Virus record (IMG/VR): IMGVR_UViG_3300029922_000055
Coordinates: 3,681-67,680 of that record
Reading direction: 5' to 3' (one strand)
Length of the DNA: 64,000 nt
From: a virus
Below are positions 1-64,000 of this stretch, piece after piece. The notes below the pieces were generated by a model. That model was not told where the DNA came from and searched no databases. It saw only the letters and a program-made list of their open reading frames with translations. The translations under genes and the position numbers were made by a program. The stretch's first letter is position 1, and each line of letters starts with the position of its first letter.

Positions 1-91
1 ATGATGAATGGAAAAACAAAATATTGGAGCTTTTTGAGTGAGATGTTTTTGAAAGATTTAGAATTGTTTTAGAGAAACTTATCAAAAGCTT

Positions 92-622
92 TTAGAGATA
101 CTTTTTGAAAAAGTCTTCGTTAAGTTTTTTCGATTCTTTCTTTTCTTTTTCTCTCTGACGTTCTCTTTCTGCATGGACTTTAGAACTTACTTCCGCCTTG
201 ACGCTGTTCTTATTCGGAAAGGAAGATGCGTTTGTTTCGTTCCTTCCCCAAATCCGAAGACAAATTTTCTTACTGGTCCATTTACCATGTTCATCTTCTA
301 AAGGACCTATATTACTTCGCGCCCTAGAAATGAATCTGACAGCAGTCGAAATTGTAGACCATTCAGAATCAGACAAATTGGGAACTTTTTTATATTGGCC
401 ACGATATTTAGAAACCTTTTTTAATATCTCTTCCAATTTTTTACTTTCTTCTTTACCCGCCTTTACGTTTGCTCCCACTTTTTGAGCATCCGCCGGGGTT
501 TGGCTTACATTTTTTGCTTCGTCAGACTCTCTAGTCATACGAATTTCCGATGGAGTCATATTGATTATCCTGTCAAATCTAGCCCAAAGAATAATTTTCC
601 GAATTGGTGTTTTAATATCCAT
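92..622 (-). CDS. DUF3140-like protein
   Basis: Motifs F..IINMTPSEI, LSDSEW....AVRFISR and C-terminal LRIWG resemble DUF3140 (VNMTxxEL...LMNWGH). TATAAATA lies 5 nt upstream of the ATG. Confidence 0.55.
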   Translation of the reverse strand: MDIKTPIRKIILWARFDRIINMTPSEIRMTRESDEAKNVSQTPADAQKVGANVKAGKEESKKLEEILKKVSKYRGQYKKVPNLSDSEWSTISTAVRFISRARSNIGPLEDEHGKWTSKKICLRIWGRNETNASSFPNKNSVKAEVSSKVHAERERQREKEKKESKKLNEDFFKKYL

Positions 623-627
623 AAGAT

Positions 628-635
628 TATTTATA
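628..635 (-). promoter_or_regulatory. T4-type late promoter TATAAATA (near-leaderless transcript)
   Basis: Exact TATAAATA on the minus strand immediately before the ATG at 622. Confidence 0.6.
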
Positions 636-637
636 CA

Positions 638-754
638 TTAAAGAGATTCTAGTTGCCTAAGAATCTCTAAAAGTTTCTCAATAGTTTCCGGAGTTCCTTT
701 TCCACATTTTATCTCAGCTAACAAATCTTTCAATTCGGTTAGAAGAGATTGCAT
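638..754 (-). CDS. Small hypothetical helical protein (38 aa, MQSLLTELKDLLAEIKCGKGTPETIEKLLEILRQLESL)
   Basis: Hand-translated. Fills the gap between 756..1442 and 92..622 and starts 1 nt after the upstream stop. Confidence 0.5.
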   Translation of the reverse strand: MQSLLTELKDLLAEIKCGKGTPETIEKLLEILRQLESL

Positions 755-755
755 T

Positions 756-1442
756 TTATTCTAGACCAAATCTCTTCTTGTTAATCTTTGCAAACTCTGT
801 TTCGTATTTTCCATTGACTCTAGAATCTTTTGAAAGAGAGATGGTAGGATGTTTCTTAATCTCATCACCTTTCTTCATAGCAATATCGATCAGCCATTCA
901 ACATCTTTTTTATCAATCTTTGGGTTGCTTCTCAAAAGGGATGCGCGAATGATTTCTCTACGTTCTTTAGTTTTCCCATTGCTAATAAATTGGTAAACGT
1001 CATGCAGAAGGTTTGCTAAAGGTTTTGGTAAAGTTGCTTCCCCGTTAGCTTTAGCTCTTACCAAAGTTCCAATAAGTGCGGCTCCTAAAATACTTAAACC
1101 TGGAATAGCTATCGCACCGATTTGAGAAAGACTTCCGATATCTTCCTTAAGCAAAATTTTCTCACGGATATTGTCAAGGGCTTCCTGAATATTTGCCAAA
1201 TCGTCTGCAATGTCTAGTTCGGTCACGACGGAGATTTCGGATTCGTTTAGTTCAATCGCATTAAACCTATCAAATGTTTCCGAAAAATTTTCTAAAAAGC
1301 TTTGAACGGGGGTATCTTCTTCTATTGAAAGATGTATTTCTTGCTCTTCGGTTTCTTGGACCTCTTGGATTTCAGTTCCATCAAAATCTAAACTAGTTCC
1401 ACCCAACATTGAATTGAGCTTAAATAATTGTTCTTTGTGCAT
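756..1442 (-). CDS. Hypothetical late protein: acidic N-terminal region, hydrophobic segment, basic C-terminus
   Basis: ORF track. GAGG RBS and TATAAATA (1461-1468) upstream. Confidence 0.7.
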   Translation of the reverse strand: MHKEQLFKLNSMLGGTSLDFDGTEIQEVQETEEQEIHLSIEEDTPVQSFLENFSETFDRFNAIELNESEISVVTELDIADDLANIQEALDNIREKILLKEDIGSLSQIGAIAIPGLSILGAALIGTLVRAKANGEATLPKPLANLLHDVYQFISNGKTKERREIIRASLLRSNPKIDKKDVEWLIDIAMKKGDEIKKHPTISLSKDSRVNGKYETEFAKINKKRFGLE

Positions 1443-1460
1443 GTTAGCCTCTTTTAGAAT

Positions 1461-1468
1461 TATTTATA
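1461..1468 (-). promoter_or_regulatory. T4-type late promoter TATAAATA
   Basis: Exact consensus in the intergenic gap upstream of 756..1442. Confidence 0.65.
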
Positions 1469-1494
1469 ATCACAAAGATTTTAAAAACTATTTC

Positions 1495-2139
1495 CTAAAA
1501 CGTCTTTAGAAAATTTTTACATTCTATTTTTGATTTCTGAGATTTGTTAATTTGTTTATCATAATAACCCATCAATTTTGTATATAAGGATTTCAAAAAT
1601 TGCTGGCGAGTAACTTGAAAATTTAAACAAACTCTATTAGAATTTCTTAATTGAATCTGGCCTTTTCCTAACGCGCCTATAGTTAAACAATCAAATTCTA
1701 TGTTTTCTACAGGAGTAAAAATAACATCACTTACAACAAATATATTTTTATCTATGGTATATTTAACCAGTAAAATAGAAAAATAATTATTATTAGTTTT
1801 ATACAATTCTTTTAATTTTTCTACGGAAGTCAGATTAGGCATATTAAATTTCGTATCTAATCTGTGAGACTTTACATCTATAATATGAATAAAATTATCA
1901 CAATCGACAACAGTGAAGTCTGCCATTGATTTCCTACTATTCTTAAATCTAGTCTCTTTTACTAAATCTGTAGGAAATATTTCTAAAAGATTGTTTTTAA
2001 TAATTTCTTCAAAAAGTTTTCCAATAGAACGAACATCATTTTTAGACAACTTTTCCTTTATTTCATTGTTATCGTTTAGAATAGTTTTCGTATTTTCTTC
2101 TATCGTTTTTATAACTGATGCGTCATATAATTTAGACAT
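1495..2139 (-). CDS. Putative PD-(D/E)xK restriction endonuclease
   Basis: E..., SMAD-x12-IDVKSH catalytic pattern. Directly downstream of a DNA methyltransferase. Confidence 0.6.
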   Translation of the reverse strand: MSKLYDASVIKTIEENTKTILNDNNEIKEKLSKNDVRSIGKLFEEIIKNNLLEIFPTDLVKETRFKNSRKSMADFTVVDCDNFIHIIDVKSHRLDTKFNMPNLTSVEKLKELYKTNNNYFSILLVKYTIDKNIFVVSDVIFTPVENIEFDCLTIGALGKGQIQLRNSNRVCLNFQVTRQQFLKSLYTKLMGYYDKQINKSQKSKIECKNFLKTF

Positions 2140-2179
2140 TTATATTCTTTCTGTTGTGATATTTAATAGCAAAAAAAAA

Positions 2180-3106
2180 TTAAGACTTCTGATTTCTCTC
2201 TAAAAATACACCATTGACGTAACCTTGTATATTTTTGTTTTCTTCGACTTTTTCTAAACGCTTTTCCGAAATCACACAATACTTTTCGTCAATCTCTATT
2301 CCAGAAAAATTTCTTCCCAATTTTTTAGACACGACGGCAGTTGTTCCAGATCCCATAAAAACATCAAACACTACACCATTTTCCGGGCAGCTTGCCAAAA
2401 TTAGTTTTGCTATTAGCTTTTCTGGCTTTTGGGTAGGATGAATTGTATTTTCCGGCATGGACCAATAAGGAACCGTAATATCATCCAAAAAATTCGAAGG
2501 AAACGTCATTCTAAATTTTCCAGATCCGTCTTCTACCCAATCTTTTGCAACGCCGTCTTGTTTATACGGAGCAATTACTTTCTTTTTGGTTTTAATAGAA
2601 TCTACATCAAAATAATATTCGTCAGTCATTGTAGCAAATAGGATGTCTTCGGAACTATTTTTCCAATTTTTTGAAGCACCTCTTCCCTTTTCTCTTTGCC
2701 AGACAATCCTATTTCTTATTATCGCATATTTTTCTAAAACTGTATATTGCTGAACAGAACATTTCCAATCACCACAAAGATATATTGTTGCTGTTGGTTT
2801 TAACAATCTTATAATTTTACTAAACCAGGAATCCAAATATTCTAAGTATTTGTCGTTAGTTGTTTTTTTAAAATTTATTTCTCCAAAATTTTTAGATAAA
2901 TTGTAGGGCGGATCTAATATCAAAAGGTCTACGAAATTGTCTGGAAAATAATCTAACGCTTCAAATAAATCATTATTAAAAATTTTATTTAAAACATTTT
3001 CGACAGGTTCGTTGCTCGTTATTTTATTCAATTTATTAGAATATGTTTCTAAATCTTTTTCATTAAAATCTATTGTTTTGTTTCTTTCTGATTTTTCTTT
3101 TATCAT
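2180..3106 (-). CDS. Site-specific DNA methyltransferase, N4-C/N6-A, beta class
   Basis: DPPY catalytic motif precedes HPTQKP and the DVFMGSGTT SAM-binding motif. Confidence 0.93.
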   Translation of the reverse strand: MIKEKSERNKTIDFNEKDLETYSNKLNKITSNEPVENVLNKIFNNDLFEALDYFPDNFVDLLILDPPYNLSKNFGEINFKKTTNDKYLEYLDSWFSKIIRLLKPTATIYLCGDWKCSVQQYTVLEKYAIIRNRIVWQREKGRGASKNWKNSSEDILFATMTDEYYFDVDSIKTKKKVIAPYKQDGVAKDWVEDGSGKFRMTFPSNFLDDITVPYWSMPENTIHPTQKPEKLIAKLILASCPENGVVFDVFMGSGTTAVVSKKLGRNFSGIEIDEKYCVISEKRLEKVEENKNIQGYVNGVFLERNQKS

Positions 3107-3210
3107 CTGTTCCTTTTATTAGTATTTAGTAATTTCATAAAATACTCCTGTATAGTTGCATGATGGATATCTTTTTTAATATTCCAAAAATATGATCTAT
3201 TCCAATTCAT
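3103..3210 (-). CDS. Micro-ORF (35 aa), last and degenerate member of the micro-ORF array
   Basis: Hand-translated MNWNRSYFWNIKKDIHHATIQEYFMKLLNTNKRNR. ATGA overlaps at both ends. Confidence 0.45.
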   Translation of the reverse strand: MNWNRSYFWNIKKDIHHATIQEYFMKLLNTNKRNR

Positions 3211-3383
3211 AAAAGTTTCCTGTAAAGTTCCCTAGAAGGTTTTCTTAAAATCATATTAAAATTACTATCAGCGAATATATAAAACCAATCATTAATAAAT
3301 GCAGACTCTATATTTCGACAACTATTTAATCCTGGATTCATATCAAAAAATTTATTTTCAATTTTATCAAACAATAGAATCAT
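3207..3383 (-). CDS. Micro-ORF (58 aa), array member with weak motif
   Basis: Hand-translated MILLFDKIENKFFDMNPGLNSCRNIESAFINDWFYIFADSNFNMILRKPSRELYRKLL. ATGA overlaps at both ends. Confidence 0.6.
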   Translation of the reverse strand: MILLFDKIENKFFDMNPGLNSCRNIESAFINDWFYIFADSNFNMILRKPSRELYRKLL

Positions 3384-3565
3384 CTTAAACTTTCTTTAAT
3401 AATCTTTCCAAACTCATATTCGTTTTTAATAGTTCTCATAATTCTGTTTAAGAAATCTCTATTCAAATAAAATTTCTTAAGGTCGGCACAAGAACTAGGA
3501 TCGCTATTATAAAACGCATAATGATTTTTTGCATCCCAATAAACAAAAGTTTCATACGTTTTCAT
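3380..3565 (-). CDS. Micro-ORF (61 aa), array member
   Basis: Start revised to MKTYETF (TGATG overlap with upstream stop). Motif DLKKFYLNRDFLN. Confidence 0.7.
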   Translation of the reverse strand: MKTYETFVYWDAKNHYAFYNSDPSSCADLKKFYLNRDFLNRIMRTIKNEYEFGKIIKESLR

Positions 3566-3741
3566 CAAAAATTCAACCAACCTTTCGTCAAACTTTTCTT
3601 AAAATAGTAATCCAAAGATTTGAAATAAAAATTATAACCATCGTAATCTATAAAAACTTTTTCAAAATCTAACCAAACCCAACCAACATGCACATTTTCA
3701 AAAATATTCCAGCCATTTATTCCTTTAGTATTGTATATCAT
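3565..3741 (-). CDS. Micro-ORF (58 aa), array member
   Basis: Hand-translated MIYNTKGINGWNIFENVHVGWVWLDFEKVFIDYDGYNFYFKSLDYYFKKSLTKGWLNF. Motif DFEKVFIDYDGYN. Confidence 0.7.
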   Translation of the reverse strand: MIYNTKGINGWNIFENVHVGWVWLDFEKVFIDYDGYNFYFKSLDYYFKKSLTKGWLNF

Positions 3742-3938
3742 TTGAAAAGTTCTTTATAAATATTTTCGAATTCAGTAAGACTCGCATGATGTCCTGCAAC
3801 AAAAAAATCATTTGAAACATCTTTGTTTATAAAATAATCCTTAAAATCTAATTTAGAAGTATAATTAAAAATATCCCGCCAATTGAAATGGATGATGCGA
3901 TAAACATTAACTCTTTGAATTTTCTTAAGTTTTCTCAT
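3738..3938 (-). CDS. Micro-ORF (66 aa), array member
   Basis: Motif DFKDYFINKDVSNDFF. ATGA overlaps. Confidence 0.72.
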   Translation of the reverse strand: MRKLKKIQRVNVYRIIHFNWRDIFNYTSKLDFKDYFINKDVSNDFFVAGHHASLTEFENIYKELFK

Positions 3939-4153
3939 AAACTCTTTCTAATATTTTCATAAACTCTTTTATAAACTCTTTTATAAAAACTCGGAACAAA
4001 ATAATTTATAATAAAGTCATTTCTATTGTCAGATTCCAGAAAATATTTCTCAAAGTCTACAGGGAAATCATAATCAAAACATCCAGCATGATAAGGAGGA
4101 TTTCTGCAAAGTTTTTCTAAATCTATCTTCATAAAATATTCAAAATTGTTCAT
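3935..4153 (-). CDS. Micro-ORF (72 aa), array member
   Basis: Motif DFEKYFLESDNRNDFI. Internal 12-bp duplication (YKRVYKRVY). Confidence 0.72.
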   Translation of the reverse strand: MNNFEYFMKIDLEKLCRNPPYHAGCFDYDFPVDFEKYFLESDNRNDFIINYFVPSFYKRVYKRVYENIRKSL

Positions 4154-4337
4154 AAATTTTGTTCCAAGGCTTTCCGAAAACTTCTTTTATAAAATTATTT
4201 TGACAATCATTATCTAAAAATGTTTCTAAAAAGTCTAATTCATCTTGGCCCATAATAAGAGCTTTTGTATCATATCCGTAAGTAAAAATGACATAAGAAC
4301 ATGCTAAATAAAATCCAGAAAATTTTTCATGAATCAT
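4140..4337 (-). CDS. Micro-ORF (65 aa), array member
   Basis: Motif DFLETFLDNDCQNNFI. Overlaps both neighbours. Confidence 0.72.
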   Translation of the reverse strand: MIHEKFSGFYLACSYVIFTYGYDTKALIMGQDELDFLETFLDNDCQNNFIKEVFGKPWNKIYEQF

Positions 4338-4527
4338 GGAAATCCTTTAACATTTCTTCAAAAAATCCTACATAACTTTTTCTATTAAAACCTACATAAC
4401 TTTTTATATTAAAATTTTTAACATCGTATTCTAAAAAGATTTTCTTAAAGTCTAGTAAAAGTTTTATATTCCAAGTTTCGAAACCATTTTCCAAATCCCA
4501 TCTATAAAATGTTTCAAAGGTTTTCAT
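4327..4527 (-). CDS. Micro-ORF (66 aa), array member
   Basis: Motif DFKKIFLEYDVKN. Starts MKTFETF. Internal duplication KSYVGF x2. Confidence 0.72.
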   Translation of the reverse strand: MKTFETFYRWDLENGFETWNIKLLLDFKKIFLEYDVKNFNIKSYVGFNRKSYVGFFEEMLKDFHDS

Positions 4528-4684
4528 AAAAAGCTTTCCAGAAAGTAATCGTATAATTTTTCTTCAAAAATAAATTTTTCGTTTCATATTTTAAGAAAGA
4601 TTTTTTAAAATCTGCACCAGAACCAAATCCTAAATCATATCCAAATTTTTTATCACAAATTATAATATTAGAATATTTTATCAT
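4514..4684 (-). CDS. Micro-ORF (56 aa), array member
   Basis: Hand-translated MIKYSNIIICDKKFGYDLGFGSGADFKKSFLKYETKNLFLKKNYTITFWKAFYENL. Confidence 0.7.
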   Translation of the reverse strand: MIKYSNIIICDKKFGYDLGFGSGADFKKSFLKYETKNLFLKKNYTITFWKAFYENL

Positions 4685-4835
4685 AAAAAGCTTTCCAATT
4701 TGTCGGTGGTCTTTCTGTCATTATACAATTTGATAAATGATAGTCTAAAAACCATTTTTCAAAACAGGGAATTCTTCCAGAGCACCAGTTTAAGGTTTTA
4801 GGATTTATTAAAAAGAAATCTCGAAAATCATGCAC
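4668..4835 (-). CDS. Micro-ORF (55 aa, GTG start), first array member
   Basis: Hand-translated MHDFRDFFLINPKTLNWCSGRIPCFEKWFLDYHLSNCIMTERPPTNWKAFYDKIF. GGAG lies 7 nt upstream, inside the ligase 3' end. Confidence 0.65.
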   Translation of the reverse strand: MHDFRDFFLINPKTLNWCSGRIPCFEKWFLDYHLSNCIMTERPPTNWKAFYDKIF

Positions 4836-6648
4836 AGATATACTCCAGAAACTCCTCTACGGAAAGAATCTTAATTCCTAATTCTCTCGCCTTGGTAGCT
4901 TTCGAAGAAGTAGTAGAAGGATCCTTAACAACGAGCACTTGAGTATTCTTAGAAACCGAACTTGCTTCTGACCAACCAGCGGCCTCAACTTTTACTAAAT
5001 CGTCTCCATGAAATCTTACTCCAGTGATTACATATTTACCTGCGTTTACTGACATCTTTTTCTCCTGTTTAATTTGTTTTAAATTTACGAACTCGAAGAA
5101 CAATTCTTTTTTGTCAACCATTTCGGAAATAACGTTTGAATTGAAATTTGAAAGATTGTTCAATTTGTTTATTTCTGTAGCATCTTCGAAAAACTCTATC
5201 AAATCGAACCCAGAATCTACAATCTTTTGAGCAAGCCTTTCACCACAACTATTCAGAAAAGTATTGTAGACGATCTTAACATCAACTGTTCCGGAAATAT
5301 TTTCTAAAAATTTGTTAATCTTTTCTATATGACTTTCTCCTAGTCCATAAACGTTTCCGGAAAACTTTTTATTATACTTTATCAAATCATATACAGTATA
5401 AATCTCTTCGCTTTCAAAAAACTTTTCTATAATCTTTTCGGAAAGTCCTTCCGGATAAAAGTATGAAGAAAATGTATAAAGCCTTGACGAGTTTAAATTC
5501 TCACAGCTAGGATTTACACAAAATATATGCTCTCCATTTTGTTCTCCGTTAGAATTACAAACAGGGCATTTAGGAACAATTTCGGAAAAACTTTGCTTAA
5601 ATATTGTATTAAGATTTTTCGAAATTGTTCTCTCTACATGAGGAATAATTTCATTGGCTCTAGAAATTTCTACCACATGGTCTGCAAAAACTGGCCAGCA
5701 ATCCTTTTCTAAAGCCTTTGCATAGCTTCCTAGACTTGCCTTAGAGATAGTGGCTCCAGCTAATTGAACCGGCTCTAGAATGGCTACAGGAGTTAATCTT
5801 TGGTCTTTTCCTATGCTCCATTTGACTGACAGCAGTTTTGTATTTACTACTTCATCATCAAATTTGAAAGCGAGATATTCAGGGCCAGTTTTGAAAACTA
5901 CTCCGTCAGCATCATATGTATAATCGTCTTTATATTTTTTCTTGAATGCTTTCACATCAGTAAAAATTAAATTATCTACAGGAATTTGTTTTTCTACATT
6001 GAACCAAGTTTCCCAAGGATATTTTTCGGTTATGTCTTCCTTAGTATCTATATTTGTAAATGTATATGAAATAACATCTACCCATTTGAAAATATTCTCC
6101 CAATCATCTTGCCTAGAAATTGCACCAGCTACAGCATTCCTAGAAGATTTAGAAATATCGAATCCATTGTCTATTGTGTAATTTACTTTTTTAATCGCCG
6201 CCTCACTTCGAACAGCAAAGTTTTCTTTTACGGGAACAGTTTTCGGAAACTTTTTCTCAAATTTCGCGGTCCTGTCTATTCCTATATTATCTTTTCCTCT
6301 GGTCGCAACTTTATATTGATGCCCATTTTTATATGTGGCTAAAATAGAATTTCCATCAATTTTTGTAGATTGTGTAGTATTGGCATTAAGAAACTTTTTT
6401 AAAACGTTTATATCTTTTGTCTTAATTTCAATAGAACCAACTGGAATAGGATGTTGAGTTTTTTCCTTCTCATCAATTCCCTTCAAAACGTAACCATGGC
6501 CGACTTCAGTTAAAATACCATGATTAGGATCTAGCTTCCGGACTTGTTCTAACTTTTCGTCAAATTCTTTATCAGTAGCTGACGAAGTTCCCGTATCATA
6601 ATATTCTTGAGATAGTTGTTTAATTTCTTCTACTAGTTTTTGTAACAT
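4828..6648 (-). CDS. ligA: NAD-dependent DNA ligase
   Basis: Domain Ia YY..G....D.EFD, KIDG adenylation motif, TRG, DGVVFK, OB fold LTPVAILEPVQLAGATIS, C4 zinc finger, C-terminal BRCT. Confidence 0.95.
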   Translation of the reverse strand: MLQKLVEEIKQLSQEYYDTGTSSATDKEFDEKLEQVRKLDPNHGILTEVGHGYVLKGIDEKEKTQHPIPVGSIEIKTKDINVLKKFLNANTTQSTKIDGNSILATYKNGHQYKVATRGKDNIGIDRTAKFEKKFPKTVPVKENFAVRSEAAIKKVNYTIDNGFDISKSSRNAVAGAISRQDDWENIFKWVDVISYTFTNIDTKEDITEKYPWETWFNVEKQIPVDNLIFTDVKAFKKKYKDDYTYDADGVVFKTGPEYLAFKFDDEVVNTKLLSVKWSIGKDQRLTPVAILEPVQLAGATISKASLGSYAKALEKDCWPVFADHVVEISRANEIIPHVERTISKNLNTIFKQSFSEIVPKCPVCNSNGEQNGEHIFCVNPSCENLNSSRLYTFSSYFYPEGLSEKIIEKFFESEEIYTVYDLIKYNKKFSGNVYGLGESHIEKINKFLENISGTVDVKIVYNTFLNSCGERLAQKIVDSGFDLIEFFEDATEINKLNNLSNFNSNVISEMVDKKELFFEFVNLKQIKQEKKMSVNAGKYVITGVRFHGDDLVKVEAAGWSEASSVSKNTQVLVVKDPSTTSSKATKARELGIKILSVEEFLEYICA

Positions 6649-6679
6649 TTTTAATTATCCTTTCAATGGGGTCTAAAAC

Positions 6680-6718
6680 AAGATAACAAATTTAATCTAG
6701 CTTGTCAAGGACTTTTTA
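6680..6718 (-). promoter_or_regulatory. Sigma70-type early promoter for ligase, micro-ORF array and methyltransferase
   Basis: AAAAAGTCC-TTGACA (6708-6703), 17-bp spacer, TG-n-TATCTT (6685-6680). Same architecture as the promoters at 45209 and 49625. Confidence 0.8.
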
Positions 6719-7338
6719 GAGTATTTCCGAAAAATTTCTTCAAACCCTTTCGGAAGTCTTTTGAACTTTCCTCGAAGATGTATATTTTTCATGCTTCTAA
6801 GTTCTTTTATATCTGACAGCCCCACACTTTGTTTGAACCATGTCCGATGCTTTTTAACATAATTATAAAAGTTTAGATAAGTATATGCAACAAAAACATA
6901 CTCTTTTATATCTATGGGAAGAGAAAATTCTTTAATCATTTTTACGGAACGTCTTTCACAATCTAATTCCATATCTATAATTGATTGTATAATTTCCGAA
7001 ATTCTTTTTTTGGGTAATTCAATTTCGTGGTCGAGCCATGACCACAAATCTTCAGACATGTTAGAGCCACTTTCGGAAAGTTTTAGAAAAATTGGTTCTT
7101 GTTGTATATATTGTAGAAAATGATTAAACTCATGAACTAATACTTCTAGCCATCCTTCATCTTTGATTGATATTTCTAATTTCTTATCAATCTCGTCAAA
7201 AGTTCCTCCTACAGTATTTTTTCCTACTGTTAAATCATCCATAGAAAGAACTAAAGTAAAACGATACTTCTTTAGAGTAGAATCCACATAATCTAAAAAA
7301 TTTTGCGTTGGTTCATCTAAAGAAGATATCTTAATCAT
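6697..7338 (-). CDS. Putative zinc metallopeptidase-like protein (HExxH)
   Basis: VLVHEFNHFLQ plus downstream ELDCE. Confidence 0.6.
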   Translation of the reverse strand: MIKISSLDEPTQNFLDYVDSTLKKYRFTLVLSMDDLTVGKNTVGGTFDEIDKKLEISIKDEGWLEVLVHEFNHFLQYIQQEPIFLKLSESGSNMSEDLWSWLDHEIELPKKRISEIIQSIIDMELDCERRSVKMIKEFSLPIDIKEYVFVAYTYLNFYNYVKKHRTWFKQSVGLSDIKELRSMKNIHLRGKFKRLPKGFEEIFRKYSKKSLTS

Positions 7339-8327
7339 TACTCAAACGCCCTAATTATTTCTCCGACTAACTTATGCCTTTGAATATCTTGAAGGCCGAA
7401 TTTTACCATACCAACATCATCCACATCTTTCAAAAGTTCTACAACGCATTCTAATCCGGATTTTTCTGGTTTTGAAGATTTTATATCAGATTGGCTTCTA
7501 TCTCCAGTAATACAAACTTTAGTATTGTGACAGATACGAGTTAAAAGAGTTAGAATTTCATGCTTAGATAAATTCTGTGCTTCATCAATTATTATGAAAG
7601 CATTTTCGAAATTTCCTCCTCGAACGAAACCAACAGGAGTGTATAAGATTTTATTTTCTTTTAGTTTTTGCTCATATCCACGTTCGCCAAGCATTTCCAA
7701 AAAGGTTTCGGCAATTGGAGAAACATACACACCATATTTCTCGTCTAAATTTCCAGGAAGATATCCAATAGCATTTCCAACAGTTATCATAGGACGGACT
7801 ACAATAATTTTATCGTATCTACCATCATCTAGCATTTTGAGTGACATGCAAACACTTAGCTTTGATTTTCCAGTTCCTGCATGACCATACAACACAGAAA
7901 TAGTTTTATTCTTAATCATTTTAATAGCTAGTTCTTGATTTTCTGTTCTAGGACTGAAATCTTCGCCTTTATGGTTCTTATAAATCCCTTTGTATTTGCT
8001 TCCTGCTAAAGGTTTTGGTAAGAGCGAAGATATCAATTCATCTATATCAGAATCTTGAATATCGAAGTTTCTATCAAATGCATCAAAAAGCTTTTCTAAA
8101 ACTATAGCCGCTTTTCGACAATCATTTATTTCATTAGATGTGATAGTAAATCTTTCGCCCTTTGTATCAATCTTTACGTTAAAACTTTTCGAAATGTTTA
8201 CTAAATCTGTAGAAGCAAGTTTTCCTAACAAGTCTCTATCTGCCACATAGATAACTGTAGGAGATTGTTTGACTTCATCTACCTTTTCGATTTCCTTCAC
8301 CTTAGCTTTCTTAGTAATTTTCGGCAT
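7338..8327 (-). CDS. phoH: PhoH-like ATPase
   Basis: GHAGTGKS Walker A, IGYLPGNLDEK, RGGNF, IIDEAQN, TGDRSQSD, DIQRH. Confidence 0.95.
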   Translation of the reverse strand: MPKITKKAKVKEIEKVDEVKQSPTVIYVADRDLLGKLASTDLVNISKSFNVKIDTKGERFTITSNEINDCRKAAIVLEKLFDAFDRNFDIQDSDIDELISSLLPKPLAGSKYKGIYKNHKGEDFSPRTENQELAIKMIKNKTISVLYGHAGTGKSKLSVCMSLKMLDDGRYDKIIVVRPMITVGNAIGYLPGNLDEKYGVYVSPIAETFLEMLGERGYEQKLKENKILYTPVGFVRGGNFENAFIIIDEAQNLSKHEILTLLTRICHNTKVCITGDRSQSDIKSSKPEKSGLECVVELLKDVDDVGMVKFGLQDIQRHKLVGEIIRAFE

Positions 8328-8355
8328 AAATCTCCAAAATGGTTAATAGTAAATT

Positions 8356-8532
8356 CTAGATAAAACTTAAATCATCTGACTCTAAATCTTCTTCATTATC
8401 AAAAAACTTATCATCAATAGATTCTACGTCACGTTTTTCGGAAAGTTTGTGCATGTGTGCGAAATCTTCCGGAAATGGATTATTCTTAATTATTTCATCA
8501 AACTGGTCGAAAGAAAAATTTTCACTTTCCAT
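8356..8532 (-). CDS. Small acidic hypothetical protein (58 aa)
   Basis: Start revised to MESENF with an AAGGAG RBS. Confidence 0.55.
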   Translation of the reverse strand: MESENFSFDQFDEIIKNNPFPEDFAHMHKLSEKRDVESIDDKFFDNEEDLESDDLSFI

Positions 8533-8794
8533 CTTTATCGTCTCCTTCCATATCTTTCTTAGATTCAAATTTATTTGTCAGCGCATATGTTCCAGCAGAT
8601 ACGCCACAAAGCGCAGTCAGAAGTATTAACATGTTATTTGTAATATCTTGATGATGGACTACAGAAAAAATTGCTATATAAATCGCAGCATAGTAACTTG
8701 ATACTTTTACTAACCTCTTAGAACTTGAAACTCCGTTCTTATCTTGAAGAAAATTTCCGAAATATTTCAAAACTTTTTTAGTAAATTCCCACAC
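8522..8794 (-). CDS. Putative holin (two transmembrane segments)
   Basis: DxNGxxSSKRL followed by two hydrophobic helices and a charged tail. AAGGAG RBS, GTG start. Confidence 0.55.
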   Translation of the reverse strand: MWEFTKKVLKYFGNFLQDKNGVSSSKRLVKVSSYYAAIYIAIFSVVHHQDITNNMLILLTALCGVSAGTYALTNKFESKKDMEGDDKDGK

Positions 8795-8960
8795 GTTTAG
8801 TCTCCTTTGGTCAATGTCCTGTCAGTATATAGTTGTCTGGCAAATTGCCTGATTTTTTAGACGCTTCTGCTTCAACTGCTTGTGTTGTCCAAGTCTCACA
8901 TCGAATCGGCATCCGTAGAGCACAAGCAACTCCTTGTGCTATTTGTAAGGCTAATTTTTC
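8795..8960 (-). ncRNA. Probable TnpB omegaRNA (scaffold plus guide) overlapping the tnpB 3' end; boundaries approximate
   Basis: This is the established location of omegaRNA. Hairpin AGCACAAG-GAGTTG-CTTGTGCT and GGATG...GCGTCT pairing are visible. Confidence 0.5.
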
Positions 8961-10025
8961 TATGTTCTTAGCGGCGTTAATGTCTCTGTCTAGGATAGCA
9001 TGGCAATGAGGGCATTCCCAAGTTCTATCTTCTAATGTTAAATCATCATTGATACAACCACATTCATTACAAGTTTTAGAAGAAGGGAACCAACGATCAA
9101 TTGCTTGAATTTGTTTTTGATTCCACACTGCTTTGTATTTTAAGAAATTGATGAACTGACTCCAACCAGCATCTGAAATTGCTCTAGCTAGTTTTCTATT
9201 TTTCACCATTCCTTTGACATTTAAAGATTCTATTCCTATAAAGTCAAACCTCTTGATTAGGTCTAAAGAAAGATTGTGATGAAACCAACTTCTTTGATTA
9301 GCTACTTTTTCATGGACTCTAGCAACCTTCACTCTTGTTTTCTTGTAACGGCTAGAACCCACCACTTTTCGACTCGGGTTCTTTTGAGTCTTTCTTAGCT
9401 TCGCTTGACTCTTGCGAAGCCATCTTGGATTCTCAATTTTTTCTCCATTAGATAAAATCAAGAAATCTTTCAATCCTAAATCTAATCCTACGATTTTATT
9501 AGTTTGTTCAAATCTAGGACTCGCTTCTTCTTCTACGAGGATAGATGCAAAATACTTTCCAGAAGGAGTTTTCGAAATTGTTACTGACACGAATTTAGAA
9601 TTTTTCTTAGGCAAACGATCTATTCGAATTTCTATGTCTCCTATCTTTTCTAACCAAATTGAATTTTGTTCTAATCTGAATTTTTGATTTGGGAGTCTGA
9701 AAGATTGGTGGTTGGATTTCTTTTTGAATTGTGGTCTACCAATTTTCTTTTTTCTAGATTTTGAAAAATATTGAGTTTTGAATTTTTCAAAATCTCTTAC
9801 TTTTTGTTGTAGTGCTCCCGCATTGACTTCCGTCATCCATAAGAATTCTAATTTTAGTTCAGGTGGTGATTTGTAAATTGGCTTAGTGTTAATTTCTTTA
9901 TCGTATGAATTAAAAATATCTACCATTTGATTCCAAACAAATCTTACACAACCAAAAGTCTTAGATAAAATTATCTTCTGTTCTTCAGTTGGATAGATTC
10001 TATATTTGTAAGCTCGTTTGGTCAT
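8811..10025 (-). mobile_element. tnpB: IS200/IS605-family RNA-guided endonuclease TnpB, stand-alone with no TnpA
   Basis: Start revised to MTKRAYKYRIYPT. RuvC residues GLDLG, IESLNV and DRDINAA are intact. CNEC/CPHC zinc finger. Confidence 0.93.
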
Positions 10026-10029
10026 ATAA

Positions 10030-10578
10030 CTATTTAATAAAAATATATGCAACCAAAAAAGCGAGCCCAACACCAAAACCTATACCAGAATCTCTCCAAA
10101 AATGTTCTTCGGAAACTCTTACATTTTTCAAAGAATCTACATTAGTTTTCATTTCGGAAATAGTCTCATCAGCATTTTTAACATTATCTAAGCAAATTCC
10201 TAAAAGCGCGGAATCTCTTTCCATCAAGTATTTTGCTTCTATAGCTTGCTTGGCTTGGTCTTGAGAAATATCTAAAAACTTTGTAGTGTCTTTTGAATAA
10301 TAAACACTATCAAACAACGTGACTTTTTTTGCAGAATCTTTTCCGGAAAATACTGAGTCAAGATTTCCAGAAACTTTTTCGAAATGATTGACCACGACTT
10401 TCTGCTTGACTATTACAGTATCATGAATATAACTCTGCCTATCTTTGTATAATGTATCTACTCTTGCAACAACATTTTGAATAATTTTGGATTCTTTTGG
10501 TTGAAAAAATTGCTTCCCTCCAAAAAACCCTATTAGCAAAGCAACAACAATTAGCACCCACCACATTTTTGTATTCAT
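10030..10578 (-). CDS. Membrane protein with N- and C-terminal hydrophobic segments, spanin-like
   Basis: N-terminal TM, coiled region, C-terminal GIGFGVGLAFLVAYIF. Would adjoin the holin if TnpB were removed. Confidence 0.45.
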   Translation of the reverse strand: MNTKMWWVLIVVALLIGFFGGKQFFQPKESKIIQNVVARVDTLYKDRQSYIHDTVIVKQKVVVNHFEKVSGNLDSVFSGKDSAKKVTLFDSVYYSKDTTKFLDISQDQAKQAIEAKYLMERDSALLGICLDNVKNADETISEMKTNVDSLKNVRVSEEHFWRDSGIGFGVGLAFLVAYIFIK

Positions 10579-10952
10579 GTCAATGTCCTCGGATTAAATT
10601 TAGGCTGAATTAACCAATCTTTTTTCTCAGCATTAGATAAAGTAAAAATGAATACCGTATCATTTTCTTCTGGGAGATTTAATATTTCTATCATATCCCA
10701 ATCTTCTAAAAGTAAAGCGACCGAGTTTCTTCTCAACAAATCATCTTCGGAAAAATTATTAAAGCTTGGTCGAGTAGAGCGCAACAAAAACATTTCTTTG
10801 AAGTGACAAAGATAATAATGAGAGTCTATGTCTTTGTAAAGGTGACAGGAAGGATATAAGATTTTTCTTTTCTTATCTCCTACACCCATTCTCATCAAAG
10901 TTTCGTTTATAATATTTTCATTAACTTTCGGAATAATTTCTAACAAATCCAT
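10575..10952 (-). CDS. regA: Translational repressor RegA
   Basis: ETLMRMGV...LYPSCHL...YYLCHFKEM...RRNSVALLLEDW matches T4 RegA. Confidence 0.92.
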   Translation of the reverse strand: MDLLEIIPKVNENIINETLMRMGVGDKKRKILYPSCHLYKDIDSHYYLCHFKEMFLLRSTRPSFNNFSEDDLLRRNSVALLLEDWDMIEILNLPEENDTVFIFTLSNAEKKDWLIQPKFNPRTLT

Positions 10953-11483
10953 TTAACAGTCCCCAGGTTCTACCCTTAAAAACTCGTAAGCAATAGTAGT
11001 AGAAAATGTTATTTCTTCGTCTACTCCATTTGTCATAGATAGTGAACCTAAATCTGTTAAGAAAGCATTCTCGAAAATAAATTTCATCTTAGTTCTTTTC
11101 ATATTATCTAAAAACAATAATTTAAGTTCCTTTATGCAATTCAATCTAAAATATTTCTGACTATCCATATTATGCTCTTCTCTCAATTCACTAATCCAAG
11201 TTCTAAAAATAAGATAATTCATACATCCTTCGGAAACTTTGAAATCCATAGTAATAGAATTCAAATCATCATTTATTTTAGATACGGGATGATTGATAGA
11301 ATAGTTCATAAAATTTGATTTTACTAATTCTAAAGTATATGAAGGAAACGTTACCGACTTTACATAATTATCGAACAACGACATATCATTTATATAGGCG
11401 GAAATAGTTGGAGAGAAGCCAGGAATATTAGAAAATACGGCTTGCCATTTATCGCTGTGTTGAACATTTGGAAAGCCGGACAT
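10953..11483 (-). CDS. Tail-tube-fold protein (gp3-like tail terminator)
   Basis: V.SVTFPS...LLFLDN....KFIFENAFLTDLGSL...F..TIAY pattern of the gp3/gp19 family. Confidence 0.6.
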   Translation of the reverse strand: MSGFPNVQHSDKWQAVFSNIPGFSPTISAYINDMSLFDNYVKSVTFPSYTLELVKSNFMNYSINHPVSKINDDLNSITMDFKVSEGCMNYLIFRTWISELREEHNMDSQKYFRLNCIKELKLLFLDNMKRTKMKFIFENAFLTDLGSLSMTNGVDEEITFSTTIAYEFLRVEPGDC

Positions 11484-11497
11484 AAAATTATTCTAAC

Positions 11498-12001
11498 TTA
11501 CTTCAAAAGGTCTGCAAAAGATTCTTTCACAAACACCTTCAAAGGTTCCCAAACATGCTTCTCAATCTCTGTTGGAAAATGTTCGAAAGAAATCTTGGGC
11601 AATTCTACTTCAATCTCTTCTTTAAGAAATGCTTCAAATTCTCTTTTAGCAGTTTCAAACTTTTCAATAGCGCCTTTATGTGTGGTCACCAAGTCTTCAA
11701 TTTCTTTAGATGCCAATTGAATAGATTCTTGAGGAACTTTTACTTGGTCGTTGGTTACAATAGCATTTCCAGCAGCATCCTTTTCGGCATACTTAGACAA
11801 AATTGACACTCTAAGATTGTTAAATTTTGCATACTCTTCCGAATAAAGCTCTCTAGTTTTATCTTCAATTTCTTTTACAATAGGCTCTAAAATAGTTTTT
11901 GCATGTGTTATAGCAAGCAAAAAATACTTGTTATAAATTTTCACATCAAGTTCTGAAATTTTCTTACTCAAATTAAAAAGGGTTTCCCTGCTCAAGTTCA
12001 T
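11498..12001 (-). CDS. Hypothetical helical protein, possible tail-fibre chaperone (paralog of 12007..12396)
   Basis: Shares LYxEEYxKF and REFEAFL motifs with its neighbour. Lies downstream of a tail fibre. Confidence 0.55.
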   Translation of the reverse strand: MNLSRETLFNLSKKISELDVKIYNKYFLLAITHAKTILEPIVKEIEDKTRELYSEEYAKFNNLRVSILSKYAEKDAAGNAIVTNDQVKVPQESIQLASKEIEDLVTTHKGAIEKFETAKREFEAFLKEEIEVELPKISFEHFPTEIEKHVWEPLKVFVKESFADLLK

Positions 12002-12006
12002 GTGTA

Positions 12007-12396
12007 TTACTCCTTAGTTATCAAAAAAATTGTCTCAAGTGTTTCTTTATCGAGTTCCGTTATGTCATCCGGAAGTTCGGAAATATTTATGTAAACAAGA
12101 TTTCCGGAAAAAATTTTCGAAAGATGTTCTTCAAACTCTTTGTTCCTTTTTTCTTGTGTCTGTATTGCTTCCGAAAATTTAGAAATTACTTCAGATTTAT
12201 TTTCCGAACTATTGTATTCCTGGGAAAACTTTACATAGTCTTCTGCATATAGATTCTTCTTTAACTCTTCTATTATTTGAAACTCTGATTCTACAATTTT
12301 CTTATTTTGCAGAATCTTTGCTTGAATACTTATAGAAAAACTTTTAGGAATCTTTTCGAATAATGTGTAGATTTTTTCGATTTGTTTTAGTTTCAC
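12007..12396 (-). CDS. Hypothetical helical protein, possible tail-fibre chaperone (paralog of 11498..12001)
   Basis: LYAEDYVKF and KEFEEHL motifs. Confidence 0.55.
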   Translation of the reverse strand: MKLKQIEKIYTLFEKIPKSFSISIQAKILQNKKIVESEFQIIEELKKNLYAEDYVKFSQEYNSSENKSEVISKFSEAIQTQEKRNKEFEEHLSKIFSGNLVYINISELPDDITELDKETLETIFLITKE

Positions 12397-15300
12397 GATA
12401 ACTTTATTCCTGAAATTACTGAATGGGTATTACTATTCACAAACAACCCAGTAGATATTGCGGTTTGTGTTCCTGGGCCATATTTAATATTATTATATGG
12501 AGATGGAAGAATGGCAAAAATCTGGCTAACGTCTCCTGCGCCCCGACCTGTTGTTGCTGTTACTGAAACAGTTCCAGTAGTTTGAACGTCATCATAATTA
12601 TCATCATTTTGAAACATTATTCTAGACCCATAATTAGATTCTGCAACGGTGCTATTATATAAATTGAAAGAACAAACCCCGTCACCATTTATTGGACTCG
12701 CGTTTATAATCGTGGTTACATTATTGTTGGGTCCTTTATCGTAAGAAATAAAAGAGTCTATAATATTTAAATTTTGTATCCAATTTATTATATGTAAATC
12801 TTCTCCAGTGTTACTATTGCCGCAATTTGTTTGATATATTGTGTTTGAATTGTCTGGAGTAAATGTATATGGTATTGGAGAACCTAGATTAGTAGCATTA
12901 TACACAAAAAATATAAGATCGTTTGTTGCTCTATTTAATGAAATACTTATATTATATATTGTTCCAGAAAAGAATGAAACTCCAGGAGTACATATGATTT
13001 GGCCGCCATTTCCACCATTAGAAAGTTTGTAATATGTAGTAAATGGATTCGCGGTAGCTATTAAAACATCGGCCCCAATAGTTCCAAATGGAGAACCAAT
13101 ATTAAAAATATTCGTATTATATCCAGTTTCCGTAAACGTAATAACTCTACGATACCCAGCCCTAGAAAAATCAACAGAAAACGTTCTAGCGACATTTCCT
13201 GGGGTGGTTCCTCTTGCACCCGTAGAAAAATTTATAGCAAGTCTCATAGAATCATTTAATTGAGATATGCCAGGAATAGTAACTACTGAATTAGAACAAT
13301 TTCCCCCAATTTGAATGTTTGCTCCTTGAATTAGAACATTATTCGAACAACCGCCAATAATAATTTGGTTGTTTTGTGTTGTAGAAACATTATTTCCAAT
13401 AGCTATAGAATTATCATATGCCGCAAAAGATGTATTTCCTAATGCTACAGAATATTTTCCTCCAGCATTGTTTATATATCCTAAAGCTACAGAATAATCT
13501 CCTCCAGCAATTGAACTAAAACCACCAGCAATTGAATCTATACCAATCGCAGAAGTGTTTTCATTAAATGCAAAGGAGTTTGTGCCGAAAGAAACTGTGT
13601 TCACGCCGACAGATAAGGAATTGTCGCCATGTGCATACGTAGTATTTCCAAAACCAAATGAATTATTTCCATCAGACAATACTTTATAACCAAGAGCAAA
13701 ACAACCTGTTCCAAGAATTGCAGATGTTCCTTGACCAATAGCGACAGAATTTACACCATTTGATACCGTCATCGCTAGATATGGATTCGACAAAGGATTA
13801 AAATTTTGGCCAATGGCTATAGAATTATATTGTGATGCTAGAGAATTCGTTCCTAAAGCAATTGAATAAGAAGTAGTCGCACTTACATTTTGGCCAATTG
13901 CAATAGCTAATGGTGTAGATTTACTTCCCAACGAACTGGCTTGAGCGTTTACACCATATACAAAATTATATGGGCCAAATGCAGAAACGTTACTACCTAA
14001 AGCAAAACCAACATCCGACATTGCTACAGAATTTATTCCACCAGCAATAGAAAATACACCGTTTGCTAATGTTTGTTGACCCAACGAAAATGAACCAAAC
14101 CCTAACGCAGATGTCAATATACCATGTGCAAAAGAAACGCCCCCACCAGCATATGTTTGAAAGCCAAATGCCACATTAGACCCATCTGCGTCTTCCAACA
14201 TATTGCCAGCCAGTTGAATATAATCAAAATTTGTTGGGTTCGCTCTAGAAATCGCGGTTACAGATTTTCCATAAGCAAAATTTAATCCGTTTATTGGCGT
14301 AACGTTTAATCCAGGGTCCGCTCCGCCACCGTATAAAAGATTCAGAGATGCTAATGAACTATCGCCACCCGCAAAATTCAAATATCCGATTGATGACGTA
14401 TTATATCCTAACGCAACAGAGCCGAAGCCTTGCGCTAAAGATTTGACGCCTATAGAAACGGTATATCCGCCTTCGCCACCGATGTCAACTTCTGCGGACG
14501 TAGTATTGCCATTTGTCGTGGAATATCCAGTGGCGGAGGCATAACAACCTATTGCTACAGATTTAATACCAAGAGCAGATGTTTGATATCCTAATTGAAG
14601 CAAAGAATCTTGAGGACAACTAGTATCAATTGAGAGCACCGCCATATCAGTAGAATTAGGAAAAACTCCACCAATGCTAATCGGAAATCTTATTGTTCTG
14701 AAATCGGTAAACTTAGTCATATCATAACCAAGTCTAAGCTGTTGTTTAGATGGTTCGGTAACTGTTAATTTCGCAGCAGGAAACCACGATCCACCCACAG
14801 CGGAAGAAGATATTACAATGTCTCCAGTATAATTTAACCCGGACGCGGAAGTTGTGGTAGATGTAGGAAGTTTTACCCAATAGTTATTGTTGATATAAAT
14901 TGGATTTCCAGAAACTCCAGGAGAAACCGTGTTCCAATCAAACCCCAAATCTACACTAATTTCAAAATCGTTTATTCCGCCAGTTTGTGATTGTTTGAAT
15001 TGAGCTTGGTTTAAGAGAACAACCGAAAATAGAACTGGATTAAATGCGAACGCCACCCCATTTCCATAATCATCGATTCCGTTACTATTGACTTTTACCG
15101 CATATAACGCTAAACCATTAAACTTAAAAGAACTATTAGATGGAGGAATGCGACACTTGAATGTTCCTGTAGCGCATGTTAATCCATTAGCATTTGGAGA
15201 ATATGAATCAACTCTATAGAAAGCAGATAGTGGCCAATTAGTTCCAGAAATAGGATTATATGTAGAAACTTGCCCAGCAGTATATTGGTGCGTTCCTGAA

Positions 15301-15734
15301 ATGTTAAAAAATCCTGGCCCAGAAGGAGAAGTAAAATTAGTGCCAGAAACCACAACAGAAAGTGGAAGACCATTAGCATCTAAATTTACAGGAGTTGTTA
15401 CGCTTTGTGGAGAGGGGACATTAGTATTTCCACCATCTGACAAAGAACCCATAGTAGATTTCCAATAAAGAAAATTATTATTAGAAATCGTATAGGAAGT
15501 ATTTGAAAAAATCTTTTCACCAAATAAATTTTGAGAAGTTGCCGAAACATAATTCAAAGAGCTTATAGACAATGCTGTAGTATTTGCGTTTTCGCCTCTA
15601 GAAATAGTTGTGTCTAATCTATAATCATAAAAAGGAACGAAATATTTAATGGCAAAATAAGGACCTACAGGACCAGATGAAGTAACTGCTTGTAAGCCTG
15701 CCGAAGTAATATATGAAGAGATGTTCAAAAGCAT
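12393..15734 (-). CDS. Tail fibre / receptor-binding protein with YadA-head-like repeats
   Basis: N-terminal ITSAGLQAV baseplate-attachment pattern. Many 14-aa S(V/I)A(I/L)G repeats. Distinct C-terminal domain. Confidence 0.8.
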   Translation of the reverse strand: MLLNISSYITSAGLQAVTSSGPVGPYFAIKYFVPFYDYRLDTTISRGENANTTALSISSLNYVSATSQNLFGEKIFSNTSYTISNNNFLYWKSTMGSLSDGGNTNVPSPQSVTTPVNLDANGLPLSVVVSGTNFTSPSGPGFFNISGTHQYTAGQVSTYNPISGTNWPLSAFYRVDSYSPNANGLTCATGTFKCRIPPSNSSFKFNGLALYAVKVNSNGIDDYGNGVAFAFNPVLFSVVLLNQAQFKQSQTGGINDFEISVDLGFDWNTVSPGVSGNPIYINNNYWVKLPTSTTTSASGLNYTGDIVISSSAVGGSWFPAAKLTVTEPSKQQLRLGYDMTKFTDFRTIRFPISIGGVFPNSTDMAVLSIDTSCPQDSLLQLGYQTSALGIKSVAIGCYASATGYSTTNGNTTSAEVDIGGEGGYTVSIGVKSLAQGFGSVALGYNTSSIGYLNFAGGDSSLASLNLLYGGGADPGLNVTPINGLNFAYGKSVTAISRANPTNFDYIQLAGNMLEDADGSNVAFGFQTYAGGGVSFAHGILTSALGFGSFSLGQQTLANGVFSIAGGINSVAMSDVGFALGSNVSAFGPYNFVYGVNAQASSLGSKSTPLAIAIGQNVSATTSYSIALGTNSLASQYNSIAIGQNFNPLSNPYLAMTVSNGVNSVAIGQGTSAILGTGCFALGYKVLSDGNNSFGFGNTTYAHGDNSLSVGVNTVSFGTNSFAFNENTSAIGIDSIAGGFSSIAGGDYSVALGYINNAGGKYSVALGNTSFAAYDNSIAIGNNVSTTQNNQIIIGGCSNNVLIQGANIQIGGNCSNSVVTIPGISQLNDSMRLAINFSTGARGTTPGNVARTFSVDFSRAGYRRVITFTETGYNTNIFNIGSPFGTIGADVLIATANPFTTYYKLSNGGNGGQIICTPGVSFFSGTIYNISISLNRATNDLIFFVYNATNLGSPIPYTFTPDNSNTIYQTNCGNSNTGEDLHIINWIQNLNIIDSFISYDKGPNNNVTTIINASPINGDGVCSFNLYNSTVAESNYGSRIMFQNDDNYDDVQTTGTVSVTATTGRGAGDVSQIFAILPSPYNNIKYGPGTQTAISTGLFVNSNTHSVISGIKLS

Positions 15735-15777
15735 GTAGTTACCTGTAATTTGTTCGTTTCAATTATTTATGAAAGCC

Positions 15778-16800
15778 TTAATGAATGTTTATTTGAGAAG
15801 CCCTAGTAACATTTAGATTCGCCATTGTCTTAAAATTCAAAGCGACAACAATAGATGGTGCAGGAATATCTGTTATATATCCTTGCAAACCTTCTATAAC
15901 AACATTTGCTGGTCTTATGTCTTCCATAGCGTTTAATATATGAGAAGTTTGGTCAGAATAAACTACAGAATTGTCGCTGTTTGCTAAATCAATACCTACG
16001 GAAATATGCGGAGTAGGATACCAATCAGAAGGAATATCATCGGCTACATATTGCCCAGCAACAACTTTATTTTGTATCCAATTGTTAGCATAGTCATTCG
16101 TATAATAATCTACAATATCTCCAATTATTCCGAAAGATAGTAGCAAAATTCTAACAGCGTTTCTAGTAGTTTTTATAGAATACCAATTAGGCAAATTTCC
16201 TACAACGAATCTTAAACATTTATTTTGATATTCTGTCATAGAATCGGCATATAGTTTTGAAGAATTTGTCGAAAATGTCCCTAGTTCTCCTTTATTGATT
16301 CCTACATTATATCCTAACATCTGAGCATAATAAGGAATATATCCGGTTTCTATCTGGTCTATGTCATGTAAGTCTTGAAGTCTTTTGGTTTTCTCTAGAA
16401 CCGATAAATTACAAGGATTATCTACATCTGTATAAATTGTGTTAAGATAACTTTCGAAAAATTGAGTAAACTGAAAAAACTCACTAGGACTTCCATCATA
16501 ATCATCTCTCAAATATTGCGGAAGATAGTTCGTTAAATTTATTGTCCTATTAGTATCACAAGCTATTATAAAATTTTGTTCCGTGAATATTGTAGATTGG
16601 CCTACATAATTCATAGCAGATATTTGAACTACACCGTTTGCTGAAACATTTACAGGAACAGAATATTTAGAAACTCCTGCCAAAGATTGAATTCCAGATG
16701 TTACAATAGTTCCGGTGCTTGCAGACGTTAATCCGATTGAAGCGGAAACTATTCCATTTGTAAAATCAGAAATTCCAAAAACGGCGCTAATTGAAGTCAT
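15778..16800 (-). CDS. Baseplate wedge protein (gp7 / P2 gpI-like)
   Basis: YLPQYLR, DIDQI...YIPYYAQMLGY, WYSIKTT..AVRILL..FG and IRPANV motifs. Confidence 0.65.
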   Translation of the reverse strand: MTSISAVFGISDFTNGIVSASIGLTSASTGTIVTSGIQSLAGVSKYSVPVNVSANGVVQISAMNYVGQSTIFTEQNFIIACDTNRTINLTNYLPQYLRDDYDGSPSEFFQFTQFFESYLNTIYTDVDNPCNLSVLEKTKRLQDLHDIDQIETGYIPYYAQMLGYNVGINKGELGTFSTNSSKLYADSMTEYQNKCLRFVVGNLPNWYSIKTTRNAVRILLLSFGIIGDIVDYYTNDYANNWIQNKVVAGQYVADDIPSDWYPTPHISVGIDLANSDNSVVYSDQTSHILNAMEDIRPANVVIEGLQGYITDIPAPSIVVALNFKTMANLNVTRASQINIH

Positions 16801-16808
16801 AAAATTAT

Positions 16809-19800
16809 TTAGCGGCTAGGAAGAATCTGATAGGTAGCTTTTCCTGGAGGGTTTACGGAAATTATTTCTATAACCGGATAAGAAGTTTGTCCAGAAAACG
16901 TATTAACATAAACATAAAGATTTTGAGAAGCTATTGCGCCATTACTGTCTACAACATATGCAACAATTGTGTTCGTTTGTCCAGGAATTAAATACTGACT
17001 TGCCAAAATATTTCCGGAAAAATTATTCAAAGATGAACTTGTTAATCCTACAACGGTTCCTGATATATTAAGATATGATGCTACCAACGTTCCACTAGTA
17101 TTTGAATAACCAGAAACATTTACAGTAAACATTTGATTAAAATTAGTATTTGCAGAAGTTGTTCCAGAAATACTTGCAGAAATACTTGGCAAAATTCCTG
17201 TAAAGAATTTTTCCGAAACTGTAGTAGATTGCCCTAAAGTGTCATAAGCAATTGCCGAAATACTGTATGCAGATATTGAATTGCTTAATGCCGATAATGT
17301 AGCAGACCATATAGAACCCCCTTGGAACGTAGCTGATTGAGAAATTCCAGGAGAAGCTATTACAGAAACTGCCGAAACATTTGCCGGAAGATTTGCTTTA
17401 GCATCTACAGTAACGGACAATATAGTTCCTGCATTGTAATAACTATTTGCTACTGGTGTTATAATATTAACAACAGGGCCGTTTGAAATTGTTATAGTAT
17501 CTGAAGACACAGCGACACAACCACCATTAGTCAAAACTACAGCAGATACCGAATATATTCCAGGAAGCTTTTCGCCAAGCCAAGAATAAATATTTCCGTT
17601 ATAGTTGAATTGACTAACTGCTAAAAGATTTCCATTTGAATATATTTTTACAGCATTTATATCATCTCCAGAAGTAGATACATTAAAATTTATAGGAGTT
17701 GTTTGAGAATATATTGCACCATTTACGGGACTGTTTATAACAATTGTAGGAGCTTGCGATATTTGTCTAGGAAGATTTTGAGAAATAGTCTGAGTTGCGC
17801 CAGTTCCATTTGTGACTTTAAGATAAACACTTGTCGCACCTACTGTAGGAATTGACCAAGAAACTATCCATGGTTGAGAAGTTCCTACATTTGAAAGTTG
17901 TGGTGTTATATCTTGAATCAAATTATTAAAATTATCATAAAGTTTTGCACTAACAGAATACCCAAAGGTTCCTATAAGATTAGCATTATTATAATTAAAA
18001 TCTGTATAATTTCCGGATATGCTTAACGGAGTTCCATTACAATAGCAACTTGCACAATTGTTTGGAAGAATATTTGCGGAAACGTTTTGGTAAACAATAT
18101 AACTATATACGGTAGAATAATTTACACAATTTCCGGAATTCGTTATTTGAGAATATATGGTTGTTGTATCATTGCTTGCCGATATATAAAAACTAGCAGA
18201 ATTGTTTACTGAGCTTAATATTGTTTGCCCTAAAGAATTAGCAACAACATATTGAACAGATGCTATATTAGCTCCGGAAATAGTAGACGATAAACTAATT
18301 GTTCCGGCTGATATTAAAAATGTTTGGAATAGTGGACTATAAGAATAATAATTTGTAGATGATAATAAGTTAATATATGGAACTTGGTTTATCAATCCAT
18401 AATTTATAACAGCAGAAGAAACTATACCATAAGAATCTTGAACATAAAATTTTACAGCAGAGACCGAAGAAGATGGATTAGAATAAGAATATGTAAAAGG
18501 AACTAGTTCGTTGGGTCTTGTCCCACCCGAGGAAAGATTTCCCAAATATGTGTTGTGTGTTCCATCATAAATTACAGCAGAAACAGAGTTGTCTATTATT
18601 GCAGAGGATGGATTGACTGCTACATCGCTATCTAAAAAGTTTCCGGAAAATACTATAGGATTGCTACAAGTGCTGTTTTGAATACTTGCCGAAATTCCTT
18701 GTTCTTTAACATAAAATTGTAAAAGATTACTATCAATTACTGTCCCATTGGTGCTAGTAGCTTCTGCTAAAATCCCCCAAAATTTATATTGAGATTGTGT
18801 AGAAGACGTATAATATCTAGAAGAAGGAAGCTGAACAGTAGCATTATAAGGACTTGTAACATCTGTAGAAAGAACCGAGTCTCTTACGAAAGCATTTGCA
18901 ACAGGGTCGAATTTGTATCTCCAAAAAACGACATTAGAAATATTGCTTCCGATTACATTCGCGGACAAATTTATATTAGTAGAAGTTGTTATTACATTTA
19001 CTTTAGGAGAAATCAAAGACCCTTGAAAAGAAGCTCCAGGAAATGTCTGTGAAGTCAATGATATAGAAGCACTATTAAGATTAAAATTTAATGGAGTTAC
19101 CGTATAGTCCGAAGATAATGAAGGAGAACCATCATAAACTTTCGCAGATAATGTAAATGTTCCTGAAGCAGGATTACTCCAATTCCAAGTAAAGTTTCCA
19201 AAGCCGTTCGCATAACCAGAGAAAAGTATAGACGCTCCAGAAAGGATATCTACTCTATTATTATAAGTTCCATTTACATCATTTACTTGGGCTTGATAAG
19301 GATAAGAGCCACTAAATGTAGAAGATAATGGAGAAATTTGTATTAACGTCGGCGGGGTATTTACTACGAAAGGAACTGGATTTGCGGAAGCACTTACTCC
19401 GGAAATATCAGAAGCAATTGCATAAAGATTATAAAGACCAGCAGAAAGAGTTGCCGAAGGAGTTAATGATCGTGTCCAAATATTTCCGGCAGATGTTCCA
19501 GAACCTATTAAACCATTTGTGGCAGATTGAATGTAAAAATTTACAGCAGATACTGGATTTGTAATATACTGAGTAGACGCACTTAAAATGAATGGAGAAT
19601 TAAGAGGGATTATTTGGTTTACAATAGGAGAAAGAATTGTAACAGAAGGAACAGCAACAATAGTATTAAATGAAATGGATGCTATTGCGGATGTTCCATA
19701 ATTTGTAGTAGCTATTGCCGAAAGTTGATTAACACCGGCTATAGGAGAAGACCAATCAAATTCAAACGAAGCACTAGAACCAGTCAATGTTCCTAATGTT

Positions 19801-22800
19801 GCATTTCCTACCGTTATAAAATTTCCGGCAGAAGTATATCCAAATACCACAGAAGTTAAACTATCTTTATAAGAAACGCCATTAACTATTATAGGGTTGC
19901 TAAAATCTAAATCAGAAACATTTCCGAAAAACTTTATAATACTATTTGTAAAATTATTTCCGGAAACTGGTGTTAAATTTATTACTGGTTGATTAGTAGC
20001 ATATACAGCAAATGGAGAACTTGTAGCAGAACAATTATTATTTGAAGCAGCAACCCTAACGTAATTAAATGTTCCGGGGATTTGAGTTTCGAAAATTTGC
20101 TCATCTAAAGAATTTATATATGAATAATAAGATGACCAAGGACCGCTGGGTTGTCCGGACTTTTGAACGAATACATTAACAGAATCACCATTAGAAACAT
20201 CCAAATAATTGTTTACAGAATATTCTAAAATCTTTTTTGAAATGTTGGGCTGGATTGTTAAAAGATTCGTATTTGGATAAACTATACTTAAACCAATCTG
20301 TTGTTCCGTATTAAGATTAAAAGAACTAGTATATACAACATTTCCTGGATAATTAAAAGAAACATTATATCCAGTATTTCCATAAACAGGAGATGTTACA
20401 TTTGCAGACCAAGTATTTCCGGCAACTGTTACGGGAACATTTATAGAACTGTTCGAAAAGTTTTGCCAAGTATAAGATCCCGGAGAATTGGAAATTACAC
20501 TAACACCGACATCAGTTCCAACCCAAAGATAATTATCAGAACTGGTGACAATTATTTTATTAACATTGTTAGAAAGTATTCCAGAATAATTAGATTTATC
20601 TAGAACAACCCAGCCGGAACCAACTGAAGTTAAGTTATTTCCAGAATATTCTACAACACCACCATTATAAACACCATTGGCTGTAGAGAATCCTATCACT
20701 TTAGTATTAGTAGGAGTTATGTGAATTGTTTTTGCTTGAACGTTAGATAAATGTCCTGCACCAGAATTTAATCCATTGGGCCAAATTGGTGTAGCAGATG
20801 ATTGCAGTTCTGTAAAAGTGCTTCCGGAAAGTGTGGCAATCCCAGAATCCGTTGCAACCCAAACTGTTCCTAAACTATCTATCTTAAAATCATTTATGTT
20901 TTGAAATGTAGGTAACGAATAATTAGTCCAACTACCAGCAGAATATTTGAAAATTCTATTATCAGAAGTAGATACAAAGATAGTCCCAGAACTTGCTAAC
21001 ACCTTTCTAGGGTATATTCCTATATTATATTTTGTTACATATTGGTCGGTAAATGTAGCACCAGATAAAGATAATACGGAGTTTATGTTCGCCCAAGTTA
21101 ATCCGAAATATTTTACGTCATTAGAATCTATACTAAAGCTAGTTATATCTATTGCATTTATAGGATATGCTGATAAAGAACTATTTGCGGTAGTATACAA
21201 ATACCAATCATTAGATGTTTGTGTCGCCCAATTTTTAGAATTAAATGTTCCTACACCATTTCCAGAATAAGCTATCCAAATGAACCCAAGAGAATCCATA
21301 GAAAGATGAGTAATATTTTGAAAAGCTATATTGGAATTTGTTGTAGTAAATCCAGTAACGGAATTTGTGTTTCTGTTTACTCTATATAAACCATTACCAT
21401 CAGTTCCCACCCAAACTACACCAGAATTTAATCTGTCTTCTATTAAAGATGTTATTTTTTGGTTGTTGGGAATATAAGAATTAACATAAGAAAGACTTCC
21501 GGAAGTTGGGGGTCCGTTTGTAATATCTATTGTTCCATTTATAGTAATGTTTCCTGGATGACAAATAGAATTGCTAGTAACTGTTATTGCTGGGGACGTA
21601 GAGAAAACAATAGTATCTACAAGGCTTTGCCCGAAATTTCCTAAATCACTTAAAGCTCTAACAATAAAGTCATAAGAACCGGGGACCAACGAAGTAAACG
21701 TATTCTGCCAATTTCCTAAAGTTGTTTGAAAAAGACTTCCTAAAAATTGATAAGGACTTACTGAATTGGTTGCTCTATAATATGCACTAACACTTTCTAC
21801 AGAACCTCCGGAAATACTTGTAGATGCTTGAATAGTAAATGTAGGATTAAAAATTACAGAACTTGCAGATGGTGATGTTATTGTTGCTGAAGGCGTTGGT
21901 CCAGAAGTGTTTAAAGAATTATAAGAAATCAACAATTCAGGATATGCAGCAATAGGACCAAAACCACTTACCCTACCAGAATTAAACCCTATAGAAATGT
22001 TTGAAGCATTATTTTCATTACCACTATCGAAAAGGCTTACCAAAAATCCAAAGTTATTTGCTGGATTTTGTCTCCAATTATCTACAATAGTAGTTACATC
22101 AAAGTCCATCCAAAATTGATTTGCAGACGTAGAAGAAGTAAATGAATTTGAAAGATTAGAATTTCCTATCCATAAGGCGGGAGAATTTATATAATCCCCA
22201 CCAGAAGTAACCCAATTTGCGGAAGAGCTACGCTGACCCCACGTTACTTGATTCTCTACCCAAGAAGAAGAAACCTGATATACCGCAACCGAACCAGTAG
22301 TAGTAGGATAGTTCCAAGCATTTGTTAAATTATTTGTATTAAGCCTTAAAACAGCACTCTTGATACTTGTTGCAGAAGAAGGAATGACAGAAGTATCAAA
22401 TTTTATTAAAGACCTTCTACGGGCGTCTGAGCCACTTCCTTTTGATTGTATATATAATTCTCCGGAATCAAATGTTCCAGCAGATATAGGATTGTTTCCG
22501 GAAACTGAAATATAAACTGAGTTATTGTTTCCAGTAGCACTATTAACAAGTTTTATAAAATTACTATCTGTTAATAATTGTCCAGTTAAAGTATCTAAAG
22601 TATTTGCATCAGTATATTCTTGAACGTTTACCCAAGAACTTCCATTAAATTGCTGAAGTATGAAATAAGGATTGTTAGAAAGTATTGTAGAATTTGGAGA
22701 AGAATACCAAGCAGATGTTATAAAAGAACTAGGAAATAATCCGGGATTTATTTGTAAATATACATCGGTTCCAGTTAAAGCAAAACCATTCGGAATAAGT

Positions 22801-23405
22801 GCCGGAGAGTTTGGCCAAGATACTATAATTTGACTATCGTATTTGTTTCCTTTTGCTCTAATATATTCAGGAATTTTTTGAATAGAAATTGAAGGAGAAG
22901 AAGTTAAAGAAACGGAACTAGTATACGTGTTATAATTTCCTGGAAGAAACCAAGAAACCGTATACCCAGGAACAGGAACAACATCATCTAAAATTATATC
23001 AAAATATGTAGGATTGTTATTCGCATAAGCCACTACCGCAATGTTTGAAGACTGTCCATTAGGAGCATTCAAAGTCAACTGAGGGGCTATCTTGTTGCTA
23101 TCTACTATATTATGAAAAACTCTATAAGAAGTTGCAGTAAGATTTATAGAAACTATGCCGGACTGTGGAAGACCATTTGTAGGGTCAACTGCCGAAGATA
23201 TTTGCGAAAATGTTCCTAAAGAATTTACACCAGAGGTAAACTGAGTCCCTATATTAGTTTCTTGAAGCCATGCATAAGATACGACACGAACTGCCGAAAG
23301 AGGAACAGACGACGTGTCAAAATTTTGAATAGCTAAAGATACGTCAAAATTATTCTGAGTATTAAATCCTGTTCCTTGAGCAACCAGCAAATTAAGTTTT
23401 GACAT
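16809..23405 (-). CDS. Giant virion-associated protein (2198 aa): DNRLRE-like domain, beta-propeller and Ig-like repeats
   Basis: RRSLIKFD...SAVLRL...WVENQVTW (DNRLRE-type), VWVGTDGNGL and LWVGTDVG propeller blades, repeated P.V.I.SP...G.Y...A.A.D Ig-like units. Confidence 0.75.
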   Translation of the reverse strand: MSKLNLLVAQGTGFNTQNNFDVSLAIQNFDTSSVPLSAVRVVSYAWLQETNIGTQFTSGVNSLGTFSQISSAVDPTNGLPQSGIVSINLTATSYRVFHNIVDSNKIAPQLTLNAPNGQSSNIAVVAYANNNPTYFDIILDDVVPVPGYTVSWFLPGNYNTYTSSVSLTSSPSISIQKIPEYIRAKGNKYDSQIIVSWPNSPALIPNGFALTGTDVYLQINPGLFPSSFITSAWYSSPNSTILSNNPYFILQQFNGSSWVNVQEYTDANTLDTLTGQLLTDSNFIKLVNSATGNNNSVYISVSGNNPISAGTFDSGELYIQSKGSGSDARRRSLIKFDTSVIPSSATSIKSAVLRLNTNNLTNAWNYPTTTGSVAVYQVSSSWVENQVTWGQRSSSANWVTSGGDYINSPALWIGNSNLSNSFTSSTSANQFWMDFDVTTIVDNWRQNPANNFGFLVSLFDSGNENNASNISIGFNSGRVSGFGPIAAYPELLISYNSLNTSGPTPSATITSPSASSVIFNPTFTIQASTSISGGSVESVSAYYRATNSVSPYQFLGSLFQTTLGNWQNTFTSLVPGSYDFIVRALSDLGNFGQSLVDTIVFSTSPAITVTSNSICHPGNITINGTIDITNGPPTSGSLSYVNSYIPNNQKITSLIEDRLNSGVVWVGTDGNGLYRVNRNTNSVTGFTTTNSNIAFQNITHLSMDSLGFIWIAYSGNGVGTFNSKNWATQTSNDWYLYTTANSSLSAYPINAIDITSFSIDSNDVKYFGLTWANINSVLSLSGATFTDQYVTKYNIGIYPRKVLASSGTIFVSTSDNRIFKYSAGSWTNYSLPTFQNINDFKIDSLGTVWVATDSGIATLSGSTFTELQSSATPIWPNGLNSGAGHLSNVQAKTIHITPTNTKVIGFSTANGVYNGGVVEYSGNNLTSVGSGWVVLDKSNYSGILSNNVNKIIVTSSDNYLWVGTDVGVSVISNSPGSYTWQNFSNSSINVPVTVAGNTWSANVTSPVYGNTGYNVSFNYPGNVVYTSSFNLNTEQQIGLSIVYPNTNLLTIQPNISKKILEYSVNNYLDVSNGDSVNVFVQKSGQPSGPWSSYYSYINSLDEQIFETQIPGTFNYVRVAASNNNCSATSSPFAVYATNQPVINLTPVSGNNFTNSIIKFFGNVSDLDFSNPIIVNGVSYKDSLTSVVFGYTSAGNFITVGNATLGTLTGSSASFEFDWSSPIAGVNQLSAIATTNYGTSAIASISFNTIVAVPSVTILSPIVNQIIPLNSPFILSASTQYITNPVSAVNFYIQSATNGLIGSGTSAGNIWTRSLTPSATLSAGLYNLYAIASDISGVSASANPVPFVVNTPPTLIQISPLSSTFSGSYPYQAQVNDVNGTYNNRVDILSGASILFSGYANGFGNFTWNWSNPASGTFTLSAKVYDGSPSLSSDYTVTPLNFNLNSASISLTSQTFPGASFQGSLISPKVNVITTSTNINLSANVIGSNISNVVFWRYKFDPVANAFVRDSVLSTDVTSPYNATVQLPSSRYYTSSTQSQYKFWGILAEATSTNGTVIDSNLLQFYVKEQGISASIQNSTCSNPIVFSGNFLDSDVAVNPSSAIIDNSVSAVIYDGTHNTYLGNLSSGGTRPNELVPFTYSYSNPSSSVSAVKFYVQDSYGIVSSAVINYGLINQVPYINLLSSTNYYSYSPLFQTFLISAGTISLSSTISGANIASVQYVVANSLGQTILSSVNNSASFYISASNDTTTIYSQITNSGNCVNYSTVYSYIVYQNVSANILPNNCASCYCNGTPLSISGNYTDFNYNNANLIGTFGYSVSAKLYDNFNNLIQDITPQLSNVGTSQPWIVSWSIPTVGATSVYLKVTNGTGATQTISQNLPRQISQAPTIVINSPVNGAIYSQTTPINFNVSTSGDDINAVKIYSNGNLLAVSQFNYNGNIYSWLGEKLPGIYSVSAVVLTNGGCVAVSSDTITISNGPVVNIITPVANSYYNAGTILSVTVDAKANLPANVSAVSVIASPGISQSATFQGGSIWSATLSALSNSISAYSISAIAYDTLGQSTTVSEKFFTGILPSISASISGTTSANTNFNQMFTVNVSGYSNTSGTLVASYLNISGTVVGLTSSSLNNFSGNILASQYLIPGQTNTIVAYVVDSNGAIASQNLYVYVNTFSGQTSYPVIEIISVNPPGKATYQILPSR

Positions 23406-23453
23406 TAAAAATTCCTATCAATGATATATGGAATTATTTAGAGATATTATTTT

Positions 23454-25016
23454 TTATATTGTATATCCTTGAAGAGGCAAATTTATCAATTCCGAAGAAT
23501 ATACCGCCGATGCTTGAAGAGACTGCCCTATACCAGCACCAATATAACAATGAACATTATCATACGAATTCGCTGACAAATGTCTTAAATGATCGATCGG
23601 GTCCCAAATCGAAGAATTGACGTTCCAAAAACTATTTGGCGCAAACCCAGATATATATGATACTTGATTATTATATATCAATTGTTGTTGGGTTGTAAAA
23701 TCAAGCGGGACGGCAGAAGTAGTTTCGGATTGTCCCATTGGGGATAATATACCCACACCAAAGGCTCGACCACTCCCGGTTATTATTGATTTGTCGGATG
23801 TAAGAGCATTTTGCATTGTTGTGTTATCCGAATCGTCCCTGTCGTTCCAAGACCAGCCCTGAACGATAACTTTATCACAAAAAGAAAAAAATCCACCGGC
23901 ACTTAAACTAGAGATTCTAGTGTTGGTTTGGGACATTGTATCTCCGCCTTGGCCGACGGATGTTATTCTAAATTTTTTTCCGTTGGTGCGAGCTATATTA
24001 TTTACTACTTCACACCAATGGTCACCGTATGTTTGGGAACCGCTAACAATTGGAGGGACGCCAGCCCAGACAGAGTCGCCGCCAGCTATAATGTTTACCA
24101 AGGGCGGGGCACCAGCCGAGGTTTCATATGTGCATAGCAAAAGCGCGACCGGACCCCCTAAATTTTGATTTGTCCAAGTAGGCGTGCCGCTTGTTCCAAC
24201 AGAAGCATAATCTCCGCCGCAGAAATTTCCGGCCATATATACAGACGGCAAATAATTATTTTTATTTTCCCCTGGCCACTGAACATTTAATGCAGAACCG
24301 CCCGTTGCTGCGTTCCACATAATCACAGAATTTCCGGCTGGACAGGATGGAATAAGAGTTATTTCGTCCGATACGATTGCGTTTAGATTATAATTATCAT
24401 AAGATCCGATTGGTGGGGTCCAGGAAGTTGCACTATTAAATGTCACCTGCGACCAACCATATTGCGGAACCTGCACTGTTCCAGAACCCATCGTCGCCAC
24501 ACGGGCCGATTGAATGGCTGCGCCGCTAGTGCCGTAACCAGTAGCATAAAGAAGCCTGACGGATTTTATAGGCCAAGATTCTTTGTTAATAAATCCTAAA
24601 GCATTAGTCATAGCCGACATAGTTGAACCAGCAAATGCATTTGTCAAAGTTCCTATAGAGTTAACGCTTCCTTGCATTGCCAAATTTCGCCCGACCCAAG
24701 CACGGGCTAATGGAGTCGTTGGAGACGAAGCAGCGCCAGTATATGCAACAATTTTACCGGCGGCATTTTTAGCAAATACTTCAAACGTATATTGTGCAGA
24801 CGTGTTTAATCCAGTCACCACAAACGAATTTCCAGAAACAGTAGAAGCAAATGTTCGGACACTTCCTAAAGTATACCAAATATCATAAAAATTAGCTCCA
24901 GGAACTGACGACCAGGACAATGTAACAGAGGTGCTTGATGTAATGATACTAACGGTCGGCGTTAAAGTTAATCCATTTCCGAGACCCAAATTTATATAAG
25001 ACCCAATCAACTGCAT
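23454..25016 (-). CDS. FN3 domain plus SGNH/GDSL esterase, probably virion-associated
   Basis: N-terminal FN3 (LSWSSVPGA..Y...VTGL...YTFEV). SGNH blocks GDSV, GQGG, WND, DNVH. Confidence 0.7.
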   Translation of the reverse strand: MQLIGSYINLGLGNGLTLTPTVSIITSSTSVTLSWSSVPGANFYDIWYTLGSVRTFASTVSGNSFVVTGLNTSAQYTFEVFAKNAAGKIVAYTGAASSPTTPLARAWVGRNLAMQGSVNSIGTLTNAFAGSTMSAMTNALGFINKESWPIKSVRLLYATGYGTSGAAIQSARVATMGSGTVQVPQYGWSQVTFNSATSWTPPIGSYDNYNLNAIVSDEITLIPSCPAGNSVIMWNAATGGSALNVQWPGENKNNYLPSVYMAGNFCGGDYASVGTSGTPTWTNQNLGGPVALLLCTYETSAGAPPLVNIIAGGDSVWAGVPPIVSGSQTYGDHWCEVVNNIARTNGKKFRITSVGQGGDTMSQTNTRISSLSAGGFFSFCDKVIVQGWSWNDRDDSDNTTMQNALTSDKSIITGSGRAFGVGILSPMGQSETTSAVPLDFTTQQQLIYNNQVSYISGFAPNSFWNVNSSIWDPIDHLRHLSANSYDNVHCYIGAGIGQSLQASAVYSSELINLPLQGYTI

Positions 25017-25031
25017 AAAAATTTCTCCGAC

Positions 25032-27644
25032 TTAATTGTATAGATATTGATTCAATGCTGGTGCAGTTATTCTAGGAATCTCGTTTGTTAAAGAAAAATT
25101 AACGATATTTCCATAACCATCCAGCAAATTTTCAGTAATAGGAGTTTCCAAACTATTCACAAGCCATGTAGCAACGTTTATCAAATCATTTTGAACAAAA
25201 GAATTAAGTTCATTTAGATTTACTGTAGTTAATGCTTGAACACACACACTGGTTTGATTTTGTGTTACGGAATTTTGATTTTGAGAAATTTGTCCCAAAG
25301 AACAAAAACAATTTCCTCTATTCGCCAAAAACTCGTCAAAAATCTTTATCAAACTCTGGGCAGTATTTGTATTACTTAAAGAAGGATTTTGAGAAAGTAA
25401 TAATTGAATGTTACTATAAAAACATTGCAAAAGTCCTAGATAAAGATTTCTTTGAGATGGGTCGAAAGAAGTATTCACATTACCATTTGTGGAATATGTA
25501 ACACCACAACTATCATCATTCAGCATATTGGTGCTAGGCCAAATAACTTCTGTTCTTACTGTAGTGTTATCATACTTATACATTTTTAATTCTAATTTCG
25601 GCAAAAGACAGCAAATAGCATTTATAGTATTTTGGGAATATGCCGAAAGACTATTGATTTGAATAATTGCCTTCTGATAAAAAGAAACTATATCATCCGT
25701 TCCAGAAACCGAATATTCTCTTACTCCACATTGTCCAGTAGAAGATATAGAAGAATTGAACACATACCCTACAGGAACATTTGGAAAAATTGCTGAAATG
25801 CTTGGCATCTCTGCTGCTGAATTTGTAGTATAAAGATAATATTGGTTTGGATTTATATTAGGTTGAAAAGAAAGATTCGCATGATTTACTTGTGGAAAAT
25901 TTTGAACAACATCTATAACGTCGGAAAGATATACTGGAGAATTAAAATTTGTGCTATTGTTAAAGAAATTATAAAGAGCATCAGTAATCGTCGAATATGT
26001 GCTAGGAATATCTACCAAAGGATTTAGATAAATGTTTCCAGCTAATTGAAAATCTCTTATCTCTGGTGTTACATAAATGTTTTTAATTGTTATCATAGAC
26101 CTTGCGTAAAGATTTGAATAAATTGTTGCCAAGTCTGAATTACTCGTTATTAAAGAATTTATAGCAGGATCTTTCAAAGGCGTAGAAGAATCTGAAAGAA
26201 CCATTAAATTGAACCAATCATTAGATGTAGAATTTACTAGCAACACATTTGAATCATCTTTAACACCTACATATTTTCCGTTAAGTTGATAATAAAGATT
26301 TGGGAGAACCGAAAATAATACGGTATTGAACATCTTTATATTAGGAACTTTATATGTATTATCTCTAGTTATTTCTTGTTCTCCAAAAGTAATGGCGTTC
26401 TCAATTTGACTGCCCATTATCGTTAAAGTTTTTAAATAGCTAACATAGTCTCTTGGCGTAACGCATCTGTCTAAACTATAAAAAATTTCTGGAGAATTTA
26501 CTTTAATAGAATCTATGCTTTCTATATCAGCACCACCAACAACATTTGATGCTAATGTAAATTTCATATTAGACGTAGTAAAAGTATTTCCATTTCCAAA
26601 AGAATTTGCTTGAGATTGAATACTTCTTCCAATTACTCCAACAGTATTTCCAGCAGAACCTAATGTAGAAAGATATTGAATGTAAATATTATCATTTCCA
26701 GTAGCACCGATAGAAGCAATCACATCATCGGCAAATTTTAATTGAACGGTATCGTCTAAATTGGTTGACAAAACACACCACTGAATGTCCTGACCTGCTC
26801 CAGCGGATGTTTGTAACGGTATTGTATAATTGTTTAAGAAAGACCTTCTATCAATTGTAAATTCTCTATCCGAAGATGCAGATGCTGTAAATACGGTAGG
26901 GTCCGAACCACAAGCAACTCTAGTCATATTTGATGTTAATGTAATATTTCCTGTATCGGCGTCAAACCCAAAATCTTGGTCTCCAAAATAATTACTAAAG
27001 GTTACGTCTGGAATTTGATAAGATTGAAACCTCTGGTCAGCTTGGGTTTGGCTATTGTTTATAGTGAAAACTTTCTGAGATGCTTGAACCAATTGGATAG
27101 TATTCTGGTATTGTTGAGGAATTAACTCTGTAGAAAATAATTGATAGTTATACCCAGGCTGTGAAGACCAATACTTAAATGTTAAAAAGAAACTAGGATT
27201 AGCGAAATTGTTTATATCAGTCTGAGTTAAAATATACTGCAATGGTTGAAGAAGCAAAAATGATTGCCCATTAAAAGTAAATTGAGAAAATTTAGGGAAA
27301 GTTATAACCTGTCCAGCAGCAGCACCATTTGGAATAGAATTTATATTAATGTTAATTGAAGTAGTGGCTGGAATAGGTCTTCGAATAACATATCCAAGAA
27401 TTTTCGAAAGCTCTACGATAGAACTTCTTAATTGTGCCGTAGATGGAAATGATTCATTAGCTCTACGATCAATATAAAAGTTCGTCATGTCAGTAGCCGC
27501 TAAGAAAATTTCCGAAATTACACTATACAACTGAGACTGAGAATAATTAGCAAATCGACTATCCTGGGCTAAACGAGAAATTACAGAATCTCTCATTTCG
27601 TTGTATGTTAATCCAGTGTAAGATAATATGTTGTTCGTGGGCAT
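25032..27644 (-). CDS. gp6: Baseplate wedge subunit gp6
   Basis: ESFPSTAQLRSSIVELSKILGY, GGADIESIDSIK, RCVTPRDY. Confidence 0.88.
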   Translation of the reverse strand: MPTNNILSYTGLTYNEMRDSVISRLAQDSRFANYSQSQLYSVISEIFLAATDMTNFYIDRRANESFPSTAQLRSSIVELSKILGYVIRRPIPATTSINININSIPNGAAAGQVITFPKFSQFTFNGQSFLLLQPLQYILTQTDINNFANPSFFLTFKYWSSQPGYNYQLFSTELIPQQYQNTIQLVQASQKVFTINNSQTQADQRFQSYQIPDVTFSNYFGDQDFGFDADTGNITLTSNMTRVACGSDPTVFTASASSDREFTIDRRSFLNNYTIPLQTSAGAGQDIQWCVLSTNLDDTVQLKFADDVIASIGATGNDNIYIQYLSTLGSAGNTVGVIGRSIQSQANSFGNGNTFTTSNMKFTLASNVVGGADIESIDSIKVNSPEIFYSLDRCVTPRDYVSYLKTLTIMGSQIENAITFGEQEITRDNTYKVPNIKMFNTVLFSVLPNLYYQLNGKYVGVKDDSNVLLVNSTSNDWFNLMVLSDSSTPLKDPAINSLITSNSDLATIYSNLYARSMITIKNIYVTPEIRDFQLAGNIYLNPLVDIPSTYSTITDALYNFFNNSTNFNSPVYLSDVIDVVQNFPQVNHANLSFQPNINPNQYYLYTTNSAAEMPSISAIFPNVPVGYVFNSSISSTGQCGVREYSVSGTDDIVSFYQKAIIQINSLSAYSQNTINAICCLLPKLELKMYKYDNTTVRTEVIWPSTNMLNDDSCGVTYSTNGNVNTSFDPSQRNLYLGLLQCFYSNIQLLLSQNPSLSNTNTAQSLIKIFDEFLANRGNCFCSLGQISQNQNSVTQNQTSVCVQALTTVNLNELNSFVQNDLINVATWLVNSLETPITENLLDGYGNIVNFSLTNEIPRITAPALNQYLYN

Positions 27645-27666
27645 TAAAATTCCTTATTCAATAGAA

Positions 27667-28824
27667 TTATTTATAGTCGAACAAATTACTAGAACAAGAA
27701 TTCATTTCAAATTTTTCTACATCATCTTCAAAAACCACTTCACCATTTCGGAAATAGAACTTCAAATATCCTAAAAACTCTTTATAAAAATGTATATCAA
27801 AATCAGAAATGTCTTTACAAGAAATTCCTAAAAAGCTTTCCTTTCGATTGTTCGTCAAAAAATTCTTAAAAACTATTTTATCATTTTTAGAATACTTTTC
27901 CGAAATCCATTCTAAAATATTCCAAACACGAAAATCAACACCTTCGACATCTACTATATTTTTAATATTGTTTCTTTCATGTTGTCCAAAAGAAATCCAT
28001 AAACCTTTTTTAACATTTTGAATAGGACCTTCGAAAACTCCTGACAAAACCATTGCTTCAAGTTTTTTCGAAAGTTCTTTAAGTTTTTTATTCTTTTCTA
28101 TATGATTCTTCTTTTGTTCTAGATGATAAAAATGATTTACAAAACAATCTTCAGAAGTAAGTAAAATGTATCCACCACATCTATAAAGAATATGCGAAAT
28201 AAAATTATCTTCTCCCCCCCAACTTCCATCAAAATAACTATTGAAAACTCTTTTGCCAGATCCCAATTTTTCATTAACACTCTGGCAAAGTTCTACAGAA
28301 AGTTTATTAAATCCTAGATTACAAGAATAAGTAAATATAGTTTCCAATGTTAAATAATTTGCCACAATCATTCTTCCATTTTTGTTTGTGAAAGAATATT
28401 CATTTACCAATTTTTTATCGCATCTCTCATCATCTTGAAAATTTCCATCCATGTCTTGCTTAAATCGTTTTCCGCAAGATACTATAGGAAAGTTTTGATT
28501 AAGATTTTCTAAATGTCTTTCTAAAAACTTTTCCGAAGGTATACAATCACCATCTGAAAAAATGATCGTATTATAGTCTGGATAATTTTCTTGAACGAAA
28601 GATACCCCGAAATCTCTTGTCAACCCCGCCGAAAAATTCTCTCCAGTAGTTTTTGTGATGTATTTGACTAGTATTTTTTCGGAAAAGATTTCTTGAAAAT
28701 TTTCGGAATACCTATCTAAAACAAATAACAAAAGGTCTGGTAAAATAGTTTGATTAGAATATGCTGAGATAATTTTCGGAATATGTTCTGCTTGATCGTG
28801 AGAAGGAACTATTACGATATTCAT
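27667..28824 (-). CDS. Glycosyltransferase family 2
   Basis: IVIVPSHDQ, AG..RDFG, DGDCIP (DxD), WGGED. Confidence 0.85.
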   Translation of the reverse strand: MNIVIVPSHDQAEHIPKIISAYSNQTILPDLLLFVLDRYSENFQEIFSEKILVKYITKTTGENFSAGLTRDFGVSFVQENYPDYNTIIFSDGDCIPSEKFLERHLENLNQNFPIVSCGKRFKQDMDGNFQDDERCDKKLVNEYSFTNKNGRMIVANYLTLETIFTYSCNLGFNKLSVELCQSVNEKLGSGKRVFNSYFDGSWGGEDNFISHILYRCGGYILLTSEDCFVNHFYHLEQKKNHIEKNKKLKELSKKLEAMVLSGVFEGPIQNVKKGLWISFGQHERNNIKNIVDVEGVDFRVWNILEWISEKYSKNDKIVFKNFLTNNRKESFLGISCKDISDFDIHFYKEFLGYLKFYFRNGEVVFEDDVEKFEMNSCSSNLFDYK

Positions 28825-29202
28825 TTAGAAAACAATCTTTTTTGTAAACTGTCCTGGAGTCTGATCTTCATTAAGAAAGTAAACCAATTTCAAAGTAATA
28901 GAATGTTGACTTTGAGAAATTTGCATAGAACATAAATTAGAAATTACAGTAATCCTTTTCTCATATTGTATTACTAAATTTATAATAGCATCTAGCAACT
29001 TTTCCGCAGAATTTGATGTAAGACTTTCGAAAACTATTCCGGAAAGAAACGAACCGTAATTTGGAGAAAATACTCTTTCATTGGGCTCCGTCATAAGTAT
29101 CGACTCAATTGACTGTGAAATGGCTTGTAGGTCTAATGCATCTACGTCTGATATAACTTTCTTCGCAATATCCAAAGCATATTCGTTGGCATATAAATTC
29201 AT
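28825..29202 (-). CDS. gp25: Baseplate wedge subunit gp25
   Basis: AISQSIESILMTEPNERVFSPNYGS.L...FE...YEKRI. Confidence 0.92.
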   Translation of the reverse strand: MNLYANEYALDIAKKVISDVDALDLQAISQSIESILMTEPNERVFSPNYGSFLSGIVFESLTSNSAEKLLDAIINLVIQYEKRITVISNLCSMQISQSQHSITLKLVYFLNEDQTPGQFTKKIVF

Positions 29203-29203
29203 T

Positions 29204-30265
29204 TTAATCTACCTCAGAAGAGTTTGGAGAAGACAATCTAATAACTGTTCTTACTGGTGTTCCGTCTGTTATTCCTGGAGTCATTAAAGATTTTCTATTT
29301 GCAAGATTATTTTTAATGGTTGCTAATTCATCGCTATTGTATGGAAGAGTTTGATTAGAGTTTGGGGTGACTGGCGCTGGAGTGTTGTTTGGTGTAATTT
29401 TGAAAATTGTTGAAGCACCATTTATAGGAGCCATTAGAGTATTATTGAAAGTAACCATTTCCGAATTAGCTTGAGAAAAACTTTGAGTAAGATCTGCGTA
29501 AAGTGCTTCCTTAGTTATAGACCATTGATTTCCTACTGGTTTCGTAGCATCTCTATTTGCCTTATATATTGCCGAGAACGAATCATAGTAATTTAGGGTG
29601 CTAGCTGTATAGGAACAAATACTCCAACTACAACCTAAAAACAAATCCAATTTATTCATAAATGGCAATATAGTATTATTAAAAATTGCATCATATTCGG
29701 CAATCAATAATAAAAGTTGTCTACCAATAAACGTATTCTCCAACCAAAAATTTATGTCAAAGTATTTCGTAAATTTGTTTATAAATGTTAAGATATTGTT
29801 TATTAAAGTGTCCGTAATACTTTGCAGAATTCCTTGTAGACTTAAACGGCAAAAAACATACTCAAACAATTCATACCTACTGTTAAACTCCGTGGTTATT
29901 CCGTATTTAGACAAGTCTATTCCGTTTATGGGATGGTTTCCGAAAATTTCATTATACAATTCTGGAGAAATTGATTTGCTAATCATTTCTATCGCGAATT
30001 CACATTTATACAAGACACTACAAAAATCTTGTCTAGCTTTTGCCGAATCAATTGCTCTTAATCCTAACAAGCTACTTATATTCTCTTCGAGACTTCTTAT
30101 AGTATTCAGGATTTGGTTTATAATAGTGTTCTTAATTCTATCTATAATTGCTTGAATCTGTGCTTTAATTCTATCTAAAAGAGTTGCAAGATAGTTTATT
30201 AAAGTAACTATAGAATACCACTCACCCTTTAACGCATTACAAATAGTTTGTGTGTTATCTGACAT
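29204..30265 (-). CDS. Hypothetical helical protein in the baseplate module
   Basis: ORF track. Late-promoter-like ATAAATA at 30271-30277. Confidence 0.7.
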   Translation of the reverse strand: MSDNTQTICNALKGEWYSIVTLINYLATLLDRIKAQIQAIIDRIKNTIINQILNTIRSLEENISSLLGLRAIDSAKARQDFCSVLYKCEFAIEMISKSISPELYNEIFGNHPINGIDLSKYGITTEFNSRYELFEYVFCRLSLQGILQSITDTLINNILTFINKFTKYFDINFWLENTFIGRQLLLLIAEYDAIFNNTILPFMNKLDLFLGCSWSICSYTASTLNYYDSFSAIYKANRDATKPVGNQWSITKEALYADLTQSFSQANSEMVTFNNTLMAPINGASTIFKITPNNTPAPVTPNSNQTLPYNSDELATIKNNLANRKSLMTPGITDGTPVRTVIRLSSPNSSEVD

Positions 30266-30286
30266 AGGAATATTTATCTAACAAAA

Positions 30287-30781
30287 TTATTCTAAAATTA
30301 AAGGAACAGTAGGAATAGGAATTTGAGGAGGAATTACTACGCCCAAACTAGACAAACCATTTTTAATTAAATTTAGTTCCTGCCCCAAAACTATAAGTGC
30401 TTCGTGAACATTTGTTGTAGCAGGGAGACCGACTTGATTTAGTAATAATAATTCTGTTGCTGGGTTTACAACAAAACTTATATTCGCGCACCCATCACTT
30501 TTCAAAACACCTTGCGAAAAGCCTTGTTGAAACCCTATTAAAATAGCTCTCGAAATAGCATCTACAATTGTTTCTAAAGCTACTGAGGCTGTTGGTGTGC
30601 CGTTTGGACTATCGTATATTTGAATCCCGCCAGAAGTGATTGGAAGGATTCTAGCGGGACTACCCATAGCTAAATTTTCATTCAACAAGCCAGCCGATTC
30701 TAATATTTGTAACGCTTGTAAAAAAACAGGATTAGGAATATTAGAAATGTTATTTTTATCATTTATTGTTTCGGCTATCAT
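30287..30781 (-). CDS. Hypothetical protein downstream of gp5
   Basis: ORF track, tightly packed with neighbours. Confidence 0.65.
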   Translation of the reverse strand: MIAETINDKNNISNIPNPVFLQALQILESAGLLNENLAMGSPARILPITSGGIQIYDSPNGTPTASVALETIVDAISRAILIGFQQGFSQGVLKSDGCANISFVVNPATELLLLNQVGLPATTNVHEALIVLGQELNLIKNGLSSLGVVIPPQIPIPTVPLILE

Positions 30782-30785
30782 TTAA

Positions 30786-32246
30786 TTACTCCGTGAAAAG
30801 ACCAGCGCCTATACTTAAATCTTTAGCATTGGTTTTATTTGTTATATCCAAAGCCGCCGTAATAGTGGCTGCTGGAAGTGTAACAGTATTATATATATTT
30901 CTCTTACCCTCTGGAGAAGTTGTATCTAAAGTTGTTCCGAAAAGTGGTTTAGAAAGGTAATCTCCATATGTAGTATCAATGTTGGACAATTCTTGATTCA
31001 TAGCATCTGTTAGAGAGGTCTGCAATGATAAAAGTTCTATCGCTTGTTGTTGTGCAATTATCGAACTCCCCTCTATGCTTGATGCGGCGACAACGAGTTG
31101 TGCTAAAGAATCTATAGAAGCATATTTCTTAGCCATTGTAGTGACTAAATCTGCTTGACGTTTTGTATATTTCGCAACCACCTTAGCTTTTAGTGTAGCA
31201 ATTTCGGCAGCAACTTGAACATTATCTATAGCAAACCCAATCGGATTTATTATTCCAGTTGCTATACGACCTTGATGCGGAACTCCTGTGAGTGGATCGA
31301 AAAGCAAACAATTAAATGGTCCTCCAGTCGGATCGGGAGTTACGAACATTGTAGAAACTTTTGTCAAATCATTTCCAATACTTACTTGAAAGGTTGGAGA
31401 AACTATTCCTGGAATTCCATTTTGGTCTACTGTAGTTGTTGTAGGAGGGGTGGCTGGCAAAAGTTCAAAAGAGTTTGTTTGAATATTTGTTTCTAAAGTC
31501 GAGACCAAGACTTCTGACCTAGACTTTATAGAAACTCTTCCACCATTTTCTATATCAAAGTCTCTATTAGTTTGAAAAGAAATATCATCTAAGCATTGAA
31601 CCGAGATTCCTGCATTAGACATTAAAGAAACATCCGAGAAAGCTGAGACCGAGATTGCTTGAGATATTTGGTAATAATTTGCAAGCCTATTATCTACAGT
31701 AAAATTCCCTCTAAACTTAAAATTTACATCTCCTGTTTCTGTAGCATTGTTTGTTAAATTTATTGTTCCGTCTTGATGTAATTTAAAAAAACATCCAGCA
31801 CCAGTTTTTAATGTAAATTCTCCTTTTTGTCTATTTATTTTTTGGTAACTACCATCTTCACATTCATACAAAATAACACTATCGGGATAACTTTCTAGAT
31901 AGTCGGCTTCAAAATTAAGATTATTTCTATCTATAACTTTTCCAAAATAAACGGGCTCGTATAAATCCGCATCATCATAACGAATTTTTACTAGGGTGTT
32001 AATTTCCGGAACCATAAAGGAACCTTTTACAGAAAACGCCATAGGAAATTCCGGAATTGCCCAAGGCAAATCTTCAACGTGAATACTATCCGTAATTCCA
32101 TATACTTCTACTTTAACTCTTCCCATTTTCAAAGGATCGTTATTATCTAAAACTATCCCGATGTATTCTCCAGTATACGGATCTTCCTTTTCCGAAAGGT
32201 ATTCTTTAACGGTTTCCTGCAAAGAGTTTCCTAAAAATTCTCTCAT
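30786..32246 (-). CDS. gp5: Baseplate hub/spike gp5 (OB fold plus beta-helix, no lysozyme domain)
   Basis: YIGIVLDNNDPLKMGRVKVEVYG...LPWAIP...GSFMVPE OB-fold signature. Confidence 0.85.
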   Translation of the reverse strand: MREFLGNSLQETVKEYLSEKEDPYTGEYIGIVLDNNDPLKMGRVKVEVYGITDSIHVEDLPWAIPEFPMAFSVKGSFMVPEINTLVKIRYDDADLYEPVYFGKVIDRNNLNFEADYLESYPDSVILYECEDGSYQKINRQKGEFTLKTGAGCFFKLHQDGTINLTNNATETGDVNFKFRGNFTVDNRLANYYQISQAISVSAFSDVSLMSNAGISVQCLDDISFQTNRDFDIENGGRVSIKSRSEVLVSTLETNIQTNSFELLPATPPTTTTVDQNGIPGIVSPTFQVSIGNDLTKVSTMFVTPDPTGGPFNCLLFDPLTGVPHQGRIATGIINPIGFAIDNVQVAAEIATLKAKVVAKYTKRQADLVTTMAKKYASIDSLAQLVVAASSIEGSSIIAQQQAIELLSLQTSLTDAMNQELSNIDTTYGDYLSKPLFGTTLDTTSPEGKRNIYNTVTLPAATITAALDITNKTNAKDLSIGAGLFTE

Positions 32247-33508
32247 GGGTTTACCAAATTTCCTTCAAAAAGAATATTCGTAAGATTAGATTGATTTGTT
32301 CCATTTCTAAACAATGTCAAAATCATAGAATATAAACCATCCTTTTTAATATCATGACTAATTCCGCCCACCAAATATTCTCCAGAGTTTACAGCATCTA
32401 CGTTTGGTGTTCCGTTCAAAAGTCTTCCCAAGTTATCGTAAATCAATACATCAATCTTATCTCCTATATTTATATTCATGTTTGGATTGATAGTGATTTG
32501 AAGATAGTTTCCGAAAAAACTTTGCTTCAAATATAGGTTTTGTGATTTAGCAAGGAGATAATTTTCGTGAACATTTTTTGAAAGGCTATTATAAGTTATT
32601 CCGTTAGTATATTTTCCTACATTATTCTTATTCTTATTCTCAAACTTAGACAAAGGTGCATATGGAAAGTTTAGAGAATAGTCAAAGAAATTGGTGTGGT
32701 CGAAATATGTAAAATCAATTCCATAGCCATTCATTTTATTAAGGATTGGAGAAAGGTTTTTATAAGTTATTCCAGTTCTATAAAAAAGTGTTTCCGAATC
32801 TTTTCCTATTTGTTCTTTAATTTTTGCTATAGTTGTATCATTGCCATTATCCATAAAAGCATGGTCATTGTTGATAGCTAAGAATTTTGGTTTAGAATTT
32901 GTCTTATAAGAAAGAGAAGAATATACAGCTTGATTGTGTCTATTAAAATAAAATAAAGGCAAATCTTCGGGGCGTATAAATGCTCTAGCCATTAAATGTT
33001 TTGTGAAAGCGTAATTACAAACATTAGACTGTATCCAAGTTTGGTTGTCATTTGAGGAATCTTCTAAAACGAAATCTATTTCAGACTCTTGACAAACAAA
33101 CTGTAAAGCATCTGAAGAACCTTGATTAGAAAATGGTCTAAAACGAATTGGATAAAAGTAATCAGTGGTTTTTTGAAAAGCTATGAAATGTATTATGTAA
33201 AGAGAACCATCATCCGCATCTACTCTTTCAATTTCCCAGGCATTTATTACCATATCCATTTTGACTTTGTCTAGGTCTCCATTTTTCGAAAACTCTATTT
33301 GAACAGGGCATTCATCATAGAGAGGAGATAGTTCTACAAAAGTTCCAGTATCCATAAAAGTGCATTCATATGTAACTATCTGGTCAAAAATCCATTCTCT
33401 TAAAACTGAAGAATTTACATTTACAGGAGATACGGAAACATTATTGATAGTTAATGATAAGTTGAATTGAGAACCAACTACATTTTGGTCGAAAGTTTTG
33501 TCAGACAT
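32243..33508 (-). CDS. Baseplate hub protein (gp27-like)
   Basis: Position before gp5. C-terminal NIGDKI...SGEYLVGGISHDI......LTLFR motif. Confidence 0.65.
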   Translation of the reverse strand: MSDKTFDQNVVGSQFNLSLTINNVSVSPVNVNSSVLREWIFDQIVTYECTFMDTGTFVELSPLYDECPVQIEFSKNGDLDKVKMDMVINAWEIERVDADDGSLYIIHFIAFQKTTDYFYPIRFRPFSNQGSSDALQFVCQESEIDFVLEDSSNDNQTWIQSNVCNYAFTKHLMARAFIRPEDLPLFYFNRHNQAVYSSLSYKTNSKPKFLAINNDHAFMDNGNDTTIAKIKEQIGKDSETLFYRTGITYKNLSPILNKMNGYGIDFTYFDHTNFFDYSLNFPYAPLSKFENKNKNNVGKYTNGITYNSLSKNVHENYLLAKSQNLYLKQSFFGNYLQITINPNMNINIGDKIDVLIYDNLGRLLNGTPNVDAVNSGEYLVGGISHDIKKDGLYSMILTLFRNGTNQSNLTNILFEGNLVNP

Positions 33509-33511
33509 TTT

Positions 33512-33862
33512 TTATTGTTTCTTATTAAAAGTGTAAAAGTCTTGGATATCTAAAATTGAAGGAATGCTTATCATTTCTCCGGGAACCAATGCTGTAGGAT
33601 ATTGAGTTTCTTGGTCTGAATTTATTGCCATGTCATTCCAAATATCTTCTATGTTAGGATTTGTTAAAAGTATTATCCACCAGTAATCTATAGTTCCATA
33701 ATTTTTTTGAGAGATTAAATCAGGGCGCATATAATCTTCATAAACTATTCTATAATTTTTGAAAGCTCTTTTCCAAACAAATTTCGAAAAAGAGTTTAAC
33801 AGAAAATCTTTTTCTCCATTTACAGTCTTTATAAAATTTGAACGATTAAAAAGTGTGGACAT
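33512..33862 (-). CDS. gp53: Baseplate wedge gp53 (LysM-like)
   Basis: RPDLISQKNYGTIDYWWIILLTN. Confidence 0.88.
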   Translation of the reverse strand: MSTLFNRSNFIKTVNGEKDFLLNSFSKFVWKRAFKNYRIVYEDYMRPDLISQKNYGTIDYWWIILLTNPNIEDIWNDMAINSDQETQYPTALVPGEMISIPSILDIQDFYTFNKKQ

Positions 33863-33870
33863 ATTTTCCT

Positions 33871-34839
33871 TTAGCTATCAAACGAAACTCTTCCGGTGGA
33901 TTTAGAACCATTTAATCCGGAACCGAAAATTAACTCTTGTTGGCTGGAATTTCCTACATCTCTCAAAGTTGCAGCATTGAAAAGAGATTGGAACGATACA
34001 TCAAAATCCCCGTATAGAGGAACGCCTTGCCAAATATATTCTTTAGAAAATTTTACATTAACTGACTTAACAAACATTAAATCCTTTTCGAAAATGTTTC
34101 CTATAGTTACATGACAAACTGGTGGTTTTTTAGAAACGAATTGGTCAAGTTTTATATTTGATGCGGTTTTTACGAAATCTGATGCTGAATCGTTCGCTAC
34201 CTTATCCGCAACAACATCCGTGAGGCCAGTAGATACACCAAAGGAAGGTAATAAACTATTTACGCCTTTAATCGCAGTAGCAGCGGCGGCGGTTCCAACA
34301 GATGCAAGACCATTTCTAACAGGTTCAAATCCAGTATTATTTGCTAGACCTTTAAAAAAATTAGTTGTTCCAGTTGCATTAAATATATTATCCGAAGCAA
34401 CTCTTGGTAATGTTGCTCCAACCAAACCATTCGCAATTGTAACTGGATTTGTAGCTCCGAAGTTTGTAGGATGGTCTTCTATATCTCCAGCCCAGCACCT
34501 AAAGCTAACATCCAAGACTGGTGATTCTCCATTCATATAAACTTTTTTTGTAAGAACCCCATAGTTCATAATATTTCTCTGAGTTTCGTCTCTTAAAATA
34601 TTTGCAACTAGACCATTAGAAAATCCGAATTGATTATTAAAAATGTTTGTATAATTTGCTTGGCAACTATATTCAAACTCTTTCGTCATATATCCTTGAA
34701 TAGAACCGAATGATTGGTATTGGTCTAAAAGTCCCGCCTCATCATGAAACTCAATAGTAATTAAATGCTCTTGGGAAGCTTCCGGAAAGTTTTTAGTCGT
34801 TCCCGGTTTAGAAGTATCGTATATCGAAAAGCTTGCCAT
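33871..34839 (-). CDS. Baseplate tail-tube initiator (gp48-like)
   Basis: PPVCHVTIG......VKSVNVKFS......PLYGDFDVSF pattern. Located between the tape-measure genes and gp53. Confidence 0.55.
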   Translation of the reverse strand: MASFSIYDTSKPGTTKNFPEASQEHLITIEFHDEAGLLDQYQSFGSIQGYMTKEFEYSCQANYTNIFNNQFGFSNGLVANILRDETQRNIMNYGVLTKKVYMNGESPVLDVSFRCWAGDIEDHPTNFGATNPVTIANGLVGATLPRVASDNIFNATGTTNFFKGLANNTGFEPVRNGLASVGTAAAATAIKGVNSLLPSFGVSTGLTDVVADKVANDSASDFVKTASNIKLDQFVSKKPPVCHVTIGNIFEKDLMFVKSVNVKFSKEYIWQGVPLYGDFDVSFQSLFNAATLRDVGNSSQQELIFGSGLNGSKSTGRVSFDS

Positions 34840-36992
34840 TATTCCGTCCCATAATTTAATTTAATATGTTCCGCTAGAGCCGGTATAACTTTATTTATCA
34901 AGAAATTAGCATCGGCATCTCTTTTCGAAAGTGGTTGTTCAACAGTTTTAATATTGTTTGAAGAAGATAATTCAACTTCTTTCTGAGGAGTTTCGGCAAA
35001 CATTTCTCGTTGTGTCTGGTCACGATTCAACCAACCAGAAAGATACCCAGTTTGATTTTTGCGATATGCCTGTTCTGTAAATTTCTGGTCTCTTAATTCT
35101 AAAAATTTATTAGCGTCTCCATTTATTCCGCCCGCTTGTTTTAATAATGTATTTGCTCTATCTGGTCCATTTATATAAGCATCAAAATAAGCATATGCAA
35201 GTTTTGGGTCAGAGATTTGGGGGGCTTGGGAACCATACCAATAATTTTCTCTATATATTTCTATAGACTCCTCTTTGGTCATTTGCTTTACTGATTGCTT
35301 TGGAAGACCGTTTTTCTTTCTATATGCATCGTATGTTAAATGAGTAATCCCAAATTTAGTTTCCCCGCCAGAATCTCTAACATCATTAGCATATCCACCC
35401 TCAAACGCATAAACTTGATTTATAAATGTTTTGAATCTATCATCTGGATTTTTAGAAACATTAGAAAAATCTATTAACTTTTGGAAACCACTTTTAGAAA
35501 GTTTTCCTACACCCCTTTCTATATTTTCTGTAACATTTACTAATTTATATGTGAGTGTTTCTGGAGTAAATACTTGAAGAAACTTTTCGAAATTTATTTT
35601 AGAAACTATTTTCTTAAAGCTTGAATTGATTTCCGAAAAAGTATTCTTAAATAACTCAGATTCGTTTTTAGATTTCGTTTCATTAGTTTGAAAAGCTTCT
35701 GGACCATTTTCACCAACCAAATATGTAGAATCTTTCTTTACATTTCCCCCAGCTTTTTTAGGACTTATTTCCGAAATGGTGTCTCCAAGTTTCATCTTAG
35801 GTTTTCCATTTTCTAAAATTAAATCTGCGAGACCGTTAGCAGTTTGAATCTTATATTTTAAAACTCCTTTATCATCAGAACCAGCTTGTTGAATTCTATC
35901 TTTTCCAGAAAGCATAGATAACGGTTTTCCATCAGAAGATAATAAAGGAACCCAATCATCTGAATCATAATCTTTATAAAGCCAAGTTAAATCTGTAGAA
36001 GGCTTTAATTGAACTATCCCATATTTCTTTCCTTGGTCTAATCTATCCATAGCATAAGCAGCTTTTTGTTTGTCTTGTATTCCTTTATTACTTTTGTCTG
36101 CTATTACACTATCGTAATCAGAAGAGGTTTCTTTCATGAACATTCCTAATCCAAGCAACAATGGACCTAATGGAAACGGAATCCAACCAGACGCTCCTTG
36201 AAACAAATCTCCAAAACCACCAACAACAGTTTTATAAATTACACCATCTGCCTTTACATTATCTCCTAAAAGTTTTGCCGCATTATAATCAGCTATCCCA
36301 CCTTTTATTCTAGAAATTAAATCTATAATTCCCATAATCGGCATAACAACTTTAGATGCGACTTTTCCTACAGTTTTTGCTACAGTTTTGAATCCGAATT
36401 TTCCTATTAAACCACCAACAGCAGATCCAGCTAAAAGGTTCTTAATTTTATCAAAGGCGGTCTCTTGTTTTTCTTCTGGTTTCTTTTCATCTTTTCCAGA
36501 ACCTTTCATTAAATCTAATTTAGAAGAGATTGATTTCAAAGTCTTCAATTTTTCTTCTTGAATATCAAAATCATCATTATCATTTCTAGTAAAATCTATT
36601 TGGGACTTTTGAGAAGATATTTTAGGAAATTTTGGCAAAGTTATTTTCAAAGATTTTTGCGAAGAGTTTTTAGAAATATTTTTCGGAAACAACTCGGAAA
36701 AGGAACCTATAGTGATTCCTAAATTTCTTTTTACTTTATCTGTTTCGTTATTCTTTTTTTCTTTCGGAACCAACTCTAAAAAATTAGATATGGCAGAATT
36801 TATTTTCTTATCTACGTCTACAGGAACCAATTTCTTTTTTTTAGCTTTGGCTTTTTTCTCTTTAATGTTCTCTATTTCTTTTAAGATACTTTCTAATTCT
36901 ATCCCTTTATTTTCGGAAAGTTTTCTTAACAATGAAGCAATCTTTTCATTTGTCTTTGCTAAATCGTCTATCAACTTAGGATTTATTATCAT
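34839..36992 (-). CDS. Tape-measure-like tail protein with GH108 muramidase domain
   Basis: EGGYANDVRDSGGETKFGIT...Y..NYW...FDAYIN.G...GWLNR (GH108). GG.V....YLVGE.G.E tape-measure motif. Confidence 0.8.
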   Translation of the reverse strand: MIINPKLIDDLAKTNEKIASLLRKLSENKGIELESILKEIENIKEKKAKAKKKKLVPVDVDKKINSAISNFLELVPKEKKNNETDKVKRNLGITIGSFSELFPKNISKNSSQKSLKITLPKFPKISSQKSQIDFTRNDNDDFDIQEEKLKTLKSISSKLDLMKGSGKDEKKPEEKQETAFDKIKNLLAGSAVGGLIGKFGFKTVAKTVGKVASKVVMPIMGIIDLISRIKGGIADYNAAKLLGDNVKADGVIYKTVVGGFGDLFQGASGWIPFPLGPLLLGLGMFMKETSSDYDSVIADKSNKGIQDKQKAAYAMDRLDQGKKYGIVQLKPSTDLTWLYKDYDSDDWVPLLSSDGKPLSMLSGKDRIQQAGSDDKGVLKYKIQTANGLADLILENGKPKMKLGDTISEISPKKAGGNVKKDSTYLVGENGPEAFQTNETKSKNESELFKNTFSEINSSFKKIVSKINFEKFLQVFTPETLTYKLVNVTENIERGVGKLSKSGFQKLIDFSNVSKNPDDRFKTFINQVYAFEGGYANDVRDSGGETKFGITHLTYDAYRKKNGLPKQSVKQMTKEESIEIYRENYWYGSQAPQISDPKLAYAYFDAYINGPDRANTLLKQAGGINGDANKFLELRDQKFTEQAYRKNQTGYLSGWLNRDQTQREMFAETPQKEVELSSSNNIKTVEQPLSKRDADANFLINKVIPALAEHIKLNYGTE

Positions 36993-38710
36993 AGGAAAGG
37001 ACTCGAAACAGGACTAGACATAGAAAAATCTTTAACTTTTTTAATCTTAATAGCAGATGCAAATGTAGGAAGAAATTGTTTCATCCAAAATGTTTCATCT
37101 AATGCACCATCATCCGAAGAAACTTGATTAGAAACTTTCAAAGAATAGTTAGATTGAATTTCCGGTGCAGCTTTAGGAACACGCATATCAGGAAAAGTAT
37201 TGGCTTGAATATCAGGAGTAATTTTAGGAATTTGAACATCTGGAACTGGATTATATTGAGAAAGAACATCCGACGTTTCCGAAACATTACTATCAGATTT
37301 TTTATTAAACTTCATAAAATCTGGTGGAGTAGTTGTTGTAGTTTCTTTCTTATCTTTAATTCCTAAAAGTTTCTTACCAGCATCTCCAACATTCTTAATA
37401 ATATCTTTAGCGCCATTTACAATCAACGAAGGAATGTTTTTAACCTTATCTCCGAAATCTCTCAAACTATTTTTAACACCATCAAACCATTCGGAAAGCC
37501 TATCAGAAATGCTTTTCCCAAGATTCGTAAATGTGTTGTTAAACTTTCCTACAAACAAATTTATATTCTTGTTAAACCCTGTCTTAAAATCATTCAAAAT
37601 AATTGCAAAAGAACTTCCCAAATCACTTTCCGAAGATGTTTTTAACAATCTATGGTTCGGAACTATAACACCATCTCTATCAGGAACGAACAATTCTTTA
37701 CCAGCCTCTCCAACCAAATATGGAGAATTTTTCTGAACATCTCCTCCAAATTGCCTAGGCTGAACTATTTGAGAAGAATCATCTTTATCTTCGGAAGAAA
37801 AATATTTATAAGCACCATAACTAGCTAATCCAGCACCAGCAATAACCGCAGTTGAGGGAGTAGCAATTTTTCCTAACATGCTCCCAGCTTCACCAATTTC
37901 TCCTAACTCTCCTAATGCTCCAGCAGCTTCAGTAGTAGCAGAACCAGCCTCAGAGACCTTCCCAGCCGCACCAGCACCTTTTCCGAGTAATCCTTTAAGC
38001 TTTCCTAAAAGACCTACAGCACCTGCTCCTCCGGCTCCAGCGCCAACTTCACCTGCTCCAGCGAGAAGACTTGATATACCATTCTTAAGAAAATCAAAAA
38101 TACTTCCAGACCCTTCCATAGACAAATTATCTATCTTAGAATCAATCTGTTTTAATACGTGTAATTGGTCCTCTTGTATATCTGCATGTTCTTCTTTTCT
38201 AGTAAAATCTAAAAGACTATTTGATTTAGGTTTTTCTTCTGTCTTAGAAAACATTTTAGAAAAATTTTGTAAAATACTTTTAGAAGAATCTTTCGCAAAT
38301 GGAGTCCTCTTTTTTTTAGCATCCTTTTCTTGAAACAATTTCTTCAAAGACTTTAGAGAATTTCCTACAATCTCTCCTATATCTTTTGTAGATTTAGAAT
38401 TATCAAAACCTATTCGAAACTCTTTCTTAGAAAGTTTTCGAGAAGCTTCCGTAAGATTTTTCAGAATAATCTTTTTAGAAGCCGTTACTTTCTTTTCTTG
38501 TATCTCGGTTTTTAATTCTGTCTTTCGTTCTTCTTTCTGCAATGCCTCTAATTTCTTAGTAGCATTCTTAATCTTATCATCGGCTTCTAATAATTTTTTA
38601 TGCTCTTCAAAAATCTTCTCTACACTTTCTAATTCAGTTTTCGAAAGCGTTTCTAAAGTTTTATATATCTCGTTAAGTATTTTCGCAGCATCATTTGGAT
38701 TCGGAGGCAT
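36989..38710 (-). CDS. Tape-measure-like tail protein
   Basis: Coiled coil, Gly/Ala-rich hydrophobic segment, RQFGGDVQKNSPYLVGEAGKELFVP motif. Confidence 0.7.
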   Translation of the reverse strand: MPPNPNDAAKILNEIYKTLETLSKTELESVEKIFEEHKKLLEADDKIKNATKKLEALQKEERKTELKTEIQEKKVTASKKIILKNLTEASRKLSKKEFRIGFDNSKSTKDIGEIVGNSLKSLKKLFQEKDAKKKRTPFAKDSSKSILQNFSKMFSKTEEKPKSNSLLDFTRKEEHADIQEDQLHVLKQIDSKIDNLSMEGSGSIFDFLKNGISSLLAGAGEVGAGAGGAGAVGLLGKLKGLLGKGAGAAGKVSEAGSATTEAAGALGELGEIGEAGSMLGKIATPSTAVIAGAGLASYGAYKYFSSEDKDDSSQIVQPRQFGGDVQKNSPYLVGEAGKELFVPDRDGVIVPNHRLLKTSSESDLGSSFAIILNDFKTGFNKNINLFVGKFNNTFTNLGKSISDRLSEWFDGVKNSLRDFGDKVKNIPSLIVNGAKDIIKNVGDAGKKLLGIKDKKETTTTTPPDFMKFNKKSDSNVSETSDVLSQYNPVPDVQIPKITPDIQANTFPDMRVPKAAPEIQSNYSLKVSNQVSSDDGALDETFWMKQFLPTFASAIKIKKVKDFSMSSPVSSPFL

Positions 38711-38718
38711 ACATATAT

Positions 38719-38955
38719 TTAGAATCTATTACCATCCGCTACATTCTTTTTAGAAGTCTTTTCTTGAATCATTTTGAAATGTTCTTGAAGCCTAGCAAAT
38801 TTCTTCTCTACTTCAAAAAATTCTAAATGATTAAAGTAAGGAATATGAAGATGGAGACTCAGTTGAAACTCCATCTCCAATATATCATCAAGTCCTATAT
38901 CTGGGAAGAAAAAACTCCGGTCGAAAGCTAACTGGTATCTTGTTAACCTCACCAC
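38719..38955 (-). CDS. gp51-like assembly chaperone, possibly a frameshift extension of gp26
   Basis: Short ORF overlapping the gp26 3' end across a TTTTTT run. ILEMEFQLS.HL...LE.FE pattern. Confidence 0.55.
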   Translation of the reverse strand: MVRLTRYQLAFDRSFFFPDIGLDDILEMEFQLSLHLHIPYFNHLEFFEVEKKFARLQEHFKMIQEKTSKKNVADGNRF

Positions 38956-39697
38956 AACTCTTACAAGAATGTTTAATCTCAGGAATTACTCCGAAATCCA
39001 TTTCCAAAATCTTAGAATGTAGATAAGCATAATCTTCGGGATCGTTTTCTAAAGATGCTATAAACTCACACGCTTGTCTTAAAGAAACCGGAGACCCATC
39101 TACTAGTTTAATTGCAGAAGCCATTGCTAATACATCTTCGTCAATTTTTCCGTAACCATTTTTCAAATTTTCTTGAAATGCCTTTACCTTATTCTCATCA
39201 CGAATTCTAAGAATATCCAAAGTAAGTTTCTTATCACTATTCAAAAGCTCTAGTTCCTTTTTGTCATAGTTTTCCGGAAGGTATTCTATGTCAAAACTGT
39301 CTAAATCAAATTTATATTCATTCTTAGTTTCGCAATGATCGCAACTATATTTTGCAACGAAATTTGAATTCTTAAATGTGTTAGCCCTTAACCAAAATAT
39401 TATGTAAACTTTATCGGCAACACAAATATCCTCTATATCTATACCCCTTAAAGTAGCTGTTAAAATATCTTTCAAAATAACATTGAAATTGTTTTCATTC
39501 ATCGTTGTTAATTTTTTCACTTCAGACACTTTAAGAGTTCTTCCGAAAATCTTGGTTCCTTCTGGATACAACTTATAGCGAGAAGGAAGATCTTCAATAG
39601 GAAAAAAATTATCTTCAAGTTTTTGCTCTACAACTTTCGGAACTTCAACTACTTCATCTACATCTACCATTCTAGGTCTTTTAACTTTATCAACCAT
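38888..39697 (-). CDS. gp26: Baseplate hub assembly protein gp26
   Basis: LPSR..LYP, D...I..WLR, two CxxC pairs, C-terminal FF. Confidence 0.8.
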   Translation of the reverse strand: MVDKVKRPRMVDVDEVVEVPKVVEQKLEDNFFPIEDLPSRYKLYPEGTKIFGRTLKVSEVKKLTTMNENNFNVILKDILTATLRGIDIEDICVADKVYIIFWLRANTFKNSNFVAKYSCDHCETKNEYKFDLDSFDIEYLPENYDKKELELLNSDKKLTLDILRIRDENKVKAFQENLKNGYGKIDEDVLAMASAIKLVDGSPVSLRQACEFIASLENDPEDYAYLHSKILEMDFGVIPEIKHSCKSCGEVNKIPVSFRPEFFLPRYRT

Positions 39698-39726
39698 TTT
39701 TATATTACCTCAATTGTTACTTTTAT

Positions 39727-40311
39727 TTAGTCTTCCGGGGCATTATAATCTTCATCAAAATGAGCAGTTCCGTAAGTGGTTTCGAAATGGTCGGCTTTGA
39801 ATGTTATATCATATTCTATTTTTTCGGAATTATTATAGGAATAGGTTGGCGTAGAGCTTTTTAAGAAATAACAATTGAAGAAATTCCTTTTATAAATGTT
39901 TGTTCCGTTTGGGCGAAAAACAGAAACTTGAATTTGGTCTATAACTGTATTAGCATATGTATTATAATATCCAGAAGATTTTATATTTTTTCTAGTCAAC
40001 TTATCTATAAGACTTTGAATAGTTCCTTGGTCATCTTCTTCAAATTTTATAGTAAATGCGAAACCATGATGCTCTAACACTGGAAACGTTTTTACAAAAG
40101 ATCCTATTCTATATTCTTCATCTTTGAATTCATAATTAGGAACTTCTATAGATGTTGCATAATAATGACTGTTGTTAAAATTCCAAGCATTATTATCTAT
40201 CAAATTAGAAAGACTAGAATTCTCAAAATAAATATGGTAGTTGTAAGTCCTTTGTATCGATTTTGTCTGATAAAAGGACCTAGTAGTTTGTGTTACAGGT
40301 CCATTATCCAT
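39727..40311 (-). CDS. Tail-tube-like protein (gp19 paralog / gp54-like)
   Basis: SIEVP...F.IKFEED...F.NC...S...Y....IEYDITF tube fold. Follows the tube gene. Confidence 0.6.
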   Translation of the reverse strand: MDNGPVTQTTRSFYQTKSIQRTYNYHIYFENSSLSNLIDNNAWNFNNSHYYATSIEVPNYEFKDEEYRIGSFVKTFPVLEHHGFAFTIKFEEDDQGTIQSLIDKLTRKNIKSSGYYNTYANTVIDQIQVSVFRPNGTNIYKRNFFNCYFLKSSTPTYSYNNSEKIEYDITFKADHFETTYGTAHFDEDYNAPED

Positions 40312-40322
40312 TGTCTATTACC

Positions 40323-40973
40323 TTAGTTTGAAGATTCAGGTGTTATCACAGGATTAGAAATATTTCCATTACCAATCTGTGGATCGGTTGGAGAATATAC
40401 CCAGAAATCATATTGGAAAGTTGCATTAAACTTTACAGAATCTCCAGCCTGATTGTAATCGATATTTACTTCGGCAACATTCTGCAACCACGCATTGTAA
40501 AGATAATACTTGTTTGGTTCTTGACTAGGATCGGTTCCGGCTCCACCATTTCTATAAGCAGTGATAACAATATGGTCACAAATACCAGTATCGGCAATTG
40601 AACCAGCGGCATTGTTTCCACGCTTCCTGCTATAATTAGAATGTCCAGCAGTTACATCAAATATCTTTTGCTGCCAAGAATAAAGAAATGTTGCCACACC
40701 CTGACTTTCAGTTTCTTCAAAAGTAATATCCGAAGTATTTGAGAAAGTTGGTTTGCCAGGAAAGAATTGTTTCATGGCTCCATAACTAGATTCTATTGCT
40801 TCGTTACCACGTTGAGGAATGGTGAAAGAACGTGCTCTTAGAGTAACATCATCAGAAGTCCAACCAGGAATAAGACTCCCAGCATTTATAAAACTAACTT
40901 CATAATTATAGTTTCTCTGAATATCGGCAAAGTTCCTGATATTCCTTCCTTCTATATATAGTCCACCCGGCAT
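40323..40973 (-). CDS. gp19: Tail tube protein gp19
   Basis: R.YNYEV, ARSFTIP, FPGK.TF, WQQ.I, LYNAW...V..V..DY, F.YD.W. Follows the sheath gene. Confidence 0.85.
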   Translation of the reverse strand: MPGGLYIEGRNIRNFADIQRNYNYEVSFINAGSLIPGWTSDDVTLRARSFTIPQRGNEAIESSYGAMKQFFPGKPTFSNTSDITFEETESQGVATFLYSWQQKIFDVTAGHSNYSRKRGNNAAGSIADTGICDHIVITAYRNGGAGTDPSQEPNKYYLYNAWLQNVAEVNIDYNQAGDSVKFNATFQYDFWVYSPTDPQIGNGNISNPVITPESSN

Positions 40974-40976
40974 GTT

Positions 40977-42746
40977 TTATCCCTCACTCACGGAAACAGA
41001 GTCCGAAGAAATTGTTACTGTCAAACTAATAAACTCGATTGTGTATGTTGGCTGAATATATACAGCAACATTTAAGATATTCTGAGCAATGGTTGTAGAA
41101 GTGTTATTCGAATTATCACAAACAACTCCGAAACTCTGAACACCATTTCCTGCAAGAACACTAGAAAGGAACGCATTTATTAAAGAACTTACACGCTCCC
41201 TAGCTTTCACAGTATTTCCCGTGAACAAGAATCCATTAAGAATTGAAGTAATATTGTCCTCTACATAAATCAACATCTTTCTTACATTCAATCTATCTCT
41301 AGCAGTTGTAAGAAGTTGTGCAGTCTTTTGTCCCCAAATAACTCCGCCAATTCCATTTAAGAACTTGATAGTGTTTAGGTTATATTGGTTGTAAAGAGGA
41401 CCAGCTTGTGCAGGAGTCAAGTTTACATTCTGAGTGCCCGAAGGAAGCTGACCAACAGCAATACCAGCAGGAGCATCCCAAGGATTACCAACACGACTAG
41501 CTCTTAAAGAAACTTCAGCACCATAAATTCCATTTGGCAAGTAAACTCGAACTTTATTGTAACGATCAAACACTAAGTTCCATCCGACATATTTTCCGAA
41601 ATAACTTGGATTAGATGCTACAACAATATTTGAAGAATCTTGTATGATAGCGTTTACCGAAGTAGATGTTAAAGCTGTTGCCTGAATGTATCCAGTAAAA
41701 TCTAACCTTTGACCAACCAAAGAATCTAAAGCAGCAATTTCATTAGGATCGGAATAAGAATTCATGGTTCTAGGAGTTACAAAAGCAACATCTACCGGAG
41801 AAGTTTCTTTATTAGCAAACAATCCCCAAACAGTTGATGCATTTATCGGAGAGAGAGTTCCGGCATCATTTCCACCAGTCAACCCAAAAGCAGTAGTAGT
41901 ATAAGCAGGAAGAGTCCCATCAGTCTTATTACTAGTAACGTAAACATAATTTGAATTCCCATTGATAACAGATTGAATAAACAAATCATTCCCATTAGGA
42001 TCGTTGTCTAGGAAATTTGTAGACCCATACCAAGTCTCTACAGGTGAACCAGAAGTTAATGACCACCAAGTAGCATCAAAGTTCTGATTAAAAAGCTTTG
42101 TGAAAACCTGAACCTTAAAAACTCTATTTCCAACCCTTGAAGCAGCAGAAGAAATAGCAGTGGAATCATACTTGTTATACCAGTCATAGAAACCAGATAA
42201 ACTAGTTGCGGAAATTGCAGGTGTCCAAACAGCTACGGCAATGTTGTTTCCAGTAGCGCCAGGACCAATAGCAGCGAATCTAAGACCAGCAGGAGAACCA
42301 TTATAGATAGTCAAATCGTAATTATTGTTTGGCAAGTTCCCATCAGGAAATCCAGCAATGTTAGGATATGCCGTAGAAGCAGCAGCAGATACGGTTCCAT
42401 ATGTTCCGGATGTCGCAGCAGATGAATTGGTGGGGACAGTTACGTTTGCATATGTCTCGGTTCCATCTGTCAATCTAACGTAATAAAGATTGGTAGTTTC
42501 TCTTAAAGCTTCTATCCCAGCATAAATCCCATAGTCTATTGCAGAAACTAATGGATATGAACCAGACACCATCGGAATACCAAATGTCTGAACTAGTTGT
42601 GATTCGCTCTGAACCAAAACCTTTGAATTGGGAATGCCCTGAAATGCCCTTCCCATTACCGCCGCATATGACGCATTAGGATTTGACGGAACAAAAGAAT
42701 TATCTATCTCTTGTAAATAAGTTCCTGGATAAGTTCCTACAGCCAT
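40977..42746 (-). CDS. gp18: Tail sheath protein gp18
   Basis: PGTYLQEIDNS, PWDAPAG, IWGQKT, DRLNVRK, VVCDNSNNT, IQPT..IEFI. Confidence 0.95.
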   Translation of the reverse strand: MAVGTYPGTYLQEIDNSFVPSNPNASYAAVMGRAFQGIPNSKVLVQSESQLVQTFGIPMVSGSYPLVSAIDYGIYAGIEALRETTNLYYVRLTDGTETYANVTVPTNSSAATSGTYGTVSAAASTAYPNIAGFPDGNLPNNNYDLTIYNGSPAGLRFAAIGPGATGNNIAVAVWTPAISATSLSGFYDWYNKYDSTAISSAASRVGNRVFKVQVFTKLFNQNFDATWWSLTSGSPVETWYGSTNFLDNDPNGNDLFIQSVINGNSNYVYVTSNKTDGTLPAYTTTAFGLTGGNDAGTLSPINASTVWGLFANKETSPVDVAFVTPRTMNSYSDPNEIAALDSLVGQRLDFTGYIQATALTSTSVNAIIQDSSNIVVASNPSYFGKYVGWNLVFDRYNKVRVYLPNGIYGAEVSLRASRVGNPWDAPAGIAVGQLPSGTQNVNLTPAQAGPLYNQYNLNTIKFLNGIGGVIWGQKTAQLLTTARDRLNVRKMLIYVEDNITSILNGFLFTGNTVKARERVSSLINAFLSSVLAGNGVQSFGVVCDNSNNTSTTIAQNILNVAVYIQPTYTIEFISLTVTISSDSVSVSEG

Positions 42747-42797
42747 TTTGATACCTCTGAATTTTATAAAATTATTTAGCTAATTTTTCTTTAGAAG

Positions 42798-42805
42798 TAT
42801 TTATA
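42798..42805 (-). promoter_or_regulatory. T4-type late promoter for the sheath-tube-baseplate operon
   Basis: Exact TATAAATA between terL and the sheath gene. A second TAAATA lies at 42773-42778. Confidence 0.65.
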
Positions 42806-42808
42806 AAT

Positions 42809-44434
42809 TTAGTTATAACCATTTCCGAAATATATATCATTGTTTTGAGAGTTTTGGAAATTTTGGGGGGTATCTTGGAAATCGTTTGAAAAAGCATTTC
42901 CGAAAAAGTTTGAATGAATATCTTCCGAACTTAAGAATGTTGGAACTTCTTCATCTGAACCTTTATTAGATTTTCCGGAATCTTTTGCATTAGTTGTTGC
43001 ATCATAAAATCCAGAGATTAGATAATACAACCCAATCCACATGGAACAAACAGTATCGTCATTTTCGTTTTGTCCAATTGCTTGCCAAACTCCAGGATTT
43101 TTCTCTTCAAATCTACTCAATTCATAGAGAGTCTTCATATCATTTATTTGAAGCCAACCATTTTCTATATACTTTTTCATTAGCAAAACACCTGCTAGTT
43201 TTGTTTTTTTTGTAGAACGAATACCTAGGCCATTCTTATCGAAATTTATAAGTTTGTCACAATCGTATTCGTAAAAAATCTTATCACAAACCAATTCTCC
43301 TATATCATTACTTTCAACCATCATCTCTGCTTTATTATAATATTCTGAAATACCCACACATATACCAGCAAACGTTTCCGGGTCGGTTTCATTATTGCGA
43401 AAAACTGCAACTTGGTCTATATCTTTTTCGGAATTTATTTTTAATACTTGAACAACAGAATAATCAGAACCAGTGCCTCTACTTGGATCGACCCCTAATA
43501 CATATTCACAGCCATCTATAGGTAATTCATATATCAGCATTGCTCCATTGTATTTATTTTCTATTGGTGTTCTTGTATCTATTCTTTCTAAAATTCCAGG
43601 AGTTATTAAGGTATTTGAACTTCCTTGGAATTGGCCCTCATGCTCCTGAAGGAACGCTTGTGTTGTCATATCTTTTTTTGTATCTTCTGCCCATTTTTCA
43701 TCTCTATCTGGATGGTCTCTCCAAGTTATTTTAATAGGATAAAAATTGTTTTCTCCTTTAACTGCCTTTGAATAAATTTCATAAAAATGATTCAAGCCTT
43801 TTGGCGTAGATACCATAATAAGCTTTGATTTTTTTCCAGATGACATAATAGAATAAACAGAATTCCAAAATTGCTCCCAGATATGCGGTGGCACGAAACT
43901 TGCTTCGTCAAGAAAAACTAATCCTGAAGTTTTTCCACGGACAGAATCTGACGAACTAGAAGCAGCTAAAATAGTCATTCCGTTTTCAAACTGAACAGAA
44001 TTCTTATTCCAACCGCCATTAACAACCCCTTTTTGAAGCCATAGAGGAAATTTCTGAATCGCTATTTTAATTTTTTCCAAAGTATCTTTGGCTGTTGCTT
44101 CTTTGTTTGCTAATATAATAATATTGTCATCTTTTTCAAATAGAGAATAATGAGTAAGAAAAATACTAGTCATCATCCCCTTCCCGACCTGCCTAGCTGC
44201 CAGAAGACATATGTGTTTTTTTCCATTTGGGGGATCGGACATAGCTTTTAATACTTTTTTTTGATATCCATACAATTTTACTAATTGCCTACCACCATCA
44301 ATAGTTTGAATATAAAAATAATGTTCCGCAAAATATATTATATCATTTTTACATTTAACATATTCGTCTATTTGTTCTTTCGTTATTACTACCTTTTCTC
44401 CAGCGGCGCGAAGGGATGGGTTTCCTTGATACAT
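42809..44434 (-). CDS. terL: Terminase large subunit (T4 gp17-like)
   Basis: YQGNP.L, EY.KC..D..YFAE, RQVGK Walker A, LDEASF Walker B, STPKG.NHFY, GVDPSRG.G.DYS nuclease. Confidence 0.96.
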   Translation of the reverse strand: MYQGNPSLRAAGEKVVITKEQIDEYVKCKNDIIYFAEHYFYIQTIDGGRQLVKLYGYQKKVLKAMSDPPNGKKHICLLAARQVGKGMMTSIFLTHYSLFEKDDNIIILANKEATAKDTLEKIKIAIQKFPLWLQKGVVNGGWNKNSVQFENGMTILAASSSSDSVRGKTSGLVFLDEASFVPPHIWEQFWNSVYSIMSSGKKSKLIMVSTPKGLNHFYEIYSKAVKGENNFYPIKITWRDHPDRDEKWAEDTKKDMTTQAFLQEHEGQFQGSSNTLITPGILERIDTRTPIENKYNGAMLIYELPIDGCEYVLGVDPSRGTGSDYSVVQVLKINSEKDIDQVAVFRNNETDPETFAGICVGISEYYNKAEMMVESNDIGELVCDKIFYEYDCDKLINFDKNGLGIRSTKKTKLAGVLLMKKYIENGWLQINDMKTLYELSRFEEKNPGVWQAIGQNENDDTVCSMWIGLYYLISGFYDATTNAKDSGKSNKGSDEEVPTFLSSEDIHSNFFGNAFSNDFQDTPQNFQNSQNNDIYFGNGYN

Positions 44435-45099
44435 TATTTTATTCTTTGTCCTGGTTCAAAACTCCAACCAAGCTCTTTCCAAGTTTTTCCAATATCACTT
44501 TCTTTCAAATCTTTATCATAAAAAAGACTCCAAGACTTAACGGTATTATCGTTAATAAATCTACATCTATTTCTAATTGTAATTCTACTTAAACCGATTC
44601 CTTTATTAGCAAATATTAAAGATTCGAACTTTCCATATGGCGTAATATAATATCCAATAAATCCAGTATGTTTTGCTCCTGGGTATTTTCCTTTCTGAGC
44701 GATTGACATTTTAAGTTTGTCTTCTGGAAGATGTTGGCGACCCCGTTGTAAATTACCCATTTTAGTTTTATGTTCTTCCGTATGGTGTTTACCTTTGAAA
44801 CCATTAACAGAATATATTTTTCCACCCTTACCACCTAATTGTAAATTATATATATCGTCTCTTTTTAAAAATTCTTTATTTACAATCTCAATTTCTTTGT
44901 TATAAGCTTCTTCTTTGTTATCAAACTCAAAAAGTATATCTTTTCTAAAATTTTTTCTGCCATATTTTTTAAACGCGAATTTTAATGCTTTTCCGCTGCC
45001 CTTATAATAATGGTCACGCGAATCCGAATATTTATGAACACCAATATATATTTTTCCGTTTACTAAATTCGTAGTTTGATAGATGTAATATTTCTTCAT
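44434..45099 (-). CDS. Free-standing GIY-YIG (Seg-like) homing endonuclease
   Basis: YIYQTTNLVNGKIYIGVH...Y.GSG, YNL..GG, NUMOD3-like KHHTEEHK repeat. Confidence 0.9.
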   Translation of the reverse strand: MKKYYIYQTTNLVNGKIYIGVHKYSDSRDHYYKGSGKALKFAFKKYGRKNFRKDILFEFDNKEEAYNKEIEIVNKEFLKRDDIYNLQLGGKGGKIYSVNGFKGKHHTEEHKTKMGNLQRGRQHLPEDKLKMSIAQKGKYPGAKHTGFIGYYITPYGKFESLIFANKGIGLSRITIRNRCRFINDNTVKSWSLFYDKDLKESDIGKTWKELGWSFEPGQRIK

Positions 45100-45198
45100 A
45101 AAGTTTTCCTAAAAATTTCTCAAAAAGTCTTTCAAACCTTTTCTAAAACTATTTATGAAAGATCCGTCAAGGTTTCCTAAAAAAATCTCATAATCGAT

Positions 45199-45237
45199 AA
45201 AAAAGTTCTTGACAAACAACCCTAAAAGTGTTATCTT
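45199..45237 (+). promoter_or_regulatory. Sigma70-type early promoter (near-leaderless)
   Basis: AAAAAAGTTC-TTGACA (45209-14), 17 bp, TG-n-TATCTT (45232-37). ATG at 45244. Confidence 0.8.
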
Positions 45238-45243
45238 ATATAT

Positions 45244-45594
45244 ATGAATAAAAATCCAGAAGAATTCCAAAAAGAACTTAACATGCTTTTGATAGAGCCT
45301 TTTCTAGAAAATTTAGAAAAAATTCCAGCAGTCGATATAGAAAGGGATTTCAAACTTTTTCTAATAAGCATAAATTACAAAAACAAGATTCAAATGGATA
45401 TAAGAATTTACGAAAAACATATAGATTTCTTTTGGTTTGATAAAGATTGTAAACTGTTTGATAATGATAGCTTAAAAATTTATAAGCACAATTTCAAATT
45501 ATGTTTAAGAGAAGCATTAGCATTTACAGCAGATAATATATTGGAATTGAAAAAGGAGGCTATTAAGAAAAGAAGAAATTTAAGAAGACACTAA
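45244..45594 (+). CDS. Hypothetical protein, inverted paralog of 45596..45946
   Basis: Gapless alignment with the convergent 116-aa ORF. Has its own promoter. Confidence 0.8.
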   Translation: MNKNPEEFQKELNMLLIEPFLENLEKIPAVDIERDFKLFLISINYKNKIQMDIRIYEKHIDFFWFDKDCKLFDNDSLKIYKHNFKLCLREALAFTADNILELKKEAIKKRRNLRRH

Positions 45595-45595
45595 A

Positions 45596-45946
45596 TCAAT
45601 GTCTCCTCAAAATTCTCCTACGTTTAACCAAAGTTTTCTTCATGCTCTTAAAAACTGCCGTCCAATTTTCTAAAACACTTTTAAAATTTTCTATATCCCA
45701 ATCGTAGGCAAAATAGAAATCATCCTCATCAAAAACTTGGTGCCATTCATTAAAATGATTCACATGAAAATATTTCGAAAACACTTGGACATGCATTCTC
45801 ACACGGCCTTTATAAATTACTCCTATATGTAGTTGTTCTAAATCTGGCAAAACTTCTACGCCTCTTATTTTCTTAAAGTCTTCAAAAAAGCTATCTACAA
45901 GCATTACGTTCAATTCTTTCTGAAAGTTCGTAGAATTTTTCTTCAT
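45596..45946 (-). CDS. Hypothetical protein, inverted paralog of 45244..45594
   Basis: Shares FQKELN and KxRRxLRRH. AAGGA RBS. Confidence 0.8.
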   Translation of the reverse strand: MKKNSTNFQKELNVMLVDSFFEDFKKIRGVEVLPDLEQLHIGVIYKGRVRMHVQVFSKYFHVNHFNEWHQVFDEDDFYFAYDWDIENFKSVLENWTAVFKSMKKTLVKRRRILRRH

Positions 45947-45983
45947 AGTTTTCCTTAAATTATTTCAAAAAGTTTTCTAAAAT

Positions 45984-46301
45984 TTAATGAGAAAGTTTCA
46001 TCAAATGTTTTCTAGTATCTTTTTCTCCAACAGGTGCGTCATATACGTTATCACTATTGAAAAACTTGAATTTTCTTTTGCCATTTTCTTCTAGTTCTGT
46101 AGTTTCTAACCATTCTCCAGAGTTAATTTCTTCTTCGTGGGTTTCGTTCCATTGTTTCATCTCTGTATAGGAATGATTTAGAGAAAATAGTTTTAGCAAT
46201 TCATGGGTCTTTTTATTTCGCATTCCATAACCAATTTTAGAACGACCTGGAAATTTATATTCAGATTCTTCCATTAGTTTTCTGTAAAGTTTGAAGCTCA
46301 T
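45984..46301 (-). CDS. Hypothetical protein with capsid-targeting-like N-terminus
   Basis: MSFKLYRKLMEE. Confidence 0.6.
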   Translation of the reverse strand: MSFKLYRKLMEESEYKFPGRSKIGYGMRNKKTHELLKLFSLNHSYTEMKQWNETHEEEINSGEWLETTELEENGKRKFKFFNSDNVYDAPVGEKDTRKHLMKLSH

Positions 46302-46609
46302 GGAAATACCTTATTTAATTTTTCTTCTATATCGTTTCTGGAAGCTTCTAAAATGTTTTCTCCATAAATTTCGTCAAACCATTCTCTTGAAAGAACATTT
46401 TCCCGATTTTCAAGAACTAACATTAGAGAATCTTTATCACCTTCCTCAAGCAAAAGCAACCACTTATCATACCATTTTTGCTGAGATTCTTTAATAACAT
46501 TTTTAGAAATCTTTCCGAAATAGCCTTTAGAATAGTATTTCTCAAAGACTGATTCAAAGATTTCTTGTTTGTCTGTTTTAGCTTTGTAATAGAAGTGTTT
46601 AAATGACAT
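46298..46609 (-). CDS. Hypothetical protein with capsid-targeting-like N-terminus
   Basis: MSFKHFYY...IFE...IKE. Confidence 0.6.
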   Translation of the reverse strand: MSFKHFYYKAKTDKQEIFESVFEKYYSKGYFGKISKNVIKESQQKWYDKWLLLLEEGDKDSLMLVLENRENVLSREWFDEIYGENILEASRNDIEEKLNKVFP

Positions 46610-46617
46610 GAAATTAT

Positions 46618-47250
46618 TTAGTGTTTCTTTTTCGAATAGTGTGTATTAGCTACTGTATTATTAAACCCCAAATCAAGCAACCTAGCTTTTCCATTAAAAT
46701 CTCCCCAAGAAGCCAGTCTACAAATATCTCCTGGAGGCATATCAAAGTTTATCATTAAATCTACTACTTGATAAACTATAGAGTCCTCGTCATTCAGCAT
46801 TTCTTTAGTTTTTTCGGATATATTTTCCTTTTTTATTTTTCCGCGATAATCTAAATCAGCTTCGGAAATAGCTTTTGTAAAATCTTGCCAAGAAACTTTC
46901 GAAAGAGCTTGAAATTTGCTTGGAGTCATCTTGGTTCCTTTTTTCATAATCAACCAAGAACAATCATCTTCTTCATCTTTATCAATCAATTCAGAAATAA
47001 TATCAGGATACATTTTTTGCATTCCCCAATCGCCTTCTGTATTGTTCTGGTCATATCCCTTTTCGTTTTTAGCAAGTTTTAATACATTTCCGTCACCCAT
47101 GTCATATACAATTCTAGAAGATCCGGTTCCAATTTTCGGAAAGTATCTAGCAACGTATTGAGCCTTTTTCGAAAAACTTTGAAAAGTATCTATAGAATCT
47201 TTATTAAACTTTTCTTCATCTTCTTTTAAGTAGAATTTTTTGAAAGACAT
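46618..47250 (-). CDS. Protein-kinase-like fold protein with capsid-targeting-like N-terminus
   Basis: IGTGSSRIVY, VLKLA, QNNTE, WLIM, GD.....WG, LLDLG. Confidence 0.65.
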   Translation of the reverse strand: MSFKKFYLKEDEEKFNKDSIDTFQSFSKKAQYVARYFPKIGTGSSRIVYDMGDGNVLKLAKNEKGYDQNNTEGDWGMQKMYPDIISELIDKDEEDDCSWLIMKKGTKMTPSKFQALSKVSWQDFTKAISEADLDYRGKIKKENISEKTKEMLNDEDSIVYQVVDLMINFDMPPGDICRLASWGDFNGKARLLDLGFNNTVANTHYSKKKH

Positions 47251-47253
47251 AAT

Positions 47254-47889
47254 TTATTTCCTATGTTTCTTATAAAAAGTGTTAAAAAAATCCTTCTGCA
47301 AACCCGGATCGAGTATAACTAATCTATTTCCAATTTTTCCCCATGAAGACGTTTTAATTACATCACCAACAAGCAATCCTAAAGAGAATGTTAAATCCTG
47401 AACCAAATCTAAGAAGTGAGAAGTTTTTAATAGTTCTTTGGTTTCTTCTGAGACATCTTTCTTTTCTTTGTAATTAACTAGTTTCATTTCTTTCATAGCT
47501 TTTTGAAAAGTTTTGAAAGGTATTTTAGAAATCTTTTCGAAAGTTTCCTCATCAACTGGCTTGGCTTTTTCCATAACTATCCAATATATTTTATCACCTT
47601 GACATTTCTTTTTTAATGCCGGAACCAAATCTCCGAAAAGTTTATGGATTTGATCTGACTGTTCCATCAAATTTTGGCCTAATCCTTTTTCGTTCCAGGC
47701 CAATTTCAATACAGAATTTTTAGAAAGGTCGAATACTAATCTGGAACTACCTTTGCCAATTTGATTTAGATTTTCTTTACAAAATTTAATTTTTTCTTCA
47801 AATGTTTCTAAAGAATCTAAATGCACGAAATTGAATTTACTTTCGGCAAGTTTTTCAGATTCTATTAAATAAAAATTTCTAAAAGCCAT
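47254..47889 (-). CDS. Protein-kinase-like fold protein, tandem paralog
   Basis: IGKGSSRLVF, VLKLA, QNLME, WIVMEK, GD.....WG, ILDPG. Confidence 0.65.
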   Translation of the reverse strand: MAFRNFYLIESEKLAESKFNFVHLDSLETFEEKIKFCKENLNQIGKGSSRLVFDLSKNSVLKLAWNEKGLGQNLMEQSDQIHKLFGDLVPALKKKCQGDKIYWIVMEKAKPVDEETFEKISKIPFKTFQKAMKEMKLVNYKEKKDVSEETKELLKTSHFLDLVQDLTFSLGLLVGDVIKTSSWGKIGNRLVILDPGLQKDFFNTFYKKHRK

Positions 47890-47955
47890 TTGGAAAAATC
47901 CTTGGAAACATTTTAGAAATATTTATGGAGATTAAAATCATTTCGGATATTTTTA

Positions 47956-48492
47956 TTACTTTATTTGAGAATCTACTTCGAAATCAACTTCTATAGCATC
48001 CAATTGGTTATTATTTTTAGCATTTGAAATAGACTTTGAAATAAGATTGTCAAGTTCATTTGAAGAGAGATTGAATGTATTGTTGTTCTGAATATTTTGC
48101 GTAATGTTTCCAGTGCGTATTTGAAATGAATTTTCTGCTCTTAATACATTTAGTTCTAGGTCGGCAACATTAACACACATTTTTCTATATTCTACTACCA
48201 AATCTTTACATTGGGAGACTAAAATTGAGTAAGATTCGATCATACTTGCCGAGAAACCGGGACGGGCCAATTCTTTTTCAACAATATTTTTAACCATCGA
48301 GGCAGAATTTAATAATTGAACTAATTCTTTTTTAATTATATCTACATCTTGAATTTCAATTTTATTTTTATTATATTTCTCGGTCTGTTTTTCTAAATCT
48401 GTTAAACTAGCCATCACTGAACGTTCTTGAACAGGTTCGGAAAAATCATTTTCAAAGCTAGTGTCAAGTTTTTTTGAAAGTCCATCGATCAT
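47956..48492 (-). CDS. Terminase small subunit (T4 gp16-like)
   Basis: Two long helices, then QNNNTFNLSSNEL..L. Lies upstream of terL. Confidence 0.6.
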   Translation of the reverse strand: MIDGLSKKLDTSFENDFSEPVQERSVMASLTDLEKQTEKYNKNKIEIQDVDIIKKELVQLLNSASMVKNIVEKELARPGFSASMIESYSILVSQCKDLVVEYRKMCVNVADLELNVLRAENSFQIRTGNITQNIQNNNTFNLSSNELDNLISKSISNAKNNNQLDAIEVDFEVDSQIK

Positions 48493-49463
48493 TTTTTCAA
48501 ACCCTCTAAGAACTCTATAATTATATCCTTCATTACAAGTTTGTCTGTATATTTTATTTCTAATAATTCTAAATCAGAATCGATACACCATTTCTTTTTT
48601 GTATAATCACTTAATTTAGTTTCTTCTAAGTTTAATATAGCTCTATCCATAGATATTCCACCAAAAGTTGTTGGAAAATAATGCTGAATTCCTTGATATT
48701 CTATTAAGCATAAAACTTTTTCAAACTCATCCAAAATAGCAAAATCAAATCTCAAAACAGCTTTTAGCTTACATTTAGAATTTTTATATTGGGGTTTATT
48801 TTTAATATCTAATTCTTTGAGAATATTAAAAATTGATTTTTCTCCTGTCGAACTTTTACACTTAGGACAACCGCATAATTTATATTTACTTAAGTGGTCA
48901 TGAGGTCTTTGTGAAAATTCATATTTGCACACATTACAAATTAAATTTACTGGAGTATCGGTATTTATATAATGAACGTTTGAATAATCAAAAGCATCGG
49001 AGCCATGTTTATTTTTAGATTCTTGTATAAATTCATCTTGTGTTGTTCTATTAACGTCTTTGTTTTTTTCAATTGCACATTTTTGACAACCACATTTTTT
49101 AATACCTGTATGATCTTGCGGAAATTGCCAAAAATATTCCTGACAATCATTACAAAATATCTTTATTTTAGTATAATTATTTTTATAATATACTTCAGAA
49201 TAATTATATTTTTCTGTTCCGTGTATACTTTGGGCATACACAATATATTCTTTCGTAGTTCTTCTCTTAAGATTTTTACATTCAGAGCAGCCACATCCAT
49301 TTATGTGATGGCCTGGAAATTGCCAAAACTCGTGCCCGTTTGGACAAATTATTAAAACCTTGTATTTATTTCCTTTATAAACTGCTTTAGAATAATCAAA
49401 AATTTCATGGTGTGTTGCGTTAGCTTCATCTTCAAACATTTCTTGTGTTTTCATTTTAGTCAT
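48489..49463 (-). CDS. Free-standing homing endonuclease: DUF723/CapR-like Zn repeats plus Vsr-like PD-(D/E)xK domain
   Basis: Three H...YDYS.V.Y......I.C...GCxxC repeats. S.GE, RFDF, IEYQGIQHY. Confidence 0.8.
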   Translation of the reverse strand: MTKMKTQEMFEDEANATHHEIFDYSKAVYKGNKYKVLIICPNGHEFWQFPGHHINGCGCSECKNLKRRTTKEYIVYAQSIHGTEKYNYSEVYYKNNYTKIKIFCNDCQEYFWQFPQDHTGIKKCGCQKCAIEKNKDVNRTTQDEFIQESKNKHGSDAFDYSNVHYINTDTPVNLICNVCKYEFSQRPHDHLSKYKLCGCPKCKSSTGEKSIFNILKELDIKNKPQYKNSKCKLKAVLRFDFAILDEFEKVLCLIEYQGIQHYFPTTFGGISMDRAILNLEETKLSDYTKKKWCIDSDLELLEIKYTDKLVMKDIIIEFLEGLKK

Positions 49464-49614
49464 TTTAAGTTTCTCCCGATAAGTTGGAATGGTTTTCGCA
49501 AGGTCCTATTTCAGCCTTCATTCCAACCATCGAGCGAAAACTATGGATGGAACATAATTATTTAGTTAAAAAAGGACTTTCGGAAAAATTCTTCAAAACT
49601 ATTTAGAAAATCTC

Positions 49615-49653
49615 AAAAAAGTTCTTGACAAACGACCAATCTTTGATTATATT
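49615..49653 (+). promoter_or_regulatory. Sigma70-type early promoter
   Basis: AAAAAAGTTCTTGACAAAC is identical to the 45199 promoter. 17 bp, TATATT. Confidence 0.8.
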
Positions 49654-49707
49654 ATTAGAAAGGACTAAAATGGTTCTTAAAAATAAATATCTAAAAAGGA
49701 GCACATA

Positions 49708-51084
49708 ATGAAAAGTTTAATTTTGAGTCTTTTAATTCTGGTAGGTCTTTCAAAAGCTGCTGATATAAATCTTTCTGGAAAAATTGATTTATCTCAAGCC
49801 GGGCGCTCAGCAACAGTTTCTGTAGTAACATCGACAGGGCTTGTAGGAAGTGTTTCGCAAGATGGTACTTATACTATTACAGGAACAACATCACTTCGTT
49901 CTACAAGCATTCAGAAAGATTCTCCAAAGATTTCTTGGAAAACTTTCGGAAAAGAGTTGCAAATTACTGGAGTAGGAAATTCGGAAAATTATACAGTAGA
50001 TGCTTGGACTATTGATGGAAAGAGTGTCGGGGTTCGAGTTCCTTTCCAAAATGGTATTGCAAAGTTTCCCACATCTTCAGAGAAAGTTTTCGTAAGACTT
50101 AACCATTCTGGAAACTCTATGAATGTTGCTTCTAGGAGGTTAGTAGATTCAACTTTGGGAACTGTTTACTTTATTGTAAACGATCCTAGCAATGGGGTTG
50201 TAAATGATACCCTTGTAGAGATTCCTGTTACAAATTGGATTGGGGTTCTTGGTCCTAAGTATATTGTAGGAAGAAATGTAGATGTAACTGTTCCTAATGC
50301 TTTTGTAGGAGATACTGTTAAAGTTGGTTGGTTTAATGTTTATACAAATCCTAGCAACTATTATAGCACCGTCCTAGGAAGATCTTATTCAGGTTCTTAT
50401 AGCGGATTTGTTTATACTGCTTATGATTCGGCAAGTTTCGGAAATAATTCTTATCTTTATTCAGCAGTGTCTATCATCAAAAATGGAGATTCTGTAGTAG
50501 CTTTTTCGAAAGATCTTGACACAGTTACTGCAAAGGTAGGAAATTTTAAGTTTGATTCTAGCCGATTTGTTACTAAAATTCTTTCGGCACTTGATACTAC
50601 TTTGACCATCCCTTGGTATGCGTTTTCTTTGAATGGAACATCTGTTAGTCTTTATTCTAGCGTTGTAAAGCATTTGGATAGTGTCGTTACTTTCGACACC
50701 ATCACAACGAAAGAAGATACAACTGGAATGTTTTTCTCAATATATTGGCAAAAAGTAGAAACATTAAACCATGATACTAGTTTTGAGATTACCGACACAA
50801 TCATTTCAAAAAAATTATTCGGAGCATTCATTCATGAAAAGACACACAATCTTCCAGACACATTAAGCATATCGGTTAATGATTGCGGGGCTGAAGAGCT
50901 TGTGTACGGGGTCAATTCTTCTATTGATACTACAATTTTCCTACCAATAAACAATGGGACAAATGGATGCTTAGATCTACAGACGACGAATAGAACGGCA
51001 ATCATGGGATTAAAGACATATAACGCATACACATATATTCAAACAAGCATAGTATATGCTATAACCAAAAAATATTACAAATAG
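49708..51084 (+). CDS. Secreted beta-rich protein with Sec signal peptide
   Basis: MKSLILSLLILVGLSKA/AD signal. AAGGAG RBS. Has its own early promoter. Confidence 0.75.
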   Translation: MKSLILSLLILVGLSKAADINLSGKIDLSQAGRSATVSVVTSTGLVGSVSQDGTYTITGTTSLRSTSIQKDSPKISWKTFGKELQITGVGNSENYTVDAWTIDGKSVGVRVPFQNGIAKFPTSSEKVFVRLNHSGNSMNVASRRLVDSTLGTVYFIVNDPSNGVVNDTLVEIPVTNWIGVLGPKYIVGRNVDVTVPNAFVGDTVKVGWFNVYTNPSNYYSTVLGRSYSGSYSGFVYTAYDSASFGNNSYLYSAVSIIKNGDSVVAFSKDLDTVTAKVGNFKFDSSRFVTKILSALDTTLTIPWYAFSLNGTSVSLYSSVVKHLDSVVTFDTITTKEDTTGMFFSIYWQKVETLNHDTSFEITDTIISKKLFGAFIHEKTHNLPDTLSISVNDCGAEELVYGVNSSIDTTIFLPINNGTNGCLDLQTTNRTAIMGLKTYNAYTYIQTSIVYAITKKYYK

Positions 51085-51968
51085 CCTTTCTGAAGATTTT
51101 CGAAATATTTTCTAGAATAACTTTGCATATCGGTTTTCGAAAAATGAAGGCCGGTTGCATTTTTTTTATGTGCCAATTCTAATAATTTTTCATATTCTTT
51201 TTTAGAGTTTTTTAGAAAATCTTCATTTGATTTTGATTCATGCCAAATATGTTTAACGTTATGTTCCGGATTTATTGCTACAACATCTATTCCGAACAAC
51301 ATAGCAGATAACCCTACAAAATCATCCTCTCCACCCCATGTTCCATCAAAAGCCGGAGAAAATATTCTTTCTATATTATAAAGATTTTTGTTAATATTCT
51401 TTACTTCAGTTATTGCTAAAGAATTCATTCCTAAACAACAAGACCAAGTAATCATTCGCAATCTAGATAAATCCATATTTTTTACTATATTGTTTTTACC
51501 ATCGACAAATATTAAATCTTTTAACCAAGGATTTCCAACTCTACTATCCGACAAATAAACGGACGAATCTTTTTCAAATTGATTTAATCTGGAATTAATG
51601 GTTATCGTTTGTTTAGGAGTTTTTAATATATTTGAAACTTCTAAAAATAAATCATGTGTAGGTATACAATCTCCATCCAAAAATAATATGTTAGCATTTA
51701 TATTCTCTTTTTGAATTGCGTTTGTTCCAAGATCTCTGCAATAACCAGACATAAATCCTTTTCCAAAAGTGTTTTGTATTATTTTTGTGTTGTGATTTTC
51801 TGAAAATTTTTTTAATATATTTTCCGAATTATCTGAACATCTATCTAATACAAACACAAAACTATCTGGTATAAATGATTGACTAGAATACGCATCAAGA
51901 ATACTTTGTAAATTTTCTTCTTGATTATGTACCAAGGTTAATGTATAAAAATTATTAATAATTTGCAA
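51075..51968 (-). CDS. Glycosyltransferase family 2 (paralog of 27667..28824)
   Basis: VLDR, FMSGYCRDLG, DGDCIP, FDGTWGGEDDF. Start probably the TTG at 51968, overlapping the fibre stop (uncertain). Confidence 0.82.
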   Translation of the reverse strand: MQIINNFYTLTLVHNQEENLQSILDAYSSQSFIPDSFVFVLDRCSDNSENILKKFSENHNTKIIQNTFGKGFMSGYCRDLGTNAIQKENINANILFLDGDCIPTHDLFLEVSNILKTPKQTITINSRLNQFEKDSSVYLSDSRVGNPWLKDLIFVDGKNNIVKNMDLSRLRMITWSCCLGMNSLAITEVKNINKNLYNIERIFSPAFDGTWGGEDDFVGLSAMLFGIDVVAINPEHNVKHIWHESKSNEDFLKNSKKEYEKLLELAHKKNATGLHFSKTDMQSYSRKYFENLQKGYL

Positions 51969-54900
51969 TGAATGACCCCGTAAACCACCAATGAGTACCA
52001 TCATATACGAACCAATTGTATGGGCCATTTGAAAAAGAGGCTGGACTTGCGATTGCTACACTACTAGCGAAGTTGTTGTATATTGTGCTTATAATAGCAG
52101 AACCAGCATTAACAGTAACACCATACGCCGTCGCATTTACTACACAAAAAGCACACCCAACACTTGGAGATGATGGCAAATTAATAACGACACTATTTGT
52201 ATTGGCAAATACCCAATATGGAGATATGTTTCCAAGATTATATGGATTCGTGTTTGCCGTTTGTGATGCTTGTCTTCCTAGCATTGTCCCGGAAACGTTT
52301 AATCCACCAGATAAAGTAGCTGTTCCTGTAAATCCTAGAGTGTTAGACGTTCCATTATTATCTATATCAAGATATGCCGCGGCTGTTTGTAATCTTATCC
52401 CCCAATATCCGGCCAGTTGTGTGCGAGATCCTGAACCCATATTAAGATTAGAATAACCAAGACCATACCAAGGAGAATTATTTACTGTATCAGTGGCAGT
52501 AGAAAAAACTCTCCATTTTCCTAAACCAGTATTTGAAAGTATATCTCCAACAAAATTAGAAGAACCGGAGACGTTTAGGTTTCCATAATTTGTAGTGTTT
52601 CCAAAAGTATCTATAGTAAAAATATTTGAACCATTTTTAACAATACCAAAAGGCCAATGTGATGCGGCAGCGGAAATAGAAATTCCTAATTCAAAATTAT
52701 TACTACCAAAATTTCCGGTGGTTCCTATTCCTAAAGAATTTGTGGAAGTTGAATTGAATGGTAATGAAACGACATTTCCTAAAGTAGTTGTTCCGGAAAC
52801 ATTTAGATTCCCAGGAGTAACAATATTACCACCTGGGAAAAATTGGATATTCTTTGTCCAAGTAGATGTTCCAGCACAAGTAAGATTCCAAAAATCCCAA
52901 GTATTAGAAGTTCCTAATTGTGCTACCCAACCTTGATTTGTAGTATTTTGTGCGGCAACATAAGGACCACCGCCAATGACATTACTACTATTTCCTATAG
53001 AATTGACTCCGCCAGATATAGCCATATAAGTAGTAGACTGTAAAACTCCTGTTAAAGTTCCTCCAGATAAAGGAAGATAAAGATTCGAAAGATTTCCTAC
53101 ATCACTTGCGGAAATACTTCTAGAAACTACTGTAGAACCATTATTAAAAAGATATCCATTAAATGCTAAAGATAAAGGATGCCCGACTAAACCTAAAACA
53201 GTCGGAGTTTGTAAATTACCTGTTAAATCTCCTCCGGCAGATGTTGTTAAAATGTTTAGAGTAGTTGTTCCGGAAACATTTAGATTTTGTGAAACTGTAG
53301 TATTAGCATTTAAGGAAAGTGTTTGTAAAGATGCGTTACTATTTCCCTTACCGACGATTAAAGAACTAGCTAATTCGTCAGCGGAAGAAGACCTATTCAT
53401 TACATCTAATATTAACGTTTGTAAAGGATTTGCCTGATAATATCCAGCAGAATAACCCAAAAAGGTATTATATGCACCGTTAATATCTGTTGCCCCAGCA
53501 TTAGTTCCTATGTATACATTATTACCCTTGTTAGAATTCGATCCGGCATTTGTTCCTATATAAACGCTATTTTGAGCTGTTAGTATTGATGACCCGGCAT
53601 TATTACCAATCAACACATTATATTTGCCAGTGGAAATATTTTTCCCAGCACTAAGACCTAAATTTGTATTATAATTCACATTATCGTATGTTAAAAAATT
53701 ATTAACATTAAACGCCCCAGAAACGTTTAAATTTCCTGGACCAGATAACGTTCCTCCAGATAATGGAAGATACAATCCAGAAAAGCTAGGAAAATCCGAA
53801 GATGTGGCAATAGATACAACACCTGAAGTTCCTTTCAAAATGCCATTCAAAGTTCCTAGAGTAGTTGTTCCGGAAACATTTAATTTTTGAGAAACCGTAG
53901 TATTAGCATTTAAGGAAAGTGTTTGATTTGCCGGAGATAAATTTGCTTGGCCAACAATCATATATGCCGATGTTTGAGAATTTCTAAAAAGGTCCGAACC
54001 ACCAGCATCTATAATTATTTGATTATTAGAAGATGTTTGGTATGAGCCAGCAGTTCTTCCTATATAAACATTGCCGTGACCAATATTGTTTTGTCCTGTC
54101 TGATTTCCTATATAAACATTACTATCTCCAGACGCATTTAATTGACCAGCCGCCTGTCCTATAAATGTATTTGCGCCTCCTGCTGAAGTATTTGATTGGC
54201 CAGCTTGTGCTCCTATAATAACATTATTAACACCTAAACGGCTATTTAAAGAACCAACGACTAAATTATAAGAATCTGTATAAAAATTCGAAGCAATTAT
54301 TGTTCCCGCTACGATTTCATTTCCGGAAACACTTAAATTTCCTGGACCAGATAACGTTCCTCCAGATAATGGGAGATAATTTAGAGTTGGCATAGCAGAA
54401 AGATATGGAAGAGCCGGAAAATCCGAAGATGTGGCAATAGATACAACACCTGAAGTTCCTTTCAAAATGCCATTCAAAGTTCCTAGAGTAGTTGTTCCGG
54501 AAACATTTAGATTTTGAGAAACGGTAGTATTAGCATTTAAGGAAAGTGTTTGTAAAGATGGAAAAGTGTGACCTGTTCCGACGATTAAACTATTAGACAA
54601 TTCGGCACCGCCCGACCCACGGCCACCGCCAGTATCTATCAATAAAAGATTCGTCGCGGATAATTGATTATATCCAACAGAAAATCCCAGGAAGGTATTA
54701 TTCGATCCGGCATTTACTTGTCCATTAGAAGATCCTACATATACATTTCCACTACCTGATATATTATTCGATCCGGCATACGGACCAATAAAAACATTAA
54801 ACGTGGCAGCAGATGTTAAACTGTTACCCATTTGAGACCCTATTAATATATTGTTGTTTCCATTATTATTTGGGTTACTAATAGAAATGTTTTGGTTGGC

Positions 54901-56691
54901 ATCTGTATAAAAATTCGAAGCAATTATTGTTCCCGCTACGATTTCATTTCCGGAAACACTCAAATTTCCTGGACCAGATAACGTTCCTCCAGATAATGGG
55001 AGATATGCACCAGACATTAAATATTTCTTGTCAAACAGATTATCAGAACTTGTAATACCATATCCGGAAAGTGTTGTTGGTGTTCCTGAAATTTTAGTCC
55101 AAGATATAGAAGAGCTTGTAGGATAATATGGTAATACAGGAATATCACCAGAAGTCAAAGTAGTTCCAGAAATTACTCTTCCATAAGCATCCGAAGAAAT
55201 CTTTGTATAAACTCCACTAGTTCCAATGGGAGAAAGGTTTACGGAAATATTTCCTGAAGTTGTTACCGGAGTCAATCCTATTGTTAATGTTGTTGAACTT
55301 AAACCAACAGAAGAAACCGAACCATAATTTAATGATGGAATGGTAGACAAATATGGAAGAACTGGAATGTCGGCAGAAGTTAAAGTAGTCCCGGAAATAA
55401 CGCGCCCTTTCGAATCCGTTTGAACTTTAGTATATATACCAGAAGTTCCAACTGCCGAAAGTGTTGAAGAAAGTATTACAGACCCGGTTCCATTAAAAGA
55501 AATATTTGAAGCTACGATATCACCAACAATTCCGAAATTCTGAGGAGTAGTTAATTGATTTGCTGTAAGACTTTGTAAAGATGTTCCGGAAAGATTTCCA
55601 AAATGTGTTCCAGAAATATTAGTTGCCGATATGTTGGTTCCTGTTAATGGTCCAGTTAATGTTCCACCGCTTAAAGGAAGATAAAGACTTAGTCCAGATA
55701 AAGAGGGAATCGCGGAAAGTTGAGCATACTTACTATTAAATAAAGTATCACTAGATGTAATTCCATATCCAGATAAAGTGCTTGGTGTTCCAGAAATATT
55801 GTTCCAAGAAATTGAAGCACTCGCAGGATAATATGGAAGAATAGGTATATCAGAACTTGTTAAAAATCCACCCGACACAATTCTTCCATATTTGTCTACT
55901 TGTGTTTTTGTATATGTTCCTGAAGTTCCGAACAAAGAAAGGTTTACTAGAATATTTCCGGAAGTTGTTATGGGAGTATTAGAAATTGTTAATGTTGTTG
56001 AGGACAATCCAACGGAAGAAACCGAACCACCACTGCCTGCACCCGCTGAAGAAAATGGAATCCACGTTAAATTTCCTGAACCATTATTAGCCAAAACACC
56101 AATAGCATTCGTAGGAAATATTAAATTGTCGTTAAATTGAATAGAAACATTTTGTGCATAGTTGGAACCATTTACTTCGAGCACCCAAGAACCCGCCGGA
56201 ATAGAATTATTATACAAAGCAACACTTACGCTAGTATTTGCAGCAATAGTCCATAAAGTACTTCCACCATTTGCACTCACGACAACACTATTGACAGTAT
56301 TATTAAAAAAGTTATATGAAATTCCACTAGTCAAAGTTGTCGCATCCGGCAAAACTATTAAAGTGGTTGCTCCGTTTAATACAGTATTATAAGGAGATGC
56401 GGAAGTCATTGTTAAAGTGCTTCCAGCAAATGTTTGAATACCTGGAGAGAAAGAATTTGTAACAAGATTTCCGGAAATACTTATATTAGTTCCAGACAGA
56501 TTTCCAGTCAATGTTCCGCCAGATAAAGGTAAATATCCAGAAACTAAAAGATATCTATAAATACCAAATTCATCAACTGTATATAAAATGTTTTGGGTAT
56601 TTACAGCAAGGAGAATATTTGCTGGGTCGGCGTTATTAGCAATCGAATCTTTTTTTCTTAATTCTAACGCACCAGACTTAAATCCCGACAT
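51955..56691 (-). CDS. Long tail fibre protein (1578 aa) with repeated modules
   Basis: Repeats YLPLSGGTL(T/S)G, GTSG.YTK..D..GR and N..IG..AG beta-helix units. Confidence 0.8.
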   Translation of the reverse strand: MSGFKSGALELRKKDSIANNADPANILLAVNTQNILYTVDEFGIYRYLLVSGYLPLSGGTLTGNLSGTNISISGNLVTNSFSPGIQTFAGSTLTMTSASPYNTVLNGATTLIVLPDATTLTSGISYNFFNNTVNSVVVSANGGSTLWTIAANTSVSVALYNNSIPAGSWVLEVNGSNYAQNVSIQFNDNLIFPTNAIGVLANNGSGNLTWIPFSSAGAGSGGSVSSVGLSSTTLTISNTPITTSGNILVNLSLFGTSGTYTKTQVDKYGRIVSGGFLTSSDIPILPYYPASASISWNNISGTPSTLSGYGITSSDTLFNSKYAQLSAIPSLSGLSLYLPLSGGTLTGPLTGTNISATNISGTHFGNLSGTSLQSLTANQLTTPQNFGIVGDIVASNISFNGTGSVILSSTLSAVGTSGIYTKVQTDSKGRVISGTTLTSADIPVLPYLSTIPSLNYGSVSSVGLSSTTLTIGLTPVTTSGNISVNLSPIGTSGVYTKISSDAYGRVISGTTLTSGDIPVLPYYPTSSSISWTKISGTPTTLSGYGITSSDNLFDKKYLMSGAYLPLSGGTLSGPGNLSVSGNEIVAGTIIASNFYTDANQNISISNPNNNGNNNILIGSQMGNSLTSAATFNVFIGPYAGSNNISGSGNVYVGSSNGQVNAGSNNTFLGFSVGYNQLSATNLLLIDTGGGRGSGGAELSNSLIVGTGHTFPSLQTLSLNANTTVSQNLNVSGTTTLGTLNGILKGTSGVVSIATSSDFPALPYLSAMPTLNYLPLSGGTLSGPGNLSVSGNEIVAGTIIASNFYTDSYNLVVGSLNSRLGVNNVIIGAQAGQSNTSAGGANTFIGQAAGQLNASGDSNVYIGNQTGQNNIGHGNVYIGRTAGSYQTSSNNQIIIDAGGSDLFRNSQTSAYMIVGQANLSPANQTLSLNANTTVSQKLNVSGTTTLGTLNGILKGTSGVVSIATSSDFPSFSGLYLPLSGGTLSGPGNLNVSGAFNVNNFLTYDNVNYNTNLGLSAGKNISTGKYNVLIGNNAGSSILTAQNSVYIGTNAGSNSNKGNNVYIGTNAGATDINGAYNTFLGYSAGYYQANPLQTLILDVMNRSSSADELASSLIVGKGNSNASLQTLSLNANTTVSQNLNVSGTTTLNILTTSAGGDLTGNLQTPTVLGLVGHPLSLAFNGYLFNNGSTVVSRSISASDVGNLSNLYLPLSGGTLTGVLQSTTYMAISGGVNSIGNSSNVIGGGPYVAAQNTTNQGWVAQLGTSNTWDFWNLTCAGTSTWTKNIQFFPGGNIVTPGNLNVSGTTTLGNVVSLPFNSTSTNSLGIGTTGNFGSNNFELGISISAAASHWPFGIVKNGSNIFTIDTFGNTTNYGNLNVSGSSNFVGDILSNTGLGKWRVFSTATDTVNNSPWYGLGYSNLNMGSGSRTQLAGYWGIRLQTAAAYLDIDNNGTSNTLGFTGTATLSGGLNVSGTMLGRQASQTANTNPYNLGNISPYWVFANTNSVVINLPSSPSVGCAFCVVNATAYGVTVNAGSAIISTIYNNFASSVAIASPASFSNGPYNWFVYDGTHWWFTGSFIANY
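53789..55005. repeat. Near-identical DNA blocks repeated at 627-bp spacing inside the tail fibre gene
   Basis: 53789-53925 matches 54416-54552, and 54274-54378 matches 54901-55005. Partial third copies near 53257-53333 and 53717-53772. Confidence 0.9.
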
Positions 56692-56740
56692 TTGATAAAC
56701 TCCTGAATGGACGCTCGAAAGCCTTTATCAGAATTATTTA

Positions 56741-57526
56741 TCAAAGTTCGAAATAATTATTATCTACTTTTGTATAACCAGTTGCGGAAGTGTTTACAGG
56801 AAAACTCCAATTATAATTTGCAGGAGGAGTTGCGGATGTTGGTAAACCAGAAGTAGAATAAAACTCTCCAAGATTAGCACCGAAATTATAATTTGTATTA
56901 ATGATTTTAATTATAGATCCATAGGAAATTGGCCTATACATTTGACCATCTACTTTAAAAGAAATCTTTGCATTAAAATATCTAGACTGTTCTTCCGAAA
57001 GTTCTGTAGGTTGGTCTAATGTAACGCCCAACAATTCTACTCTTAAGTTTCTTTCTAAATTTAAGAAATCGAATTCTTGTATTCTCAAATAACTTGTAGG
57101 AGAAAAGAAAGGGCATATTTGTTCTAATACTTGAAAAAGATGGTCCATGCTTTCCGTAGCTATTTCTAATTGAAAAGAATAATCATACGGAACTGGTTGG
57201 ATATCTTCTACGAAAGAATCTCCAAAAGCTGACGTATAAAATTCCCGAGCATCGTTTACGGACCTTGCTCTATCTTGAGAAAACCCTAAAGAATCTATAG
57301 ATGCAAGAATCGATGGCAAAGAGGGATAATATTTTTTTCCTGATTGCTGTTGAAGATTAAACAAATAAGCTTTATCTGCTACACCATATTTCAAAGGAAC
57401 TGGAATAATTTGCGTCACTACATTACTAGTTCCTGAAGTATAATTATAAACAGAAATATTATTAAACATATCTAGAAAAGCTACTAAAATCTTTCTAGAT
57501 GTTCTTGGATAATAATAAGATTCCAT
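56741..57526 (-). CDS. gp15: Tail completion / sheath stabiliser gp15
   Basis: RKILVAFLDMFNNI...VPLKYG...PVPYDYSFQL.....QVLEQI.PFF.P. Confidence 0.9.
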   Translation of the reverse strand: MESYYYPRTSRKILVAFLDMFNNISVYNYTSGTSNVVTQIIPVPLKYGVADKAYLFNLQQQSGKKYYPSLPSILASIDSLGFSQDRARSVNDAREFYTSAFGDSFVEDIQPVPYDYSFQLEIATESMDHLFQVLEQICPFFSPTSYLRIQEFDFLNLERNLRVELLGVTLDQPTELSEEQSRYFNAKISFKVDGQMYRPISYGSIIKIINTNYNFGANLGEFYSTSGLPTSATPPANYNWSFPVNTSATGYTKVDNNYFEL

Positions 57527-57533
57527 CGTTTCC

Positions 57534-57959
57534 TTATTTTGTATTCACTACAGTTGTGCTTCTAGCTGTTTTAGTGACTTCTGGAATTGATGGAAGATTA
57601 CCATTCAATAGATTAGATGTGGTAGATACAGATTTTTCTATAGCGGTGGTTTGTGTATGATTCAAAGTAGCGCCTAAATAAAATATCAGAAAAGCTAAGA
57701 ATAAAATTGGCTGGCCATATTTTAATATATTATCAAATCCAAATTTTGTGGGTTTGTTATATTCTATATGATCTTCAATCTTTACTAAGCGAACTTCGTG
57801 ATTGTTTATAGTAGTATCAATCTTATCTAATTTTTCGTCTATTTTGTTGAACCTTTGTTCCATCCTATTAAATCTATCATTGTTGCTGTCATTTATAGAG
57901 CGAGTCTGATTATCCAAAAGTTGCTGAAAGTGTTTCAGAATATCTATGTCATCGCCCAT
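57534..57959 (-). CDS. Coiled-coil membrane protein (XhlA-like/holin-like)
   Basis: HEVRLVKIE coiled coil followed by one TM segment. TATAAATA at 57983-57990. Confidence 0.5.
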   Translation of the reverse strand: MGDDIDILKHFQQLLDNQTRSINDSNNDRFNRMEQRFNKIDEKLDKIDTTINNHEVRLVKIEDHIEYNKPTKFGFDNILKYGQPILFLAFLIFYLGATLNHTQTTAIEKSVSTTSNLLNGNLPSIPEVTKTARSTTVVNTK

Positions 57960-58013
57960 TTTTTATGTTCCCCTTTTAGAATTATTTATAAAAAATTAAA
58001 GACGAAATGTTAT

Positions 58014-58385
58014 CTATTCCTCTGGTTCAATTTTCTTTAATAACGAATAATAATTAGGAACTTGCTTCAAATGATCCTTAGCAATTATTTCGGCAATTAG
58101 TGGTTCATCGCTATGTTCAGATTCTTCTTTAATTCCAGATTTTAATTCTTCTTTATTTCCAGTAAACTTTTCGTAACGTCTATAAAGAAAATGGTTCAAT
58201 ATTTCAAAAACCATTTCGAAAATTTCTTCCGGAGTTTTGTCATTCTCTTTGGCAATTTGTTCTAGTTCTTTTATAGTTACTTTCTTATCAAAATTAAACC
58301 TTTTAATAAGTTTTGCTTTAAGAATGTCCGATTTTTCTTTAAGACTTTTTTGAGAACTTTCTTTAATGTATGTCGTTAGGTTCAT
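58014..58385 (-). CDS. DUF5661-like protein with capsid-targeting-like N-terminus
   Basis: GIKEESEH....AEIIAKDHL...PNYYS.L. Starts MNLTTYIKE. Confidence 0.6.
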   Translation of the reverse strand: MNLTTYIKESSQKSLKEKSDILKAKLIKRFNFDKKVTIKELEQIAKENDKTPEEIFEMVFEILNHFLYRRYEKFTGNKEELKSGIKEESEHSDEPLIAEIIAKDHLKQVPNYYSLLKKIEPEE

Positions 58386-59052
58386 TCGTAGTATCCTAAA
58401 ATAATATTGAGTATGTAAACTAATTCTGAATTTTCGTAAACGTAATCTAAAATATCATCTGATTTATGAATATTTTCTGACCCTGGAAGCCATTGAAGAT
58501 TACGAGGAAGATGAGCTAATCTAACATGCTCCGGATTATCTAAATCAAAAATAGAAATTGGAATAATATGATCTAAATGCATTCTTTTCCTGGACCTGGG
58601 CCTTGTCCAACTTTTTCGAAAATTGTTTCAAAATCTATTCCGTATTCTTTACAACTCTTTGTCTTACCATTTTTCGAAAAATATTTAAATGCTTGAGATA
58701 TTCTACATCTAAGTTTTCTAGTTAAATCATATTTATGATCTCTTGTCCGTCTATTTCTATCATATAGTTTTTTATTGTTTAATATATTTTCTTTATTTTC
58801 TATTCTCCAATTTAATATTTTTTCTTTATTTTCCGACGCATATTTTTTATAATATGGTTTGATTTTTTCTTTATTTTCAACAGAATAAATTCTATGTTTC
58901 GCGTCTATTTCTTCTTTATTATCTAAATAATATTCTTTGCCATTTTTATGACAACAATCTTTACAAACTTTTCGCATTCCATCCAAACAATCTTTTCTTT
59001 TGGTAAATTCTGATTCGTCTTTTAATTCATGACATTGATTACATTCACGCAT
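58382..59052 (-). pseudogene. HNH homing endonuclease split by a 1-nt deletion
   Basis: Paralog 61367.. reads GKDWHLDHIIP. Here GAA TGC ATT TAG lacks one G of TGG, leaving HLDHIIP in the -1 frame. Confidence 0.8.
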
Positions 59053-59073
59053 TATAAATACCTTTTTAAGTAT

Positions 59074-59829
59074 TTATGTATTCCACCACTCATTGAACGG
59101 ATCTTTTGGAGGACATTCCGAAATGGCTGGCTGATATGCTATTGTGTTATTTTCTTGGTTTATAAAATTACCGATGTTGAATAAGTCACTCTGATTTACA
59201 TATTGAAGTAAGTCTGTCATTGTTCCAGAAGTATCCGGAGAAACATTTAAGTGTTTGTCCCTAAAGACTCTCAAAATTATTTGCCAAGAATGTTTTCCTT
59301 GTAAGAAAATTTCAGTACTATCTTTTACACTAATAATTTCATACAGAACGGAATTATAACTTGTTTCAAGCAAATCTGCAACTTGAGGAATATAAGAAGG
59401 ATACGCAGATAAATTCCCAGTCGAATCACAAGTAGATGCAACGTTTAAGTGAGCTTTCGAAACATATGCTGTTATGATCTCACTCCAACCTATTCCAGCA
59501 TTCGAAAAAGTCTTAGTTTCTCTCGGCAAATCAAAATAAGCCATAATATTAAAACGTCTTTCTATTGTTCGGCTATTATCTTCTTTAAATAATTTATCAT
59601 AATTTAGATCATAGGAAATTTTTATATAAGAACAACAAACACCATGTTTATTATATGCTTCTGCTAACAACAAATCATACAGAAATCTTTCATTGTCATA
59701 ATTCGAATTAAAATGATTGAAATAAACTTGACTAGGAACTCTTGAAGTAGAGAACGCCGTCTGATTTGGGTATACAATAGCAGGACTTGTATTGAAAAGA
59801 AGTAATAAACTCATGCAGATATTTATCAC
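59074..59829 (-). CDS. gp14: Neck protein gp14
   Basis: E..LYD.L..EA....G....YI......DKLFKED...F...G...PQVADLL......LYEI. Confidence 0.8.
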   Translation of the reverse strand: MINICMSLLLLFNTSPAIVYPNQTAFSTSRVPSQVYFNHFNSNYDNERFLYDLLLAEAYNKHGVCCSYIKISYDLNYDKLFKEDNSRTIERRFNIMAYFDLPRETKTFSNAGIGWSEIITAYVSKAHLNVASTCDSTGNLSAYPSYIPQVADLLETSYNSVLYEIISVKDSTEIFLQGKHSWQIILRVFRDKHLNVSPDTSGTMTDLLQYVNQSDLFNIGNFINQENNTIAYQPAISECPPKDPFNEWWNT

Positions 59830-59843
59830 TTCATAAATAGTTC

Positions 59844-60275
59844 TTACAAAAATCTATACAAAGGGTTTCCGGAAGCTGAGACAATATATACATTCTGCCC
59901 GTTAGAAAGAGGCTCATCCCAATTTACTCCAATATCATTTCCAAATAATGTAAAATATGGAGAACCAGTTGCTGAATTAGATATAGAATATGATATCAAA
60001 TCTCCAGGATGTAAATAAAATCTAACCGAAGAATAATATGAAGGAGAGTTTAAAGAAGTTCCTGAAGAAGTTCCCGAAGGAATACTTTGCAAATAACCTA
60101 CACCTAAACCATTTGAAACAGGTAATGGAGAAGCTGATGAAATATATTGCTGAACATCTTGAGAACCAAACACCGGCTTTACTACTTGACACTGTGCTGA
60201 TAATACACCAAATGTTTCAGATGCTATTAAAGCTACTTGATTATTTGCCGCATTTATAGAAACATTATCAGTCAT
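59844..60275 (-). CDS. Ser-rich hypothetical structural protein
   Basis: ORF track, AAGGA RBS. Confidence 0.6.
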   Translation of the reverse strand: MTDNVSINAANNQVALIASETFGVLSAQCQVVKPVFGSQDVQQYISSASPLPVSNGLGVGYLQSIPSGTSSGTSLNSPSYYSSVRFYLHPGDLISYSISNSATGSPYFTLFGNDIGVNWDEPLSNGQNVYIVSASGNPLYRFL

Positions 60276-60289
60276 TTTTTAAAAATCCT

Positions 60290-60490
60290 TTAAGAAATTA
60301 TTCCAGCACTAGTAGCGAAATTTATAATAGCAGCAGTTCCAAAAGGAGCCGTAATATCAAACGGAATATTCCCTTGTAAAATATTAAGATTTTTTGCAGC
60401 ATCTACATAAACAATATTATATCTAGATCCATCTACAGATATATTCACAATATTTACCGCAGATGTTTTAATAGTAGCTGATATATTCAT
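60290..60490 (-). CDS. Small hypothetical structural protein
   Basis: GAGG RBS. Late-promoter-like ATAAATA at 60509-60515. Confidence 0.55.
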   Translation of the reverse strand: MNISATIKTSAVNIVNISVDGSRYNIVYVDAAKNLNILQGNIPFDITAPFGTAAIINFATSAGIIS

Positions 60491-60540
60491 TTTAGCCTCT
60501 TTTCTAAATATTTATCTAAAACCTTTCGGAAAAGATTCTC

Positions 60541-60573
60541 AAAAAGAAAAGGCTCAACTTTCGAAGAGCCTTT
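60541..60573 (-). terminator. Rho-independent terminator
   Basis: AAAGGCTC/GAGCCTTT 8-bp stem followed by a T-rich run on the minus strand, downstream of 60598..61338. Confidence 0.65.
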
Positions 60574-60597
60574 CAAGAAAAAACCTAACAAACTTTC

Positions 60598-61338
60598 TTA
60601 AAACTTATACGGAATAATCTTCCAAAACTCTTCATCATTATCTTTCTTCTTCTCATCATAAAAATAAACTACATCACCTTTCAATTCTTTAACTCTTTTA
60701 GTGATAGCGGCGGGGGTCTTCAAATCCCTAGCATTAAACATAGCAGCCATTACATCCTCTCTATACTCCAAACCCTCTATGTCCCTCACACTCAGTTCAG
60801 TATCGCCTACAATCGCCTCTAAAACCTCTCCATCGTCTTCTTTCTTGATAATACCTAGCAAAATTTTCTTTGGCTTCCTACCAACCTTCTTCTCAAGCTC
60901 TTTCAAATCCTTCTCAGTCTCTTTTTCTAACTCTTCATCATCCTTAGCATTCTCTTTAGCCTTCTTAGCAATCTTATCATCATCTTCAGAATCTTCACCA
61001 TGCTCATCTTCAAAAGCCTTTCTCTTATCACTTTCTAAAGATGCTGTCAAATATGATTCAACTTCCTTATGCTTTATTCCAGATTCATCTAAAATCTTCC
61101 TAACTTCTTCTACCTGTTCTTTTGTCAAGTATGATGGTTCCTTCGCAAAATTTTCTATCAAATCTTCTAAAACTTTCAAAATCTTTTCCGCAAACTCTTT
61201 TACCAAATCTTCTTTATCATCTTTGTCTTCAGTTTTTTCAATAGATTTTTGAGCAGTGTTTAGAATACTGGTCAATTCTTTTACATTAACATTTGCAGAC
61301 TCTTTTAAGAGAAATTTTTCGAAAGATAACTTAGACAT
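60598..61338 (-). CDS. Highly charged hypothetical protein with capsid-targeting-like N-terminus
   Basis: MSKLSFEKFLLKE. E/K/D-rich. ATAAATA at 61361-61367. Confidence 0.65.
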   Translation of the reverse strand: MSKLSFEKFLLKESANVNVKELTSILNTAQKSIEKTEDKDDKEDLVKEFAEKILKVLEDLIENFAKEPSYLTKEQVEEVRKILDESGIKHKEVESYLTASLESDKRKAFEDEHGEDSEDDDKIAKKAKENAKDDEELEKETEKDLKELEKKVGRKPKKILLGIIKKEDDGEVLEAIVGDTELSVRDIEGLEYREDVMAAMFNARDLKTPAAITKRVKELKGDVVYFYDEKKKDNDEEFWKIIPYKF

Positions 61339-61366
61339 ATTTTTATACCTACTTTTTAATTATTTA

Positions 61367-62263
61367 TTAGAGTTCTTCTTGGAAATCTTCTGAGTCTTGT
61401 TGGTCTATGGTTTCTTGGATGTTTTCGGTATCATTTGAGAGAGCAGGATAGAATAATTTTCTTAAAACTTTTCCTTCAATCCCATCATGCTCTTTTTTAA
61501 TTCCTAACAAAGTAGCTATTTCAAGTAACTTCGGAGACTGTTCTATTAAAGACCAAACTATTTTATCTGACTTTGAATCATTTTCTCTTGCAGGAAGCCA
61601 CCGCAAATTTTCAGAAATATTTGATAAATATATATGCTCATGTAAATCTAAATTAAACACAATCATAGGAATAATATGGTCTAAATGCCAATCTTTTCCT
61701 AAACCAGGACGAATTCCTATATTTTCATAAATTGCATTAAAATCTATTCCATATTGCATACAACTTTTTGTTTTACCATTTGTTGAAAATTCTTTTATAC
61801 CATCCGTAATGCGTTTTCTTAAATTCTTTTCAAATTGTAAATATGGACTATTTGCCATTCTATTTTTAGAATATTCATATATCTTTTTTGATAAACTTTC
61901 CTTGTTCTTTTTTCTCCAGGCATCGTTTATTATTTTAAGTCTATCTCTATTTTCTATATGATATTGTTTTTGATATGCTACATGTTTATCTTTATTATTT
62001 TCTTGCCATTCTTTTCTTTTAGCAACATACTTCTCTGGATTTTTTGCTTCGGCGTTCTTTTTCGAAATTTTAATTTTATCTTTATTATTTTCTCTATATA
62101 TTTTTGCCTTAATTCTTCTAGGCTCAAATGTTCTTGCGGTATATATTTTATGCGCTTCTTTCTCACACTGTCTACAAGTATTATGTAAACCATCTTTATA
62201 ATTTTTATTCTTACAAAAATTTGATTCATCTTTCCATTCATGGCAATGTCCACATCTTTTCAT
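61367..62263 (-). CDS. Free-standing HNH homing endonuclease
   Basis: Start revised to MKRCGHC (AGGAG RBS). CxxC/CxxC finger, basic helical linker, WHLDHIIP...NLRWL.A.EN.SK. Confidence 0.85.
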   Translation of the reverse strand: MKRCGHCHEWKDESNFCKNKNYKDGLHNTCRQCEKEAHKIYTARTFEPRRIKAKIYRENNKDKIKISKKNAEAKNPEKYVAKRKEWQENNKDKHVAYQKQYHIENRDRLKIINDAWRKKNKESLSKKIYEYSKNRMANSPYLQFEKNLRKRITDGIKEFSTNGKTKSCMQYGIDFNAIYENIGIRPGLGKDWHLDHIIPMIVFNLDLHEHIYLSNISENLRWLPARENDSKSDKIVWSLIEQSPKLLEIATLLGIKKEHDGIEGKVLRKLFYPALSNDTENIQETIDQQDSEDFQEEL

Positions 62264-62272
62264 CTTAAAGAT

Positions 62273-62322
62273 TCTCCTAAAGGTTGGTTTGTTTTGGGAG
62301 AAACAAACCAACCTTTAGGAGA
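62273..62322 (-). promoter_or_regulatory. Perfect 22-bp hairpin sequestering the HNH gene ribosome-binding site
   Basis: TCTCCTAAAGGTTGGTTTGTTT, 6-nt loop, AAACAAACCAACCTTTAGGAGA. Confidence 0.85.
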
Positions 62323-62379
62323 TTTGTCTATAATTATTTAGTCAATTGATTAGTAAATTTTAAGAAATATATTCGAAAA

Positions 62380-63126
62380 TTATCCTACAAAAAATTCTGG
62401 TGCGCGAGATTCTAAAACAATCGCTTGCATGGCCGCATCATATTCCTTCTCACCTCTATCCATGTATGCCTGCCAATTAAGTGAACCACCGCCCGGAAGG
62501 TTTATTGAGTATTTCGCGAGTATGCTTGACCATAATATTTTACAACTAGCAACTGCTAATTTTTTCAAAAGTATGTTATTATATAAATCGGTTGCGTTTT
62601 CATTTCTCCAAATCGTTAACATAGATGGATGAGATATTTCGGGCGTTGGAAATATTCTAAGAATTTTTGTATTATTAGAATACTGACAATAATAATTTCT
62701 CAAAAAAGTTCCATTGATCTCGCTTAAATACATCATATTTTCAGTATAACTACCGATGGCATAAGCTCCGCCCATATTAGCTTCATACCCATTGCCATTA
62801 CCTATAATTCCACCATTATAAAAATTACTATACATTTGTTCATGTAACGGTGTAAAGAGCTTATTTATGTCATTATCTCCATTTGGACCATCTATAGATA
62901 TTACATTTGCCACACTAGAATCTAATTGATATGCGCTAACTCCAGAAATTACATTTATTGTATAAACATCTCTATATGTTGCGTCGCCGTATGTATAGCG
63001 TAGGAAAGTATCGGTCGCGTCAGAAACCTCCTGAATAATTTGTGTTGAATCCAATTCTATATTCAAAATTGGCGCACCTAACTTTAAGCGAATATAATTT
63101 TCAAAATCTTGAATGTTGTTTATCAT
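62380..63126 (-). CDS. gp13: Neck protein gp13
   Basis: YIRLKLGAPILNIEL...QI and KY...LPGG..LN......G..E.......P.FFVG. Confidence 0.92.
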   Translation of the reverse strand: MINNIQDFENYIRLKLGAPILNIELDSTQIIQEVSDATDTFLRYTYGDATYRDVYTINVISGVSAYQLDSSVANVISIDGPNGDNDINKLFTPLHEQMYSNFYNGGIIGNGNGYEANMGGAYAIGSYTENMMYLSEINGTFLRNYYCQYSNNTKILRIFPTPEISHPSMLTIWRNENATDLYNNILLKKLAVASCKILWSSILAKYSINLPGGGSLNWQAYMDRGEKEYDAAMQAIVLESRAPEFFVG

Positions 63127-63147
63127 TTATTTCCGCCTATTTTTCCG

Positions 63148-63204
63148 AAAAACTTCTCAAAAACCTTCTCAAAAACCTTCTCAAAATACTCTCTAAAAAT
63201 CCTC
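63148..63204. repeat. Degenerate tandem repeat AAAAACCTTCTC (about 5 units, 10-12 bp period)
   Basis: Seen directly between the TATAAATA at 63230-63237 and the gp13 start. Confidence 0.7.
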
Positions 63205-63277
63205 AAACAAACTAAAACTATTCCGAAAGTATTTATAAAAAGTCCCCAAAAGCTACTAAACAAATCCAACCAAAAGC

Positions 63278-63862
63278 TTATCCAAAAATTTCCGACAAAT
63301 CTTTCCCAGAAATCACGATCCCTCTTTCAACATCTTTCCGAAAATGTTCTACGTCAGGGTATAGCTCAAACGAGTCCCCATTAAAGAAATAGCTATAGCA
63401 AATGTTCCCTTTATTTTCTCCAAGGTTCAGAACAATTTTAAAAACGATATCCTTACTTTTCGAAAAATTCCCACCAAATTTCCCCGCAAGTTTCCCACCA
63501 AATTTCCCCAAAGCTTTTTTCAAATCGTTTTCGGAAAGTTTATAGTAAAGTTTTACAATGTCCGACCTAGGATGAAAAGATTTATCAAGAACTTCCGACA
63601 CATCTTTATTTTTCATTACTACTCTAGTTTCTTCTTTTACAATTTTCCCTGGAATTTCTTCGGAAAATATTACGGAAACTTTTTTAATAGGCTTTTCGGA
63701 AACGTCTTCTAAAAGATCTGCCAAAAATTCTTGATAGTCTTTTTGCATGTGTTTAGAGATTTCTATTGCTGCGAGTTGTTTAAGGGCTTTCTTTTTTGTT
63801 AGTGGTTTTTTTGTGGTTGTGTTATGAACATGAAAACCGCCTGGAACTTTTTCTATAGGCAT
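63278..63862 (-). CDS. Hypothetical protein
   Basis: ORF track. AAGGA RBS. Confidence 0.65.
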   Translation of the reverse strand: MPIEKVPGGFHVHNTTTKKPLTKKKALKQLAAIEISKHMQKDYQEFLADLLEDVSEKPIKKVSVIFSEEIPGKIVKEETRVVMKNKDVSEVLDKSFHPRSDIVKLYYKLSENDLKKALGKFGGKLAGKFGGNFSKSKDIVFKIVLNLGENKGNICYSYFFNGDSFELYPDVEHFRKDVERGIVISGKDLSEIFG

Positions 63863-63864
63863 TT

Positions 63865-63999
63865 TTATTTTCCTTCTAGTAATTGGACGATTTGTTCTTT
63901 ATGTTTTAAGTCAGATTCTTGAATAGCTTTTATTAAAGTTTTAGTTCCCCAATGTTGATGTATCATGAATTCTATTAGTTCTAGTTTTCTTTCTGGTTT
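63865..63999 (-). CDS. 3' end of a CDS truncated by the window edge
   Basis: Open frame KPERKLELIEF...LLEGK* ends 2 nt before the next ATG. Confidence 0.5.
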   Translation of the reverse strand, partial: KPERKLELIEFMIHQHWGTKTLIKAIQESDLKHKEQIVQLLEGK

Positions 64000-64000
64000 G

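Follow-up and report, generated by a model that had tools for sequence, protein, structure and literature searches.

Small proteins take up much of the variable genome of large phages, and the few of these that have been studied in T4 are counter-defence factors. As described in PMC9391042, the small non-essential T4 genes tifA, dmd, 61.2, nrdC.5, ipI and ipIII neutralise host defences, and such genes are gained or lost through recombination at short homologies. Hyperplastic regions, in the description given in PMC4122927, hold adaptive accessory genes. Here we compare with these systems a locus in a 64,000-nt stretch of viral DNA (the window; positions 3,681 to 67,680 of IMG/VR record IMGVR_UViG_3300029922_000055), where small ORFs that lack wider homologs lie beside core modules and vary between close relatives, as in a hyperplastic region. 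The first-pass annotation of this DNA had read the locus as an accordion-like library of hypervariable, diversifying micro-proteins.

Results

Ten overlapping ORFs lie between a ligase gene and a methyltransferase gene

The phage is T4-like, with matches to the T4-type regA, sheath, tube, terminase, gp3, baseplate and endonuclease VII proteins, and its TerL is less than 40% identical to that of any cultured phage. The genome that carries the array is that of a large, uncultured, deeply branching T4-like myovirus so far known only from peat metagenomes. The record is 67.7 kb long with a completeness of 31%, and the prohead protease and scaffold genes are absent from it. When positions 2000-7000 were compared with cultured phages by blastn, only a single irrelevant 113-nt match was returned, and an Rfam search over 1-11000 gave no match. 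The array sits in a variable stretch of the phage genome. It occupies 3103-4835 on the minus strand, with the ligase gene upstream and the DNA methyltransferase (MTase) gene downstream, and its ten ORFs (m1 to m10) are listed below together with the leave-one-out profile scores described in the next section.

4828..6648, minus strand: NAD-dependent DNA ligase (PF03120 7.9e-15, PF01653 1e-10, BRCT; phrog_3869 2.4e-89); its final 8 nt overlap the m1 start
4668-4835, minus strand: m1, 55 aa, GTG start; 18.5 bits (shuffle maximum 12.4); family member
4514-4684, minus strand: m2, 56 aa; 21.4 bits; family member
4327-4527, minus strand: m3, 66 aa, starts MKTFETF; 35.3 bits; family member
4140-4337, minus strand: m4, 65 aa; 18.9 bits; family member
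3935-4153, minus strand: m5, 72 aa; 19.6 bits; family member
3738-3938, minus strand: m6, 66 aa; 26.7 bits; family member
3565-3741, minus strand: m7, 58 aa; 17.5 bits (shuffle maximum 14.8); family member
3380-3565, minus strand: m8, 61 aa from ATG (66 aa if the TTG at 3580 is used), starts MKTYETF; 22.5 bits; family member
3207-3383, minus strand: m9, 58 aa; conserved gene, no detectable family membership
3103-3210, minus strand: m10, 35 aa ORF outside the family; its stop overlaps the MTase start (ATGA)
2180..3106, minus strand: type II N6/N4 DNA MTase (PF01555 1.1e-42; PADLOC MTase_II 4.2e-66)

From ligase to MTase the successive overlaps are 8, 17, 14, 11, 14, 4, 4, 1, 4, 4 and 4 nt, with no intergenic gap; the 1-nt overlap of m7 and m8 applies to the ATG start of m8 and becomes 16 nt with the TTG start. 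Five of the ten ORFs are shorter than 60 aa. Contigs from a separate DNA run (X3) match the array independently, with no differences over 3458-4262 and one over 4244-6012, so the tiling is not an artefact of one assembly. Both the gap-free tiling by ten small ORFs and the direct contact with ligase and MTase (overlaps of 8 and 4 nt), as given in the first-pass annotation, are thus borne out.

Eight of the ORFs are paralogs

Paralogy was evaluated with a leave-one-out HMM, each ORF being compared with 500 composition-matched shuffles. Products of m1 to m8 scored 17.5-35.3 bits, which none of the 500 shuffles reached (shuffle maxima 8.0-14.8), while m9 obtained 1.0 bit, equalled by 238 of 500 shuffles, and m10 obtained 3.3 bits, equalled by 129 of 500. 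A profile built from 24 sequences likewise rejected m9 (1.5 bits) and m10. Accordingly, m1 to m8 are true paralogs and real protein-coding genes, and m9 and m10 are unrelated small genes behind them. All eight core motif strings quoted in the first-pass annotation were found, and their similarity exceeds that of the composition-matched shuffles that it had named as the refuting comparison, but the family count of 8-10 is corrected to eight. Searching 860 six-frame fragments of the window with the eight-member HMM gave no further copy (best 9.5 bits, E 0.058), and there is no additional family copy elsewhere in the 67.7-kb record. The closest pair within the window is only 40% identical over 40 aa; m3 and m8 are mutually closest paralogs.

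The family is restricted to one phage lineage

Searches of m1 to m10 against Pfam, PHROGs, NCBIfam and PADLOC gave nothing at curated cut-off or E below 0.01, and the family profile had no match among PDB sequences at E up to 10. A search of 1.84 billion representative proteins gave only 12 believable relatives, all from near kin of this phage. Longer or fused homologs were not found, in a search that is weak evidence on this point, and a relative used as query against viral contigs (P0015) returned nothing; three weak 25-residue matches of m8 in viral contigs were rejected by the family HMM. The family is therefore previously undescribed and lineage-restricted, in agreement with the earlier statement that no family could be recognised. 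Together, the 34 sequences collected form 11 clusters (12 when the m3/m8 cluster, which a chimera bridges, is divided), compared with eight types in the window. The bridging sequence, P0012, is a database chimera with an m8-like N-terminal half and an m3-like C-terminal half, and another sequence, P0018, is an m1 variant with ATG where m1 has GTG.

Structure prediction had been proposed in the first-pass annotation, and single-chain models of m2 and m5 gave no fold match. The AF2 models place strand 1 directly after the N-terminus and three short helices in the C-terminal half, and because these models are weak (pLDDT 55.7 for m2, 62.9 for m5) the fold itself is uncertain. Foldseek against PDB and BFVD returned no match at E 1 or better, the best hit of VIA-align among 48,161 chains had a Z of 3.4, and the ESM Atlas gave no usable feature match, its own model having a pLDDT of 0.46.

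In the DNA runs X3 and X6, many contigs break off within the array, at 3583, 4329, 4402 and 4556 among other places, and their loose ends are unlike; one X3 record returns from 3981 to 3932 after 26 other letters. The loose ends hint at micro-diversity, though no joint rises above the detection threshold.

Gene tails carry the translation start of the next gene

Every start codon in the array lies inside or against the final codons of the preceding gene, and most are preceded at 7-12 nt by a GGA/GAG Shine-Dalgarno-like element. The conserved tail W-K-A-F-Y-(D/E) of m1 and m2 is encoded by TGG AAA GCT TTT TAT GA, which holds both a purine-rich Shine-Dalgarno-like element and the following ATG, and it recurs as an exact repeat:

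4524..4540, with an exact second copy at 4681-4697, minus strand: repeated junction 17-mer, comprising the m2 tail (W-K-A-F-Y-E) plus the m3 start ATG, and the m1 tail plus the m2 start

Allowing up to 3 mismatches, four matches to the 17-mer occur in the window, compared with 0.91 expected. The two exact copies agree with the first-pass annotation, but the degenerate copies that it placed at 3207 and 3935 fall outside 3 ungapped mismatches. With the Shine-Dalgarno-like element and the following start codon both inside the tail codons, a crossover from one tail into another would yield a complete, translatable gene. Internal duplications had been noted in two members, and Tandem Repeats Finder (TRF) confirmed both: period 12 repeated 4.4 times at 3937-3987, in the m5 tail, and period 24 repeated 2.2 times at 4362-4415, a 24-nt tandem duplication in m3. 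Variants without them exist, the first being missing from the m5 ortholog and the second from the relatives P0013 and P0010.

Since there is no intergenic space, starts lie within the ends of preceding genes, and Shine-Dalgarno-like elements are present, the array is probably transcribed as a single unit, with its genes translated in a coupled fashion. A candidate promoter lies upstream of the ligase gene:

6680..6708, minus strand: candidate sigma70-like promoter, TTGACA-17-TATCTT, TG-extended, overlapping the last codons of the upstream gene

This candidate is identical in the related contig L004 (4893-4921). The sigma70 promoter of the first-pass annotation stands as a consensus match, but such sites are not enriched over 1-11000, where 40 were found and shuffles contained 46.3 +/- 7.0. 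No terminator-like stem-loop was found on the minus strand of 1-11000. The T4 late promoter consensus, TATAAATA, is absent from the minus strand between 1469 and 27667; since the ip genes of T4 themselves lack TATAAATA within 120 nt and carry early-type promoters, its absence is no objection to an internal-protein reading of the array. Two RNA-library runs, X20 and X24, were compared over 1400-7400, as contigs only, and DNA can occur in RNA libraries. Contigs of X20 match the MTase identically over 2153-3006 and include a ligase variant; 3008-4615 has no contig and is uninformative.

Birth and death of copies under constraint

In L004 the order and overlaps of the array are as in the window, and starts and frames are conserved, yet its copy content differs. 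It contains an extra unit of 182 nt, m7b', with the 12-nt repeat TGGTTGAATTTT at both of its junctions; its m4 is a pseudogene, interrupted by an in-frame stop and with 12 nt missing from the core; and the gene in the m6 position is only 37% identical, representing another paralog type and thus a replaced copy. Among the orthologs that remain, that of m1 is 62% identical (dN/dS 0.34) and that of m9 is 74% identical (dN/dS 0.20), with dN/dS of 0.22, 0.35 and 0.12 for m5, m7 and m8, respectively. The range for these five pairs, 0.12-0.35, was obtained at dS of 0.36-0.90 and compares with 0.19 for the ligase. The m2 ortholog is 93% identical, with 5 nonsynonymous changes and 1 synonymous change, and m2 and m3 jointly show 10 nonsynonymous and 1 synonymous, which are too few to interpret, although unlike the purifying pattern of the other members. 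The first 18 residues of m10 are identical in L004, where that contig ends.

Surviving copies are thus mostly under purifying selection. The family gains and loses units, and it also changes by pseudogenisation, by formation of paralog chimeras and by short tandem duplications in gene tails. The extra copy, the pseudogene, the replaced copy and the chimera, taken with dN/dS of 0.12-0.35, therefore indicate birth and death under constraint. The array is an old, diversified family with orthologs recognisable across strains; it is not hypervariable and not a fresh accordion. The description as hypervariable and diversifying does not hold, given the dN/dS of the five pairs and given that sequence patchiness between strains does not exceed that of the ligase itself. 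Comparing copy number and order in relatives, as the first-pass annotation had suggested, did reveal differences in copy content in L004 and among the variants, and the accordion survives in that respect, but a recent amplification is contradicted by the divergence of even the best pair.

Discussion

Judging from the analogy with T4, the array most likely belongs to the accessory genes of a T4-type hyperplastic region, with products that interact with the host or counter its defences. The products are predicted to be small, soluble, aromatic-rich alpha/beta proteins, which would bind macromolecules of the host (or of the phage) stoichiometrically, and different paralogs may serve different targets or hosts. 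PADLOC and the other profile and structure searches gave no defence-related match for the array proteins, and mostly purifying selection with old paralog divergence is as compatible with other conserved accessory roles as with an arms race. For the explanation as a whole, an eight-member family under constrained birth and death, followed by two unrelated small genes, whose products would be accessory host-takeover or counter-defence binders, we see about an even chance.

The resemblance of the N-termini to T4 internal proteins, raised in the first-pass annotation, would make m1 to m8 internal head proteins like IPI, IPII and IPIII, with M-x-x-F/Y-x-x-F as the capsid-targeting sequence, loaded into the prohead core and injected with the DNA as a first-response counter-defence. 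The phage is T4-like, and the resemblance is genuine: T4 IpII and IpIII start MKTYQEF, and IpI and gp61.1 start MKTFKEF, so that m8 (MKTYETF) and m3 (MKTFETF) match at 5 of 7 residues. Capsid targeting depends mainly on residues 4 and 7, as described in PMC9026906, and five of the eight members (m1, m2, m3, m5, m8) have an aromatic residue at 4 and either F or I at 7. At the DNA level, the pattern for MKT[FY]xxF is rare: it has 5 matches in T4 (168,903 b; control 0), four of which are at ipI, ipII, ipIII and 61.1, none in five unrelated viral records (681,940 b), and 3 in five distant T4-like phages (804,575 b; control 1), two of them at the head of ORFs that begin MKTFTDF and MKTYSEF and run to at least 125 aa; in this record it begins 2 of 409 ATG-ORFs, both within the array. 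Those two are the only members of the eight with the full pattern, however, and since m3 and m8 are mutually closest paralogs, they count as a single evolutionary event. The array has T or K at position 6, but this residue is acidic in T4 and in both distant examples. The T4 propeptide ends with the gp21 prohead-protease motif L/I-x-E (residues 8-10 in IPII and IPIII, 17-19 in IPI), and this motif is not at the expected place here: within the first 25 residues, read by eye, it occurs only in m4 (2-4) and m7 (12-14), and no member has E at position 10. The N-terminus also belongs to a domain common to all the paralogs, with the predicted strand 1 beginning directly behind it. No homology extends into the mature part, the family HMM giving E 15 or worse against the T4 internal proteins at Z=300 and hhalign aligning only 15 columns to gp61.1, with a probability of 4%. 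Members range in pI from 4.5 to 9.5, while the T4 internal proteins are described as basic in PMC9026906. We consider packaging of this kind unlikely. A bolder version appears a little less probable still. In it, the array would be a cassette library that propagates itself and encodes proteins packaged in the capsid and injected; each unit would have an uncleaved T4-type targeting N-terminus, and its tail codons would serve as ribosome-binding site and start of the next unit, so that unequal crossover in the tails makes or removes a ready-to-express effector. If true, the T4 internal-protein strategy would reach into a distant branch of the superfamily and take a new genetic format there.

Alternatively, the proteins might serve the phage's own nucleic-acid transactions, as small DNA- or RNA-binding regulators or as partners of the ligase, the MTase and a putative restriction enzyme, a weak HincII-like ORF that shares one operon-like arrangement with these genes and the array. 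That arrangement, the three short helices predicted for the C-terminal half and the purifying selection all fit such a role, but no helix-turn-helix or other nucleic-acid-binding family was matched, and eight diverged copies with gain, loss and pseudogenes among close relatives would be unusual for a core regulatory partner. Furthermore, relatives of the MTase in other viral contigs lie at six loci with unrelated neighbourhoods and none of the array genes nearby, and we rate this role as improbable as head packaging. The least probable reading is a nearly neutral ORFan expansion, in which a junction module is easily duplicated and the copies persist with little function. Restriction of the family to one lineage, the pseudogene, copy loss, tail slippage and chimeras, and the 10 nonsynonymous changes and 1 synonymous change in m2 and m3 are what such drift might leave; the low dN/dS of five ortholog pairs and the conserved starts, overlaps and frames of L004 speak against it, as does the packaging constraint on phage genomes, which is established knowledge and also noted in PMC9391042.

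Whichever molecules the proposed binders may contact, the locus is a clean, compact example of repertoire building, with a unit of about 180 nt whose tail doubles as the translation start of the next gene, and which has been copied, lost, fused and slipped while surviving copies stay constrained. Should a host or a cultured relative become available, the eight paralogs, which extend to 12 types when relatives are included, would be a ready panel for defence-system and interaction screens.

The protein family is new, but the phenomenon is familiar. Like the T4 counter-defence genes of the dmd-tifA-61.2 'anti-TA island' and nrdC.5, as these are presented by Srikant et al. (2022; PMC9391042), the array consists of short ORFs without wider homologs that are packed between core modules and come and go through recombination at short homologies; the T4 genes have demonstrated targets in that account, whereas the genes described here are eight paralogs of one domain, known from sequence. 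The promoter/stem-loop (PeSL) elements that form part of the hyperplastic-region concept as outlined by Comeau et al. (2014; PMC4122927) do not flank the array genes, judged by spacers and minus-strand stem-loops, because there are no spacers to hold them. The T4 internal proteins and the CTS-like gp61.1 are likewise small, diverse, non-core proteins of a T4-type phage, encoded at a locus that varies between relatives, but they are separate genes with their own promoters, in contrast to one overlapping tandem paralog set known from its genes alone. Gene accordions, such as the segmental amplification of T4 tifA and the poxvirus K3L case cited in PMC9391042, share with the array a small tandem unit, recombination at short repeats and copy numbers that differ between strains, as with the 182-nt unit of L004 between its 12-nt repeats and with the P0012 chimera. 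Accordions, however, are recent, near-identical amplifications, while in this array the best pair is 40% identical over 40 aa and only the 17-nt junction is identical.

Genomic setting and layout of the array

The viral record (67,680 bases, with the window at bases 3681-67680) has an estimated completeness of 31%; the window has a G+C content of 33%, and 59 of the 61 larger ORFs are on the minus strand. PHROG matches (regA-like translation repressor, tail tube, sheath, large terminase, sheath stabiliser, baseplate wedge and hub, endonuclease VII and homing endonucleases) identify a T4-type myovirus. No cultured phage has a terminase that reaches 40% identity to that of the present virus; the nearest terminases come from cyanophages, pelagiphage HTVC008M and a Desulfovibrio phage. 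The sequencing runs containing the stretch are labelled peat metagenomes, and the array was recovered with 0-1 differences in contigs of X3, a DNA metagenome run that was one of two peat runs compared, both from other samples.

Between the ligase and methyltransferase genes, positions 3103-4835 are tiled by ten minus-strand ORFs of 35-72 aa, designated m1 (ligase side) to m10 (methyltransferase side). Neighbouring genes always overlap, sharing 1 to 17 nt; at the ligase/m1 junction the overlap is 8 nt, and at m10/methyltransferase it is ATGA.

Flanking features of the array
2180-3106, minus strand: type II N6/N4 DNA methyltransferase (PF01555, 1e-42; PADLOC MTase_II, 4e-66)
4828-6648, minus strand: NAD-dependent ligase (Pfam and PHROG matches)
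6708..6680, minus strand: sigma70-like promoter candidate (TTGACA-17-TATCTT with TG)

The methyltransferase gene is covered by an RNA-library contig identical to 2153-3006. Directly after it, a 214-aa ORF (1495-2139, minus strand) gives a weak match to HincII (PF09226, E 6e-4, under the cut-off) and to PADLOC REase_II (E 0.011), and the two genes may constitute a phage-borne type II restriction-modification pair. The sigma70 promoter proposed in the first-pass annotation exists as a candidate, with the same letters in a relative. However, it runs into the end of the upstream gene, and the region shows no excess of sigma70-like sites (40, versus 46.3 +/- 7.0 expected). Two related contigs, L004 (metagenomic) and L002 (viral), carry an extra 202-aa gene between a 213-aa gene and the ligase gene (L004 4928-5536; L002 7378-7986) that the window lacks, and in both the promoter-like TTGACA-17-TATCTT precedes this extra gene, not the ligase gene.

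Elsewhere in the window, a TnpB-type RNA-guided endonuclease gene (8811-10076, minus strand; NF040570, 3.9e-93; phrog_506, 1e-115) lies between regA and phoH, with a 498-nt gap (10077-10574) upstream; an Rfam search of 1-11000 returned zero matches, and therefore no omega-RNA model hit near this gene. Adjacent genes at 46618-47250 and 47254-47889 (minus strand, 210-211 aa), both matching phrog_4301 (function unknown), form a tandem paralog pair. Homing-endonuclease-type genes are located at 44434-45099 and 48489-49463 (minus strand; phrog_314, 1e-50; HNH phrog_559, 1e-56), beside the large terminase gene and close by. The sequence TATAAATA, the T4 late-promoter consensus, is found on the minus strand in short intergenic gaps immediately upstream of genes at 628-635, 1461-1468, 42798-42805, 57983-57990 and 63230-63237, and its total count of 12 is at chance level (12.25 expected).

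Eight of the ten ORFs form a family of constrained genes

Membership was evaluated with leave-one-out profiles, each ORF being compared with 500 composition-matched shuffles of itself. Eight of the ten ORFs, m1-m8, scored 17.5-35.3 bits, and the highest of 500 shuffles each was 14.8 bits, so that a shared core better than composition-matched shuffles, the criterion set in advance, was found for these eight. The first-pass annotation had put the family at 8-10 members; m9 and m10, however, scored inside their own shuffle distributions, also with a 24-sequence profile. We consider it very likely that m1-m8 are real paralogous genes. Run against the 860 six-frame fragments obtained from the window, the eight-member profile detected no further copy (best E 0.058), nor did it detect one in the rest of the record.

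The same array follows the same ligase gene (82% identity) in L004 and in L002, the latter contig ending inside the array. Nei-Gojobori estimates of dN/dS between the window and L004 were 0.34 (m1), 0.22 (m5), 0.35 (m7), 0.12 (m8) and 0.20 (m9), with dS of 0.36-0.90; the ligase gene gave 0.19. For m2 and m3 the DNA is near-identical (dS about 0-0.03), with 10 nonsynonymous changes and 1 synonymous change, too few for interpretation. The window and L004 agree in starts, frames and overlaps, a database variant (P0018) reads ATG at the GTG start of m1, and GGA or GAG lies 7-12 nt upstream of most starts. On these comparisons, m1-m8 as well as m9 code for proteins and evolve under constraint. In m10, the 18 codons still covered by L004 are conserved.

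The claim that the proteins belong to no known family was borne out by searches of Pfam, PHROGs, NCBIfam, PADLOC and PDB sequences, all with zero matches. When 1.84 billion representatives were searched with a profile, 13 proteins matched at E 0.001 or better. Twelve are proteins of the same kind (55-68 aa); the other match, at E 4e-4, is a repeat protein of 394 aa and was judged spurious. Word-indexed searches yielded small proteins only, 14 in one case and 15 in another, and nothing longer. Family members are hydrophilic overall, with pI ranging from 4.5 to 9.5, and aromatic content is 20-29%, versus 11% in the large proteins of the same phage. Both AF2 models begin with a hairpin at the N-terminus and continue with three helices, at pLDDT of only 55.7 and 62.9, and fold searches gave no match.

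Birth, death and recombination of units

Units have been gained and lost among relatives. In L004, an extra unit, m7b', lies between m7 and m8 as a 182-nt insertion with TGGTTGAATTTT common to both its junctions, m4 is interrupted by an in-frame stop and its core has a 12-nt gap, and the gene at the m6 position is only 37% identical to m6. Among database variants, P0012 is a chimera of the m8 N-half and the m3 C-half, P0020 and P0022 are further m7b-type copies, P0015 and P0016 are two more divergent types, and m3 occurs with or without an 8-codon duplication, P0010 having a different tail duplication. Several variants share a contig: P0018, P0010 and P0004 are on one of 1357 b, and P0011, P0013 and P0022 on one of 8406 b, while P0012 and P0016 are on contigs of 9293 b and 25859 b. 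The 34 collected sequences, some identical between sources, fall into 11 clusters at 55% identity, or 12 once m3 and m8, which the chimera bridges into one cluster, are separated; the window has eight types. Two internal duplications noted earlier were both recovered by TRF and are absent from orthologs or variants.

The proposed fresh amplification does not agree with the closest paralogs in the window, which are only 40% identical over 40 aa. Nor did reading the hypervariability as diversifying selection hold up, given the low dN/dS of all five pairs and an identity profile no patchier than that of the ligase gene: per 75 nt, identity between the window and L004 was 0.51-1.00 in the array and 0.56-0.99 in the ligase gene (window 4828-6648 versus L004 5551-7365). 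Since the ligase gene is as patchy as the array, mosaicism belongs to the lineage and not to the array specifically, and the ligase mosaic suggests frequent recombination within the lineage. The family is old, and its units continue to be born and lost; it is neither freshly amplified nor hypervariable in the sense of diversifying selection.

TGG AAA GCT TTT TAT GA encodes the conserved tail W-K-A-F-Y-(D/E) in m1 and m2. Within this stretch lie both an SD-like element, rich in purines, and the start ATG of the gene that follows, and the same plan (GGA[A/G]...TTT ATG) is seen at other junctions. Because these codons carry translation signals for the next gene, some of the tail's conservation may reflect constraint on the nucleotide sequence, and tail-to-tail recombination would be expected to yield complete, translatable units. 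The 17-mer junction reported previously is present in exact copies at 4524 and 4681, but both of the "degenerate" copies differ from it by more than three ungapped mismatches.

Relationship to T4 internal proteins

The N-termini of m8 (MKTYETF) and m3 (MKTFETF) resemble those in the T4 record of IpII and IpIII (MKTYQEFIAE), IpI (MKTFKEFTST) and the 54-aa early protein gp61.1 (MKTFKEFIKE), raising the possibility that family members are T4-type internal proteins. At the DNA level, MKT[FY]xxF matched five times in T4, four of these at ipI, ipII, ipIII and 61.1 (reversed control, 0), was absent from five unrelated viral records (681,940 b), and matched three times in five distant T4-like phages (804,575 b; control, 1). 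Two of these three matches start real-looking proteins (MKTFTDF and MKTYSEF, from pelagiphage HTVC008M and Desulfovibrio phage SRB7757), and one starts a 14-aa ORF. In the present record, 2 of 409 ATG-ORFs have the pattern, both within the array. Given this distribution of the pattern, the resemblance is unlikely to be due to chance alone, and the motif may be old or widespread in the T4 superfamily.

According to a review, targeting rests mainly on residues 4 and 7, processing rests on residues 8 and 10, and protease cleavage falls after L/I-x-E (PMC9026906). In the family, however, E is found at position 10 in none of the members, the residue at position 6 is non-acidic, and L/I-x-E does not occur consistently; no homology to T4 internal proteins extends past the N-terminus, and m3 and m8 are sister paralogs, so that their match counts as one event. 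The likeness noted in the first-pass annotation stands for the N-terminus, and membership among the T4-type internal proteins is kept as a rival reading that we regard as improbable.

The T4 61.1 gene (positions 1167-1331 of the T4 sequence L015) lies beside the dmd-tifA-61.2 region and is annotated hypothetical. The first seven residues of its product are those of IpI, with I-K-E at residues 8-10, and this N-terminus looks like a full capsid-targeting sequence.

Function and comparison with known systems

The original observation stands, and its interpretation is supported in part, as a paralogous array without a known family rather than a hypervariable, freshly amplified one. The data establish the locus as a tandem family that is under constraint and restricted to one lineage, and that sits in a variable stretch of a T4-type phage beside genes for DNA metabolism and DNA modification. 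As their most likely role, its members would serve as accessory proteins and bind host factors, either for takeover or in counter-defence, by analogy with small T4 genes of known role (tifA, dmd, 61.2, nrdC.5, ipI and ipIII; PMC9391042) and with hyperplastic regions, viewed in PMC4122927 as stores of adaptive genes. Combining this role with the constrained tandem family gives a statement that we judge about evenly balanced between right and wrong. The protein family is new; the phenomenon is a known one, in which a large phage carries small accessory genes that have expanded in tandem within its lineage.
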